A stretch of DNA of 64,000 nt from Chlamydiota bacterium (lineage in GTDB: Bacteria; Chlamydiota; Chlamydiia; Chlamydiales; SM23-39): positions 53 through 64,052 of the forward strand of contig JANPFC010000072.1 of assembly GCA_031423235.1 (NCBI GenBank). Direction: 5' to 3'. Positions 1-64,000 of this stretch are shown one piece after another. Numbering within the stretch: position 1 is the stretch's first letter; every line of letters starts with the position of its first letter. Made by a program: the position numbers and the translations under genes. Below the pieces are notes generated by a model that ran no database searches, was not told where the DNA came from, and saw only the letters and a list, made by a program, of their open reading frames with translations.

Positions 1-17
1 ATCCGCAAAACACAAAT

Positions 18-950
18 CTATACGATGGCTGGCTTGACGGCGTACTTTTCGTTGCCTTGCAGCGCAGCGCTATCAACAGCAAGCCCCATTGCATGCATTC
101 CGTTGTCGACGTAGAGAACTGTTCCTGTAATTGCGGATGCAAGAGGCGACGCTAAGAAAGCCGCAGCAGAACCCACTTCTTCCGCTTCCAGATCTTTAGT
201 GAGGGGAGCGTTTGCTTTTGCGTAGGCGATCATATCATCGATCATCCCAATAGCTTTCGCAGCGCGGCTTCTGAGAGCGCCAGCTGAAATCGCATTTACG
301 CGTAGATTCCATTTTCTTCCCGCTTCCCATGCAAGTGTCCGTGTGTCGCTTTCAAGCGCTGCTTTCGCAGAACTCATTCCGCCGCCGTACCCCGGAACTA
401 CTCTTTCCGATGCGATGTAGGTGAGGGAGAGGACTGAGCCGCCCGATTTCATGATGGGCCCAAAATGGGAGATTAAGCTAATGAACGAATAGGCAGAGGA
501 ACTCATCGCAGCAAGATAGCCTTTGCGGGAGGTGTCTAGGAGGTTTTTTGTCACTTCAGGGGCGTTCGCAAGGCTGTGGACGAGGATATCGATCTGGCCG
601 AAATCAACGCCAACTTGTTTGGCCACGTCTGAGACTGTGTATCCAGAAAGTTCGGCATACCGCTTGTTTTCGCGGATCTCTTGCGGGACGTCTTCCATTT
701 TGTCAAAGACCGCATCGATCGGATATAACTTTGTGTATTCGAGGAGCTTGCCGTTGCTTAGTTTTCTCGATTCGTCGAATTTCCCGTTGGCCCATGAGGT
801 TGTGAAGATTCGGACGATCGGAGCCCAAGTGCCGATTAGGATCTCAGCGCCCGCTTCGGCAAGTGCCTTCGCGATAGCCCAACCAAAACCTTGGTCGTCG
901 CCAATTCCAACTATCAAAGCTTTTTTTCCTCTCAAGTCCATTTGCAGCAT
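18..950 (-). CDS. fabI: Enoyl-[acyl-carrier-protein] reductase (NADH), plant/chlamydial-type FabI
   Basis: 310-aa ORF. Has an N-terminal dinucleotide-binding segment [29 protein letters not shown]. The segment [17 protein letters not shown] is typical of plant-like ENR. AGGAG lies 5 nt upstream of the ATG at 950. Confidence 0.9.
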
Positions 951-1084
951 AAATTCTCCTCGGATTTTCGTTGGAAAGAATAGCAGAATAATAGGTAAAC
1001 AGAAAGAAAAAATGGGCCTTTGTTAGTTTTTTCTTGATATGGAGTTTAAAAACTTCTATATGTGAGGGAGAAAGAGGTGTATAT

Positions 1085-1951
1085 ATGCGAACTATTGCCA
1101 TTGTCAATCAGAAGGGCGGATCAGGAAAAACAACCACAGCTGTGAATCTGGCTGCTGCGTTAGCTGAGGCCAAGAAAAAAGTATTATTGATCGACCTGGA
1201 CCCGCAAGCCTCTGCTTCGATGTGGTACGGCTTCAAAGATAAAGGCAAAGGGCTCTTTGATGTACTCACTGAAGATGAAAAGCTTGAGAACATCATTGAA
1301 AAAACAAGCGTCGAAGACCTTCATATCGTCCCGTCTTCGGTTCTCCTTTCCGGGGTAGAGAAAGCCCTTGCGAATGAAGTCGCATCAGAAAGCATCCTCA
1401 AAAATAAATTGGAAAGCGTCCCCAATAAACCTTGGGATTACGTTTTAATCGACTGCCCACCAACCCTCGGCATCCTCTCTCTTAACGCCTTAACAATGGC
1501 CAAAGAGGTATTAGTTCCCGTAGAGGCTCACGTGATGGCGCTCCATGGACTGGTCCAGCTACTGAGAACGATCAATTTAGTGAAACAAAGATTGAATCCC
1601 CGTTTGGAGATCGCCGGTATCTTGGCTTGCAGGGTAGACTATAGAACAAAGCACTCCTCAGAAGTGCTTCAGCAGCTCCGGACCCGATTTGAAGGAAAGG
1701 TTTGCACATCAGTCATCAGAGAGAACATCCGCCTAGCAGAGGCGCCTCTCCATCTGCAGCCGATTACAGTATACGACACCAAATGCAACGGAGCCTTCGA
1801 CTATCGGAAGCTTGCTGCGGAACTGATGGGACATGAAAATCCCCCAGCGCCAGTCGTAGCCTCTCAGCTGCCAGCCGCTTTGGGCGCTCCACAGGAGCCT
1901 ACGGCTGCTACGCAGCCGCCAGCTACTTCGTCTTCGGACCCTTGCTGCTAG
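1085..1951 (+). CDS. ParA/Soj-family P-loop ATPase with a Pro/Ala-rich C-terminal tail ending in -DPCC
   Basis: Deviant Walker A motif [17 protein letters not shown]. ParA-like core ([19 protein letters not shown]). Start moved to ATG 1085, which follows GAGGGAGAAAGAGG. No parB is adjacent. Confidence 0.85.
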
Positions 1952-2139
1952 CGCTGCTAGCTCTTCGACGCCACCCTTCAGCGGTTAAAACCCGCTCGAT
2001 CGGTGGTAAAGATTTTTTGGGCTTTGGAGCCTCTTCTTGATTTTTTCGTTTAAAAAACACCATGCGGCTACAATAGCCGTATTTTTCGCTCTTGTCAAGC
2101 GGTACGTCTTGATGTTTAATGGGTTATATGCTAAAAATT

Positions 2140-2550
2140 TTACTGTGGCAGCAGCAGCAGTTGCTCCACATTAAGATGCAGCGATTTGATAAAGGGCCCC
2201 AGCGCAAATGTGTTTTTGCCCACTTGATTTAACAGGTTTTCTTTGCTGCTGCGGGCTACAAGCTCGACGGCTGCTTTGTTGAGGATCTCTAAAATATTTT
2301 CGGCTGCCTTATATACTTCCGAGGCTCCGAAAGCGACAACTCCGGCAAGAACAGCGGTAAAAATATTGGGGAAGATGGCGGCAAAGAAAAGGGTGCTGAC
2401 TGCTGTAACGATCGATGCTACTTTGATCATTTCTAGTAAGCGCTTTCCATTATTTCTTTGTTCGATTTGTTCTGGAGTCAGTGCTGCTTGTCTGACAGCA
2501 TTTGCTCCATCATTCATCATGTTTCTCAGTGCGTTTACAATTCCTGCCAT
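2140..2550 (-). CDS. Small membrane protein with a bilobed hydrophobic domain (Inc-like candidate)
   Basis: Start placed at MAGIVNAL (ATG 2550) with AAGGAG upstream. There is a ~40-aa hydrophobic stretch, VASIVTAVSTLFFAAIFPNIFTAVLAGVVAFGASEV, split by PN. No other motif recognised. Confidence 0.45.
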   Translation of the reverse strand: MAGIVNALRNMMNDGANAVRQAALTPEQIEQRNNGKRLLEMIKVASIVTAVSTLFFAAIFPNIFTAVLAGVVAFGASEVYKAAENILEILNKAAVELVARSSKENLLNQVGKNTFALGPFIKSLHLNVEQLLLLPQ

Positions 2551-2647
2551 AAATTCACTCCTTAGTGTTTTTTGATCGGAGAGTATAAAAAGGATCCCGT
2601 AAAAAAGCAATATTCAGGTTTAATAGAGTTAACAAAGTAGGTGATTG

Positions 2648-3055
2648 ATGACAAAGATGAAAGTCCTTTATTTAGGTGATTTACACACTGAATGCTCTCA
2701 TGAGTCTGGTGCGAAAGTTGAGACAGATGCACCAAAAGACAATGGGGGAAAAGGGGAGGCGTTTTGCCCAACCGATCTGTTTGCATTGAGCTTGGGCTCC
2801 TGCATGGTGACGCTGATGGGGATCGCCTCAAAAAAACTGGGTATTGAGCTCAAGGGGATGACCGCCGAAGTGGAGAAGGAAATGTCCGTCGCAGGCCCTA
2901 GGCGCATAGGCAAAGTGATCGTTCGGATCCGCAGTTCCCATCTTCCCAATCCGCAAGCTCGCGAAAAATTGGAGCAGGCTGCCCTCGAGTGCCCAGTTAA
3001 GCATAGCTTGCATCCCGACATCAAAGTTGAAGTCGATTTCGTCTGGGGTTTATGA
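2648..3055 (+). CDS. OsmC/Ohr-family peroxiredoxin-like protein
   Basis: About 135 aa. OsmC-like pattern: DAPKDNGGKGEAFCPTDLFALSLGSCM...LECPVKHSL, with two conserved Cys. AGGTG lies before ATG 2648. Confidence 0.8.
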   Translation: MTKMKVLYLGDLHTECSHESGAKVETDAPKDNGGKGEAFCPTDLFALSLGSCMVTLMGIASKKLGIELKGMTAEVEKEMSVAGPRRIGKVIVRIRSSHLPNPQAREKLEQAALECPVKHSLHPDIKVEVDFVWGL

Positions 3056-4023
3056 GATATCAGAATCTGAAGTCTTTTCAAAAACATCTCGCGAGTGCGG
3101 CGCCCCATAATCTTTGCCGCCTCTATCTCGTTGCGATTAGCGATGATTTTGAAAGGACTAAAGCCCTCGATCAGATTCTCTCTTACTTATCTACGCCGCC
3201 GAATCGGTTTAGCGGCGTAGATTGCGATCTCCGCGACTGTTTAGATGCGATGCAGAGCATGAGCCTTCTCGGCGAATCGATTGTGGTTCTCGACGAAGTG
3301 GAAAAACTCTCGAAAAAGCAGCTCGAGACACTCTCTCAATCGCTAAGCGCTCCTGCCGGCTATGTTTTGTTTGGAGCCCGCTCAAAAACAGCCAGCTTAA
3401 CCGCCGTCGTAGAGAAAGAGGGGGTCGTTCTCGATCTTCTTGAGGAAAAGCCGTGGGACAAAGAGAAGCGTCTTTCTGAGCAGCTCATCGATCGAGCTAA
3501 GAACGCGGGAAAAAGGCTATCTCCCGACGCAGCACCCCTTCTCCTAGAAAGGCTCGGCGTTGATCCAGCGCTTCTAGAAAGCGAGATCGACAAGCTGATC
3601 TGCTATGTTGGAGACCGCCCAGCCATCACGCGCGACGACATCTTGGCGATCTCCCCAGCCAGCCGCACAGCGACTCTTTGGCAGACAGCGGAAGATGTGA
3701 TCTGGGAAGGAGGGGAGTTCCCCGCTTTAGATTCCACAGCATTCCACGCGCTTGTCCCAGCTCTACGCAACCAACTCCATTTAGGTCTTGCCCTTTCAAC
3801 TCTCATTGAGGAAAAGTGCCCCTCCGACCAATGGACTCGCCATTTGCCGAAACTCTGGCCGAAAACTCTTGAAAAGCGGAGTTCTCAGGCAGCAAGACTA
3901 GGCTCTCCCTATTTCCGGAAAGGGCTTGAGAAGCTTTTCGATATCGAACTTCTCTCCCGCTCCAGTTCAACTCAATATCGAGCGCTCCTCGACCTTTTTA
4001 AAGCTGGACTCCATGCAAGGTAA
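3052..4023 (+). CDS. holA: DNA polymerase III delta subunit (HolA)-like
   Basis: 323 aa. Size and N-terminal clamp-loader-like layout (LYLVAISDDFERTKALDQIL..., GESIVVLDEVEKLSKKQ) fit HolA. The call rests on weak motif-level similarity only. Confidence 0.55.
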   Translation: MRYQNLKSFQKHLASAAPHNLCRLYLVAISDDFERTKALDQILSYLSTPPNRFSGVDCDLRDCLDAMQSMSLLGESIVVLDEVEKLSKKQLETLSQSLSAPAGYVLFGARSKTASLTAVVEKEGVVLDLLEEKPWDKEKRLSEQLIDRAKNAGKRLSPDAAPLLLERLGVDPALLESEIDKLICYVGDRPAITRDDILAISPASRTATLWQTAEDVIWEGGEFPALDSTAFHALVPALRNQLHLGLALSTLIEEKCPSDQWTRHLPKLWPKTLEKRSSQAARLGSPYFRKGLEKLFDIELLSRSSSTQYRALLDLFKAGLHAR

Positions 4024-4699
4024 ACTCTACTTACTTCCCAACCTACTCGAAGAAACGCTCCCCGCAGAACCGTTTTTGCCTATCAGTGTGAATGAGGCTG
4101 TCCGCTCCATTCAAGGACTTATTGCCGAAAGTGAGAAAATGGCCCGCCGCTATCTGCGCCGTTTTCTTTCCCATGACGACATGGCAAAAATGCCCCTCGC
4201 CGTCCTCAATGAGCATTCGAAAGATGTTCAAGATCTTCTTAAGCCGCTCGAAAGGGGAGAGACGTGGGGGCTCATTTCCGACGCAGGCCTTCCATGCATT
4301 GCCGATCCAGGCGCCGATCTTGTATGGCTCGCTCACCAAAAGAAGATTGCCGTCGAAACGCTCGTCGGCCCTTCATCGATTATCATGGCTCTGCAGCTCT
4401 CTGGTTTTGGCGGACAGCAATTTTCCTTCCACGGCTATCTACCTCGCGAAGTTCCTGAGCTTGAGAGTAAAGTCCGAGAACTGGAAAAGCGCTCAGGCAC
4501 CCAAATTTGGATTGAAGCTCCATACCGTTCAGCAAAAATGCTCGAACTTCTAAAAAGGGTCTTGCAACCCACAACAAGACTTTGCGTCGCCGTCAATTTG
4601 ACTACGCCCACCCAAAGAGTTGTCTCTCAAACGGTCTCCCGTTGGAAAGACATTGCGTTTATATTGGAGAAGGAGCCTGCTGTCTTCCTGCTGGGCTAA
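4013..4699 (+). CDS. Tetrapyrrole-methylase-fold SAM-dependent methyltransferase (RsmI-related)
   Basis: Start at MQGKLYLLPN (ATG 4013), overlapping the holA end. The motif GLISDAGLPCIADPGADLV is typical of the RsmI/TP-methylase family. Confidence 0.7.
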   Translation: MQGKLYLLPNLLEETLPAEPFLPISVNEAVRSIQGLIAESEKMARRYLRRFLSHDDMAKMPLAVLNEHSKDVQDLLKPLERGETWGLISDAGLPCIADPGADLVWLAHQKKIAVETLVGPSSIIMALQLSGFGGQQFSFHGYLPREVPELESKVRELEKRSGTQIWIEAPYRSAKMLELLKRVLQPTTRLCVAVNLTTPTQRVVSQTVSRWKDIAFILEKEPAVFLLG

Positions 4700-4747
4700 T
4701 TTATCTTGACTCCCATTTTGCGATCTTCAATAAGGAGGAAATAACCA

Positions 4748-4918
4748 GAGGCAATTGCAAGCCTCAGGTTCAGTCGATTTTCGGGTTCTTTTGAGCCGAT
4801 TTTCGATTTTTTTTTCGGGGGGTAATATCAGCTCTCGTATATTGCCCCCCGAAAAAAAATCAAAAATCGGCCAAAATAATCCCGAAAATCGACGAACCCT
4901 GAGGTTTGCAACTGCCTC
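4748..4918. repeat. ~170-bp imperfect palindrome (long hairpin element)
   Basis: Left arm GAGGCAATTGCAAGCCTCAGGTTCAGTCGATTTTCGGG...TTTTTTTTTCGGGGGG is the near reverse complement of right arm CCCCCCGAAAAAAAA...CCCGAAAATCGACGAACCCTGAGGTTTGCAACTGCCTC. Confidence 0.85.
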
Positions 4919-4936
4919 ACCAACCTGGAGATCTGC

Positions 4937-5356
4937 ATGATCAAGAGCGGCAAAAAAGTTTCACTCGAATATACAGTCTTTCTCGCAGATGGAACGCAGA
5001 TCGACAGCAATGTGGGTGAAGACCCGCTAGTCTTCGTCCATGGATCGCATCAAGTTTTCCCGGCCCTCGAGCAGGCCCTCATCGGCATGAAACAAGGCGA
5101 TACCAAACAGATCATGCTGAAAGCCGAAGAGGCCTACGGCCCAGTTGTCCCAGAAGCCTATAGAGAGGTGGACGTGGAGACTGTCCCAGCCCCTTACCGC
5201 TACGCAGGAGCCGTATTAGGCGTCCAAGACCCAGCGGGCGGTGTATACCCGATCCGGGTCCATGAAGTGAAGAAGGAGAAAATCGTCCTCGACTTCAACC
5301 ACCCCCTCGCAGGTCAAGCCCTCCGATTCGACGTAAAAGTCATGGAAGTGGACTAG
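4937..5356 (+). CDS. FKBP-type peptidyl-prolyl cis-trans isomerase (SlyD/FkpB-like)
   Basis: 139 aa. FKBP pattern: KVSLEYTVFLADGTQIDSN...PLVFVHGSHQVFPALEQALIGMKQGD...AEEAYG. Confidence 0.85.
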   Translation: MIKSGKKVSLEYTVFLADGTQIDSNVGEDPLVFVHGSHQVFPALEQALIGMKQGDTKQIMLKAEEAYGPVVPEAYREVDVETVPAPYRYAGAVLGVQDPAGGVYPIRVHEVKKEKIVLDFNHPLAGQALRFDVKVMEVD

Positions 5357-5372
5357 TTTCTTCGTCATATGG

Positions 5373-5405
5373 GGAGGGGTGCTATCGCTTTCCCCTCCGT
5401 TTCTC
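5373..5405 (+). terminator. Possible stem-loop terminator after the FKBP gene
   Basis: GGAGGGG-12 nt-CCCCTCC hairpin, followed by a weak T-rich tract. Confidence 0.35.
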
Positions 5406-5550
5406 TAATTTATCCCAATAATTACATCCAGTTATCGCTTGCTTGCCTCTTAGTTGCAGTTAGTTGCTATAACATTCTACTATAGTAAATTATTGATGAT
5501 ATGTTATTATAAAAAGTTTATAATATAGCTTACTGTATACGAGGTATCAA

Positions 5551-6825
5551 ATGAGCGTACTAGACCCTGTAAAGGCTGGCGAAAACATAGCCATTCTAGA
5601 AGATTATTATAAAAATTCAGAAACTGTAGATCTGTATAGAAAGGGTGATCGCCTGGAGATACTCGATTTCTCTGGCTGCTGTTGCGTTTGGTTTAGTCGG
5701 ATATATAAATGTTTGCGTGGGTTTACAAAAGTGGATCCTGCGGATCGACTTGGAGAAACAGCGCGGCTAGTCGATCTATACGCAACCCCCGAATTCGTCA
5801 AGAGCATTGCAAATGATGATAATCGCCTCCTCCCGATGGCTCGATTCGTAAATTCTTTGCGTGGATCATTGATCCAGCATATAAAAGGGCAAGAGCCTAA
5901 TGGTTTATATCCTGCAAATACACCTTTGCCTCTGGACTCAGTGCTAAAAAGGATTAATACATTTTTACTTGGTTCGCGTCCTGCCCCATCTCTTCCGATA
6001 GATATTCCAAATCCTAGAGGTTCATCCCCAGCGCACACTACAGTTTTAGGGGACGGTTCATCTAGGAGCTCTCAGATGGACCGTTGCGATAGACCTGCCC
6101 CGTTTCATTCATGGGGTTATTTTGTAGGAACATTGAGCAATAGAATACCTTCATATTTTTTGCCGGAAGAAAGAGATGCTCTGTGGGATAGACTAAGACC
6201 AAGGCGTGAGCGGGGAGTCGACCGTGGGATATTAAAGGAGACTTTCACGCAGGAAGAAACCGAGGCGCATTTTAGAGATGCACTGGCGGTTGCAGATAGA
6301 GGTGTTAAAATCAGAATTAATAGAGGAAAATGGGAATCACTTGTGCCAGGACTTAAGCGGATAGGAATTCCTGACTTTGTAATCGAGAGGATCAAACAAA
6401 CGGCCAACCTTGAAACGGCGCCAGGAGACTTTAAGCGGCATATTCAGGGACTTGCAGATTCTGAGATTTCAGCTTCAGATATAATGAAACAACGTATGGT
6501 TCAGAAGCTTCTTTCTACATATAATGAGATCGCGACAAGAGTTGGAGTGCCTGCTCTTGCATCACCTGATCAACTCCCAAGCGAATGGTTTTTTGATTCA
6601 AAATTAGATCGTAACTTTCCTCTCAATTTGACCCAATTGATTATTGATAGGAATCGTTTTCCTAAGAATGTGAATGAAGTTTATACCCCTGAATTGGGTG
6701 AAGCCATATCCCATGCTTCCGGCATAATTATTCTCGACCAAGACCGGGCTGCTGAATACAACCGTATAGCTGCATCCATTAACCAGAAGATATCTGGTGT
6801 TGGGATGATTGCGAACTACTTCTAA
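5551..6825 (+). CDS. Hypothetical protein, 424 aa, no recognisable domain
   Basis: Long uninterrupted ORF. GAGG lies before the ATG. An AT-rich ~150-bp region lies upstream. No signal peptide or TM segment seen. Confidence 0.6.
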   Translation: MSVLDPVKAGENIAILEDYYKNSETVDLYRKGDRLEILDFSGCCCVWFSRIYKCLRGFTKVDPADRLGETARLVDLYATPEFVKSIANDDNRLLPMARFVNSLRGSLIQHIKGQEPNGLYPANTPLPLDSVLKRINTFLLGSRPAPSLPIDIPNPRGSSPAHTTVLGDGSSRSSQMDRCDRPAPFHSWGYFVGTLSNRIPSYFLPEERDALWDRLRPRRERGVDRGILKETFTQEETEAHFRDALAVADRGVKIRINRGKWESLVPGLKRIGIPDFVIERIKQTANLETAPGDFKRHIQGLADSEISASDIMKQRMVQKLLSTYNEIATRVGVPALASPDQLPSEWFFDSKLDRNFPLNLTQLIIDRNRFPKNVNEVYTPELGEAISHASGIIILDQDRAAEYNRIAASINQKISGVGMIANYF

Positions 6826-6828
6826 GGG

Positions 6829-7347
6829 TTATTTTTTTCGGGCGCTAACCGTTTCGCCATTGTCGATGTTCTTGATTTTGACAGTGTAGAATAGCTCATT
6901 GTCATTTTTAAGAACCTGCACTCTTTGCCCTCTAATCCAAGCATCGCTCATTTTGGTGAAGGGGGAAACTTCAAACTTCGTATCCCCGATAGTCACTGTA
7001 TGGTCCGCAATTTTGTTGGTAAGGGCCTGTATCCGATCGGCCTGTTTGCGGTCTTTAGGTGAAGTCTTCTCACAGATGGATGATATCGCATCGGCTGCCG
7101 CGTAAAAGGGGGCTGTTTGCGCTTCTACTTCCTGCCGGTGCCGTTCATTCTCTAGTTCTTTTTCACGCTCTTTCTGCTCATTGATTAAGGCGAGCTCTTT
7201 CCGCTGATTGTACCCATCGATCACCTTTTCCCTTTCTGGCTCGGATAAGGTGGTCCAGGTGGCTTCATCGACGCCAAACATCCTTTGTTGGCAGCTAGAA
7301 GCTGCTAGGATCAAAAAAACTGCTGAAAGTGCAAAACATTTTTTCAT
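6829..7347 (-). CDS. Putative lipoprotein with a coiled-coil segment
   Basis: Start at MKKCFALSAVFLILAASSC (signal peptide plus lipobox-like ASSC). A charged helical stretch follows (EQKEREKELENERHRQEVEAQ). Confidence 0.6.
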   Translation of the reverse strand: MKKCFALSAVFLILAASSCQQRMFGVDEATWTTLSEPEREKVIDGYNQRKELALINEQKEREKELENERHRQEVEAQTAPFYAAADAISSICEKTSPKDRKQADRIQALTNKIADHTVTIGDTKFEVSPFTKMSDAWIRGQRVQVLKNDNELFYTVKIKNIDNGETVSARKK

Positions 7348-7378
7348 GGGAGCCCTAAATAAGCAAAATGCCCCTTGA

Positions 7379-7981
7379 TTATAGTGGCGGAGCTGAATAT
7401 TCAGCAAATCCCATTTCTTTCTGACGTCTTAAAGCTTCATTTAATTCTGTAACCTGCTTGGTTAATTTAACTACTTTACACTGGCTTGCGTTAAGTAATT
7501 TAGTGAGGCTTTTCACCTTTTCTTTTAGCGAATCATTTTCACTTTCTAGCTTTAGGAGATGAAGTTTTTTCTTTTCTCGGGATTTTTGCGCTGCTACTCG
7601 ATTCCTTTCAAGCTTTGTTTTAGGGGCAGAGTCATCATCTGATGAAGGGGGTGGGGGAGAGGCCTGCTTTCTTTTTTTTCTTACACTTCTAGTACGAGCC
7701 GTTTCTTCTTCAATCGGTTCTTCTTTGACTTCCGCCGCTTGAGGCTCCTCTTTGGCCTGGGCCATGGGTGCAGGGTCTAGATGCGGGGCAGCCGCTGCTC
7801 GAGCTGTGTCGATGTCTGCGAGCAGATCTCCAGGTTGCTGCTGGCTAGGATTTTCAAGCGCGGCAGACGCTGCGCTCTGGCTTCGTACAAGAACATTCCA
7901 ATCAAAACTTGTGCATCGCGTTAATGGGCTCATTGGAGCAAATAGAGGAGGAAGTGGACTGAAACCATTTAAAGCACTCAT
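7379..7981 (-). CDS. Eukaryotic-like bZIP (basic region/leucine zipper) domain protein
   Basis: 200 aa. Basic region KTKLERNRVAAQKSREKKK (aa 121-139). Heptad Leu at 145/152/159/(S166)/173/180. RKKRK cluster at 101-105. The N-terminal half is acidic and Pro/Gln-rich. GAGG lies 9 nt upstream of the ATG. Confidence 0.7.
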   Translation of the reverse strand: MSALNGFSPLPPLFAPMSPLTRCTSFDWNVLVRSQSAASAALENPSQQQPGDLLADIDTARAAAAPHLDPAPMAQAKEEPQAAEVKEEPIEEETARTRSVRKKRKQASPPPPSSDDDSAPKTKLERNRVAAQKSREKKKLHLLKLESENDSLKEKVKSLTKLLNASQCKVVKLTKQVTELNEALRRQKEMGFAEYSAPPL

Positions 7982-8048
7982 GACAATAAACCTCTGTTCT
8001 GTAATTTATGGATAGATATGTTAGTGAGTGTGTTTGATTTATATCAAT

Positions 8049-9125
8049 TCAAATTATTTCTGAGGCGACTGTGTCATAGAATAGAGTTCCTCTTTCGGTG
8101 AGCTGGAGCTGCGTCCCTTCTTGTTTTAGAAGACCCATCTCTTTTAGTTTCACGATCGCTGACTCGGTTTCCTGCGGGATCGATTTTATATCGACGCCGC
8201 TTTTAAGTCTGAGGCGGACAGCGAGAAGTTCATTGGCATTGGCGGGGTAGGGGAGCCGTTCGCGGAAGTCGACGGGGGATTGGCCGGCTTTTAGGGCCTG
8301 AGAATAGCGGTTGATGTTGGCGATGTTGCGGAACCGTTCTCCTTCCCAATAGCTAAAGGCTGAGGGGCCATAGCCGAGAAAGGGGCGGGCTGTCCAGTAG
8401 CCGAGATTGTGGCGCGATTCGTGGCCAGGGATGGCAAAGGCAGAGATTTCGTATCGTTTAAGGCCGATGGCCTCGAGTCGTTCAAGGGCGGCTGTAAGGA
8501 AGCGGAGGGAGAGGTCTCCTGTTGGAGTCTCTACTTTCCGTTTGTGGAAGGAGGTGTGGGGTTCAATGGTGAGGTTATAGAGGGAGAGGTGGTGGATGGG
8601 GAGGTCTCCGAGTTGGTCGAGGGTGTAGCGCCACGATTCTTCAGTTTGGCCTGGAAGGTCGTACATGAGGTCGATGGAGACGTTTTCAAAGCCCGCTTTT
8701 TGGGCGTTGAATATGGCTTGCCTGGCTTTTTCAGCCGAGTGGATCCTTTCGAGGGTTTGGAGCGATCGGTCGTCGAGCGATTGGACGCCGAGGCTTAGGC
8801 GGTTGATCCCAATTGAGCGGAAATGGGTCAAGAGGGCTATATCGCTCTCTTCGGGGTTGGCTTCGATTGTGATCTCGCAATCGGGGGCCCTTGGGATTTT
8901 TTCAAGGAGCTCTTGGATGCCGCCGTAAAGGGAGGGGGTCCCTCCGCCAAAATAGATCGAGGTGATCGTCTTGCCCTGCAGGAGGGGGAGCTGCTGCTCC
9001 CACTCGAGGGCTAGAGCCTCCCCCAAGAGCTTATGATGGGGAAGGCGATTGGGTATGACGTAAAAATGGCAGTACGGGCACTTCTTCGTGCAGAAGGGGA
9101 TGTGGAAGTAGAGACTGATTACCAA
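8049..9125 (-). CDS. hemW: Radical SAM HemW/HemN-like protein (heme chaperone / coproporphyrinogen III oxidase-like)
   Basis: CxxxCxxC motif in HIPFCTKKCPYCHFY, then GGGTPS. 358 aa. Confidence 0.85.
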   Translation of the reverse strand: MVISLYFHIPFCTKKCPYCHFYVIPNRLPHHKLLGEALALEWEQQLPLLQGKTITSIYFGGGTPSLYGGIQELLEKIPRAPDCEITIEANPEESDIALLTHFRSIGINRLSLGVQSLDDRSLQTLERIHSAEKARQAIFNAQKAGFENVSIDLMYDLPGQTEESWRYTLDQLGDLPIHHLSLYNLTIEPHTSFHKRKVETPTGDLSLRFLTAALERLEAIGLKRYEISAFAIPGHESRHNLGYWTARPFLGYGPSAFSYWEGERFRNIANINRYSQALKAGQSPVDFRERLPYPANANELLAVRLRLKSGVDIKSIPQETESAIVKLKEMGLLKQEGTQLQLTERGTLFYDTVASEII

Positions 9126-9598
9126 TTGTCTGCGTCTGGATCTTCGAGGATCCCCCGTTTCCAGCGGTTCCGGTCAGAGAATGGATCTTCATCGTCTTCT
9201 TCTTCGAGGAGAGTCGCTTCGCCTTCTTCTGTGCTTCCCGCCCCTGTGCCGGCTTCAGTCTCTTCTTCGGCAATCGTCTCCATGTCGTAGGCTTCTGTTT
9301 CCATGTCGAGCCCAGCGTCGGTCATGTTATCGCCCATGTCCATGTCTGGCAGGGTGTGGGGCTCTGCGTAGGCTTGTCTGGAGGGTGATCGTTTCGGGGT
9401 GACGTACTCTTCGAGTTCGCCGCTTTCTTTCATAAAGCGGAGCCGCTCCTTCTCTTCCCCAATTTTCTCTTGGAGAGAACGGATTTCCTCTTTGTGTTTC
9501 ACGACGTCTTTTTTCGGTACAAGCCCTAGATTCATCCACTGCTCAAGATCTTCTAGTTCTGTTTCGAGTTTTTTTAGTCTTTCGCTCTTAATATTCAT
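9119..9598 (-). CDS. Hypothetical acidic coiled-coil protein
   Basis: 159-aa ORF with AGAGGG before the ATG. It overlaps the hemW start by 7 nt, an operon-like arrangement. The C-terminal half is strongly acidic. Confidence 0.5.
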   Translation of the reverse strand: MNIKSERLKKLETELEDLEQWMNLGLVPKKDVVKHKEEIRSLQEKIGEEKERLRFMKESGELEEYVTPKRSPSRQAYAEPHTLPDMDMGDNMTDAGLDMETEAYDMETIAEEETEAGTGAGSTEEGEATLLEEEDDEDPFSDRNRWKRGILEDPDADNW

Positions 9599-9785
9599 TG
9601 CCCTCTAACCATGTCATATGTACTAACCACTTCTTCCTATCTCACCAAAGAAAAATTGTAAAATATTTTCTTCAAACCGTTTCAAACAACCCGCTGAAAA
9701 AGGGATAGAGAGAGCTTTTTACTAGAAAAGCGATTTTTTCGGCAAGTTTATTCTGACTTATGCTATGGAAAGAAATGGAGGATGC

Positions 9786-12452
9786 ATGCCTGAATTTCCA
9801 GACCACGCTCAACTTGCCAACATTGGGCTCATTGAAGATCTCTACAATCGCTATCTGGCAAATCCAGAAAGCGTTGATCCTTCCTGGCGCCATTTTTTCG
9901 AGGGGATCGATTTTGGATCCTATCTATTTAAACGGGGCGTTGAACCTACTCCCGATCAATCCAACATAAGGATTTACGAACTTGTTCAAGCTTTTCGCCG
10001 TTATGGACATCTGCTCGCAAAATTCAATCCGCTTGAGACTGGCGAAAGAACTGCCCATGAACTCGATTTAGAGCGTCTCGGATTTTTCCAATCGGAAATG
10101 GATCAGAATTTCCCAACGCTTGGGCTTTGCGGAAAAAATGAGGCGCCGCTCAGAGAAATTTTGGCCGCTCTCAAAGAGATTTACTGTAGCCGGATTGGGT
10201 TCGAGTACATGGACTTAGGCAATCCGGAACTTGAAAAGTGGATGCAAAGCCGGCTTGAACCGCGGATTTTAATACAGCCTGCAATTGAAGAGAAGCATTT
10301 ACTTTTGGAGTATCTGAATAAGTCTGAGGTTTTTGAGTTATTCCTCCACACCAAATATGTGGGGCAAACTCGCTTTTCACTTGAAGGGGCAGAGACGATG
10401 ATCCCCCTCATCGCCGAGATGATCGATTATGCTGGCAATCTCGGAGTGGAAGAAATTCTGATCGGGATGGCTCATAGAGGCAGGCTCAACGTTTTAACCA
10501 ATATTCTCAATAAGCCGCTCGATTTGATTTTAGCTGAGTTTGAAGATGATACGACGCTCTCTTTTTCTGGGAATGACGATGTGCGCTACCACATGGGATT
10601 TGTCGGCGATTTTAAAACGCGCTCGAATAAGACAGTAGTCGTAGGCATGGCAGCCAACCCGTCGCATCTCGAATCGGTTGACCCTGTTGCCATTGGACAA
10701 ACATTTGCCAAGCAGCTGCAGAGACAAGATGTTCAAAAGGAGAGGGTGGCTCCGTTGATTATTCACGGCGATGCTTCGATTGCAGGCCAGGGGGTCGTTT
10801 ACGAATCGCTGCAGCTTATGAATCTTCCCTGTTATTCAGTGGGGGGAACTCTCCATTTAGTCGTGAACAACCAGATCGGCTACACAACTTTGCCTGAAGA
10901 GTCGAGATCCACCCGTTACTGCACCGATATTGCTAAGACTTTTGGCTGCCCTGTATTCCACATCAATGCGGAAGATCCAGAAAGCTGCCTATTTGCTGCA
11001 AAACTTGCCGTGGAGATCAGGCAGAAATTTCATTTAGATGTATTTATCGACCTCCTCTGCTACCGAAAGTATGGGCACAATGAAGGGGATGAACCTTCCT
11101 ATACTCAGCCGCTTCAATATCAGATGATCCGTTCGAAAAAACCGATTCGGCAAATCTACTATGAGCAGCTTCTCTCCGAAGGGAAAACGGAACAGAAACT
11201 TGCAGAAACTCTTGAGCTTCAATTCAAAGAGACGATGAAGCGGGAACTGATCAAGGCGCAGGAAAAACTCGCAGCCAAAACAGAAGAGAAGGCCTCTGTG
11301 GTCTTCAATCCATTTGAGCCGTTCCGCTCAAGCGTGGACGAAAAAATATTGAAAGGGGTCATCGACACTTTCTGCAAAGTGCCCGAAGGGTTCCATCTCC
11401 ATCCGAAACTGCAAAAGTGGTTGAAAGACCGCCAGGCATCGCTAAACGGCAGCATCGATTGGGGAACCGGGGAGTGTTTAGCTTTCGGCTCTCTACTTGA
11501 CGGGGGCGTTCCGATCCGTTTGGCTGGCCAAGATTCTCAGAGGGGAACTTTCAGCCATAGGCATATGGTTTGGATCGATGGAGAAACATCGAAACAGTAT
11601 TGCCCTCTTTGCAAATACAATGCCCGTTTACAGGTGGTCAACTCCCCGCTGACTGAATATGCCGGCATGGGATTTGAGTACGGATACACTTGGACTGCTG
11701 TCGATTCTCTTGTATTGTGGGAAGCGCAGTATGGAGATTTCAACAACGGCGCAGAAATCATCATCGATCAGTATATAGTCAGCGGGGAGCAAAAATGGAA
11801 CACATCCTCGTCTTTGACCCTTTTACTTCCTCACGGCTATGAAGGGGCGGGTCCAGAGCACTCTTCGGCGAGATTAGAGCGTTTCTTACAGCTGTCTGCA
11901 AATAACAACATTCAAGTGGTCAACGCATCGACCCCTGCCCAATATTTCCACCTCCTGCGAAGACAAGGATTAAGAAAAGTGAGGAAGCCGCTCATTGTAT
12001 TTACTCCAAAAAGCCTTCTTCGATCGCCTGTTTGCGTGAGCAAGCTCGATGATTTCACTAAGGGAAGATTTGAGGAACTTTTGGACGATCCAACGCCGCC
12101 TCTAAAAGCAAAGCGTTTGATTTTCTGTTCCGGGAAAATATTCTACGATCTCATGGCCGCGCGCAAACGGACAGATGTGGCGATTATCCGAGTTGAGCAG
12201 CTTTATCCTTTAAATATCGATCGTATCAGGCAGTTGATTGAGAAATACAAAGGGTTTACCGAGTGCTTGTGGGTTCAGGAAGAGCCAGAAAATATGGGCG
12301 CTTGGAATTATATCGGACCCTATTTGCACACTCTAGTGTCGAAACTCCATTATGTTGGCCGTCCGCAAAATGCGACGACATCGACAGGATCGAGCAAGAA
12401 ACATAAACAAGAGCAGGCGATTCTGCTCCAACAGGCTTTTGGTGAGTTATGA
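9786..12452 (+). CDS. sucA: 2-oxoglutarate dehydrogenase E1 component
   Basis: Start at MPEFPDH (GGAGG upstream). The protein is SucA-like along its full length ([34 protein letters not shown]). Confidence 0.93.
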
Positions 12453-13561
12453 AAGTTGAGATAAAGATTCCCAAAATGGGGGAATCGATCGTTGAAGCGA
12501 CGATCGGAACGATCATGAAACCAACAGGCTCTGTTGTGAGGGCGGACGAAGAGGTCTTGGAGATCGAGACTGAGAAAGTAAATCAGGTCCTTTCGGCTCC
12601 AGCTGCTGGAAAAGTGGTCCTTACAGTCAAATCGGGAGATACTGTTAAGGTCGACCAAGTGATTGGGACGATTGACACCGATGCTGCTGGCGCTCCAGCT
12701 GCTCCGGAGCCTAAAAAAGAGACTCCAAAGATCGAAGCGCCCAAAGCGCATGCAGAAGCCTTGCCGCCAGCGAGAAAAAAAGTGGATGAGTATGTAGCGG
12801 AAGTGACGAAACCAGCAGCTCCTCAGATTCCTATAGCGCCGCCAGCGGCTCCACGTGTTTCTGGAAGAGAAACCCGCAAAAAAATGTCCAAATTACGCCG
12901 TGTTATTGGCGAGAGGCTCGTTAAGGTGAAAAATGAGACGGCTATGCTCACCACCTTCAACGAAGTCGATATGAGCGCTGTCATGAAAATGCGTGAGGAA
13001 AATCAGGAAAATTTCCAGAAAAAGCATGGCGTGAAACTCGGATTCATGTCGTTTTTCGTCAAAGCTTGCGTATCTGCTCTCCAAGCGTTTCCAGATGTGA
13101 ATGCGCGTATCGAACAAGACGAAATTGTCTATCAGCATTTTTTCGATATTGGAATTGCAGTTGGAACTGAAAAAGGGCTTTTTGTCCCTGTAGTGCGGAA
13201 TGCCGACCAGCTCTCTTATGCTGAAATTGAAAAAGTGTTGAAAGTCTATGCCGACAAGGCGCGGGCCGGCACGATAACGGTCGATGAGATGCAAGGGGGC
13301 ACTTTCACCATCACGAATGGGGGAGTGTACGGCTCGATGCTCTCCACTCCGATCCTCAATCCGCCGCAAAGCGGCATCCTCGGAATGCACAATATTGTAA
13401 AACGGGCCGTCGTTGTGAATGATCAGATAGTCATACGCCCCATTATGTATCTCGCCCTCAGCTATGATCATCGGATTATCGATGGAAAAGATTCGATCTC
13501 ATTCTTGATGCACATCAAGAAGAATTTGGAAGAACCTACGAGGTTTTTGCTTGACCTATGA
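12449..13561 (+). CDS. sucB: Dihydrolipoamide succinyltransferase, E2 component
   Basis: Lipoyl domain with ETEKV lipoyl-Lys, an Ala/Pro linker, and a catalytic SYDHRIIDG motif. Overlaps the sucA stop by 4 nt. Confidence 0.93.
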
Positions 13562-14864
13562 CGTTGTTGTAATTGGATCGGGTCCTGGCGGATATGTGGC
13601 GGCGATACGTGCGGCGCAGCTTGGACTTAAAACTGCGTGCATTGAGAAAAACAAGACGCTCGGCGGAACGTGTCTCAATGTTGGATGCATCCCATCTAAA
13701 GTACTTTTACACGATTCTGAAGGGTCGACTGATCTTGCCAAGATGATGGAGCGAAAGACGAAGGTGGTCTCAGGATTTACCTCGGGTATCGATGGTTTGT
13801 TCAAGAAAAACAAAATCGATTGGATTCAGGGAACCGGGCGGCTTACAGGTCCCCATACAATCGACGTGGACGGCAAAGCGATAGAGGCGAAGAATATCAT
13901 CCTCGCAACAGGCTCAGAGCCGATCCAGCTCCCTTTCTTGCCGTTTAATGAGAAAACGATCCTCTCTTCCACAGGCGCTCTCGCATTAACCCATGTTCCT
14001 AAGAAAATGCTCGTCATTGGCGCCGGCGTAATTGGCGTGGAGCTCGGCTCTGTTTACAAGAGATTGGGGTCGGAAGTGATCTTTATCGAGTTCCTCGATC
14101 GAATTTGCCCCGCATTCGACAATGCTCTATCGAAAGCGCTTCTAAAGTCGCTTACCAATCAGGGAATGGTCTTTCATCTATCGCACAAGGTGATGAAAGC
14201 GGAAGGGACGACGCTCACAGTACAGGGTCTGGAAGGGGAGAAGCAGTTTACGGGCGATGTCGTCCTCGTTGCTGTTGGAAGAAGGCCATTTTCTGAGGGA
14301 CTTGGTTTGGAGAAGGTCGGAATTCAAAGAGATTCGAAAGGGTTCATTCCAATCGACGCTTCATTTAGGACATCGCAGCCTCATATCTTTGCCATCGGGG
14401 ATCTTGTTGAAGGGCCGATGCTTGCGCACAAAGCCTCGGAAGAGGGTGTAGCTGTTGCAGAACTGATTGCTGGGCATAGACCGATGATTAACTATATAGC
14501 GATCCCGAATGTGGTTTATACGCATCCGGAAGTGGCCTCAGTTGGACTTACTGAAGAAGAGGTGAAGGCGATGAAGATCCCTTACAAGTCTTCGCAGTTT
14601 CCCTTTAAGGCAAATTCTAGAGCCAGATGTATGAATGACGATGAGGGGTTTATTAAAATCTTGGCCGAACAGAACAGCCGCCGGATCCTAGGCGTCCATA
14701 TAATAGGGCCTAGCGCTTCGGAGTTGATCGCGGAGGCCACTCTTGCGATTCAGTTGAAGGCGACGGCCGATCAGTTAGCAGATACCTGTTATGCGCATCC
14801 GACCCTTTCTGAGGCGTTAAAAGAAGCGGCTCTTGGCCTATTCAAAGCTCCCATCCATATATAA
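13551..14864 (+). CDS. lpdA: Dihydrolipoyl dehydrogenase, E3 component
   Basis: GSGPGGY FAD motif and [13 protein letters not shown] redox disulfide. The in-frame start is TTG 13551, overlapping the sucB end. Confidence 0.92.
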
Positions 14865-14878
14865 CAAGCGAGTCCTAG

Positions 14879-15526
14879 ATGTGCTTTTCAGCCAGTGCGA
14901 GCTTTACTTCAGCCCTTGTTTTATTTCTCGCGGGATGTGCGACTCAAACACAGGTTAGTTCAAGAAATCAGAGATATTTTGCGGCAGTTCCGTTTTTCTT
15001 TGCCCTTCAGCAATTATCCGAAGGTTTCCTTTGGGTGGCTCTTTCATCCTATTCACTTGAGTGGATTCATATCTACCAGTGGATTTTCTTAATCGTAGCC
15101 TTTGCGATATGGCCCCTTTGGATCCCCATTTCCTTTCTGAAAATGGAAAGGGATGTCTATCGGAAGAAATGGATGGTTGCTTCCCTCATCCTTGGAGTCA
15201 TTTTCATTCTTTTAATATTTGGAAAACTGCTGATTTTTAATGATGTAGCCAGTCCGAGCGTTATTGAATATAGCATTCATTATGGCGTGAATATTACAAT
15301 GCCAGAGATCATTTTCTTTAGCATTATTTACCTTTGTGTCGTAGTGACGCCAGCACTGATCTCTTCAATGCGCGGAAGCTGGATATTTGGGGTAGCTACA
15401 GCATTGTCATTTGCGTTCGCTTGCTTTTTTAAAATAAGCTGTCTGGTTTCAGTGTGGTGCTTTTTTAACGCACTCTGCAGCGTTCTGATTTTCTGTCTAT
15501 TGCGCTACAACAAACGGCACGGATAA
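14879..15526 (+). CDS. Polytopic membrane protein, function unknown
   Basis: 215 aa with about 6 hydrophobic segments. No motif recognised. Confidence 0.55.
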   Translation: MCFSASASFTSALVLFLAGCATQTQVSSRNQRYFAAVPFFFALQQLSEGFLWVALSSYSLEWIHIYQWIFLIVAFAIWPLWIPISFLKMERDVYRKKWMVASLILGVIFILLIFGKLLIFNDVASPSVIEYSIHYGVNITMPEIIFFSIIYLCVVVTPALISSMRGSWIFGVATALSFAFACFFKISCLVSVWCFFNALCSVLIFCLLRYNKRHG

Positions 15527-15565
15527 GTCCTAATCTAAGAAGCCACAAGTGCCTAATAATAAATT

Positions 15566-15693
15566 CTCTGCGCCACTCTGCGTCTCTGCGGTGAATTTTA
15601 AATCCGGTAAAATTCATCCAATGAACCAAAGATCCATTACTAAAGGGTTAGAAATTCACCGCAGAGACGCAGAGTACGCAGAGGGTCGCAGAG
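15566..15693. repeat. CTCTGCG/CGCAGAG-type palindromic element
   Basis: Left arm CTCTGCGCCACTCTGCGTCTCTGCGGTGAATTT versus right arm GAAATTCACCGCAGAGACGCAGAGTACGCAGAG. The same TAATAATAAA-CTCTGCG lead-in occurs at 19664. Confidence 0.8.
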
Positions 15694-15742
15694 TTAAATT
15701 TGTAAAGAATGAAGATTATATTGTTTCCCTTTTTTCAAAGTT

Positions 15743-15865
15743 AGGTTGAGGCTTATGGGGGCATCCCCAAATCCTGTAAGCGCGCCTCTCTCATCCTGCC
15801 CTCTCGCGTGCGAGAGGACATCCTGCAAGCTTCGCTCTTAGCGATGCGCATCCTGTAAAAGCTGT
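15743..15865. repeat. AGGTTGAGGC..GGGGC.TCCCC box followed by about 4 tandem ATCCTG(Y)AA-hairpin units
   Basis: AGGTTGAGGCTTATGGGGGCATCCCC matches the box at 19854-19879. ATCCTG then recurs at 15771, ~15793, ~15820 and 15850, with small stem-loops between copies (for example CCTCTCGC-GT-GCGAGAGG). Confidence 0.7.
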
Positions 15866-15880
15866 TAGGTAATAAAAACT

Positions 15881-16450
15881 TTAGTAGCCGTGGGAGTTGC
15901 CGCAGCCGCAAGATGCCTTCACGTTCGGATTGGTGATCTTGAAGCCGGCTCCATGGAGGCCGTCAACAAAGTCGATCACGCAGCCCATAAGGCGGTCTAC
16001 TGACTTATGGTGTAAATGGATCTGGATCCCTGCCGACTCGAGAACGAGATCGCCTGGTTTCGCTTTTTCAGAGTAATCAAGGAAATATTCGAATCCGCTG
16101 CAGCCCGCTGCTCTTTCTCCAAAACGGAGTCCCCAGCCTGCTTTCCCTTCTTCTTCAAGAATTTCGTTGTATTTCTTAGCGGCTCTTTCAGTGATCGTGA
16201 CCGTATTCGGATCTTCTTTCTCTTCAAGAATTTTGTTGAGTTTGCCAAGCAGCTGATCAATTGATTCATCGGTCAAGCCGTGGCTATACATGCCAGCTTC
16301 GAGCGTTTCCCAAGTGGAGGCTGAACAGCCCACGCAATGGAGCCCAGTATTTGTCATCTCTTGGGCAAGTTTAGGACTTTTTGATGGGAATTTTTTGAAA
16401 ATATCATCAATTGTCATGTCGCGGGTAATTTTCTGTTCCATAGGTCTCAC
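15881..16450 (-). CDS. Fe-S cluster carrier: DUF1858-like N-domain fused to a HesB/IscA-type domain
   Basis: The N-terminus (TIDDIFKKFPSKSPKLAQEMTNTGLHCVGC) resembles the ScdA_N/DUF1858 type. The C-terminus has A-type carrier Cys residues (AAGCSGFEY ... CGCGNS). The start may be ATG 16441 rather than GTG 16450. Confidence 0.75.
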   Translation of the reverse strand: MRPMEQKITRDMTIDDIFKKFPSKSPKLAQEMTNTGLHCVGCSASTWETLEAGMYSHGLTDESIDQLLGKLNKILEEKEDPNTVTITERAAKKYNEILEEEGKAGWGLRFGERAAGCSGFEYFLDYSEKAKPGDLVLESAGIQIHLHHKSVDRLMGCVIDFVDGLHGAGFKITNPNVKASCGCGNSHGY

Positions 16451-16714
16451 TTAAAATTTGATTTTAACACAGCCGCCCTTGATCCTGCATTGGCAGGCTA
16501 GGCGCTCTTTATCGAGCTCGCCAAGGAAATCGGCTTCCGCTTGGTTGAATTCGGATAGATTGTTCATCCCCTCTGTCACTTCAATGACACAGGTGCCGCA
16601 TACACCTTCTGTGCATGCAAAAGGGACCCCCGCCTGCTCACAGGCTTCGGCGATCGGTGAATCGTCGGGGAGGTCCGCTTCTTCTTTATTCTCTTCAAAA
16701 ATTATCTTTGCCAT
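16451..16714 (-). CDS. 2Fe-2S ferredoxin
   Basis: 87 aa with the Cys pattern CTEGVCGTCV ... CQC. Lies immediately upstream of the IscA-like gene. Confidence 0.8.
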   Translation of the reverse strand: MAKIIFEENKEEADLPDDSPIAEACEQAGVPFACTEGVCGTCVIEVTEGMNNLSEFNQAEADFLGELDKERLACQCRIKGGCVKIKF

Positions 16715-16762
16715 AAATCGGGTATGTTATTGGTCACCCAATTTAGCCTTTTGGACAATAAT

Positions 16763-16921
16763 TTACAAGCCGCCTTTAAGAAGCTCTTCTACGGTCTGCT
16801 TTAAGGTGATCACACCCTCGCTAAACCCGCATTCGACAAGTATTTGATTTAAATATGATAATTCTGTTTTGAGATGGTCAACTAAACTTTCTAATGTAGC
16901 GATTTTTTTATTTACTTCCAC
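16763..16921 (-). CDS. Possible small ORF (52 aa, helical) not on the supplied track
   Basis: GTG start preceded by GAGGT. Translation: MEVNKKIATLESLVDHLKTELSYLNQILVECGFSEGVITLKQTVEELLKGGL. Same strand as the ferredoxin gene and upstream of it. Confidence 0.3.
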   Translation of the reverse strand: MEVNKKIATLESLVDHLKTELSYLNQILVECGFSEGVITLKQTVEELLKGGL

Positions 16922-17171
16922 TGTATACCTCAATGGTTATTTTTATTTTTATTACTACATTCTTCATTATATTCCGGTTTGTTTAATAATTGCAAATTTA
17001 ACAAATCGTTATTATCTAGTGTAATTTTTACTATTTTACATTAGTAATATTGAAAAATTAAATGTCATAACAATTTTATTACGCTTTGCTAATATAATAA
17101 CATTCTATTAAAATATTCACGAATTTACAAACAATTACATTATAATAAAATTAATAAAGATTGGAGGCAAT
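16922..17171. promoter_or_regulatory. Extremely AT-rich ~250-bp divergent upstream region
   Basis: Visibly far more AT-rich than its flanks. No ORF. Repeated ACAATT(T)TA(C)ATTA-like motifs. Ends in GGAGG before ATG 17172. Confidence 0.35.
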
Positions 17172-19352
17172 ATGCCATTTTCATTATCAAGTATATTCGG
17201 TTCTAGAGCGGTGGATGCACCAGCTCCAGTTGAACAACCGAAAGTAAACGAAGTTGAGTTGACTGAGACTCCTTCTACAACATCTGCACCTTCTGCTCCA
17301 GTAGCTGAGGCGGCTGCGCAAGATGCGAAAACAAATTTTGAATGGAACGTTGGCAGACTCTATTCTTCTGAACCTGGTAAGTCTACAGCTAGAACATGGG
17401 CAGTAAGAATTCTTTCTACACTTCTCGTATTCCCACTCGTTTTGACAGCCATTGTTGATCTCGGTCGAAGACTCGCGTACTCAGCAGGTCTTGTAAACGG
17501 CAAGAGCTTTAGCTTAATTGATAAAGCGTCTGCTGGCTGTAAAGCTGTTGCTGACAAGGTAAGCTCTGTTTACCAGTCATACTGCAAACCGTTGACAAAA
17601 GAAGAATTGAACGCTAAGTCGCAAGCAGCGATTAAAGCCCATTCGGAAAAATTAGTTGATGGCTTCAAAGCCCTCAATGGCGGCTATCTCCACACAAACT
17701 CTAGCTTCAGTTCGCCTGCAGCATTAAATGCTGAAAGACAAATTGAGAAAGCGAAAGTGGATCTCATCGCTGAAGTAAATACTTATGTGGTTCGCAATGC
17801 GACTGGAACTGAAGATTTCGTAGCTCATTTAACTACTGCGAAAGCAATGGTTGCATCTTCTCTTGCAGAAGTTGCAGGCGATGCGTTCTACATCCAGAAC
17901 AAATCTGAGCGAAGCGGACCTCGTCCATTCATCCGTGATTGGGCTAACGTAGAATTCCAAGCTGCTCTCGAAGGAAACAAACAGACAGTTGAGCAATTCG
18001 TTGGCTTTGCAAGACAAGAGCCTGACTTTGCAGCCGGCCTCAAAAAAGGGGTTGTTGCTGGAATCTTGACAGGCGAGCAAGCTAAATCTGCTTTGAAACA
18101 ACAAGTTGAAGCTGTGTTCTCTCAAGGCTTGGAAACAGGACTTGAAGCGGCAAACACTGGCGCTGAGAGACTTCTTGAGTCTGGCGTTCAAGCTCAAGTT
18201 GTAAGCAAAGAAGAAGCTGCTTCTGTTGACGAAAGCATCCAACCAGATGTTGATGTCCTTGCAGACGCTGCAGCGAGAGATGTTGCTAGAAAGCAGCAGA
18301 CAAATCCTGCTATCTCTGAAGACGAAATCACAATTCAGCTCACAAAAGCGGCTGATGGATTGAAGCAGAAGAAAAAATTGAAGCCAGAAGACGAAACTAA
18401 GTTCTTGACTGCTGCGAAAGCTCAGCTTGCAAAAGCGAAAGAAGCTGTTGAAGCGGAAGCTATCAAGCAAAAACAAGAAGCTGATGAAATAGCAGCTAAA
18501 CAAGTAGCTGAAGTTCAAAAAGCTGCTGATCAGTCGTCGCTCCTCGGTAAATTCGTCGGAATGCTCGGCCTCATCAGCAAGAAGCAAGAAGAGCTCACAG
18601 CTCAGTTCTTGAAGTTCGATGAACTCGAAGCGAAGCGTCAAACTGTAACGGATTCATTAGAGACAATCCGAACAACAGCTGTGACAGTTCGCGGCGTACC
18701 AATGACTATTTTGCAAGCAGCTGGCGAGTACTATAAAGCTGTTAGCGCGATTTCTAACTCAGGCCTGACGCCTGCAGCTAAGAAACAACAGGTAAAAGAT
18801 TTGGGCAACCAAGGCTTTAGCCAGCAAACGATCGACAAGATCAATCAGTTGAAGGCTCTTGAGCCTCAATTGACTGAAGTACTTGATCAGCAAGACGCTC
18901 TTGCTCAAGCGATCGATACACAGCACGAAGAAGTCGCTACACTGATGGCTAAGTTCAAAGTCTATAAAAAGAACAATCTCGCTCAATTAGAAGTGCGCAA
19001 CCGCAAAGTTGTCACAGACACTGAGAAGAGAATTGAAACGGTTCAAAGGACTTTGGATCAAAGACACAGACAGCTCGCGCAAGTTGACACATCATTGATT
19101 GGCCGTTTGAGACCAGAGCCTCTCAGAGTTGTGAACATCGATCCTACTGCAAACAAAGAGGAAGTTGAAGCTCTTGTGGATGCATTCGGAAGATCTCAAG
19201 GCGCGGTCGCTGATGACTTCATTGTTCCAGATGCAATCTCGCGTACAAGAGTTGTATGGAATGGCATGAAGCGTGCGGCTTCTATCGTGGCGACGCCAGT
19301 AACTTATCCTATCGGCGCTATCGCAGCTCGATGGAATAGGCCAAAAGCATAA
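17172..19352 (+). CDS. Large membrane-anchored Ala/Lys/Glu-rich coiled-coil protein
   Basis: 726 aa. Strong RBS (GGAGG). One N-proximal hydrophobic segment (AVRILSTLLVFPLVLTAIVDLG), a long predicted helical region, and a short hydrophobic C-terminus. Confidence 0.75.
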   Translation: MPFSLSSIFGSRAVDAPAPVEQPKVNEVELTETPSTTSAPSAPVAEAAAQDAKTNFEWNVGRLYSSEPGKSTARTWAVRILSTLLVFPLVLTAIVDLGRRLAYSAGLVNGKSFSLIDKASAGCKAVADKVSSVYQSYCKPLTKEELNAKSQAAIKAHSEKLVDGFKALNGGYLHTNSSFSSPAALNAERQIEKAKVDLIAEVNTYVVRNATGTEDFVAHLTTAKAMVASSLAEVAGDAFYIQNKSERSGPRPFIRDWANVEFQAALEGNKQTVEQFVGFARQEPDFAAGLKKGVVAGILTGEQAKSALKQQVEAVFSQGLETGLEAANTGAERLLESGVQAQVVSKEEAASVDESIQPDVDVLADAAARDVARKQQTNPAISEDEITIQLTKAADGLKQKKKLKPEDETKFLTAAKAQLAKAKEAVEAEAIKQKQEADEIAAKQVAEVQKAADQSSLLGKFVGMLGLISKKQEELTAQFLKFDELEAKRQTVTDSLETIRTTAVTVRGVPMTILQAAGEYYKAVSAISNSGLTPAAKKQQVKDLGNQGFSQQTIDKINQLKALEPQLTEVLDQQDALAQAIDTQHEEVATLMAKFKVYKKNNLAQLEVRNRKVVTDTEKRIETVQRTLDQRHRQLAQVDTSLIGRLRPEPLRVVNIDPTANKEEVEALVDAFGRSQGAVADDFIVPDAISRTRVVWNGMKRAASIVATPVTYPIGAIAARWNRPKA

Positions 19353-19372
19353 ATCAACTAAAGTAGCCTCTA

Positions 19373-19539
19373 ATACCGAAGTTGATTCAAGAATCGGTTT
19401 TTGGGCGGGTTCAAAGCGCCTAAAATCAATTAAAAAAAAGGGGGTAGTATTAAACCAATACGACCCCCCTTTTTTTTTAATCGATTTTCGGCAGCTTTCA
19501 ATCCCGCCAAAAAGCCGAGTCTTGAGTCAACTTCGGTAT
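19373..19539. repeat. ~167-bp imperfect palindrome (ATACCGAAGTTGATTCAAGAATC family)
   Basis: Left arm ATACCGAAGTTGATTCAAGAATCGGTTTTTGGGCGGG...AAAAAAAAGGGGG mirrors right arm CCCCCCTTTTTTTTT...CCCGCCAAAAAGCCGAGTCTTGAGTCAACTTCGGTAT. Confidence 0.85.
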
Positions 19540-19555
19540 AAAGCTATTTTGTGAA

Positions 19556-19585
19556 AGCCTCCAGGAAACTGGAGGCTTTTTTTTT
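19556..19585 (+). terminator. Rho-independent terminator of the 726-aa gene
   Basis: AGCCTCCAG-GAAA-CTGGAGGCT hairpin followed by a T8-9 run. Confidence 0.8.
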
Positions 19586-19622
19586 AAACGCAAAACGCTG
19601 AATGCAAAATGCAAAACTAAGC

Positions 19623-19879
19623 GGGGAAGCCCCCATTGGCCTCAACCTAAGAAATTTCAAGCCGCTAATAATAAAACCTCTGCGTCTGGCGCGTCTCGGG
19701 GTTTGCTTTGCCTCTGCGATTATCTTCTAATGGGAGTCTTCTGCACACAACTCTCACAAGAAGGTATCGCAGAGGCAAAGCAAACCCCGAGACGCTGAGA
19801 CGCAGAGGAAAAATAACCGCGAAGCGCGAAATAATCATGTATTAATTTTTGATAGGTTGAGGCCTATAGGGGCTTCCCC
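19623..19879. repeat. Nested composite palindromic element
   Basis: The outer inverted repeat is GGGGAAGCCCCCATTGGCCTCAACCT / AGGTTGAGGCCTATAGGGGCTTCCCC. The inner inverted repeat (19677-19808) is CCTCTGCGTCTGGCGCGTCTCGGGGTTTGCTTTGCCTCTGCGAT / ATCGCAGAGGCAAAGCAAACCCCGAGACGCTGAGACGCAGAGG. Confidence 0.85.
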
Positions 19880-19892
19880 GCCTTCTTTGGGC

Positions 19893-19921
19893 AAAAAAAA
19901 GCGCCCCCGGGTAAGGGGCGC
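19893..19921 (-). terminator. Rho-independent terminator of the epmB-like gene
   Basis: On the minus strand, a GCGCCCC-loop-GGGGCGC hairpin is followed by T8. Confidence 0.7.
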
Positions 19922-20053
19922 TAAAATAATAAAAAGGTGACTAGGGTTATTATGGAAATTGTTAACAGGGGTAAGCTGTTAATGACTTAAATTATAACAA
20001 AATGATTAATTGTAATAAATCGAATTTTTCTTAGTAATATTAACGTTTTGCTA

Positions 20054-21028
20054 TCAATGAGTTATGAACGTTTTACTTGGTTTGCCGGGCTCTTCCCTGA
20101 CGAGACGGGGTACCCCGAAGCCGGATAAATGGGTCTGAATATGGCGGATTAGCTCGGGGCCTCTGGTTTCCGGCAGGGCAAAGTGGCCTGTCCCTTGCAC
20201 GGGGTCGAGGGAATGGAGGTAATACGGGATAACTCCTGCATCGACAAGGACTTCGGATAGGCGGAGGAGGGTCTCCTCATCGTCATTTACCCCCTTGAGA
20301 AGGACCGATTGATTGAGCGTTGGGATGCCGAGCCGTTGGATTTTTTTTAGTGCGGTGGCCACATCGGAATCGATCTCTTTCGGATGATTCGCGTGAACAA
20401 TAAAAAATATCTGTTTGGTTGATGAGGCTAGGATGTTTAGAAATGAATTGTCGATCCGTTCCGGAATTCCGATCGGAAACCGGGTGTGGAAACGAATTCG
20501 TTTAATATGCGGCAGGGCATCGAGCGAGGAAAATAAATTTGCAAGGGCTGCATCGCTTAAAGAGAGTGGATCTCCGCCGCTTAAAATAACTTCTGAAATA
20601 GATGTGTTGTTTTTGAGATAAGAGATTTCTTCATTGAAATTCTTTTCTTCCGTCTCATAGGGAAAATTTTGACGGAAGCAGTATCTGCAATGCATCGCAC
20701 AGGCGCTTGTTGCAACTATGAGCGCTCTCCCTTCGTATTTGTGTAAGATCTTTTTTGTCTTTTGAAAGTTTTGATCTTGCACTGGATCGAGAGCAAATCC
20801 GGGCGTTGCAATGAGCTCTTCTTCAAGGGGGACGAATTGGCGGAGGATCGGATCATCGAGAGTGTTTTTGGCAATTTTCGCAGCCAAGCGCTGTGGGAGA
20901 TTGAGGGCGAAGCGGGGCCGAGAGAGAATTTTCCCTCGGAGGTCTTCTGAAAGCTCTAAATAATCTAAGAGAGGGGTGATCCGGGTGAAGTTATCTTTTT
21001 GGATCTGCCTCCATACAGGAATGGCCAT
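20054..21028 (-). CDS. epmB: Lysine 2,3-aminomutase family radical SAM protein (EpmB/KamA-like)
   Basis: CAMHCRYCFRQ radical SAM motif, SGGDPL, 324 aa. Confidence 0.85.
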   Translation of the reverse strand: MAIPVWRQIQKDNFTRITPLLDYLELSEDLRGKILSRPRFALNLPQRLAAKIAKNTLDDPILRQFVPLEEELIATPGFALDPVQDQNFQKTKKILHKYEGRALIVATSACAMHCRYCFRQNFPYETEEKNFNEEISYLKNNTSISEVILSGGDPLSLSDAALANLFSSLDALPHIKRIRFHTRFPIGIPERIDNSFLNILASSTKQIFFIVHANHPKEIDSDVATALKKIQRLGIPTLNQSVLLKGVNDDEETLLRLSEVLVDAGVIPYYLHSLDPVQGTGHFALPETRGPELIRHIQTHLSGFGVPRLVREEPGKPSKTFITH

Positions 21029-21062
21029 AGGTGAAAGAGTTTAATGATCGGGCAATAACTAA

Positions 21063-22715
21063 TCAATAACTAGCGATCAGGCCAACATGGAGTTTTCCAA
21101 GGGAGTGGCCTAAGGCGTCGTCTTTATGGAGTTTGAATCCATAATCCAGACGAGCTTGTAGATAGCGGCTGTAGTTGTACCTAAATCCAGCGCCAAGGCT
21201 TCCTAGCCAATCGCGATTCTTCTCATTGGAAAGGGACGTGTAATTCCAGCCGCCAGCAAAGTCGCCAAAGATGAGAAAGTAGAGTGCATCGTCAAATTTT
21301 TCATTATGGCGTTGGCGGGAAATGCTAACTGTTGGGGAATGGAGCTCTAGATTGAGAACAAGGGCCTGATCGGCGTTAAATTCCCTTTCGTCGTATCCGC
21401 GGACGGTGTCGTATCCGCCCAGGCCAAGCTGCTCGCTTGGAAGAAGGGCTCCGCTGGATACTTGTCCTCGCAGATAGCCATAGAGAGCTAGATCATAGGG
21501 CATAAAGTAGGTGTCTTTGACCCCTGCAAGAGCGTATATGTATTGATTTTTGGCCCCAGCGCGGAGGTTATTGAAATTGGTGTTGCTTCCTCCGCCAAGT
21601 ATGTCGCCGGGAGATGCATACAGATTCCCTTCAAATGAAAATTGGTGGTTCTCATTGGCTATTCCAAGGTGGTATTGGATAACAAATTGACCCAAATTCA
21701 CATTCTTAAAAATGATTGGTATGGACTCGTCGCCGATATAGGCGAGGTTGTTGTTCATCCGTTTGAAATCGAAGCCGAAGACGACATCTTGCAGTCTAGC
21801 TTTATAGAATGCTCCAAAGGGAATTTCATATCTAACGCTGGCTTGTGCTGAAAAGCCGTGGGATCTGAGCTGATTCGGCGGCGGCATGAAATCGTTTTTT
21901 ATCTGGTTTAGCGACGGATTCACAAAGGAGACGCCGCCGAAAAATGTAAGTATTTGTCGGAATTGATTTGGTGCGACGTATTGCGCGGTGTGAGCTTGAA
22001 ATCTATGAAAGTCGGAACTGGTCGTATACTGGTAGGAGAGCATATGATCGATGAAGAAGAGGTTGCCGTAGTTAAAGCCAGTATACCAGCGGGCGTCTCC
22101 AGTGTATTTATTCCCAGTATTGTCTCCGCCAACGTAAACCCGTAGAGGAAGTCGGTCTTCAGTCACCAAAATGATATCGGTGGTTTTTTCTTCCGCTCCT
22201 GGAGAGAAGGCAAGACTAGTATTTCGAAAAGGGTTTCGGTTGGTGAAGGCGATGTCTGAAAGGAGCCGGTCTGTTCGAATCCGTTCTCCTGGCTCAACTT
22301 CTATGTAGGAGGTAAGTACCCGATCGCTGAAGTATCGATTGCCTGTGCACCAAATATTGCAGAGAGTCGATTCGCAAAGAACCATCAGCACGGTTCCGTT
22401 GGAGACGTCCTGTTCTGGGATGTCGACAATTAAGAAAGGGAGTTTATTTTCTCCATAATGGATCCGAATTTCCTGTTTCAATTGGGCCAATAGTTCCTGG
22501 GAGATCGGTTTTCCAGAAAAGATAGGTTCAAGTCGGTCTCTTAAAGCGCTCTCGCCTCCAGGGATGTCGATATCCAAAATTTTTAGACCTACCGCTTCGG
22601 ATGGCTCATCAAGCCCATGACTGCTTAAAATTAGGCCATACATGGGTAAATTCTCAGGCTCGTCAGCTTGCGCCACCGAGATGAGGAAGAGTAAGATCCA
22701 GGTTATTCTCTTCAT
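21063..22715 (-). CDS. Two-partner secretion outer-membrane transporter (TpsB; ShlB/FhaC family)
   Basis: Signal peptide, a POTRA-like N-region, and the GGYDTVRGYDEREF motif typical of ShlB-type transporters. C-terminal beta-barrel. Its start overlaps the tpsA stop by 4 nt. Confidence 0.85.
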   Translation of the reverse strand: MKRITWILLFLISVAQADEPENLPMYGLILSSHGLDEPSEAVGLKILDIDIPGGESALRDRLEPIFSGKPISQELLAQLKQEIRIHYGENKLPFLIVDIPEQDVSNGTVLMVLCESTLCNIWCTGNRYFSDRVLTSYIEVEPGERIRTDRLLSDIAFTNRNPFRNTSLAFSPGAEEKTTDIILVTEDRLPLRVYVGGDNTGNKYTGDARWYTGFNYGNLFFIDHMLSYQYTTSSDFHRFQAHTAQYVAPNQFRQILTFFGGVSFVNPSLNQIKNDFMPPPNQLRSHGFSAQASVRYEIPFGAFYKARLQDVVFGFDFKRMNNNLAYIGDESIPIIFKNVNLGQFVIQYHLGIANENHQFSFEGNLYASPGDILGGGSNTNFNNLRAGAKNQYIYALAGVKDTYFMPYDLALYGYLRGQVSSGALLPSEQLGLGGYDTVRGYDEREFNADQALVLNLELHSPTVSISRQRHNEKFDDALYFLIFGDFAGGWNYTSLSNEKNRDWLGSLGAGFRYNYSRYLQARLDYGFKLHKDDALGHSLGKLHVGLIASY

Positions 22716-25177
22716 TCCATTTTCTCGCTATATGAGTGATCAAACCAGTACATGTTGTAGGGCAAGATCTGTTTTCTTAAGTAAAAATAGCGTCCCAAAG
22801 GATCGAGTTCCCAATATATCCCTTGATCCTTTGTCTTAATGATATCGAACGATTCTACGCTGTAGAAGAACCGGTCGAAGAGATCGGTTTCAAGCCCCTG
22901 GAGAAATTCGTATGTAGAGATGTTGAATGCCTGAAGAGCTTTGGATGAAACAAATATGTTTTTGTAGAAAATCGTATAGGGAAATCCTGAGTTATGCGGA
23001 TAGTAGATGCCCCATATTTCCAAATCGGTGTCGACAAACTCTGGCCCTGGATTGTAGGGCTGTCCATTTAGAAGGCCGCTGATCGAAGTGTAATTCCGCG
23101 TAGTAGTATAAATGAGGAGTGGACCTGTTGTCGATAGGGTAGCTCCTGCCGCCTTGACAAACTGGGCTGTTCCAATCCCTGGAGGATTCGGGAAGTTGTT
23201 GTCGGCGACTAAAGTGAGGGAGCCAGAATCGGTCGAAATTATGGCCAAATCATTAATTAGAATGCTTTGGCCGGCGGTTGCCAGAATCGATCCTATCCCG
23301 GTTGTACAGGCGGCTTCGACATTCATCGTAAAGCTGCCACCGACGATGAGCGAAATATCTCCATTTCCATCTTGTCGGACTAGTGAAAAGTCCTCCATTT
23401 TAAAATCAGACGCAGTCGTGATTGTAATTGGGCTCATATCGCTAAAGTCGCGCCGAATTGAAGAACCTAAGCCCAATAGAAACGAACTTCCAACATTTAT
23501 CTCTATAGGGCCATCAAATGTATATAAATGGACCCCTGTTTGACTAGTCGGGTTGATGCTAAGAATTCCACCCGTATTTACAGTAATTCCATGCGCAGCC
23601 TCAAATTCAATTAATTCAGCAGCCGTGGTCGTCAATGTGCAATCTCTTCCTGTAACAATCTGGATTGCACCGTTTACAATAGCTTGGACTCGGACTGTTC
23701 CATTTGGCGCTAAGCCTGCTTGAGCAATTAAATCTCTTTTTGCGTCGATAAGAACATTGCCGGTTGAGGTAGTGCGGACCACTGTTAGGGAGGTAGCCGC
23801 TGCTGTTCCCAGGTATATATCCCGATTTGCCAAATAGGACAAATTGCCTGCAGTTCTTACCGAAACACCCGCCTGATAGATATCTTGAACCGAGTCAAAA
23901 GTGATGTTCCCAGCACCTGTATTCGTGATGGCGGCTTGGATCAGGATATCTCCTGCGGTCACAGCCGGTGTGGTGGAGAGATGGTTTGTTCGAAATGTGA
24001 GATTGTTCGGCCGGTTATATGGGAAAGGGGTTGAGATGATTACATTCCCCGGTTCCAGGCCTAAAACGGACCCTGAAGATTCGATAATCACGTCTGCAGT
24101 CGCAAGATTTGTATTCACGGTTCCTATACTAATCGTCGAACCTGCTCCGGTTGGCATATGGATAAAGGGAGGCGCTCCAGGAAGGGTCACATTGATATTG
24201 GCAGCCCCTAAAGTGATGTTATATGGATCGAGCAGAAGAGAGCCGGTCTTCCCAAGCTTGGCTGTTGCATCGGCAAGGCCTTGATAATCGAGATACTGTC
24301 TGCCTGAGACTTCGATCGCACCGCCATTTCCGCCAAATTCACCGCCTTTCGCTTCAATTCGGCCGAGAAACTGGGTGGCATCTTCAGACCAGATAACTAC
24401 ATTTCCCCCATCGCCCCTTTCTGTGCTATTTGCGAGAATGGATGCAGAAGAACTTGCTGAAACTTGCCTTGCGCTGGGGAGGGTCTGATTGCTCCCATTA
24501 AAATCTCCTCCAATGAAGATTTTGCCTCCGCTTCCAGGACTCGATGTGTCAATTTGAGTTCGATCAGAAAGGGAAATATATTCTCCAACAACGCGGATTT
24601 CTCCACCAGGCGCTTCTAAACGGCCGTCGATTTCGACAGTTCCTTTGTCGCTAATTAAATAAACATGGCCCCCTTTAGAGGAGAGGGTTGTTGCAGAGAT
24701 TTTCCCTGAATGTCGGATCGCTGTTTCAAATGAACTGTCTGATATCAGAGGGGTTACAAAAAGTGGCCCGGTAGAGAAATCGTGGGCTAAAAACTTTTCG
24801 TCTGCAAAGTCGAATGTCTGGGCAATGAAGCTGTTTGTGTCTATAACGGCATGCTCTGTGACGAAGATCCCATTCGGATTGACCAAATATACTTGACCAT
24901 TGCTTTTAAGCAATCCAGCGAGGGTGCTCGGGTTGCCAGAGAGGACTCGATTCAATACGGCAGATGTGGGACTTGGTTGAATAAAGTGGGTCAGTTCTCC
25001 CTCATCAATCGAAAACTCTTTCCAATTGATGATGGCCGTATTTTCTGTCGTAATTTGGAGCGTGGCGGGCGAAAGGGATTCTATGGCTACATCGCCTGCA
25101 ATGATTTCAGGACCTAACGGATTAGCGTAAGCGCTGAAAATTGAACCGAGTAGGAAAAGCGAACTAATGGATTTCAT
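22712..25177 (-). CDS. Two-partner secretion exoprotein (TpsA) with an N-terminal TPS/haemagglutination-activity domain
   Basis: Signal peptide, then the TPS domain INWKEFSIDEGELTHFIQPSPTSAVLNRVLSGNPSTLAGLLKSNGQVYLVNPNGIFV (NPNG at 24869-24880). The body is Gly/Thr/Ile-rich and beta-helix-like. The C-terminal ~150 aa is aromatic-rich and unassigned. Confidence 0.85.
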   Translation of the reverse strand: MKSISSLFLLGSIFSAYANPLGPEIIAGDVAIESLSPATLQITTENTAIINWKEFSIDEGELTHFIQPSPTSAVLNRVLSGNPSTLAGLLKSNGQVYLVNPNGIFVTEHAVIDTNSFIAQTFDFADEKFLAHDFSTGPLFVTPLISDSSFETAIRHSGKISATTLSSKGGHVYLISDKGTVEIDGRLEAPGGEIRVVGEYISLSDRTQIDTSSPGSGGKIFIGGDFNGSNQTLPSARQVSASSSASILANSTERGDGGNVVIWSEDATQFLGRIEAKGGEFGGNGGAIEVSGRQYLDYQGLADATAKLGKTGSLLLDPYNITLGAANINVTLPGAPPFIHMPTGAGSTISIGTVNTNLATADVIIESSGSVLGLEPGNVIISTPFPYNRPNNLTFRTNHLSTTPAVTAGDILIQAAITNTGAGNITFDSVQDIYQAGVSVRTAGNLSYLANRDIYLGTAAATSLTVVRTTSTGNVLIDAKRDLIAQAGLAPNGTVRVQAIVNGAIQIVTGRDCTLTTTAAELIEFEAAHGITVNTGGILSINPTSQTGVHLYTFDGPIEINVGSSFLLGLGSSIRRDFSDMSPITITTASDFKMEDFSLVRQDGNGDISLIVGGSFTMNVEAACTTGIGSILATAGQSILINDLAIISTDSGSLTLVADNNFPNPPGIGTAQFVKAAGATLSTTGPLLIYTTTRNYTSISGLLNGQPYNPGPEFVDTDLEIWGIYYPHNSGFPYTIFYKNIFVSSKALQAFNISTYEFLQGLETDLFDRFFYSVESFDIIKTKDQGIYWELDPLGRYFYLRKQILPYNMYWFDHSYSEKME

Positions 25178-25180
25178 AAG

Positions 25181-26563
25181 TCACGTTGTGGATACCTCTG
25201 AGATCAAACTTTGCAGAGCCGCCTTCCCTTTTTTAGGGAGCGTTACGCGGGTAATGTCCGCTCCGAGAGAGGTGAGTTTCTCCACAAGATCCTCATAGCC
25301 TCTATCGAGATAGTCGACATTGGTGATGGTGCTTGTATCTGGAGCTAGGAGGGCTGCCATTACGTAAGCAAAACCGGCTCTTAGATCGGGAATGGCGATC
25401 TCTTTCCCTTTGAGGGGGGTGGGCCCTTTGATCACGATGCTATGGTGGTGGTCGCTCGAGGCAAAACGGCACTCTTTGCCACCGAGACATTGTGTGAAGA
25501 GTTCGATGTCTGCTCCCATCTCTTTGAGAGTGCGTGTGTAGCCAAACCGGTTTTCATAAACCGTTTCGTGGATGACAGAGGTGCCGTGGGCTTGCGTCAT
25601 GAGGACGGCGAAGGGTTGCTGCCAGTCGGTCATAAAGCCAGGATGGACGTCCGTTTCCAAGTGGAGGCCGCCGCGGAGTTCATTTTCGTAGAAGAATTCG
25701 ATCCCATTCGGCTTGATCTGAAATCCGCCGCCGATTTCCCGGATCTTATTCAGGAATGCGATCATATTGAGATGTTCGGCACCTTCTACAAATACGCGCC
25801 CTTTTGTGCTAAGCGCTGCGACTGCATAGGAGGCTACTTCGTTTCTATCTGTTAAAACGGTGTGCTCGACTTCTTTAAACTGATTGGCCTGCTGGATGCA
25901 GATAGTCCGATCGACATCGACCATGATATTCGCGCCGAGTTTTTGGAGAAAGAGGATGAGATCGATGATTTCAGGTTCTATGGCGGCATTTTTAATGAGC
26001 GTAGTCCCTTTAGCGCGGACAGCTGCGAGAATGGTGTTCTCTGTAGCGCCGACAGATGGGTAATTGAGGTTGATGATTGCCCCTTTCAATCCATTATGCG
26101 CTTGAGCAAAGTAAGCTCCCTCTTTTTTCATTTCCCGGTATTCGATGCGGGCGCCCAATTTGTGGAGCGCATTGATGTGTAGATCAACAGGGCGTGTGCC
26201 GATCAAGTCTCCGCCGATGGTTGGAACGATGATGTCTTCATCGGTTCGTCCTAAAAGAGCGCCGATCATCAATATGGGAATGCGGTTTGATCCAGAATAG
26301 CGCTGCGGAACGTAGGATGTTTTCAGTTCGGGTGTGAAAATTTCGAGGATTTTAGCTTTTTTGTCCCAATTGACTTCTGAGCCAATTTCACGGCAAAGAT
26401 TCACGGTGATTTCGACATCGCCGATATTCGGAACATTATGGAAGGTGCATTTTTTGTCAGAAAGAAGCGATGCGACTAAGAGTTTTGTCATCGCATTTTT
26501 TGCGCCTGCAGCTTTGATGGTTCCTGTGAGCGGTTTGCCGCCTTTGATCTTCAATACATCCAT
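25181..26563 (-). CDS. murA: UDP-N-acetylglucosamine 1-carboxyvinyltransferase
   Basis: Start at MDVLKIKGGKPLTG (ATG 26563). MurA-like throughout. The active-site loop reads IGGDLIGTRPVD, with Asp (codon 26207-26209) where E. coli has Cys115. Confidence 0.93.
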   Translation of the reverse strand: MDVLKIKGGKPLTGTIKAAGAKNAMTKLLVASLLSDKKCTFHNVPNIGDVEITVNLCREIGSEVNWDKKAKILEIFTPELKTSYVPQRYSGSNRIPILMIGALLGRTDEDIIVPTIGGDLIGTRPVDLHINALHKLGARIEYREMKKEGAYFAQAHNGLKGAIINLNYPSVGATENTILAAVRAKGTTLIKNAAIEPEIIDLILFLQKLGANIMVDVDRTICIQQANQFKEVEHTVLTDRNEVASYAVAALSTKGRVFVEGAEHLNMIAFLNKIREIGGGFQIKPNGIEFFYENELRGGLHLETDVHPGFMTDWQQPFAVLMTQAHGTSVIHETVYENRFGYTRTLKEMGADIELFTQCLGGKECRFASSDHHHSIVIKGPTPLKGKEIAIPDLRAGFAYVMAALLAPDTSTITNVDYLDRGYEDLVEKLTSLGADITRVTLPKKGKAALQSLISEVSTT

Positions 26564-26718
26564 AAATTCGCACCTCAACGCTATGTTATACTGAAGTTGA
26601 AATTTTATGATATTTTTTGATGCAGCAGAGTAGCGAATAGGTGCGATTTTAGCTCTGAAAAATTGTGCGAAAATTTTCATCGATTTTCAATGGATTTTCT
26701 TGATATGGTGTTTTTAAG

Positions 26719-27141
26719 ATGATCAAAACGATTTTTGCACTCATTTTTGCTCTCATTCTTGGCTACAGTCTCACCTTTTTGCCGTTTGAATTCGTCCCCA
26801 TGCGATGGGAAATTTGGGCAGGAATTGCAGGCGCTAGCGCCGTCGGTCTTGTAGTTTACCTCTACTTATCCCGCCCGGAGAAAATGGAACCGGTTATTTC
26901 GGAGTGCGAGGATTTGAAACGGGAGCTCGATCAGTTCCAACGAGAGTTCAAGCAGGCTTTGCGGGGACATTTGAAAGTGTCGATCCTTTTTTGGAGTTAT
27001 TACTACAAAAAAGAGAAAGTGAAGACTCTTGAAGAGGCCAAGAAAGAAGTATTCCAAGATCTCAAGAAAGAGTTCTCTCAAGTCCGCTGGATGGAGTCGC
27101 TCCTAGAAGAAATCCGCCAAGAACTCATCAAATACAAGTAG
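26719..27141 (+). CDS. Small protein with an N-terminal bilobed hydrophobic domain plus a coiled coil (Inc-like candidate)
   Basis: Hydrophobic domain IFALIFALILGYSLTFLPFEFVPMRWEIWAGIAGASAVGLVVYLYL, followed by a charged helical tail. Confidence 0.45.
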   Translation: MIKTIFALIFALILGYSLTFLPFEFVPMRWEIWAGIAGASAVGLVVYLYLSRPEKMEPVISECEDLKRELDQFQREFKQALRGHLKVSILFWSYYYKKEKVKTLEEAKKEVFQDLKKEFSQVRWMESLLEEIRQELIKYK

Positions 27142-27223
27142 CCTCATCATATTTTTCTGGATTTCTGCATTGCTGAGTACTATGTATGAAAAATATCTAG
27201 AAAATTTGTTAGAGGGGATTCTC

Positions 27224-27532
27224 ATGAAAGTATTACTCATTGTTCTGGTGGCGATGACCACTTGTTTCTCATGCCATAAGAAAACTGTGAAGGACTGCCG
27301 TCAAGACTATAAGGAAGACATGCAGGATTGCGGCACGACAGCGATTAAATGCACCAAAGATGCAAAAGTGGCGAAAGTAAAATGCAAAGCAATTCAAGAT
27401 CCCGTAAAAAGAGAGAAGTGCTTGAAGGACGCAGATGCTGCTTTGAAAAAATGCGAGGCAGACAAAGACCAATGCGTTAGAAGAGCTAAGAAAGATAGAG
27501 ATCAGTGCAGAGAAAAGATCCCTAAGAAATAA
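27224..27532 (+). CDS. Small Cys/Lys-rich putative lipoprotein (OmcA-like in character)
   Basis: Start at MKVLLIVLVAMTTCFSC, with AGAGGGG upstream. The mature part has about 8 units of roughly 10 aa, each ending in Cys (VKDC, MQDC, AIKC, KVKC, REKC, LKKC, KDQC, RDQC). Confidence 0.55.
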   Translation: MKVLLIVLVAMTTCFSCHKKTVKDCRQDYKEDMQDCGTTAIKCTKDAKVAKVKCKAIQDPVKREKCLKDADAALKKCEADKDQCVRRAKKDRDQCREKIPKK

Positions 27533-28436
27533 TATTTCTCGAAAAGCGGGTGCTTCCGAGGTGGGTTGGGAGAAGTCCTTCAGAGGAACGGGTGTAGAAA
27601 AGCCTCTTTTTCGGCATTTGAAGGGCTGCCCAGCTCATGGTTTTGCGTCCATTGATTTCAACGATTGGGTGAAGCCTCTTTTCCCCCTCCCAAAGATAGA
27701 TGAATGCGTCTATCCCGATGTTGCCTGCATATCCCATCCCCTCGATCTTTTTAATCAGCGGATGGGCTACGGCTAAGTGCTCTTCAAGGGCCCAGGATTC
27801 TACCATTCCTTCATGGGTGCCTTTATATGTGCCGTTCGGCTCATTTTCAAAAACGGTTACGCCAACCAGCTTCCCATTTTGCCACTGCGTGCTAAAATCC
27901 ATGACCCGTTCCACCCAAGGTTCTCCTATGATAGGGGTCTTGTAAAGCCGCTTTACATCTGGATTCAGAGTATGGCCGCTCCCCGCTGTTCCGAAAGGGG
28001 TCTTTAGGACTTTGGGGCCCGGAGTTGCCTCAATCCAGGCTTTGATCTCTTCTTGGCTATTTAATAGTGCGGCGCTGGGAAGTTTTGGGGATTCGGTGAA
28101 TGAGAAAACTTTTGAATTGATCCTCCGAACGAGTTCCCAGTCGGGTAGTTGATTGGGTAGGCCATGTTTTTTGGCCCAGGAAGCAATGGATTTTGAGGGG
28201 CCCCAGTGTTCGATAACGGCACCCTTCGGCGGGTTGTCGATTAGGCATAGGCGCGGGTCTGGATTTTCAGGCAGATCGGTGACGAGGATACGGTCGTTTG
28301 GTCCTGCGTAGAGGAGGGGGAGGAATTGGAGCTGCAGGACGATTGGATGGGAACGGATCCATTCGGCGAGCGACCTGTTGGAGCCTGTCTCCAATTCCCT
28401 TTCAAAAAACGTATTACATATGTGGACGCGCGACAT
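27522..28436 (-). CDS. Conserved hypothetical protein, possibly ATP-grasp-like
   Basis: 304-aa ORF. VLKTPFGTAGSGH and IVEINGRKT segments are reminiscent of the ATP-grasp fold. It sits next to ispF, like CT433 in C. trachomatis (from memory). Confidence 0.5.
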   Translation of the reverse strand: MSRVHICNTFFERELETGSNRSLAEWIRSHPIVLQLQFLPLLYAGPNDRILVTDLPENPDPRLCLIDNPPKGAVIEHWGPSKSIASWAKKHGLPNQLPDWELVRRINSKVFSFTESPKLPSAALLNSQEEIKAWIEATPGPKVLKTPFGTAGSGHTLNPDVKRLYKTPIIGEPWVERVMDFSTQWQNGKLVGVTVFENEPNGTYKGTHEGMVESWALEEHLAVAHPLIKKIEGMGYAGNIGIDAFIYLWEGEKRLHPIVEINGRKTMSWAALQMPKKRLFYTRSSEGLLPTHLGSTRFSRNIIS

Positions 28437-28467
28437 TTATCAATATTTATGCCATAATAGCTCCATT

Positions 28468-28965
28468 ATGAAAACTCCAATACCCATTTTTCGTACTGGC
28501 ATTGGCCAAGACAGCCACCGCTTCTTGCCTGCCGGATCGTCTAAACCATGCATCGTTGCGGGTGTGATTTTCGACGGAGTTCCAGGTCTGGATGCAGATT
28601 CAGACGGGGATGTCGCCTATCACGCTATTTGCAATGCAATCACATCTCTATCGGGCGTGCCCATCTTGGGCGGGATCGCTCGCGATCTTTGCCGCAAGGA
28701 CGGGATCACCGATAGCCAGGTGTATCTAGAAAAAGCGCTGAAGACTTTAGGTAAGCAAAGTATTGTCCATGTGGCTTTGAGCATCGAAGGGAAGCGACCC
28801 TATTTTGAAGAGCAGATTATGGAGATGAAGAAGAGGATCGCATCGGTTCTGAACATCAAACCATCTGCCGTGGGAATTACTGCAACATCTGGCGATGGTC
28901 TGACCGACTTTGGCTGCGGCGATGGCTTGCAGTGTTTCTGCATCATGACCACCGTCGAAGCTTGA
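28468..28965 (+). CDS. ispF: 2-C-methyl-D-erythritol 2,4-cyclodiphosphate synthase
   Basis: Start at MKTPIPIFRTGIGQDSHRF. Contains the DSDGDVAYHA motif. Confidence 0.85.
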   Translation: MKTPIPIFRTGIGQDSHRFLPAGSSKPCIVAGVIFDGVPGLDADSDGDVAYHAICNAITSLSGVPILGGIARDLCRKDGITDSQVYLEKALKTLGKQSIVHVALSIEGKRPYFEEQIMEMKKRIASVLNIKPSAVGITATSGDGLTDFGCGDGLQCFCIMTTVEA

Positions 28966-28984
28966 GTCTATTGTAGCTAGCCAA

Positions 28985-29306
28985 TTATACCGTTCGTGAT
29001 CCAGGATCGGGAAAATATTTATTACCACCCGCGAACAGGGTTCGCTAGAGATCACAGAGCTCACAGAGGAAGAGCGTAGCCTCAAGAGAAAAATCTATTG
29101 GGGCTGCAATAGATGTTCATCGAACTCTTGAACCAGAGCTTTTGGAATCTGCGCATGAACTGCATCTTCGAAAACTGAAAATTGAAAGTCAAAGGGGTGC
29201 CGATTTAGAATTTAACCCTACTCTGTGGGCTCTGTGATCTCTAGCGAACCCTGTTCGCGGGTGGTAATAAATATTTATCCCGATTCTTGGATCACGAACG
29301 GTATAA
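28985..29306. mobile_element. MITE-like element: ~85-bp near-identical terminal inverted repeats around a ~150-bp core
   Basis: Left arm 28985-29068 (TTATACCGTTCGTGATCCAGGATCGGG...GATCACAGAGCTCACAGAG) is the near-perfect reverse complement of right arm 29221-29306. Confidence 0.6.
29049..29237 (+). pseudogene. Startless remnant of a GxxExxY-family (PD-(D/E)XK-like) gene
   Basis: The open frame reads ...SIGAAIDVHRTLEPELLESAHELHLRKLKIESQRGADLEFN... This matches the N-terminal consensus I recall for GxxExxY proteins (IGAAIEVHRxLGPGLLESxYE...L...G). There is no start codon and the frame is truncated after about 60 codons. Confidence 0.45.
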
Positions 29307-29342
29307 ACAGTCATTTATAGAGAGGAATCGATCGAGGAATCG

Positions 29343-29381
29343 ATTAAAAACAAAGAAAATCAATCGGTCGGTCGATTGATT
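29343..29381 (-). terminator. Putative terminator of the cysJ-like gene
   Basis: AATCAATCG-6 nt-CGATTGATT hairpin, followed on the minus strand by TTCTTTGTTTTT. Confidence 0.45.
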
Positions 29382-29414
29382 TCTGTAGGTACTTTATTTT
29401 GAGTCGCTTGCGAT

Positions 29415-30464
29415 TTAGTAGACGTCTAGGAGGTAGCGCTTTTCTAGACGAAGCGATTTGATGAATTTGCGGGCGTCTTCTTCCCCCATGGAGCCCTCTT
29501 CATGGGCTATCTGCTGCAGAGCCGCATCGACGTCTTTGGCCATTTGGTCCGCATCGCCGCATACATAGATATGGCACCCTTCTTGGATCCATTCCCAGAT
29601 CGTCTTCTTTTGCTCGAGCATTTTATGCTGCACATAGATTTTTTCCGCTTGATCGCGTGAAAAGGCTGTATCGAGTCTGATGCGCCCTTGTTTTTCGAGG
29701 TCGGTCCAGTAGTCTCCATAGTAGAAATCTGTGGCCCGATTTCTTTCGCCAAAAAAGATCCAATTGCGGCCGTCAGCCTGAGTTGCCATCCGCTCTTGAA
29801 TGAAGGCGCGGTAAGGGGCGATGCCTGTGCCGGGGCCAATAAGGATAATGGAGGTGTTGGGGTCTGTGGGCAGCGTGAAGTGGTTTGATGGTTGGACGTA
29901 GATCGGAATGGGGGTCGATTCAATCTCTGCTTGCTCGCAGAGGAAATGGCTTCCTACGCCGAGGAGCATATGGCCATTGAGGATGGTGCTAGAGAAAGCA
30001 ACTGTGAGATGGATTTCTCCCGGATAGACTTTGGGTGATGAGGCGATCGAATAGAAGCGGGGCATGAGAGGGAGAAGAATTTTGCAAAGCTCATTCGGGC
30101 TTGGTTGATGGTGCTCGATTAGTTCGATGAGCGGAGAGGTCGTTTTTTCAACATTGTAGAGCTTGTGGAAGGAGACTTTGCTGATGTTAGCCCTGTGCTG
30201 GAGCGTTTCTCTGAAAGTGTGGGTTGTGTTGGAGCGGGTGTCGAAAATCTCCTCGTCTCCTGTTGCGTGGAGTTTTTTTATGATCTCTTCTACTGTTTTT
30301 AGATCATTCGTAGGCAGTACGGCGATGCTGTCCCCGACTTTGAAGCTCAAAGAGGGATCCGCCACATCGATAACGATGTGGTAGGTCTTTTTGGACGAGC
30401 CAGGTTTTGTAAGAAGGGCTCTCTCCTTGATCCGTGCTATGTATGGGTGGGTTCTAGAATACAT
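29415..30464 (-). CDS. FAD/NAD(P)H-binding oxidoreductase, CysJ/CPR C-terminal (FNR-like) domain only
   Basis: Motifs RFYSIASSP, GPGTGIAPYRAF, YVCGDADQMAKDV and a C-terminal RYLLDVY. No flavodoxin/FMN domain. Confidence 0.8.
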   Translation of the reverse strand: MYSRTHPYIARIKERALLTKPGSSKKTYHIVIDVADPSLSFKVGDSIAVLPTNDLKTVEEIIKKLHATGDEEIFDTRSNTTHTFRETLQHRANISKVSFHKLYNVEKTTSPLIELIEHHQPSPNELCKILLPLMPRFYSIASSPKVYPGEIHLTVAFSSTILNGHMLLGVGSHFLCEQAEIESTPIPIYVQPSNHFTLPTDPNTSIILIGPGTGIAPYRAFIQERMATQADGRNWIFFGERNRATDFYYGDYWTDLEKQGRIRLDTAFSRDQAEKIYVQHKMLEQKKTIWEWIQEGCHIYVCGDADQMAKDVDAALQQIAHEEGSMGEEDARKFIKSLRLEKRYLLDVY

Positions 30465-30521
30465 TTCTATAGACAGGGGTTAAAAAAAAAGTTAGATTGA
30501 GGGAAAAGGAAGCTACGATCC

Positions 30522-30671
30522 ATGCGAACTCTGTTTTTAATCTGTTTATGTCTCATCTCTAGCGCCTGTAATACCAATGGCGACTCCACTCATCATAGGA
30601 GCTACGTCATTTCAAAATCTACCGAAACAGTCGAAGATTCTGAATCGATTATTGAGTCGCCGGCGGAGTAA
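30522..30671 (+). CDS. Possible 49-aa lipoprotein ORF (not on the track)
   Basis: [16 protein letters not shown]... (signal peptide plus lipobox-like SSAC), with AAAGGAAG upstream. Its 3' end overlaps the convergent gltX stop by ~23 nt. Confidence 0.25.
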
Positions 30672-32166
30672 TCAGGTCTCGGCAATTCTTTTTATCCCAA
30701 GCTTTTTTCAGCTGATCCATTTTCTTGTTCGAAATGCTTCCGAGCATCTCGATTGCACCCATAAGCCTAACTTGCGTCCGGTCTTTGCCAAGAAGCGTAA
30801 CGGAGTCAAATAGAGGCGGCCCTTGCAACTTGCCCATGATTGCGGCAAAGAGGATGGGGATGATCACTTTCTTGTGGTGGAGTCCAAACGCTTCTGCAGA
30901 TTCATGCGAGGCAATTTCGAGCCCTTTGCCGGTCCAGTCTTCCTGTTTGTCCAAGCTCCAGATCATTGTTTGGATCAGGCAGCTAACGGCTTCAGGCGCA
31001 GTTCCCTTGGGACAGAGCATATCGGGTGTGATTTTCAATTCGTTGATGAAGAAGAAGTCGCATAGCTGCATGAAGTCGCCGAATGTTTTGATGCGAGTGT
31101 GGGCAAGCGGCATTAACTTCATCATGAATGTTTCATTGAACTGCCATTCTTGGAGCCGCTTCCAAAGATCATGTTCTGGGATCGTTTCGATGATCCGCTT
31201 CTGGTTGACCCAGTTGAGCTTTTGTATGTCGAAAAACGCTCCTGAAATTCCAATCCGCTTTGGATCGAAATCGCGGATGATCTCATCGAGGGGATAGATC
31301 TCTTTATCTCCTGGCATGCTGTATCCCATCAAAGTGAGGAAGTTGATGAGCGCTTCAGGCAGATATCCGCTGTCGCGGAAATAGAAGATCGAAGTGGGGT
31401 TTTTTCTCTTTGATAGTTTTTTCCCATCTTTGCCTAAAAGGAGGGGCATGTGCATAAAGACGGGAGGCGTCCATCCGAACGCTTCGTAGAGATAGATGTG
31501 TTTCGGCGTCGAGCTCATCCACTCATCTCCCCGGATCACATGGGTGATTTTCATGAGGCGGTCGTCCACGACGTTTGCGAGGTGGTATGTGGGGAAGCCG
31601 TCTGATTTTAAGAGAACTTGGTCGTCGATGTCAGCCCAAGGAACTGTAATGCGGCCTTTGATCTGATCATCATAGACGCATTCGCCTGTAAGGGGGATTT
31701 TCAGGCGGATCACGTAAGGCTGGCCCGCTTCTTCTCTTTCGCGCACTTCTTCAGGGCTGAGGTTCCGGTATCTTCGGTCGTATCCTGCCCGTTTGCCTTG
31801 AGCGGCTGCAACTTCTCTCATTTCTTGGAGTTCTTCAGGCGTTGCAAAACATTTATAGGCGGTTCCCCGTTCGAGGAGCATCTTGGCATGTTCGCGGTAG
31901 ATCTCGGTTCTTTCTGACTGACGGTAGGGGCCATAGGGTCCTCCTACATCGGGACCTTCATCCCAAGTGATTCCGCACCAGTGGAGGGCGTCAAAAATTG
32001 TTTTTTCATACTCGGGTCTGCTGCGCGATTGGTCGGTGTCTTCAATCCGGAGAATGAATGTCCCTTTGAAATGGCGTGCAAAAATTAAATTAAATAAAGC
32101 GATGTAAGCGGTGCCTACATGCGGGTGGCCAGTAGGCGATGGGGCAATTCGAACTCGTACGGTCAT
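30649..32166 (-). CDS. gltX: Glutamyl-tRNA synthetase
   Basis: Start at [21 protein letters not shown] (HIGH-type motif). Contains KLSKR (KMSKS-type motif). Confidence 0.93.
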
Positions 32167-32217
32167 AGAAATCCTCAAAAAAATCGGATTCCATTGTGGC
32201 GATCGGCCGAGTTTTTT

Positions 32218-34158
32218 TCACCTATCTTCAATACTCATCAAGAAAATGAGGTCTTTCATCACGTTATGCGATTCGGCAAGCTGCAGGTCAGTTTGGCCGA
32301 AAATCTCAACTGATTCAGAATCAAAATTCTTTTTTTGCAGCTCTGTCAGAAAGTTTTGGTAATTTTTATTTGAGCTGATTCGGACTCCAGAATTTTTCTT
32401 GAGGACGTCGATATAGGGGACGTAGGTGCTCAATTGGGTCTGTAGGTTGTATTTGTACATCGGCCCAAGCTGGATTCGGTGAAAGGGAGAGATGTCTGAG
32501 AGGTCGTCCTCGAAGTGGGCTTCGATCTGGTCGTTCTCGAGGGGGTATTTCGCAAATTTCTCGCCGATATCAAGCTGAGAAAGGATGCCCGGTATGGCAA
32601 TGTCGGAAAGAACGCCAGTGAGCTGCGGGCTTTTGCCGGAGACTGTGTAATATCTGCCTCTTGTGACTTTGTATTCGCCTTGAGGGTTCACTTTCGGATT
32701 ATTGATCGGATCAAGCGTGAATGTTTGGAAAGATCCTTTGCCGAATGTGTGGTCATCGCCCACAACAACGGCCCTTCCGTAATCTTGTAGAGTTTGTGCA
32801 ACGATCTCAGCAGCGGAAGCGGAAGCGCGGTTGACAAGCACAAAGAGAGGCCCTTCCCAAACAGGTTTCCCATCCACTTCGCGAAGATGCTGCACCTTGC
32901 CGGTGTTGTCTTTGATCGAAACAACGATCCCTTTGTTGATGAAGAGGCCCGTTACGCTCACTGCTTGAGTGAGTAGTCCTCCCGCATTGCTCCGAAGATC
33001 GAGAATGACCCCTTTCAGCTTGTTGTCTTTCTTGATTAGCTCAACGGCTTTGCGGATGTCGGAGGCAGAGGAACTTTTTGGATCTTGATAGAAAGAAAAG
33101 AGTTTTAATGTCGCGATCACGCCGTCGCCGTAGGGCTCAACGCTGCTCTCAAGTCTTGTTTCTTCGAGGACAACTTCGTTGCGGATCAGTTCGATTTCGA
33201 ATTTCTCCGTTTGTTTGTCCTCTCCCTCACCAGTGGTCTCGCGCAAAATGGTCAAAAGGACCGGCGTCCCCTTTTCGCCTCGGATGAGTTCGACCGCTTC
33301 AGTGATATCCATACCAACAACGGGCTCATGATCGACTGCGATGATTTTATCGTTGATTTTGAGTTTATTGCTGTGGCTTGCGGGGCTGTTTTCCAAAATG
33401 CGGGTTACAGTGAGGCCGTCCAGATCGTCGCGCAGCTGCGCTCCGATGCCAAATAATCGCTGCTGAACTTGGATCATGAACTGATTGGCTTCAGTTGGAG
33501 TGAAATAATTGGTGTGGGAATCGAGCGCTGCAGTGGAGGCTTTTAAGAGGAGGCTGAGAGTGATCTTGTGCCGATCCTCTGGCGAGGCTCCGCTCACTTC
33601 CTGCTCCCGGTTTAAGCGGCGCTTCTGGATGCGCTGAAGGAATTTACTTTGGCTCTCATTGCCTAGTTTTTCAGTCGCTTCCAATTGGAGCGCTTTGATT
33701 CTGAGAACCCGATTGACTAAATCTTCGTAGCAAACAGCCCATTCGAGATCTTTGAACTCTTCGCTTTTAACCCCAGTTGGCAACTCTCTTTGAAGAAGAT
33801 CTGCTTCGATGGCGCTCCGTCTTTCAATTGCGACTAAAAATGAGGAATGGATTTCTTGAAAGAGAGAGAAATCGTTGTTCTTAAATCCCGTTAAGCCCCG
33901 TTGGAGGATTGTTTCCGAGGGATTGGTCCAGTCTGCAATCTCGCTTTCTATGAAGTAGGTTTTTGTCGGGTCGAGCTCTTCGAGGAAATTTTGCAGAGAT
34001 CGTTTAATGAGTTCCGGAGTCAGAGCTTTATGGCACACATGGGCCTTCAAAATCTCTTCAACCTTGGTCCTTACGTCCCGAGGGCTTAACTGAGGGGGTT
34101 TCCCCTCGCAAATCGCTATAAAAATGATCAAAAAAAGGAAAAGGCTTCTGCGAATCAT
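32218..34158 (-). CDS. tsp: Tail-specific (C-terminal processing) protease, S41 family
   Basis: Signal peptide, PDZ-like region, and S41 motifs GVILDLRSNAGGLL and ASASAAEIVAQTLQD. Confidence 0.88.
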   Translation of the reverse strand: MIRRSLFLFLIIFIAICEGKPPQLSPRDVRTKVEEILKAHVCHKALTPELIKRSLQNFLEELDPTKTYFIESEIADWTNPSETILQRGLTGFKNNDFSLFQEIHSSFLVAIERRSAIEADLLQRELPTGVKSEEFKDLEWAVCYEDLVNRVLRIKALQLEATEKLGNESQSKFLQRIQKRRLNREQEVSGASPEDRHKITLSLLLKASTAALDSHTNYFTPTEANQFMIQVQQRLFGIGAQLRDDLDGLTVTRILENSPASHSNKLKINDKIIAVDHEPVVGMDITEAVELIRGEKGTPVLLTILRETTGEGEDKQTEKFEIELIRNEVVLEETRLESSVEPYGDGVIATLKLFSFYQDPKSSSASDIRKAVELIKKDNKLKGVILDLRSNAGGLLTQAVSVTGLFINKGIVVSIKDNTGKVQHLREVDGKPVWEGPLFVLVNRASASAAEIVAQTLQDYGRAVVVGDDHTFGKGSFQTFTLDPINNPKVNPQGEYKVTRGRYYTVSGKSPQLTGVLSDIAIPGILSQLDIGEKFAKYPLENDQIEAHFEDDLSDISPFHRIQLGPMYKYNLQTQLSTYVPYIDVLKKNSGVRISSNKNYQNFLTELQKKNFDSESVEIFGQTDLQLAESHNVMKDLIFLMSIEDR

Positions 34159-34532
34159 AAGAACCTGATTATTAGTGATTTTCGTTTAAGCGCAAAACAG
34201 TGACAAAAAACCTCATAACTCAAGAATACCGACTATACCGAAAAGATATACTTTGGTGCTAATCAAATATTTTGAGAACAAGTTATTGATGGTTAAATAT
34301 TTGTAAAATGCATTTCGACATCCCGGAAATAGTTGCTTTCCTTCATCGAAAACGTTTGATTTATAGTCGTTAATATGAAATAATCATTACTTAAAGAACG
34401 AAAATTAAATCAAATGCGCAAATTTGTGGCCTTTTTATAAAAGGATTTTTGTAAAAAAAGCTAAAACGCTAAGGTTTAATGTTTAAGTGTTAGTTAAGAA
34501 AAATGATATTAATTTTTTAGGAGGAAGGAACC

Positions 34533-34973
34533 ATGAATTCGGAAACAGCATGGAGCCAAGCCCAAGGACAAGCTAGAGATTCGGCTAAGGTAGTTTCGAT
34601 TACTGAAGCGGCTAGAATCAATAACGTAACTCGGCAGGCCATCTATGTTGCTATCAAACAAAAGAAGTTGAAAGCAACAAAAGATTCGACACGTTGGACG
34701 ATTCATTTAGATGACTTAGATGAGTACCGAAAGAACAAGTATTCGCGTACAAAGTCTATGTTTGACGGTGAGCTTTTATTTGACAATCGAAAAGGGTATT
34801 ATTCTGTAAATCAAGCAGCGAAATTATTAGGCGTACCGGCTCAGAAGATTTATTACGCAACACGCGTAGGTCTTTTAAAGGCGCATCGCAAAGGTGCAGC
34901 TTGGGTAATTCACACAGAAGATATCAAAGGTTATCAAGATAATTATTTAAATAGCAGACCAAAAGTTGGCTAA
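34533..34973 (+). CDS. euo: Tandem excisionase-type HTH DNA-binding protein, EUO-like by position
   Basis: Two HTH_17-like repeats: SITEAARINNVTRQAIYVAIKQKKLKATKDSTRWTI and YSVNQAAKLLGVPAQKIYYATRVGLLKAHRKGAAWVI. AGGAGG RBS and a long AT-rich upstream region. It sits between gltX/tsp and recJ, as euo does in C. trachomatis (from memory). Confidence 0.55.
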   Translation: MNSETAWSQAQGQARDSAKVVSITEAARINNVTRQAIYVAIKQKKLKATKDSTRWTIHLDDLDEYRKNKYSRTKSMFDGELLFDNRKGYYSVNQAAKLLGVPAQKIYYATRVGLLKAHRKGAAWVIHTEDIKGYQDNYLNSRPKVG

Positions 34974-35046
34974 TTAATGTCTTACATATAGTAATCGCCC
35001 TACACTTGAGATGGGCGATTTTTTGGTCTTAAATTAAAATAATCTT

Positions 35047-37905
35047 TTACCATTTCCAATCGAACCGGATTCCGCCCCGCTGATTGAACAATAGCGTCTT
35101 TTTATCTGCAGACATTTCGGCATTGTACTGAAGATCTAGGCTATAGCACCTATAGGTAATGGCGAGGCCGAAGTTGGCGTTGAAGAGGTTCCAGGTTTCA
35201 TCCCAACCGCGGACTGAAAAAGGGATCGTGGCTCCTGCAAAGGTCGATTTGAGCATAGGGCGCTCCAATGGGGTCATATTGACCCATCCGATGGAAACGA
35301 GGGGGGAAACGCACATGGTTTGGGCGGCATTTGTGTCCTGCACCTGGAGCCCAAGCCCCATTTCCGTCCTCAGCGTCGCATCGGTATGCGCCTCTACCTT
35401 TAGATTCAGCCCATCGGCTTTGCTCTCATCGATTTTATGGGTGTGCAAGTACAGGTAGTCGAGATTCGCGTAAGGGTAGAAGAAGACTTGCGGCGAGCCG
35501 AAGAGGTAGGCAGTCGCTATTTGCCCCATCACGTCTGTGGCTTGGTATTCTGCAGAGGTATGTCTGTCGGTAGTCAAAAATTTTATATGTCTATGGGCGT
35601 CGTAGAAGTCCACGCCAGCCAGGAAGGATCCGCCCAAGTAGAAATTGCCGATTTGCGAATCAAAGTAGATCGCGCCGTATAATCCGCTCACATCGCCGTG
35701 TCCGCGGTGGTCGTGCCAGTCAAGGTGGCTCGTGTTCCAGGCGCCGCCGAATCCCAGCACAAAGTTCTCAAGAATCTGTCCATCGTAGCCGAAAGCCAAG
35801 CCACCCGAATTTGCCTGCGCGCCAATCTCGAGCCCGTGTCTCTTCAAGGTCAAAGAGTTGCCGAAAGGCTCAATCCACATCCTGTTTGGATTGGAGCAGG
35901 CGCAAGGAAGGTAAGGGAGGCGGTGAAAGAGCGATAACAACTGACCATCCATCTCAGCTTGCAGTTCGGTGAAAGCACTATATTGAGCTGGATGCATTTG
36001 ATCTAGCGCATCATTGATGGTGGTAAAGCTTTGACCGATGAAGGTATTGATGATGTTAAAGAGGTCGGGAGAGAGCTGATCCGCTGCATAGAGATCATCG
36101 AAGTTATTGCCAACGGCTGCCGTGTTGGAGTTTGAAAATGGGAAAACAGCAAAGGGTTCAGAAATAACGAGGTGGAGAAACGCATTAGTTGCTGAGTAAG
36201 TTACAGTGGGAGCAAACGCTGGATTTGTGGAGGTGATGGGCGAAAATGTACCAACAAGACCTGTTGAGGTGAGGATCGTGTAGTCAGCGCTAAACCCGTA
36301 AAATCCGGGAGTTGGATTTACAGTTAACGAGCCCCCGATTGTTGCTCCGCTGCTGACAGCGATGTTGTTTGAGCTGACTGGAGCGATATCGATGATTACA
36401 TGGGATCCAGCACCCAGCATCAATGTCCCGTTGACATGTAGGGTTCCCACACTGCTTCCATTTCCTGGCTGTATCGTTCCGATGCTAACTGTAGGACCTA
36501 CAGTTCCTGACCCGGATAAAGTAGCGCCTGCGCTTACATTCAGAGGAGAAGCTGGGATCGAGCCATTGACGATAAGCGTCCCTCCAACGATGTCGGTTGA
36601 GCCCATAAAGCCGGGGCTGGCTCCTGTAATAGTGACTGCACCAGATCCAGTTTTAACTAACTGACTGCCTAAAACTCCAGTGAGAACTCCGCTGTAGGTG
36701 CCGTCGAAGTTTTGGGCGAAATCGAGAACTGAGGAGGCTGTGCTTACGTTGATGGCTCCTTGTAGGCCATTGGTTGTACCAGAAAGTTTGGTGGCGATAG
36801 CGATTGTCGTCCCGCCAGAATAAGTATTTGCTCCGCTAACTCCAGTTCCAAGCAAGGTGACGCTTCCTCCTCCCTGGACAGTTAAAGATCCTGCGCCGCC
36901 AAAAGTTCCAGAAAATATGGGGTCATTACCCCCGGTAGCAATGACAGCGGTTCCTGTGAAGGCGCCTGAGCGTGCGGTATTGACGTTGCCGGTGGTGAGC
37001 AAAGTCGCGCTTCCTATCGTTAGATTGCCGGCAATATTGCCCAAATTGCCGTCGTTCGCGATGCTCAAAGTTCCTGCGCTTATGATCGTACCGCCTTGAT
37101 AGGTATTCGCAGCTGTCAGTTGAAGAATTCCCGAATTAGTTTTTGTCAAAGAGCCAGCCCCGCTGACTACTCCCATTAGTATCGCTGTATTTGGCATCAG
37201 CGGTGCAGCCGACGTCACATCTATGGTGGCGGAAGCAGTGAGTGAAAAGGGGCGCGATGTCCCAATTGAAACGGGAGGAACTAAAGGATTGGTAAAGCGG
37301 AGCGTGCCGTTACTGATCGTTACGGCGGTTGTCAATGGATTGCCTAGATTATTATCAGCGGTAATGCTGAGTATTCCAGCATCGATAATGGTTCCTCCCC
37401 CATACGTATTTGCGGCAGAAAGAACGAGTACTCCAGTACCAGCTTTAGTGAGGCTTTGAGCTCCTCCTGAAATGATCCCCGATATAGTAAAAGGGTTAGT
37501 CGATCCGGTGCCAACAATGAGTGGGCTGCTTAACCCTATATTCGCGAAGATCGTATGGGCTGCACTGCCTATGTTGTTGGTTACTTGAATAAGAGCGCTA
37601 TTGCCAGGAAGGTTTTGTAGAGTGAGAGTTCCTCCAACACCAAGATTAAGCGAGTAGGGGTCGACCGAATCGTACGTTATTGTTCCAACAGTAATCGCCA
37701 CGCCAGTAATTGTAACAGTTCTGTTTGCGACACCGGGTTTATTGAAATCGGCTTCGTCGCCAACTGCATTTGGGACAGTTGTGGGGGGGCCCCAATTGTT
37801 TGGAGTATTCCAATCATTGTCCGTCAAACCGCTCCAAACCGAAGTTGTCGCTAACAGAGAGTTGGCTTGGAGAATTAAGGCAATGAGAGCGCATTTCGAT
37901 TTCAT
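35047..37905 (-). CDS. Autotransporter outer-membrane protein with PATR-type passenger repeats
   Basis: Signal peptide. Repeated LTK(A/T)G(T/S)G.L.L(S/T)AANTY.GGTII.AG.LSI units. C-terminal beta-barrel ending in RFDWKW. Confidence 0.85.
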   Translation of the reverse strand: MKSKCALIALILQANSLLATTSVWSGLTDNDWNTPNNWGPPTTVPNAVGDEADFNKPGVANRTVTITGVAITVGTITYDSVDPYSLNLGVGGTLTLQNLPGNSALIQVTNNIGSAAHTIFANIGLSSPLIVGTGSTNPFTISGIISGGAQSLTKAGTGVLVLSAANTYGGGTIIDAGILSITADNNLGNPLTTAVTISNGTLRFTNPLVPPVSIGTSRPFSLTASATIDVTSAAPLMPNTAILMGVVSGAGSLTKTNSGILQLTAANTYQGGTIISAGTLSIANDGNLGNIAGNLTIGSATLLTTGNVNTARSGAFTGTAVIATGGNDPIFSGTFGGAGSLTVQGGGSVTLLGTGVSGANTYSGGTTIAIATKLSGTTNGLQGAINVSTASSVLDFAQNFDGTYSGVLTGVLGSQLVKTGSGAVTITGASPGFMGSTDIVGGTLIVNGSIPASPLNVSAGATLSGSGTVGPTVSIGTIQPGNGSSVGTLHVNGTLMLGAGSHVIIDIAPVSSNNIAVSSGATIGGSLTVNPTPGFYGFSADYTILTSTGLVGTFSPITSTNPAFAPTVTYSATNAFLHLVISEPFAVFPFSNSNTAAVGNNFDDLYAADQLSPDLFNIINTFIGQSFTTINDALDQMHPAQYSAFTELQAEMDGQLLSLFHRLPYLPCACSNPNRMWIEPFGNSLTLKRHGLEIGAQANSGGLAFGYDGQILENFVLGFGGAWNTSHLDWHDHRGHGDVSGLYGAIYFDSQIGNFYLGGSFLAGVDFYDAHRHIKFLTTDRHTSAEYQATDVMGQIATAYLFGSPQVFFYPYANLDYLYLHTHKIDESKADGLNLKVEAHTDATLRTEMGLGLQVQDTNAAQTMCVSPLVSIGWVNMTPLERPMLKSTFAGATIPFSVRGWDETWNLFNANFGLAITYRCYSLDLQYNAEMSADKKTLLFNQRGGIRFDWKW

Positions 37906-38001
37906 AGATCATCTAGAGATACTATAAATTTGATCACTAGTCAACTCAGACATTGTGCCTAAGTGCAGAAATTAGTAAAAAGGGCTGTGAGGTAGGATGA
38001 G

Positions 38002-46644: not shown

Positions 46645-48399
46645 CTAGGGATTGTCAGTGGAGACGAGCTGGAAATCTTTAATCTGTAGCTGAATACTCG
46701 CCTTGTTGAGGAATAGATTCACGTGCGGGGTGAAGGCGATGCGGAGGAGGATGTTTTTGCGCCGAATCTGATCGCGTCTGTCCGCTAGTCCAAATGCAAT
46801 CCCTTCCAACATCCTGTCCCCTTGCTCTAAGAATAGCTTCAGGTGGTATTTGCCAACGATTTTGGGCGGCCAGATCTGCATGGCATCGCAGTAGAGAATC
46901 GGGTGGGGGTTCTCGTTGCCAAACGGCTCGAGTAGATTGAGTGACTCCATAAAGTCGAATGTGAGGTCGTTGAAGTTGATCTTCGCATCGAGATGGAGTT
47001 TGGCGACAACGTCCTGCTCTTTCAAAACCTTATCAGCGGCTTCCATAAAGCGGGCTCTAAAAAGGGGGATGTTCTCCTCCTTGATGGTGAGGCCTGCGGC
47101 GTAGTCATGCCCGCCAAAGTTGATGAGGAGATCTTCGCTGTTTTTTAGGACAGAGAGGAGGGGGAATTCAGGAATGGTCCGGATCGAACCTTTGCCCACG
47201 CCTTGTTCTATGGAAATAATGAGGGTGGGACGGCTGTATTGCTTCGCAATGCGGGCGGCAATGATCGGGATGATTCCTGGATGCCATTTTTCTGAGGAGA
47301 GGATGATCGCTTTTTCAAGGAGGATCTCTGGATGGAGGAAGATAAATCCTTCAATGTCGTCGGAGGCTTCCCGTTCGATTTTCTGCCTCTCGATGTTATG
47401 GAGATCGAGCTCTTTGGCAAGAGCTTCCGCATCGTCGCTGTCTTTAATGAGGAGGAGCTCAACGCCTTTGATCGGATCGGCGATGCGGCCGAGGGAGTTG
47501 AGGCGGGGGGCTACTTTAGAGGCGATGTCGACGGGAGAGAGGTCCCCTTGCTGCATTTCACTGACTTGAAAGAGTTTCGCAAGTCCTACCCGCTTCATTT
47601 TTCTCATCTGCTTCAGGCCGTAGCGGACCAGAATCCTGTTTTCTCCCTTGAGAGCGCCCATATCGGCAATGGTGCCGAGAGCCACGAGGTCGAGGTAGTT
47701 TTTCAGATCGATTTTGGTGGGGCTGATCTCTTCTGATTCAATGAGGAGGTTAGTAATGGCGTGGGCTAATTTGAAGGCGACGCCAACTCCGGTGAGTTCC
47801 CGGTTCGGATAGGTGCTATTGATAAGCTTTGGGTTGAGGGTCGCTATGCAGTTGGGGATTCTCGATGTGGGTTCATGGTGGTCTGTGACTATAACGTCGA
47901 TCCCGTTTTGAACGACCTCTTCGATCTCTTTGGCGGCTGTAATGCCGCAATCGACAGTGATCATGAGAGAGCAGTGCCGTTCTTTTGCAAATTCATACGC
48001 ATCGCCAATGAGGCTTTTTTTCAGGCTCGCACGGTTGGGGACGTTGAAAAAGACTTTAGCTCCAACTGCGCGGAGGAATTCGGTGAGGAGGGTAGCTGCT
48101 GTCATGCCGTCCACGTCGTTATCTCCATAGACAAGGATAGCTTCATTCTTGTGTATGGCGGTAATGATCCGTTCTACCGCTTTATCCATATCGGGAAAGA
48201 GGTCGGGGTCGAAGAGGTTGGGGAGCTTCGCGTAGAGGTATTCGTGGATCTCTTCCATGGTTTTAAAGCCGCGGGAGATCAAAATTTGAGCGGTGACAGG
48301 ATGGATGTTGAATTCAGAAATAATCTGCTGAAACAAAGCGGGGTTCTTCTCGGGATAGACCCAAAATGGCGCATGCGATTTTGATGCTTGCGAAGACAT
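46645..48399 (-). CDS. recJ: Single-stranded-DNA-specific exonuclease RecJ
   Basis: DHH motifs (VYGDNDVDGMTA, VTDHHEP) and DHHA1 (GGHDYAAG). Start moved to MSSQAS (ATG 48399) because the longer ORF runs into the palindromic repeat at 48478-48511. Confidence 0.9.
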   Translation of the reverse strand: MSSQASKSHAPFWVYPEKNPALFQQIISEFNIHPVTAQILISRGFKTMEEIHEYLYAKLPNLFDPDLFPDMDKAVERIITAIHKNEAILVYGDNDVDGMTAATLLTEFLRAVGAKVFFNVPNRASLKKSLIGDAYEFAKERHCSLMITVDCGITAAKEIEEVVQNGIDVIVTDHHEPTSRIPNCIATLNPKLINSTYPNRELTGVGVAFKLAHAITNLLIESEEISPTKIDLKNYLDLVALGTIADMGALKGENRILVRYGLKQMRKMKRVGLAKLFQVSEMQQGDLSPVDIASKVAPRLNSLGRIADPIKGVELLLIKDSDDAEALAKELDLHNIERQKIEREASDDIEGFIFLHPEILLEKAIILSSEKWHPGIIPIIAARIAKQYSRPTLIISIEQGVGKGSIRTIPEFPLLSVLKNSEDLLINFGGHDYAAGLTIKEENIPLFRARFMEAADKVLKEQDVVAKLHLDAKINFNDLTFDFMESLNLLEPFGNENPHPILYCDAMQIWPPKIVGKYHLKLFLEQGDRMLEGIAFGLADRRDQIRRKNILLRIAFTPHVNLFLNKASIQLQIKDFQLVSTDNP

Positions 48400-48477
48400 G
48401 TTTCCCCGAGTCGGTTTCTCCTGGAGTCTATCGTGCTTATTGATTAAATGAAAGGGCTCAAATAATTGAGCCCTAAT

Positions 48478-48511
48478 ATACCGAAGTTGATTCAAGAATC
48501 AGCTTCGGTAT
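48478..48511. repeat. Short copy of the ATACCGAAGTTGATTCAAGAATC palindrome family
   Basis: ATACCGAAGTTGATTCAAGAATCAGCTTCGGTAT. Its first 23 nt are identical to 19373-19395. A second hairpin, GGGCTCA-AATAAT-TGAGCCC, lies next to it at 48454-48473. Confidence 0.8.
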
Positions 48512-48522
48512 AGGTGATTGCT

Positions 48523-51500
48523 TTAGACTTTTTCTACTATTACTTGTTCCTCGCGCTTGTGGAAGAAAAGCATGAGCGGCGATGCAATATACCATGATGA
48601 GAGGGTTCCGAAGAAGACCCCGATCGTCATGACTAGTGCAAAGCTAAAGATGGATGATCCGCCAAGGATAACCAGGGCAACCAGGACGAGAAGCGTTGTT
48701 CCCGATGTGATGGTTGTCCGGCTTAAGGTTGCGTTGAGGGCGCTATTCACAATCGCAGGGAGCGATCTAGATTTAGAATTGCGCATCTCTTCTCGGATCC
48801 TGTCGAAAATAATGATCGTATCATTCAGCGAGTAGCCGACAATGGTCATAATGGCCGCAACGGTATTGAGATCGATCTGAACGGGTACGCCGAGAGCATG
48901 GAGCACTCCCATAAGCCCAATTGTAATCAGGACGTCATGGAGAAGGCAAATGATCGAGGCGGCTGCAAATTTATACTCAAAGCGGAAGGCGATGTAGATA
49001 AATATGCAGATGAACGAGATCAGAAGGCCAATGAGAGCGTTATTGCGCATGCTGTCGGACATTTGTCCGCTCATAGCCGTCCAATTTGCGTCGATGTTAG
49101 CGAGCGAATGGGAGGTTAGAGCAAGGCCATCTGCCTGAATGGACTGGATCACCCAGTCTATTCTTGGATTGGTCATGTTCTCAGTTTCGAGCGGCATGTC
49201 GAAAAATGGTTTTCCAGGCTGCGCCATGCTGGTTCCAAAAAGGATGCGGAGCTGATTGGATGGATTGAGCTCGCGCACTTGGAAGTCTTGGTTTGATGCG
49301 CCATGGGAAATCAGGGCTTTTTCTACAGCTTGGAGGTAGTTGGTATCGGCTTTTGGCTCAACTTCCAGATGAAGCGAGTATCCTCCGGTAAAGTCCATGC
49401 CAAAAATTGTGGCCCGCTCTGCGTAGACGAGATAGCCGCCAACTACAATGATCGCGGCTGCGACTGCAAAAGCGAGTTTGGCCCGCTTGAGGAAGTCGAT
49501 CGACTTGGCTGTAATCCAGTTTGCCATCGTGAGAACTTTGTTCTTTGGATTTTGTACCCAGCCGTTGAAGTAGAAACGGGTCATAAAGAGGGCTGTGAAC
49601 ATTGAAGAGACAATCCCGATGATCAGAGTTATCGCAAAGCCTTTAATAGGTCCTGCATCAAAATTGAGGAGGATCAGCGCTGCGATGATCGTTGTGACGT
49701 TCGAGTCAACGATTGCGCTGTAGGCTTTTTTATAGCCTTCAGAAATCGCAGAGGCAATCCGCCCTGTATTGGCAAATTCTTCTTTCACCCGCTCAAATAC
49801 GAGAACGTTCGCATCGACAGCCATCCCCACTGTGAGGATAATCCCGGCAATACCGGCAAGCGAGAGGGTCGCGCCGATGTTTTGGAGGGTAGCCCAAAGG
49901 ATGAGGAGGTTGAAGAGGACTGCAACGGAGGCGACAACGCCTGCAAATCGGTAGTAGGCGATCATCGAGATGATCACAAGGAGGAGGGCTGCTGCGGTTG
50001 CAAGAATTCCTTGGCTCCGATCTTTTTGGCCAAGCTCTGGGCTCACATTCTTTTCTGAGAGGATGTGGGGCGTGAAGCTAAGCGATCCTGCTTTGAGGTC
50101 CGCTGCGAGTTGGTTCACTTCTCTTTGAGAGAAACTGCCGCTGATTTGCGCGCTGTCGCGGATCACTGCGTCAAGAGTCGGAGAGCTGATGACTGTGTCA
50201 TTTAGAATAACAGCCATGCGCCAGCCGTGTCCTTTGGAATAGTCTTCTAGACTTGTGCCGAGAACTTTTTCTTTAGAATAGCGGGATGTCCAAGATTGGA
50301 GGATTTTCCGAGGGCTGATTTTTTGGCCGTCTCGGTCGTTTGCGCTGCCTACTACTTCAAAACTGAGGTAGTTCCCTTTTTGCGGATCGTAGTTGGATTG
50401 AACAGAGCTTAATTGAGAGCCTTCCAAAGTGTAATTGCGGAAAACGATGAGGAGCGGATGGGCTTGGCCATGCCACTGTTCTCCTCGCATAACGGCGATT
50501 TTTGAGACGGTGTCTTCGATCGAGTGGCCCATTGCAGGGTCTTCTGGAGATTGGAGGACGAGTCCGCTTTCGAGGATTGAGCGGGCGGTCTCTGAGATAG
50601 TTTCTCCATGAAGGTGCTTATAGGCGATTGCATTGATGCTTTGCGCGTCTTTCCGGTTTGTGACGACCGCTTCATTCCAAACTTCCTGCAAGAATCTTTG
50701 CGAGGCTGTCGCGAGGGGCGATGAGGCAGAAGAAAACTTCTCGTTCACGACGTGGAAATACATCGAAGAGGCTTTGATCAATTCAGATGCAGAGAGCGAT
50801 TGAGAGCCTGGGAAGTCGAGGACGATGTTGTTTCCAAGCTGGCGGATGACCACTTCAGAGACGCCCATTTTGTTTACGCGGCTGTAAAGTTCGTTGATAC
50901 CTTGCTTGATATCGTCTTCATTTTTAACGATTCGGTTGTTGGCATCGCGTAGTTCGATTTGAACTGTTTTGCCGCCCGATAGATCGAGGCCCCAATGGAT
51001 CACTCTTTTTTCGTCGCCGCGGAAATATTTTGTGAATGAGAGGGCGAGATTGCTGAGGAAAATGCTTTTTGTCGGCTTGGGAACGTCGTAGTGTGCGCCT
51101 GGATGGATACTGACTTGAGCTGAATTGTACTCATCTTTCCACTTCATTAGATCTTCGTGGATTTTTGTGTCGATCTTGTTCGCTGCGAGAATTCTTTGCT
51201 CTAGAGTTGAGAGTTCAAGGGTAGCAAATGTTTGCGTCCCTTTCACTTGGAAGTCTTCGCGGGTGGCTGCGAGGAGAGACTGGCAATAGTCTTGCCGCTC
51301 AAAAATGAGTTCCTGATTGGCTCCGCGGTAGCCTTGAAAACCGTTTTGCTGCAGGAGTTCTGCAAGTGCACGGAAGTCAGAGCTAAATGTTACCGCAAGA
51401 TCAGAGTCAGGGTACTCTTGGTAGGTCTTTGAAATTTGGTCGATCCCGTTTGCGACTAGGCTCAATGATCGGTTTGTCTCTGTGGGAGCGTGGATCACGA

Positions 51501-52749
51501 GGCTGAGCGCTTTTTGATCTGCTGGCAGCGATGCGTAGGAGTCTGCATCGACGATAGTCAAACTTTGGAGGTCTGTGTGGTTAGGGCGCCAGGTATTTTT
51601 CAATGTGCTGAGGATTTGGTCAGCCTGGGCTTTGCCAATTTCTGCAAGGTTGAGGACCAAGAAGCCTGAGGCGTCGGAAAGAGTGTGCATGGCGATGGAG
51701 TAGTTTTCTCCAGCGGCGGCTAGCGTCTCATTGGTAAAGCGGGCTACTTTTGCCGCTTCATTGATTAAAGGCTGTTTCAGCTTGGCAGGGTCTACATCGG
51801 GATGGAGCTTCAGGATAATCTGCTGATTTGCCCAATCGATTGAGAGCTCAGAGAAGAGGGGGTTCCGATTTCCGATGCGAAGTGTGTCGGTTTGACCAAA
51901 AAATGTTTTGATCTCTGAAACACTCCAAGGGGCATCTCCTGAGGCGAAGAGAGCTTCGTGTTTTTTAAGAAAATTCTCGGCGCTGATGAAAAGGGCCTCT
52001 TTTTTGGCGAGTTCTGGGCGCTTTTTCAACTGATCGCGCACTTCGTCAAAAGCGGAAATAAGGGCTTGGATCGCTGCGGGTCTGTTTGTGAATGGCCCTT
52101 GCGTAAAGCTTGAGGCAAAGCGGTTTGCAACAGCTTTGTCTGTTGCTTCAAGTTCGGCAATGGTGTTGATTTGGAAGGCCAAGGTTTCGAGGTATCTTTG
52201 ATCCAAAGTTCCGAGGGCGTAGGCATTCTCGCTTGGGCCGGCTAGCGCGTAGGCAATTTGAGCGGCTCTGTCGATGATCACTTCGCGATAGCGGGGCGAG
52301 TCTTTGGCTGCAAAAGAGAAGTATTTTTGATCGAGCTGGGTCGGAATGCGTCTTTGAACAATGACCTCTTTCCCGTTATCTTCGCGGGAAACAAGGCCTA
52401 ATTGAGCTGGAACGAAGGGGATGAGAGATCCAGCGCGGGGAAAAAACTTGCGGAATTTGGCAGCATCATCTGATTTTGCAAAGCTGACGACCCAATTTTG
52501 GCCGTCTGCCGTGATGGCTTGCGGCTTCACTTTGAGAAGTTCGCAATACGCTCCTACCCACTCTTTAGATTCGGCTTCGATTGCGGAAACCCGCTTTTCG
52601 ATTGAGCTAGCGATATCCTTCGCTTGAACCTCATCAATGGGGCTCTTCAGCGGTTTGGAGTAGTAAAAGAGGGTCGGGAAGATGTTGTATAGGGTCAAAG
52701 CTATGACCGCTAAGATGAGAAATAACTGCCACTTTTTCTGTTTTTCCAT
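48523..52749 (-). CDS. secDF: Protein translocase subunit SecDF (fused)
   Basis: 1408 aa. A large periplasmic domain is followed by two 6-TM SecD/SecF modules. This fusion is typical of Chlamydiae. Confidence 0.93.
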   Translation of the reverse strand: MEKQKKWQLFLILAVIALTLYNIFPTLFYYSKPLKSPIDEVQAKDIASSIEKRVSAIEAESKEWVGAYCELLKVKPQAITADGQNWVVSFAKSDDAAKFRKFFPRAGSLIPFVPAQLGLVSREDNGKEVIVQRRIPTQLDQKYFSFAAKDSPRYREVIIDRAAQIAYALAGPSENAYALGTLDQRYLETLAFQINTIAELEATDKAVANRFASSFTQGPFTNRPAAIQALISAFDEVRDQLKKRPELAKKEALFISAENFLKKHEALFASGDAPWSVSEIKTFFGQTDTLRIGNRNPLFSELSIDWANQQIILKLHPDVDPAKLKQPLINEAAKVARFTNETLAAAGENYSIAMHTLSDASGFLVLNLAEIGKAQADQILSTLKNTWRPNHTDLQSLTIVDADSYASLPADQKALSLVIHAPTETNRSLSLVANGIDQISKTYQEYPDSDLAVTFSSDFRALAELLQQNGFQGYRGANQELIFERQDYCQSLLAATREDFQVKGTQTFATLELSTLEQRILAANKIDTKIHEDLMKWKDEYNSAQVSIHPGAHYDVPKPTKSIFLSNLALSFTKYFRGDEKRVIHWGLDLSGGKTVQIELRDANNRIVKNEDDIKQGINELYSRVNKMGVSEVVIRQLGNNIVLDFPGSQSLSASELIKASSMYFHVVNEKFSSASSPLATASQRFLQEVWNEAVVTNRKDAQSINAIAYKHLHGETISETARSILESGLVLQSPEDPAMGHSIEDTVSKIAVMRGEQWHGQAHPLLIVFRNYTLEGSQLSSVQSNYDPQKGNYLSFEVVGSANDRDGQKISPRKILQSWTSRYSKEKVLGTSLEDYSKGHGWRMAVILNDTVISSPTLDAVIRDSAQISGSFSQREVNQLAADLKAGSLSFTPHILSEKNVSPELGQKDRSQGILATAAALLLVIISMIAYYRFAGVVASVAVLFNLLILWATLQNIGATLSLAGIAGIILTVGMAVDANVLVFERVKEEFANTGRIASAISEGYKKAYSAIVDSNVTTIIAALILLNFDAGPIKGFAITLIIGIVSSMFTALFMTRFYFNGWVQNPKNKVLTMANWITAKSIDFLKRAKLAFAVAAAIIVVGGYLVYAERATIFGMDFTGGYSLHLEVEPKADTNYLQAVEKALISHGASNQDFQVRELNPSNQLRILFGTSMAQPGKPFFDMPLETENMTNPRIDWVIQSIQADGLALTSHSLANIDANWTAMSGQMSDSMRNNALIGLLISFICIFIYIAFRFEYKFAAASIICLLHDVLITIGLMGVLHALGVPVQIDLNTVAAIMTIVGYSLNDTIIIFDRIREEMRNSKSRSLPAIVNSALNATLSRTTITSGTTLLVLVALVILGGSSIFSFALVMTIGVFFGTLSSWYIASPLMLFFHKREEQVIVEKV

Positions 52750-52838
52750 TGGAACCTATGTCTAAGAATTGAAACAACATATCTGAAAGAGGTTCATGTT
52801 GTCTAGAGTCAATTCAATATTTTACGTTCCGATTGGGA

Positions 52839-54887
52839 TTAAAAATTCAGCCCAAGGGTGATTTTTCCCTGGTGCGACTGGTATTTAGAACCAAACTCGC
52901 CCTGATAGCTGAAGGAGGCGTAAGGGTATTTATTTGCGATGGGGAGAAATACCGCTTCGAATTCACCGACGGCAAGATTTTGGGCGCCGGTGAAGGTTGT
53001 AACAGAGAATGAGCCAGGCAATCCAATTACGTAGGCGTTGATGGGTCCTGTATTGAAGGCTTTTTGGTAGGCGTAAGCCCCTTTTTCGCGTAAGACTAGA
53101 GATCCCCAGCAATAGGAGAGGACTTCATTGAAACGGAATCCCAATTCGTTTCGCAGCAAGGAACAGCTTCTATCTTCTTGTCCCATATTCAGGAGTCCCG
53201 CTCCGAATTCTTCAAATCCCTTTTCCCAGCAAATAACCCAATCGATCATGGCAAAGGGTTCGATGGAAAACCATTTATTTACGTAGTCGTAGCCGATTTC
53301 AAAGTGGGGGGTGAGCTGCCATCCATGCGTATCTGAAACGGCGGTGCCCGAGATGTCTGGAAAGGAGATATTCCGGTCGTTATGAGTTCTGTAGAGACCT
53401 CCCCATAATCCAAAATCAAAGTACCATTCGGAAGGGATGCACATGCCGTAAAAGGCTAGGGCTCCCTGTTCGACATGGGCATGGCCGGCGCCATTAGCTT
53501 CATGAACGTGGGTTTGCGCATATGCGCCTCCGCCTCCAATCAGAAGCCATGGATCGTCTCCTCCAGAGCCATCGAATCCCGCAACGAGCCCCCAAGAACC
53601 GGTCTCAAATCCGGGTGTCTGATTCTGCTCCTTTTCTTTCGCATATTCGCCAAATCCACCTATCCAAGGAGAAAAATTCGTCTCTTTTTTACAAGGAGTT
53701 TGGGATCCGGAAAGATTGTCTCGCGCATCTGCAACAAGACCAGTCTGATTGCGCTGCCAATGGGCGAGGGCTAATGGATTAGACTGGGAGATTTCCTGGT
53801 GAGCGATCCTATTGTGGCCTAGATGGTCATTGACGAGCTTGCCAAAGGAGATTTGTGTTGTTTGCGCAGCGAAGGTGGGAATTGCATTGCGAGTCGGAAT
53901 GGCGCTCTCTAGTGCGCTGGCGATGTCTTCCTGTAATGCGAATAGACGCAATAAGGGGATGGGTGCATACCCGTTTAAATAAGTGGCAAAATTTAGGTTG
54001 TTACCGCTGAGATCTGCTGTGCCTACCTGCAAAGCTAGGGAGATGTAATTCAGAGAGGCTCCTACAATTGGGGCTGCGCTTACTAATGTGACGCTTCCAT
54101 TTGTGAGATCCACTCGATAGATTTCATTGCTCAGCTTGCCTACAACGTAGGCGGTCGTGTTGTTTGCGAGCGCAATTCCTTTTAACCCTGCCCCTGCAAT
54201 TGGAGTTGGGTTGACAAGGGTGTAGTCGCCGCTCGTTAAATCGATCCGATAGATGTTATTGGCTGTGTTTCCTGTGACGTAGGCAGTCGTATTATTTGCG
54301 AGCGCGATGCTGATTAGACCGGTCCCTGGGATTTCGGTCACTTCGTAAAAGCTGCCGGTCGTCAAGTCGATCCGATAGACCGTAGAGTTGCTGTTGTCTA
54401 TTGAGTAGCCGATCGTTGGATTTCCGATTTGCATTTCGAGTGCGATATCATTAAGTCCTGCAGCTGGCGCAGGAGAGGGGGTTACTGGGGAGACAGTGCC
54501 GGTCATTAAATTTACATAATAGAGAAGATTCGACGAAGCGCCTGGTGTGTAGGATGAGCCGTTGCTACCAAGAGCAATATTAGCAAAGGTTGCGCCTGGA
54601 GTTGCGGACGGGGTCACTTTAACCACTTCGCCCGTTCTTAAATTCACCTGATAGACATTGTTATCCAGTCCACCAACTGTATAGGCTGTTCCTCGATTTA
54701 AAAGAGCAATGCCGTCTAGACCAGATCCGGCTATCGGCGAGGGTGTTACAAGGGTCGTAGCGCCGGTGATTAGATCGACCCGATAGATGTTATTGTTGGG
54801 TGCGCCTCCGTCTGTGTACGCGGCGGTTGCATCTGCACAAATGTGAGTTGCGCCCATTAGGCAAATCGCGGACGCTATTGTTCGCAT
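52839..54887 (-). CDS. Autotransporter with a six-repeat beta-propeller-like (YVTN-type) passenger
   Basis: Signal peptide. Six ~44-aa repeats N(N)IYRVDL.TG..TLVTP.PI.G.GL.GIAL...T.AYV.G start at aa 35/79/123/171/213/257. The C-terminal ~280 aa is Trp/Gly/aromatic-rich and beta-barrel-like, ending in LGLNF. Confidence 0.8.
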   Translation of the reverse strand: MRTIASAICLMGATHICADATAAYTDGGAPNNNIYRVDLITGATTLVTPSPIAGSGLDGIALLNRGTAYTVGGLDNNVYQVNLRTGEVVKVTPSATPGATFANIALGSNGSSYTPGASSNLLYYVNLMTGTVSPVTPSPAPAAGLNDIALEMQIGNPTIGYSIDNSNSTVYRIDLTTGSFYEVTEIPGTGLISIALANNTTAYVTGNTANNIYRIDLTSGDYTLVNPTPIAGAGLKGIALANNTTAYVVGKLSNEIYRVDLTNGSVTLVSAAPIVGASLNYISLALQVGTADLSGNNLNFATYLNGYAPIPLLRLFALQEDIASALESAIPTRNAIPTFAAQTTQISFGKLVNDHLGHNRIAHQEISQSNPLALAHWQRNQTGLVADARDNLSGSQTPCKKETNFSPWIGGFGEYAKEKEQNQTPGFETGSWGLVAGFDGSGGDDPWLLIGGGGAYAQTHVHEANGAGHAHVEQGALAFYGMCIPSEWYFDFGLWGGLYRTHNDRNISFPDISGTAVSDTHGWQLTPHFEIGYDYVNKWFSIEPFAMIDWVICWEKGFEEFGAGLLNMGQEDRSCSLLRNELGFRFNEVLSYCWGSLVLREKGAYAYQKAFNTGPINAYVIGLPGSFSVTTFTGAQNLAVGEFEAVFLPIANKYPYASFSYQGEFGSKYQSHQGKITLGLNF

Positions 54888-54901
54888 GAGTAGACACCCT
54901 C

Positions 54902-56059
54902 TTAAAAGCTGAAATCCATTCCTAGATTAAGTCCCCATAAGTTGACAGCGCTTGAATTCTCAATATCTAATCGGTCGTGGTTCGCGGGGGCCAGGGGCTC
55001 CCCGTCTTGGTGGACTTGATGGAGATCGTACCATGTATTCACTTCAAATCCGGCCTGAAGCTTCATTGAGGTGGAGCAGAATCGATGATTCCAGGTTAGG
55101 CCGAATGCAAGTTGTGAATTGGGGACCACCCAGGTTGCATATTCGACTGTATCGCGGATGGGATCAAAGGTGGGCTGGCCGCTTTGTATGAGTCCTGGAG
55201 GGGTAAAATAAGTTCTTCGCTTATTGGAGTAATGTCCTGCGAGTCCCGCAAAGGAAAGCTTTTGGTAAAGCCCCATGCCGCAGCCCATATGCCAATCTGC
55301 ATCGACTCCCAAGCGGAAGCCTCCCCCATCAAACCGCCAATGACTTTTTGTTTGAACGGTTGCATGAGGGTCGACGCCGACAGTGTAGAAACTAGAAACT
55401 TTCCACCTTTCGTGAATTGCAGCTAATGTGGGGCCTGCAAAAAAGTTTAGGAGGATTTGGCAGCCAGGTAAATAGCGTCTAGAAAGGAGGAGATCGATCA
55501 CTTGATAGCTGAATAGGGTTTTGCTGATCATATGGTCCACTCCGTCAGATGGCGGGAGAAGATTGAGTCCTCTCACAGTGGGTTCGACATATAAAGTGGG
55601 ATCAGAGGGTCTGAAGATATTTTCCGTACCGCCCGTTGAATAGTAGGTGTACTGGCCTGAAAAATTCCAAGCATCGCGGACAAATGTGTAATCAATCCCG
55701 GCGCGGACTCCCGAACTCCAATTGAATTTCGCAGATTTATATTTCCCGATCGCATCAGAAATTGTCGTGGGGGGAGAGGACTGATGGATGCCGTGGGGAG
55801 TTAAAGCAAATGTGGAGGCTTTTTGCGCCACTTTCCAATAGAGCCATTCGAGGGATGCATTCCAGCCGGTTGTGACGAGCGGATTGTAAAAATCAAAAAT
55901 ACAATCGCAAGGGTTGCAGCAGGGCAGTTTTGGCGGGCAATTGGTTGTGGGTGGCTTGCAAGGATTGCAGCAGTTAGACCTTGGTGTAGTGAGGTTTTCT
56001 GTTTGAGCGTTCAGGGCGCTGATGCTAAGGAAAATTAGAAAAAGCGTTCTTATTTTCAT
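54902..56059 (-). CDS. Cysteine-rich porin-like outer-membrane protein (paralog 2)
   Basis: Signal peptide, then an N-terminal Cys cluster CCNPCKPPTTNCPPKLPCCNPCDC. Beta-barrel-like with a terminal F. Clear paralog of the upstream gene. Confidence 0.75.
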   Translation of the reverse strand: MKIRTLFLIFLSISALNAQTENLTTPRSNCCNPCKPPTTNCPPKLPCCNPCDCIFDFYNPLVTTGWNASLEWLYWKVAQKASTFALTPHGIHQSSPPTTISDAIGKYKSAKFNWSSGVRAGIDYTFVRDAWNFSGQYTYYSTGGTENIFRPSDPTLYVEPTVRGLNLLPPSDGVDHMISKTLFSYQVIDLLLSRRYLPGCQILLNFFAGPTLAAIHERWKVSSFYTVGVDPHATVQTKSHWRFDGGGFRLGVDADWHMGCGMGLYQKLSFAGLAGHYSNKRRTYFTPPGLIQSGQPTFDPIRDTVEYATWVVPNSQLAFGLTWNHRFCSTSMKLQAGFEVNTWYDLHQVHQDGEPLAPANHDRLDIENSSAVNLWGLNLGMDFSF

Positions 56060-57334
56060 TTAGAACCCAAAATCGGCTGAGGCGGTGAAGCCCCAAAGTT
56101 TCACATCGCTCGCATTCCGAATATCTAACCGGTCATTATTGGGGAATGAAAAGCCTGTAGCGTCTTGGTGGAACTGGTGCAAATCATACCACGTATTGAT
56201 CTCAAGAGCTGCCTGCAGCATCATAGACCAAGTGCAGAACCTGTGATTCCAGTTCAATCCAAATTCAAGCTGTGTGTTCGGGACAACCCAAGTGTCTTTC
56301 TCTGTCGTATTGCGAACATCTGGAGTCAGAGTTCCAACAACGCCCGGAGGGGTTACCGTGGTTTTTCTTTTGTTATAGTAAGATCCGACGAGAGCTGCGA
56401 AAGAGAATTTGTTGAAGAGTCCGAATCCGGCTCCCATATGCCAGTTGACATCAAGACCTGCGCGCATCCCTCCGCCCTTGAAATTCCAGTTATTTTGGCC
56501 GATATCTGAAACGTTTGGTACGGCTCCTGCGATATCGGTTCCAGTCACCTTCCATGTTTCATTAATCCAAGCGGCAGTGGCCCCTGTGAAGAAATTGAAG
56601 AGGACTTGGCATCCGGGAAGGAAGCGTCTAGACATCAATAAATCGGCCACTTGGTAGTTGAAATGGGTCTTGCTATGCATGACGTCCACTCCATCTGGAG
56701 AGAGGCTGAGTTCCCGGATTGTGGATGCTAAGTAGAGAGTCGGATCGGTAGGTCTTGTTACTGTATCAGAGCCGCTTGTGCTGTAATAAGTGTATTGGCC
56801 GAAAAGGCGCCAAGCGTCCCTCTCGAATGTGTAGCCGATTCCTGCGCGAACGCCAGGACTCCAGTCAAAACTGGCCGATTGATATTTCCCGATTGCGTCG
56901 GCAAGTGTGGATGGGGGGAAGGGCTGGTGCGTTCCGTGGGGAGTCAACACAAATGTGGAGGCTTTTTGCTGCACTTTCCAGCAGAGAATCTCAAAAGATA
57001 GATCCACTCCTGTATAGACGAGGGGCTGGTAGTAGTCGATGATGCAATCGCAAGGATTGCAGCGGGGCAGAAGCGGAGGGCAATTGACGCTTGCCGGTTT
57101 GCAGCAGGATGTCGGCCCGCAAGGGGCTGGATCTGGAGCTCCGCAGCAGCCGCGCTGAGAAGGGGCAGCCGGATAAGATGGCTGCGAAGATGGGGTATTC
57201 CCGGCCTCTGCTCTAGCCTCTTCTTCTGGCGTCAGCCGAACGGGAAATGAGCTTTTGGAGATTTCTTCCAGACTAGTTTCTTGAGCTGAAATGGAACCTG
57301 CCAGAAGTAAGAAACAAAATATTTGCAAACGCAT
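56060..57334 (-). CDS. Cysteine-rich porin-like outer-membrane protein (paralog 1)
   Basis: Signal peptide, then a Cys cluster GCCGAPDPAPCGPTSCCKPASVNCPPLLPRCNPCDC. Shares blocks with the downstream gene (KASTF.LTPHG.HQ, DAIGKY.SA.F.WS.GVRAGI.YTF.RDAW, GQYTYYST). Its stop abuts the next start. Confidence 0.75.
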   Translation of the reverse strand: MRLQIFCFLLLAGSISAQETSLEEISKSSFPVRLTPEEEARAEAGNTPSSQPSYPAAPSQRGCCGAPDPAPCGPTSCCKPASVNCPPLLPRCNPCDCIIDYYQPLVYTGVDLSFEILCWKVQQKASTFVLTPHGTHQPFPPSTLADAIGKYQSASFDWSPGVRAGIGYTFERDAWRLFGQYTYYSTSGSDTVTRPTDPTLYLASTIRELSLSPDGVDVMHSKTHFNYQVADLLMSRRFLPGCQVLFNFFTGATAAWINETWKVTGTDIAGAVPNVSDIGQNNWNFKGGGMRAGLDVNWHMGAGFGLFNKFSFAALVGSYYNKRKTTVTPPGVVGTLTPDVRNTTEKDTWVVPNTQLEFGLNWNHRFCTWSMMLQAALEINTWYDLHQFHQDATGFSFPNNDRLDIRNASDVKLWGFTASADFGF

Positions 57335-57445
57335 ACTGCCTCAACTTATAGTTAATCAGAGATACCAATAAAAATTTTTCACGTCAAGTCTTGCAAAAAA
57401 TTGTTCCCGCGATTTGTGCATTTAGTTATGATTGCCCCAATCTAA

Positions 57446-59516
<2,071 letters not shown>

Positions 59517-59517
59517 T

Positions 59518-60357
59518 GTGACAGATCTTCATCGGAGATTCGTTGTTTCGGTCATTTCAATTGCGGTTGTAGTTTGCTTGCTTGTCTTTGCATTCAACCC
59601 CATTTTCCAATATCTGGTTGCCGCCATTGTGGCCGCGCTTGCTGGCATTGCTATTTGGGAATACGAGCAGTTTGCTAAAGCCAAGGGGGGGCGTATGATC
59701 CTTCCTGGACTGATCATCTTAACAGTGATTGAGGTCCTTTCCTTCTTTATAAGCGCAGAGCATCAATGGCTTGCGAGCATGCCGATTATTATTTTCTTTA
59801 TCGCTTTCCTCGTCCTTTTTGCCCTCCATTTCGGGGAAAAGGATGGAGCTGTTGTTGATTTGGCCGTTTCTTCCTTTGGCCTCCTCTATATAGCTGTTCC
59901 CATGGGGATGATCTTAGGAATCCTCTACATGAACGGAGTTGATGGACGCTGGTGGATCACCTATCTTCTCGTGGTCACCAAGATCACCGACATCGGGGCC
60001 TATTTTGCTGGAAGTCTTTGGGGTCGAAGGAAGTTAGCGCCCAATATCAGCCCTAAAAAAACGATTGAAGGAGCTGTTTTTGGCCTAGCCTGCGCAGTTC
60101 TCGCCAGCTTTATTTTCCATTTTTGCAGCGATTACGCTAGCTACTTCCATTTGGGAATTTACGAATGGCTCTTCCTCGGACTTATTTTAGGAGCCGTAGG
60201 GCAATTCGGAGACCTTTCAGAATCCCTATTGAAGAGGGATGCCAACAAGAAAGACAGCAATGCCCTTCCTGGATTGGGCGGTGTGCTTGATTCGCTCGAC
60301 TCGATCCTTTTTAACGCTCCAATCATCTATATCTATTTGCAATTCATAAAACTATGA
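59518..60357 (+). CDS. cdsA: Phosphatidate cytidylyltransferase
   Basis: Polytopic. CTP-transferase signature region SLLKRDANKKDSNALPGLGGVLDSLDS. GTG start 2 nt after the uppS stop. Confidence 0.85.
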   Translation: MTDLHRRFVVSVISIAVVVCLLVFAFNPIFQYLVAAIVAALAGIAIWEYEQFAKAKGGRMILPGLIILTVIEVLSFFISAEHQWLASMPIIIFFIAFLVLFALHFGEKDGAVVDLAVSSFGLLYIAVPMGMILGILYMNGVDGRWWITYLLVVTKITDIGAYFAGSLWGRRKLAPNISPKKTIEGAVFGLACAVLASFIFHFCSDYASYFHLGIYEWLFLGLILGAVGQFGDLSESLLKRDANKKDSNALPGLGGVLDSLDSILFNAPIIYIYLQFIKL

Positions 60358-61664
60358 TCATAACTATCGACGGACCTTCAGGGACCGGAAAATCAACCGT
60401 TGCGAAGGGTGTCGCTAAGAAACTTGGATTCACTTTCTTTGATACGGGGGCTATGTACCGGTCTCTAGCATGGCTTATCTTAAAGGAAGGGATCAACCCT
60501 CAAGATCAGGCGAAAATAGAGGAGCTTCTTCCACAATTCCAATATGAGATTCGAGGAACAGGCCAAGGGGAACGCCACTATTTTGTCCAAGGAGTAGATG
60601 TAACCCATGAGATCCGCTCTCAGGCCATATCGATGGCTGCATCGCAAATAGCGGTCTATCCGGCCGTTCGAGAGGCGATGGTAAAGATTCAGAGGGTATT
60701 CGGCCATGCTGTCGACGCTGTATTTGAAGGGCGCGATATGGGGACGGTTGTCTTCCCCGATGCTGATATGAAGATTTTTCTGACAGCGAAGCCCGAAGTA
60801 CGCGCAGAAAGGCGCTACAGGGAACTGATCCACAAATTCCCCGATCTTTCAATGACATATGATGAGATTTTAAAAGAGATTGAAGAGAGAGACAAAACTG
60901 ATACAACCCGCGCTGTTTCCCCTCTTAAGCAAGCCCCGAATGCCACATTGATCGACACCTCCAAATTCACAGCGGATCAAGTGATTGCAAAAATAATCCG
61001 GATGAAGCCGAAACGGCGCTTCCCTAAGATGAAACTCTCCTACAAGATCGTCTATTGGATGGCCCGGATCTTTTTTAAATCCTGTTTTCGATTGCGTATC
61101 CATGGCCTGGAGCATTTTCGTCCGGGAGCTGCTGTCATTGCGGCCAACCACGCCTCCAACTATGACCCGATGGTTCTCTCCATTTCGTGTCCCGAGGAGG
61201 TCCATTTCTTAGCTAAGGGATCGCTCTTTGACATTCCAGTTCTGGGAAAATTGATCCGCGTCCTTAATTCCCATCCGGTGGCTCGCGGCGCATCCGATGC
61301 AGCTGTGTTCCGCACGATGGTCCAGCTAATATCTGAAGGGAAGAAGCTCATCTTATTTCCCGAAGGGCAAAGAACTCGTAATGGCGATATTCAGCCGTTG
61401 GAACGGGGCCTTGCTTTTCTCGTTCACAAATCGAAGTGCCGTATTATTCCTGCCTACATTCAGGGGAGCTTTGAAGCTTGGAAGCCTGGTACAGCGGTTC
61501 CAAAACTGTTTGGGAAAATGACAGTGGTATTTGGATCGTCGATTGATTACGAAGAGAGCGACGATAAAAAAGGGGCGCAAGCGAGGATCACGGCGCGGAC
61601 AGAGGAATCGATCAGGGCGCTGAAAGCGTGGCTGGAAAACGGCGCCAACGGATCTCCGCCTTAA
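60354..61664 (+). CDS. Fusion protein: cytidylate kinase (N) plus 1-acyl-sn-glycerol-3-phosphate acyltransferase (C)
   Basis: The N-terminus has ITIDGPSGTGKST and a Cmk-like core to ~aa 215. The C-terminus has the acyltransferase motifs NHASNYD (HX4D) and FPEGQRT. It is one uninterrupted 436-aa frame. Confidence 0.88.
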   Translation: MIITIDGPSGTGKSTVAKGVAKKLGFTFFDTGAMYRSLAWLILKEGINPQDQAKIEELLPQFQYEIRGTGQGERHYFVQGVDVTHEIRSQAISMAASQIAVYPAVREAMVKIQRVFGHAVDAVFEGRDMGTVVFPDADMKIFLTAKPEVRAERRYRELIHKFPDLSMTYDEILKEIEERDKTDTTRAVSPLKQAPNATLIDTSKFTADQVIAKIIRMKPKRRFPKMKLSYKIVYWMARIFFKSCFRLRIHGLEHFRPGAAVIAANHASNYDPMVLSISCPEEVHFLAKGSLFDIPVLGKLIRVLNSHPVARGASDAAVFRTMVQLISEGKKLILFPEGQRTRNGDIQPLERGLAFLVHKSKCRIIPAYIQGSFEAWKPGTAVPKLFGKMTVVFGSSIDYEESDDKKGAQARITARTEESIRALKAWLENGANGSPP

Positions 61665-61680
61665 CAGTCTCTAAGAGAGA

Positions 61681-61746
61681 AACGCAAAGACGCAGCGACG
61701 CAAAGAGATTAACAAATCATCCTTTGCGTCTCCGCGTCTTTGCGTT
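61681..61746. repeat. CGCAAAG/CTTTGCG palindromic element between convergent genes
   Basis: AACGCAAAGACGCAGCGACGCAAAG ... CTTTGCGTCTCCGCGTCTTTGCGTT. Confidence 0.8.
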
Positions 61747-61758
61747 GAATCTTCCTAA

Positions 61759-62364
61759 TTATTGCTTAAGAATACAGCAGAGCAAGCATCCCTGTTTCAA
61801 TGAAATTTCGACTTTCTCTTTCAATGCAACATTCGAAATGCCAATGAAATTCAGATCGAGCTTTCCACTTTTAAGCTCCCATTTCAGGCCGTGCGTATCA
61901 ATCCCCACTACAGGCCCATTCAACGGAATCAGCGATATCGTCTGCCCTACAAAACAGTTCAACTGAACCTTTTTGTCGATGGCAAATACGATCTCTCTTT
62001 CTGTTTCCATTTTCATGCCTGGATGTCGCGTCAACAATAAGGCATTTGTCAGACTATGATCGATCCGATGGCCCCATGCAGCATATAGGGTCGTTTGTTC
62101 TCCCGCCTCGCGAATGGCCACCTCAAGATCGGTTTCGTCCTTCTCTTTCTGAAGGGCAATTTTCTTTACGCTTTCGTATTGTTTGAGAAGGTCTGGGGGA
62201 CAGGAGTCGAAATCTCCGACGATCAGATCAGGCTTGATGCCCATGGTATGGCAGTGGATGAGGCCGCCGTCGACTGCAATGATGCGGGAGTGGCTTAGGA
62301 TGAGGGGGCGGAGGATGTCGGAGGAGTCGATTTGGCCGTTTGCTACAATTGCAGTAGACCGCAT
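61759..62364 (-). CDS. Thiamine pyrophosphokinase
   Basis: Motifs IAVDGG and LIVGDFDS, and a C-terminal TPK beta-domain. The start is uncertain (ATG 62364 or 62370, or GTG 62403). Confidence 0.75.
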   Translation of the reverse strand: MRSTAIVANGQIDSSDILRPLILSHSRIIAVDGGLIHCHTMGIKPDLIVGDFDSCPPDLLKQYESVKKIALQKEKDETDLEVAIREAGEQTTLYAAWGHRIDHSLTNALLLTRHPGMKMETEREIVFAIDKKVQLNCFVGQTISLIPLNGPVVGIDTHGLKWELKSGKLDLNFIGISNVALKEKVEISLKQGCLLCCILKQ

Positions 62365-62377
62365 ATACATCCCCCGA

Positions 62378-62569
62378 TTAATAAATTGCTTGAATATTTC
62401 CACGCTTAGCTTCTTCTATGGCCTTACGGCAAATGCTTTCAATCTCACCTTCAAAAAGAGCTTCTGCTGTGATGGTCGCCTTATTTTTGATCCCCCTTGG
62501 CCTGCCTAGAGGGTTGCCAGAGTGCCCCTTTCTAAACTTTCCCTGTTTTTTTTCTGTTTTATCAGGCAT
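62378..62569 (-). pseudogene. N-terminal fragment of a DUF5681-like (phage/plasmid-associated) protein
   Basis: FRKGHSGNPLGRPRGIKNK matches the (K/Q)GxSGNPxGRPKG signature I recall for DUF5681. The ORF stops after 63 aa, which is much shorter than I expect for the family. Confidence 0.4.
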
Positions 62570-62628
62570 ATTTTTAGAGTCGTTGGTGTTTGTTCTTCAT
62601 AAAATAGCACTAGGAAAAACTGTCATAT

Positions 62629-62985
62629 TTAAGGGGTTTTGGCGTTTACATAAACCCAGGCGAAAATACCTGAAAGCAGTTGCACTTGAATTCTTTTATA
62701 GTCGGCCACCTCATATTTATCCGCCCGGAGTAGTTCCTCCTTGGAAATTTTAAATACTATTCCTGGAATTCGGTCTTCAGGATTTCCAGAAAATTGAATA
62801 ATAGAGTGAATATCTTCGCCACTTTTGGCAATCACTTCTGGGTCGGTAATCTTTAGTTTTTCTAGAAAATAGCCGGGGAGACTGTCGGATTGGCCTGCTA
62901 ATTTGCGTCCAAATGTAGCAAGTTGGACATTTTCATATCTTAATGTGCCATAGGAGAATAAATTTTCTGTGTAATCAAATTTCAT
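62629..62985 (-). CDS. Gamma-glutamylcyclotransferase (AIG2/GGACT)-like protein
   Basis: 118 aa with the N-terminal LFSYGTL motif. Overlaps the upstream methyltransferase gene by 4 nt. Confidence 0.65.
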   Translation of the reverse strand: MKFDYTENLFSYGTLRYENVQLATFGRKLAGQSDSLPGYFLEKLKITDPEVIAKSGEDIHSIIQFSGNPEDRIPGIVFKISKEELLRADKYEVADYKRIQVQLLSGIFAWVYVNAKTP

Positions 62986-63695
62986 AATGGATTCTTTTGT
63001 AAGATAAGGTTAATTACTTTCCTTGTATAGATTTCCCCGTGCATTGGACTGCTAGAAGTTTTTTCTAATGCTTCAATTACAGTGAACATGTCACTAAATT
63101 CATCGGATAAATCAGAAATTGAGTAAAGGTACGAGGGGATATTTGCATAGGGGTCTATAACCATTTTTTCCATAGGGCTGGGAGAACTCTGTAAAAGAGG
63201 GCCGTAAAACCCGTCGTTTATAGAAGCTAAGGAAATGAAATAAAATCCATCTGGTTTCATGGCTTTCCACAGTTCCTTTCGATAATTGTTCTGCGACTGT
63301 TTATTTGTGATGTGCTTATAACAAAATATATCAATTGCAATGTCTAGAGAATTGGGAATTATAGGCCATTTTGATGAAACATCTTGAGCAAATGCGGTAA
63401 TTGGTAGTTTTGTTCGTTCAGTTTCGCTCTTGATGGCATCAGCATTGTTTTGTAATAAATCGATAGCAATAACAGAAAATCCGCGACTGGCTAAATAAAA
63501 GCTATTTCTCCCAAGCCCGCATCCTAAATCTGCAGCTTTTTGTCTCTCATTACTAGGTTGCGTTTCGAGCCACGAAATGAACTCTACCACGGCATTTGTA
63601 GGGTCTTTTCTAAAAGATGAAGGGATTCCTTGTCTTTTATATTCATCAGCCCAGGCTTCTGTTGGGTGAGGAATCTTGGGATAGTGTTGAGTCAT
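62982..63695 (-). CDS. Class I SAM-dependent methyltransferase
   Basis: Motif I DLGCGLGRNSFYLASRGFSVIAIDL. 237 aa. Confidence 0.8.
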   Translation of the reverse strand: MTQHYPKIPHPTEAWADEYKRQGIPSSFRKDPTNAVVEFISWLETQPSNERQKAADLGCGLGRNSFYLASRGFSVIAIDLLQNNADAIKSETERTKLPITAFAQDVSSKWPIIPNSLDIAIDIFCYKHITNKQSQNNYRKELWKAMKPDGFYFISLASINDGFYGPLLQSSPSPMEKMVIDPYANIPSYLYSISDLSDEFSDMFTVIEALEKTSSSPMHGEIYTRKVINLILQKNPL

Positions 63696-63730
63696 GGTGA
63701 CAGTCCTAAAGTATTAAATTTCAATTAAAT

Positions 63731-64000
63731 CTATGGCAATGGGATCTCGTGGTACATGTCATAATGTTGAGCATATCCGGTGCCAGGAGGAGACATTGGA
63801 CGAGCCCCTTTGGAACGTAAGAGATCGGAAATCGATTTATTCTTTTCAGAAATAGCAACCTGATAGGGTGTTAATCCACTTTTATCAGCAGCGTGGATAT
63901 CAGCTCCTAGGCTAACTAGGCGTTTGATTAGTTCAAGTTTTTTGCGCGATTCCAGCTTGGCTTTAATTAATAATTGCAGTGGACGATGCCCATTCCAGGA
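63731..64000 (-). CDS. Ankyrin-repeat protein (C-terminal part; runs off the window)
   Basis: The minus-strand frame is open from 64000 to the stop at 63731: ...NGHRPLQLLIKAKLESRKKLELIKRLVSLGADIHAADKSGLTPYQVAISEKNKSISDLLRSKGA... Confidence 0.7.
   Translation of the reverse strand, partial: SWNGHRPLQLLIKAKLESRKKLELIKRLVSLGADIHAADKSGLTPYQVAISEKNKSISDLLRSKGARPMSPPGTGYAQHYDMYHEIPLP

What the first reader, a model, noticed from the sequence alone, without database searches (positions are those of the whole stretch)
7379..7981. Eukaryotic-type bZIP transcription-factor domain encoded in a chlamydia-like genome (candidate nuclear effector)
Residues 121-139, KTKLERNRVAAQKSREKKK, fit the eukaryotic bZIP basic-region signature as I remember it: [KR]-x(1,3)-[RKSAQ]-N-x2-[SAQ]2-x-[RKTAENQ]-x-R-x-[RK]. 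The invariant Asn127 and Arg135 are present (N-x7-R). A heptad zipper follows, with Leu at 145/152/159, Ser at 166, and Leu at 173/180. The first zipper Leu lies exactly 18 residues after the invariant Asn. This is the same register as GCN4 (N235 to L253). Upstream there is an RKKRK cluster that looks like an NLS, and an acidic, Pro/Gln-rich N-terminal half that looks like an activation domain. There is no signal peptide or TM segment. bZIP is essentially a eukaryotic fold. In an amoeba-infecting bacterium this suggests a secreted mimic that dimerises with, or competes against, host bZIP factors.
Basis: partly seen in the sequence, partly recalled or inferred. Interest (0 to 1): 0.9.

Follow-up and report, generated by a model that had tools for sequence, protein, structure and literature searches.

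The report
Chlamydial gene encoding a eukaryote-type bZIP
An uncultured chlamydia-like bacterium carries a small, fast-evolving gene for a genuine eukaryote-style bZIP (basic leucine zipper) DNA-binding protein, which most likely is injected into the host cell to act as a counterfeit host transcription factor, although secretion and nuclear action are not yet shown.

Summary
The bZIP call passes independent tests:
- Pfam bZIP_2 scores above its gathering threshold.
- All six family members hit bZIP_1 and bZIP_2.
- A profile of the family finds c-Jun, CREB, ATF4 and C/EBP structures (E down to 8.5e-6), ungapped.
- AlphaFold2 gives one continuous helix over residues 123-193 (block-mean pLDDT 88-98) behind a disordered acidic N-terminal half.

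The gene is bacterial, not contamination. Three independent assemblies place it between chlamydial hemN and an FKBP gene, inside a three-gene insertion that the 14 related chlamydial loci compared in detail lack. None of 80 related loci encodes a relative. A divergent relative sits elsewhere in another chlamydial contig.

The gene has the lowest GC3 in the window and dN/dS of 0.5-0.6. The bZIP domain (ω 0.25) and the first 30 residues (ω 0.18) are constrained, and promoter-like and SD-like elements are conserved upstream.

Type III secretion, nuclear import, DNA binding and the host are all inferred, not shown. No amoebal donor could be identified: the nearest non-family bZIPs are scattered protist and giant-virus sequences. 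I found no paper on a chlamydial bZIP. The only bacterial precedent found is Endozoicomonas.

The parts
7379..7981 (-). Complete bZIP gene (200 aa plus stop)
   Evidence: ORF list. The product is identical to database protein P0043, held by NCBI and Logan on a 66,396-bp contig.
7886..7981 (-). Conserved N-terminal module, residues 1-32. It contains the motif P-[MY]-S-P-L-x-R-x-x-S-x-[DE]-W. It is a candidate type III secretion signal and/or short linear (activation or phospho) motif.
   Evidence: Residues 1-15 are invariant in the four close orthologues. The motif is recognisable in P0004 and P0005 at 34-35% overall identity. dN/dS for residues 1-30 is 0.18, against 1.16 for residues 31-97. 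The function is inferred.
7691..7885 (-). Disordered, acidic, Pro/Gln/Ala-rich region, residues 33-97. It is a candidate activation domain.
   Evidence: Most of residues 35-101 have AF2 pLDDT below 50, and the block means are 43-49. Residues 1-97 have net charge -8. This region evolves fast.
7667..7681 (-). RKKRK basic cluster, residues 101-105. It resembles a classical monopartite NLS.
   Evidence: Position confirmed. R104 and K105 are invariant in all six members. NLS function was not tested.
7628..7645 (-). Ser/Asp cluster SSDDDS, residues 113-118. It resembles a CK2 phosphorylation site and lies just N-terminal of the basic region.
   Evidence: An acidic Ser/Asp cluster is kept at this place in all six members. 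Phosphorylation is an inference.
7550..7621 (-). bZIP basic region, residues 121-144. It carries N127-x2-A130-A131-x2-S134-R135.
   Evidence: Pfam match over residues 121-175. Regex match. Ungapped alignment of the family profile to c-Jun. N127, R128, A131, R135 and K138 are invariant.
7421..7549 (-). Leucine zipper, residues 145-187. The d positions are L145, L152, L159, S166, L173 and L180. The a positions are N149, V156, L163, V170, V177 and L184. E148 (g) and K153 (e) are invariant.
   Evidence: Heptad register. Invariant columns. AF2 helix over residues 123-193 with block-mean pLDDT 88-98.
8018..8047 (-). Promoter-like element, TTGATA-18 nt-TAACAT. It starts immediately after the hemN stop codon.
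   Evidence: Consensus scan. Both hexamers are conserved in L001 and in the distant L082. This is a consensus match only, and transcription is not shown.
7991..7995 (-). Shine-Dalgarno-like AGAGG, 9 nt upstream of the ATG
   Evidence: Sequence. The G-rich core and the downstream TTTA are conserved in L001 and L082.
6829..7347 (-). Co-inserted gene: a 172-aa protein with an N-terminal signal peptide or lipoprotein-like leader and a charged coiled-coil stretch
   Evidence: Present only in the three syntenic loci. No Pfam domain. Strongly constrained, with dN/dS 0.06.
5551..6825 (+). Co-inserted orphan gene, 424 aa. It has low GC3 and evolves fast.
   Evidence: Only three database relatives, all in the same clade. 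No Pfam domain. GC3 is 0.353. dN/dS is 0.47 and 0.23. The AF2 model is unusable, with pLDDT 33.8.

Best explanation
The ORF encodes a genuine bZIP transcription-factor-type protein. Its order is:
- a conserved 30-residue N-terminal module;
- a disordered, acidic, Pro/Gln/Ala-rich half;
- an RKKRK cluster followed by a Ser/Asp cluster;
- a canonical basic region joined in exact register to a six-heptad leucine zipper.

The gene sits in a three-gene, lineage-specific insertion between hemN and an FKBP gene in one clade of uncultured Chlamydiota.

Most likely mechanism (inferred, not shown):
1. The protein is exported by the chlamydial type III secretion system, using its N-terminal module.
2. 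It enters the host nucleus through the basic cluster or the basic region.
3. It forms a parallel coiled-coil dimer. A homodimer is favoured by the invariant Asn149 at an 'a' position, by the invariant E148(g)-K153(e') pair, and by the absence of repulsive g-e' pairs. Heterodimers with host bZIPs are not excluded.
4. It binds TGAC-type half-sites (AP-1 or CRE-like), because its base-contacting set N-AA-SR equals that of GCN4, Jun and CREB.
5. It thereby activates host bZIP-controlled genes through the acidic half, or competes for them.

Shown here: bZIP identity, bacterial genomic location, lineage restriction, and the pattern of selection. Inferred: secretion, nuclear import, dimer type, DNA site, and the effect on the host.
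For: bZIP identity:
- Pfam bZIP_2 scores 24.5 bits against a cut-off of 22.3.
- All six family members hit bZIP_1 and bZIP_2, with best E-values of 9.7e-8 and 2.3e-7.
- The family profile against PDB gives c-Jun at 8.5e-6 and CREB at 6.6e-5, then BACH1, ATF4, C/EBPβ, Pap1, TGA and GCN4. The alignment to c-Jun is ungapped over 58 residues.
- AF2 predicts a single helix over residues 123-193 with block-mean pLDDT 88-98.

Bacterial origin, not contamination:
- The same order, sucA-p159-hemN-bZIP-lipoprotein-like-orphan-FKBP, appears in the window, in L001 (Logan) and in L082 (JGI).
- A divergent paralogue or orthologue lies in a chlamydial contig, L083.

Lineage-specific accessory gene:
- In the 14 related loci compared in detail, FKBP follows hemN with none of the three island genes present, or the contig ends first.
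- None of the 80 related loci encodes a relative of the bZIP protein.
- There are only three 50%-identity clusters of this family among 1.84 billion representatives.

Foreign or accessory signature:
- GC3 is 0.323, the lowest of 43 ORFs (mean 0.506, sd 0.072).
- GC3 is low in all four lineages.

Functional, not decaying:
- The ORFs are intact across dS greater than 1.
- The bZIP domain has ω = 0.25, against 0.69 for the N-terminal half.
- The first 30 residues have ω = 0.18.
- Promoter-like and SD-like elements are conserved.

Effector-like evolution: whole-gene ω is 0.52-0.63, against 0.01-0.09 for housekeeping neighbours.

Other points:
- There is no TM segment or Sec signal.
- CRE and AP-1 sites are not enriched in the bacterium's own 64 kb.
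- From established knowledge: all known Chlamydiota are obligate intracellular and carry a T3SS. Herpesviruses and retroviruses (EBV Zta, MDV Meq, HTLV-1 HBZ) already show that pathogen-encoded bZIPs can hijack host bZIP networks.
Against: - There is no direct evidence for secretion. T3S signals have no testable consensus with these tools, and no T3SS gene or chaperone is adjacent.
- The host organism is unknown.
- The RKKRK cluster and the acidic region are generic features.
- The window protein is below the bZIP_1 gathering score (23.1 against 27.6) and only just above that of bZIP_2.
- Base-contacting residues vary among close orthologues (NRVAAQKSR, NRESALKYR, NRKSAREYR). ω for the basic region is about 1.4 between the window and L001, on 24 codons only. 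This could mean shifting specificity, but equally relaxed constraint on DNA binding.
- Chlamydiae do use eukaryote-like DNA-binding proteins internally (the histone-H1-like Hc1 and Hc2), so action inside the bacterium is not excluded.
Confidence: 0.55

Rival explanations
1. It is a real bZIP protein that works inside the bacterium. It would be a DNA-binding regulator or nucleoid protein co-opted for chlamydial gene control, much as the histone-H1-like Hc1 and Hc2 are.
For: The gene has its own conserved sigma-70-like promoter and SD-like element. There is no recognisable secretion signal or adjacent chaperone. From established knowledge, Chlamydiae have precedent for eukaryote-like DNA-binding proteins used internally.
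Against: The gene is restricted to a very narrow clade and is absent from close relatives that share the surrounding genes. It evolves 5-50 times faster than its neighbours by dN/dS. It carries an acidic disordered half plus an NLS-like cluster, typical of eukaryotic activators. CRE and AP-1 sites are not enriched in the 64-kb window, and none is near the gene.
Confidence: 0.2
2. It is a secreted zipper-only decoy. The protein enters the host but acts mainly by heterodimerising with a host bZIP and sequestering or poisoning it, as a dominant negative. Its own DNA binding would be secondary.
For: The zipper core (L145, E148, N149, L152, K153, V156, L159, L163) is invariant. Several basic-region positions that contact DNA in GCN4 or Jun vary between close orthologues. 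ω for the basic region is about 1.4, against 0.37 for the zipper, between the window and L001 (small sample).
Against: The signature residues N127, R128, A131 and R135 are invariant. At longer divergence the basic region is constrained, with ω = 0.22. The window protein keeps the full N-AA-SR contact set.
Confidence: 0.15
3. It is a passenger gene acquired by horizontal transfer, with no current function, and is slowly decaying.
For: GC3 is low. Whole-gene dN/dS is high at 0.5-0.6. The distribution is tiny.
Against: The ORFs are intact in six sequences across dS greater than 1, and all indels are in frame. Purifying selection is concentrated on the bZIP domain and the N-terminal 30 residues. 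Upstream elements are conserved.
Confidence: 0.06
4. It is not a bZIP at all. It would be a bacterial coiled-coil protein whose basic stretch resembles the motif by chance, or a eukaryotic or viral contaminant mis-assembled into a MAG.
For: Pfam scores for the window protein are marginal. Foldseek returned nothing for the model. Coiled coils often give weak bZIP hits.
Against: The regex and the family HMM find nothing comparable in 1.36 Mb of mostly chlamydial sequence. All six members hit both bZIP models. The top 17 PDB hits are all bZIPs, except one unnamed chain, and the alignment to c-Jun is ungapped across both the basic region and the zipper. The N-x7-R-x9-L spacing is exact. Three independent assemblies share the same chlamydial flanks at 88-99% amino-acid identity.
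Confidence: 0.03

Closest known systems
Eukaryotic bZIP transcription factors (Jun/AP-1, CREB/ATF, C/EBP, GCN4; Pfam PF00170 and PF07716)
   Same: The basic-region signature N-x2-AA-x2-SR is present. The N-x7-R-x9-L spacing is exact. The heptad Leu zipper has Asn at an 'a' position. A continuous helix is predicted, an acidic disordered region lies N-terminal to it, and a Ser/Asp cluster precedes the basic region.
   Different: The protein is encoded in a bacterial chromosome, with a bacterial-type promoter and SD-like element. It is not assignable to any eukaryotic subfamily, since the best non-family hits are only E about 1e-5 and are taxonomically scattered. It has a family-specific N-terminal motif not seen in those hits.
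Pathogen-encoded bZIPs of viruses (EBV Zta/BZLF1, Marek's disease virus Meq, HTLV-1 HBZ, KSHV K-bZIP) and the short bZIP genes on giant-virus contigs seen here (L084, L086)
   Same: These are parasite-encoded bZIPs that act in the host nucleus as homodimers or with host partners (established knowledge). The giant-virus-like bZIPs share the LE-x-EN-x-x-LK zipper start and about 32% identity.
   Different: Viral proteins are made in the host cytoplasm. A bacterial protein must first be translocated across the bacterial envelope and the inclusion membrane. No close viral relative was found in IMG/VR.
Bacterial nucleomodulins and DNA-binding effectors (Xanthomonas and Ralstonia TAL effectors; Chlamydia NUE; Anaplasma AnkA; Legionella RomA)
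   Same: The proposed logic is the same: a secreted bacterial protein enters the host nucleus and reprograms transcription. TAL effectors likewise combine an NLS, an acidic activation domain and a DNA-binding module (established knowledge).
   Different: The DNA-binding module is a completely different fold, a dimeric bZIP helix rather than TAL repeats, a SET domain or ankyrin repeats. No tandem repeats were noticed in the protein, though no dedicated repeat search was run on it. Translocation is untested here.
bZIP genes annotated in Endozoicomonas genomes ('Nach1/Nach2' CNC-bZIPs and a C/EBP-like protein; PMC6213907)
   Same: These are bZIP-domain proteins recorded in genomes of host-associated bacteria.
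   Different: Those proteins are very similar to animal proteins. The paper reports 72% identity of the C/EBP-like domain to human C/EBP, which points to very recent transfer or host contamination. The chlamydial family is highly diverged from every eukaryotic bZIP. It is anchored by conserved bacterial synteny in three assemblies and has a bacterial upstream region.

Membership tests
bZIP superfamily (Pfam bZIP_1 PF00170, bZIP_2 PF07716; PROSITE PS00036) | Profile-HMM score at or above the curated threshold | tested here: met
   bZIP_2 scores 24.5 bits against a cut-off of 22.3. bZIP_1 scores 23.1, below its cut-off of 27.6. All six family members match both models at E <= 0.01, with best values of 9.7e-8 and 2.3e-7. 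The database's precomputed Pfam annotation for P0001-P0003 is PF00170.
bZIP superfamily | Basic-region signature [KR]-x(1,3)-[RKSAQ]-N-x2-[SAQ]2-x-[RKTAENQ]-x-R-x-[RK], with invariant Asn and Arg (N-x7-R) | tested here: met
   The regex, with the pattern written from memory, matches KLERNRVAAQKSREK. It gave only 3 hits in 10,968 segments. N127 and R135 are invariant in the family.
bZIP superfamily | Leucine heptad repeat in fixed register, with the first Leu nine residues after the invariant Arg | tested here: met
   R135 is followed by nine residues and then L145. The d positions are L145, L152, L159, S166, L173 and L180, and the a positions are hydrophobic or Asn. The family profile aligns to c-Jun without gaps across the basic region and zipper.
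bZIP superfamily | Continuous alpha-helix through the basic region and the zipper | tested here: met
   AF2 predicts a helix over residues 123-193 with block-mean pLDDT 88-98. This is a monomer prediction only. Foldseek is uninformative for a single helix.
bZIP superfamily | Parallel two-stranded coiled-coil dimer that binds palindromic or pseudo-palindromic DNA | not testable with these tools
   No multimer or DNA-complex prediction is available. The only support is inference from the invariant N149(a) and E148(g)-K153(e') and from the N-AA-SR contact set.
Chlamydial type III secreted effectors / nucleomodulins | Translocation into the host cell by the T3SS | not testable with these tools
   No predictor or assay is available. 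The N-terminal 25 residues are rich in Ser and Pro and have no acidic residue. They are under purifying selection. This is compatible with a T3S signal but not diagnostic.
Chlamydial type III secreted effectors / nucleomodulins | Functional nuclear localisation signal and nuclear accumulation | tested here: inconclusive
   RKKRK at 101-105 fits the classical K-[KR]-x-[KR] consensus, and R104 and K105 are invariant. Localisation was not tested.
Chlamydial type III secreted effectors / nucleomodulins | Accessory, lineage-restricted, fast-evolving gene in an obligate intracellular bacterium | tested here: met
   The gene lies in a three-gene insertion absent from related loci. ω is 0.52-0.63, against 0.01-0.09 for its neighbours. 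GC3 is the lowest in the window.
TAL effectors | Central array of about 34-aa repeats with repeat-variable diresidues | tested here: not met
   The protein is 200 aa, with no Pfam TAL match and no internal repeat evident on inspection of the sequence. The resemblance is functional only.

The most novel reading that the evidence does not exclude
This would be a bacterial, type-III-delivered bZIP transcription factor. An obligate intracellular chlamydia injects a complete eukaryote-style activator, made of a secretion or activation module, an acidic domain, an NLS and a bZIP domain. The activator dimerises in the host nucleus and directly rewires host AP-1/CRE-type gene expression. Its DNA-contact and partner-contact residues would diversify rapidly between closely related symbionts as they track different hosts. 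This would be the first bZIP-class trans-kingdom transcription factor from a bacterium, and only the second DNA-reading effector class after TAL effectors.
Probability: 0.5. Interest if true: 0.85.

Novelty: new variant of a known kind. Interest (0 to 1): 0.7.

Why it matters
Bacterial effectors that enter the host nucleus usually modify chromatin or bind host proteins. Effectors that themselves read DNA like a host transcription factor are essentially limited to TAL effectors.

A chlamydial bZIP would add a second, structurally simple class, with three practical advantages:
- Its specificity rules (base-contact residues and a/d/e/g zipper positions) are already understood. Targets and partners could therefore be predicted and tested quickly.
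- The natural variation at these positions among orthologues of 70-95% identity offers a ready-made series for studying how an effector re-tunes DNA or partner specificity.
- It shows that eukaryote-type transcription-factor folds circulate among chlamydiae, protists and giant viruses, even though the donor cannot be named.

If the protein instead acts inside the bacterium, it would be a rare case of a bZIP regulating a prokaryotic genome.

Tried and rejected
- GTDB genome scan with the family alignment found no relative. The peptide patterns used were specific to the close clade, so distant members could have been missed.
- Word-indexed search with the bZIP-only alignment found nothing at E <= 10, because of the database size.
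- Foldseek of the AF2 model against PDB gave 0 hits. A single long helix is uninformative.
- IMG/VR scan found none.
- The metagenome scan found only two giant-virus-type loci at 32% identity.
- Donor identification failed. The names of the top non-family hits are scattered across protists, and a domain alignment gave no clear nearest subfamily. They scored lower (15-19 bits) than many other bZIPs, so it was dropped.
- Mobile-element hallmarks around the insertion were sought without result. There are no tRNAs, no Rfam hits, and only short chance-level repeats.
- Structure prediction of the co-inserted 424-aa orphan gave pLDDT 33.8 and is unusable.
- Pfam and NCBIfam found nothing for the two co-inserted genes. 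The weak NCBIfam hits of the bZIP protein (IcmG/DotF at 19 bits against a cut-off of 200, and SMC) are coiled-coil noise.
- Own-genome CRE and AP-1 sites are not enriched.
- Contigs for two other short bZIP proteins (P0028 and P0017) were uninformative.
- Ten literature searches found no chlamydial or Legionella-encoded bZIP.
Full report
**1. The observation**

Window 7379..7981 holds, on the minus strand, an ATG-initiated ORF of 200 codons.
- Residues 121-139 read KTKLERNRVAAQKSREKKK.
- N127 and R135 are separated by seven residues.
- The first zipper Leu (L145) follows R135 after exactly nine residues, which is 18 after the Asn.
- The heptad positions are L145, L152, L159, S166, L173 and L180.
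- RKKRK lies at 101-105.
- Residues 1-97 are rich in Pro, Gln and Ala, with net charge -8.
- No hydrophobic segment exists (maximum 19-residue Kyte-Doolittle mean = 0.64).

**2. Is it more than chance?**

A stricter PROSITE-type regular expression for the bZIP basic region (written from my memory of PS00036) was run over all stop-to-stop segments of at least 50 aa in six frames. The sequence searched was 1.36 Mb: the window plus 84 fetched loci, almost all chlamydial. The regex hit three of 10,968 segments. Two hits are this protein and its relative in L083. The third is a low-complexity stretch with no zipper after it. An HMM of the family's bZIP region hit only the family itself and one bZIP on a giant-virus-like contig.

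**3. Is it a bZIP?**

- Pfam bZIP_2 scores 24.5 bits (gathering score 22.3, E = 2.8e-5) over residues 121-175. bZIP_1 scores 23.1 bits, below its cut-off of 27.6.
- The marginal single-sequence result is strengthened by relatives. All six family members match both models, with best E-values of 9.7e-8 and 2.3e-7.
- A profile built only from the six bacterial sequences retrieves solved bZIP structures from the PDB: c-Jun at 8.5e-6, CREB at 6.6e-5, then BACH1, ATF4, C/EBPβ, Pap1, TGA factors, GCN4 and Maf. The alignment to c-Jun is ungapped over 58 residues and spans both the basic region and the zipper.
- AlphaFold2 on the six-sequence alignment predicts a single uninterrupted helix over residues 123-193. 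Block-mean pLDDT is 88-98 for residues 121-190. Most of the first 120 residues have low confidence, with block means of 43-57.
- Foldseek against the PDB returned nothing, as expected for a lone helix.
- The weak NCBIfam hits (IcmG/DotF, SMC) are far below their thresholds and are coiled-coil noise.

I therefore treat bZIP membership as established at the sequence and fold level. Dimerisation and DNA binding could not be tested.

**4. Whose gene is it?**

The flanking genes are bacterial. The HemN-like neighbour retrieves 80 loci, nearly all labelled Chlamydiae, Chlamydiales, Parachlamydiales or PVC MAGs. The best GTDB species representatives are only about 80% identical. The window also encodes the very large fused SecDF typical of chlamydiae, autotransporters, a two-partner secretion pair and other bacterial genes.

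The protein is identical to a database entry held by NCBI and Logan on a 66,396-bp contig.

The gene order sucA / p159-hemN-bZIP-172-aa protein / 424-aa orphan / FKBP recurs in two independent assemblies:
- L001 is a Logan assembly of SRR22387948. Its flanking genes are 95-99% identical to the window's.
- L082 is from JGI 3300064746. Its flanking genes are 88-97% identical.

This rules out a chimeric contig or eukaryotic contamination.

**5. A lineage-specific insertion**

In the 14 related loci examined in detail, hemN is followed by the convergent FKBP gene with none of the three island genes between them, or the contig ends first. The gap is usually under about 500 bp (up to about 760 bp). 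None of the 80 loci contains a relative of the bZIP protein.

The window, L001 and L082 instead carry three extra genes there (window 5551-7981):
- the bZIP gene;
- a 172-aa protein bearing a signal peptide;
- a 424-aa orphan.

The last two have no Pfam domain. The orphan has only three database relatives, all in this clade.

No tRNA, Rfam element or meaningful flanking repeat marks the insertion.

**6. Size of the family**

The family is tiny. A search of 5.8 billion clusters gave three close homologues of 69-94% identity. An exhaustive HMMER scan of 1.84 billion representatives gave only two further full-length relatives, P0004 (the L082 orthologue) and P0005.

P0005 lies in a different context. 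It sits 4 nt downstream of a zeta-toxin-like P-loop protein, near ribonucleotide reductase and a PI3/PI4-kinase-domain protein. That contig is chlamydial, because its RNR β subunit clusters at 90% identity or more with a protein named '[Chlamydiae bacterium]'.

All six proteins share the architecture and a family-specific N-terminal motif, P-[MY]-S-P-L-x-R-x-x-S-x-[DE]-W.

**7. Evolutionary behaviour**

GC3 of the bZIP gene is 0.323. That is the lowest of 43 ORFs in the window (mean 0.506, sd 0.072), and the orphan is at 0.353. The low GC3 is seen in all four lineages, at 0.32-0.40 against 0.5-0.7 for housekeeping neighbours.

Whole-gene dN/dS is 0.63 against L001 and 0.52 against L082. The values for hemN, FKBP, p159 and the 172-aa protein are 0.01-0.09. 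Amino-acid identity to the L082 orthologue is only 35%, while hemN is 88% identical.

The constraint is uneven:
- Against L082, the bZIP domain has ω = 0.25 and the N-terminal half 0.69.
- Against L001, residues 1-30 have ω = 0.18, the disordered residues 31-97 have 1.16, the basic region 1.37 (24 codons, not significant) and the zipper 0.37.

The invariant columns across all six members include N127, R128, A131, R135, K138, L145, E148, N149, L152, K153, V156, L159 and L163. All indels are in frame.

A promoter-like TTGATA-18-TAACAT starts directly after the hemN stop codon, and an AGAGG lies 9 nt before the ATG. Both are conserved in L001 and in the distant L082.

The gene is therefore maintained and probably has its own promoter. 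It is not a decaying relic.

**8. Mechanism**

Shown: a bacterial gene for a protein with two constrained modules, the N-terminal 30 residues and a canonical bZIP. They are separated by a fast-evolving, acidic, disordered linker that carries an invariant RK within an RKKRK cluster and a Ser/Asp cluster.

Inferred, step by step:

(a) Export. All known Chlamydiota are obligate intracellular and use a type III secretion system whose signals lie in the first 20-30 residues (established knowledge). The N-terminus here is rich in Ser and Pro, has no acidic residue in the first 26 positions, and is under purifying selection. This is compatible with a T3S signal but not diagnostic.

(b) Nuclear import. 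RKKRK fits the classical monopartite consensus.

(c) Dimerisation. In the register fixed by the alignment to Jun, N149 occupies an 'a' position and E148(g)-K153(e') form the only charged g-e' pair. Both features are invariant, and no repulsive pair is present. By the accepted bZIP pairing rules this allows homodimers, while heterodimers with host bZIPs that carry Asn at the same position remain possible.

(d) DNA target. N127, A130, A131, S134 and R135 reproduce the five base-contacting residues of GCN4, Jun and CREB (established from their crystal structures). That predicts TGAC half-sites of the AP-1 or CRE type. Orthologues carry NRESALKYR, NRKSAREYR, NREAARKSR and NRLSAQRYR, so specificity may differ between strains.

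(e) Effect. The acidic disordered half and the hydrophobic-acidic motif SFDWNVLV resemble activation domains. This is speculative.

CRE and AP-1 sites are not enriched in the bacterial window, and none lies near the gene. CRE was found 0 times against 0.64 expected, and AP-1 4 times against 7.2 expected. This weakly argues against a role on the bacterium's own DNA.

**9. Rivals**

- An intrabacterial regulator. The precedent is the chlamydial histone-like Hc1 and Hc2. This cannot be excluded (about 0.2).
- A zipper decoy that poisons a host bZIP (about 0.15). This is a variant of the effector idea and is suggested by the variable basic-region positions.
- A functionless passenger. This is unlikely given the selection pattern (about 0.06).
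- A chance coiled coil, or contamination. This is essentially excluded (about 0.03).

**10. Origin**

None was found. After the family itself, the best hits (E from 3e-6 to 1e-3) are:
- a three-bZIP protein of unknown source;
- Diphylleia rotans;
- a protein on a giant-virus-like contig (L084, which carries chitin synthase, Ro60 and RNase H);
- Tritrichomonas;
- a ciliate;
- Mesostigma;
- an Anaeramoeba 'C/EBP';
- Hac1-like fungal proteins.

A metagenome scan added a 107-aa bZIP on a giant-virus contig with a B-family polymerase (L086). IMG/VR gave nothing.

The domain aligns without gaps to all of these, but no subfamily or donor stands out. The host of the bacterium is also unknown, so 'amoeba-infecting' is an assumption.

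**11. Comparison with what is known, and novelty**

In ten full-text searches I found no report of a bZIP encoded by Chlamydiae or Legionella, or of a bZIP described as a nucleomodulin.

The one precedent for bZIPs in bacterial genomes is a paper on Endozoicomonas (PMC6213907). It describes 'Nach1/2' and a C/EBP-like protein. That paper reports 72% identity of the C/EBP-like domain to human C/EBP, which suggests very recent transfer or host contamination. It is a very different situation from this highly diverged, syntenically anchored family.

Functionally, the closest analogues are viral bZIPs (Zta, Meq, HBZ) and bacterial TAL effectors.

The protein is a member of the bZIP superfamily by the sequence and fold criteria tested. 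As a bacterial system it is best called a new variant of a known kind, namely eukaryote-like effectors or nucleomodulins. Public databases already tag the close homologues with PF00170, so the domain call itself is not new. The biological reading is.

**12. Verdict**

Interest is 0.7.

Noticed in passing
window 5551-6825 (+): A 424-aa orphan is co-inserted with the bZIP gene. It has no Pfam domain and only three database relatives, all in the same clade. GC3 is 0.353 and dN/dS is 0.23-0.47. It has a CCC motif near residue 43. The AF2 model is unusable (pLDDT 33.8). It may be a second effector of the same island.
   Followed up: partly
window 6829-7347 (-): A 172-aa protein has a signal peptide or lipoprotein-like leader (MKKCFALSAVFLILAASSC) and a Glu/Lys/Arg-rich coiled-coil stretch. 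It lies immediately downstream of the bZIP gene on the same strand. It is part of the same insertion but is strongly conserved (dN/dS 0.06-0.07).
   Followed up: partly
window 17172-19352 (+): A 726-aa ORF has no Pfam domain and the next-lowest GC3 among long ORFs (0.373). It may be another lineage-specific or horizontally acquired gene.
   Followed up: no
window 34533-34973 (+) and 62982-63695 (-): Two further low-GC3 genes were seen. One is a 146-aa double HTH_17 (excisionase or MerR-like) protein with GC3 0.34. The other is a 237-aa SAM-methyltransferase with GC3 0.328. They may be remnants of mobile DNA.
   Followed up: no
window 21063-25177 (-), 35047-37905 (-), 52839-54887 (-), 40090-45480 (+): The window holds a dense set of surface or secretion genes: a two-partner secretion pair (a ShlB/FhaC-type transporter plus an 821-aa TPS-domain protein), two autotransporters, and a 1,796-aa RHS/YD-repeat protein.
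   Followed up: no
window 38002-40017 (+): A 671-aa protein combines a dCache sensor domain with an adenylate/guanylate cyclase domain. This is an environmental-sensing cyclase in a presumably obligate intracellular bacterium.
   Followed up: no
window 9119-9598 (-): A 159-aa protein with a very acidic C-terminus overlaps the hemN start. It is 80-99% identical across all related chlamydial loci (dN/dS 0.008-0.02) and has no Pfam domain. It is a highly conserved chlamydial protein of unknown function.
   Followed up: no
L083 533-2092 and 8095-9873: In a second chlamydial contig, the bZIP relative (TTG start) lies 4 nt after a 325-aa zeta-toxin-like P-loop protein that has an internal hydrophobic, signal-anchor-like segment (about residues 29-45). 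The same contig encodes a 592-aa protein with a eukaryote-type PI3/PI4-kinase domain.
   Followed up: partly
L084 10001-10435; L086 4796-5119: Giant-virus-like contigs carry short bZIP genes of 144 and 107 aa. L084 also has chitin synthase, Ro60/TROVE and RNase H, and L086 has a B-family DNA polymerase. These bZIPs share the LE-x-EN-x-x-LK zipper start with the chlamydial family.
   Followed up: partly
window 7671-7678 (coding strand of the bZIP gene, nt 303-310): An A8 homopolymer encodes the RKKRK cluster. It is conserved in L001, and A7 and A9 runs occur elsewhere in the L082 and L083 genes. It is probably just Lys codons, but it is a potential slippage site.
   Followed up: partly
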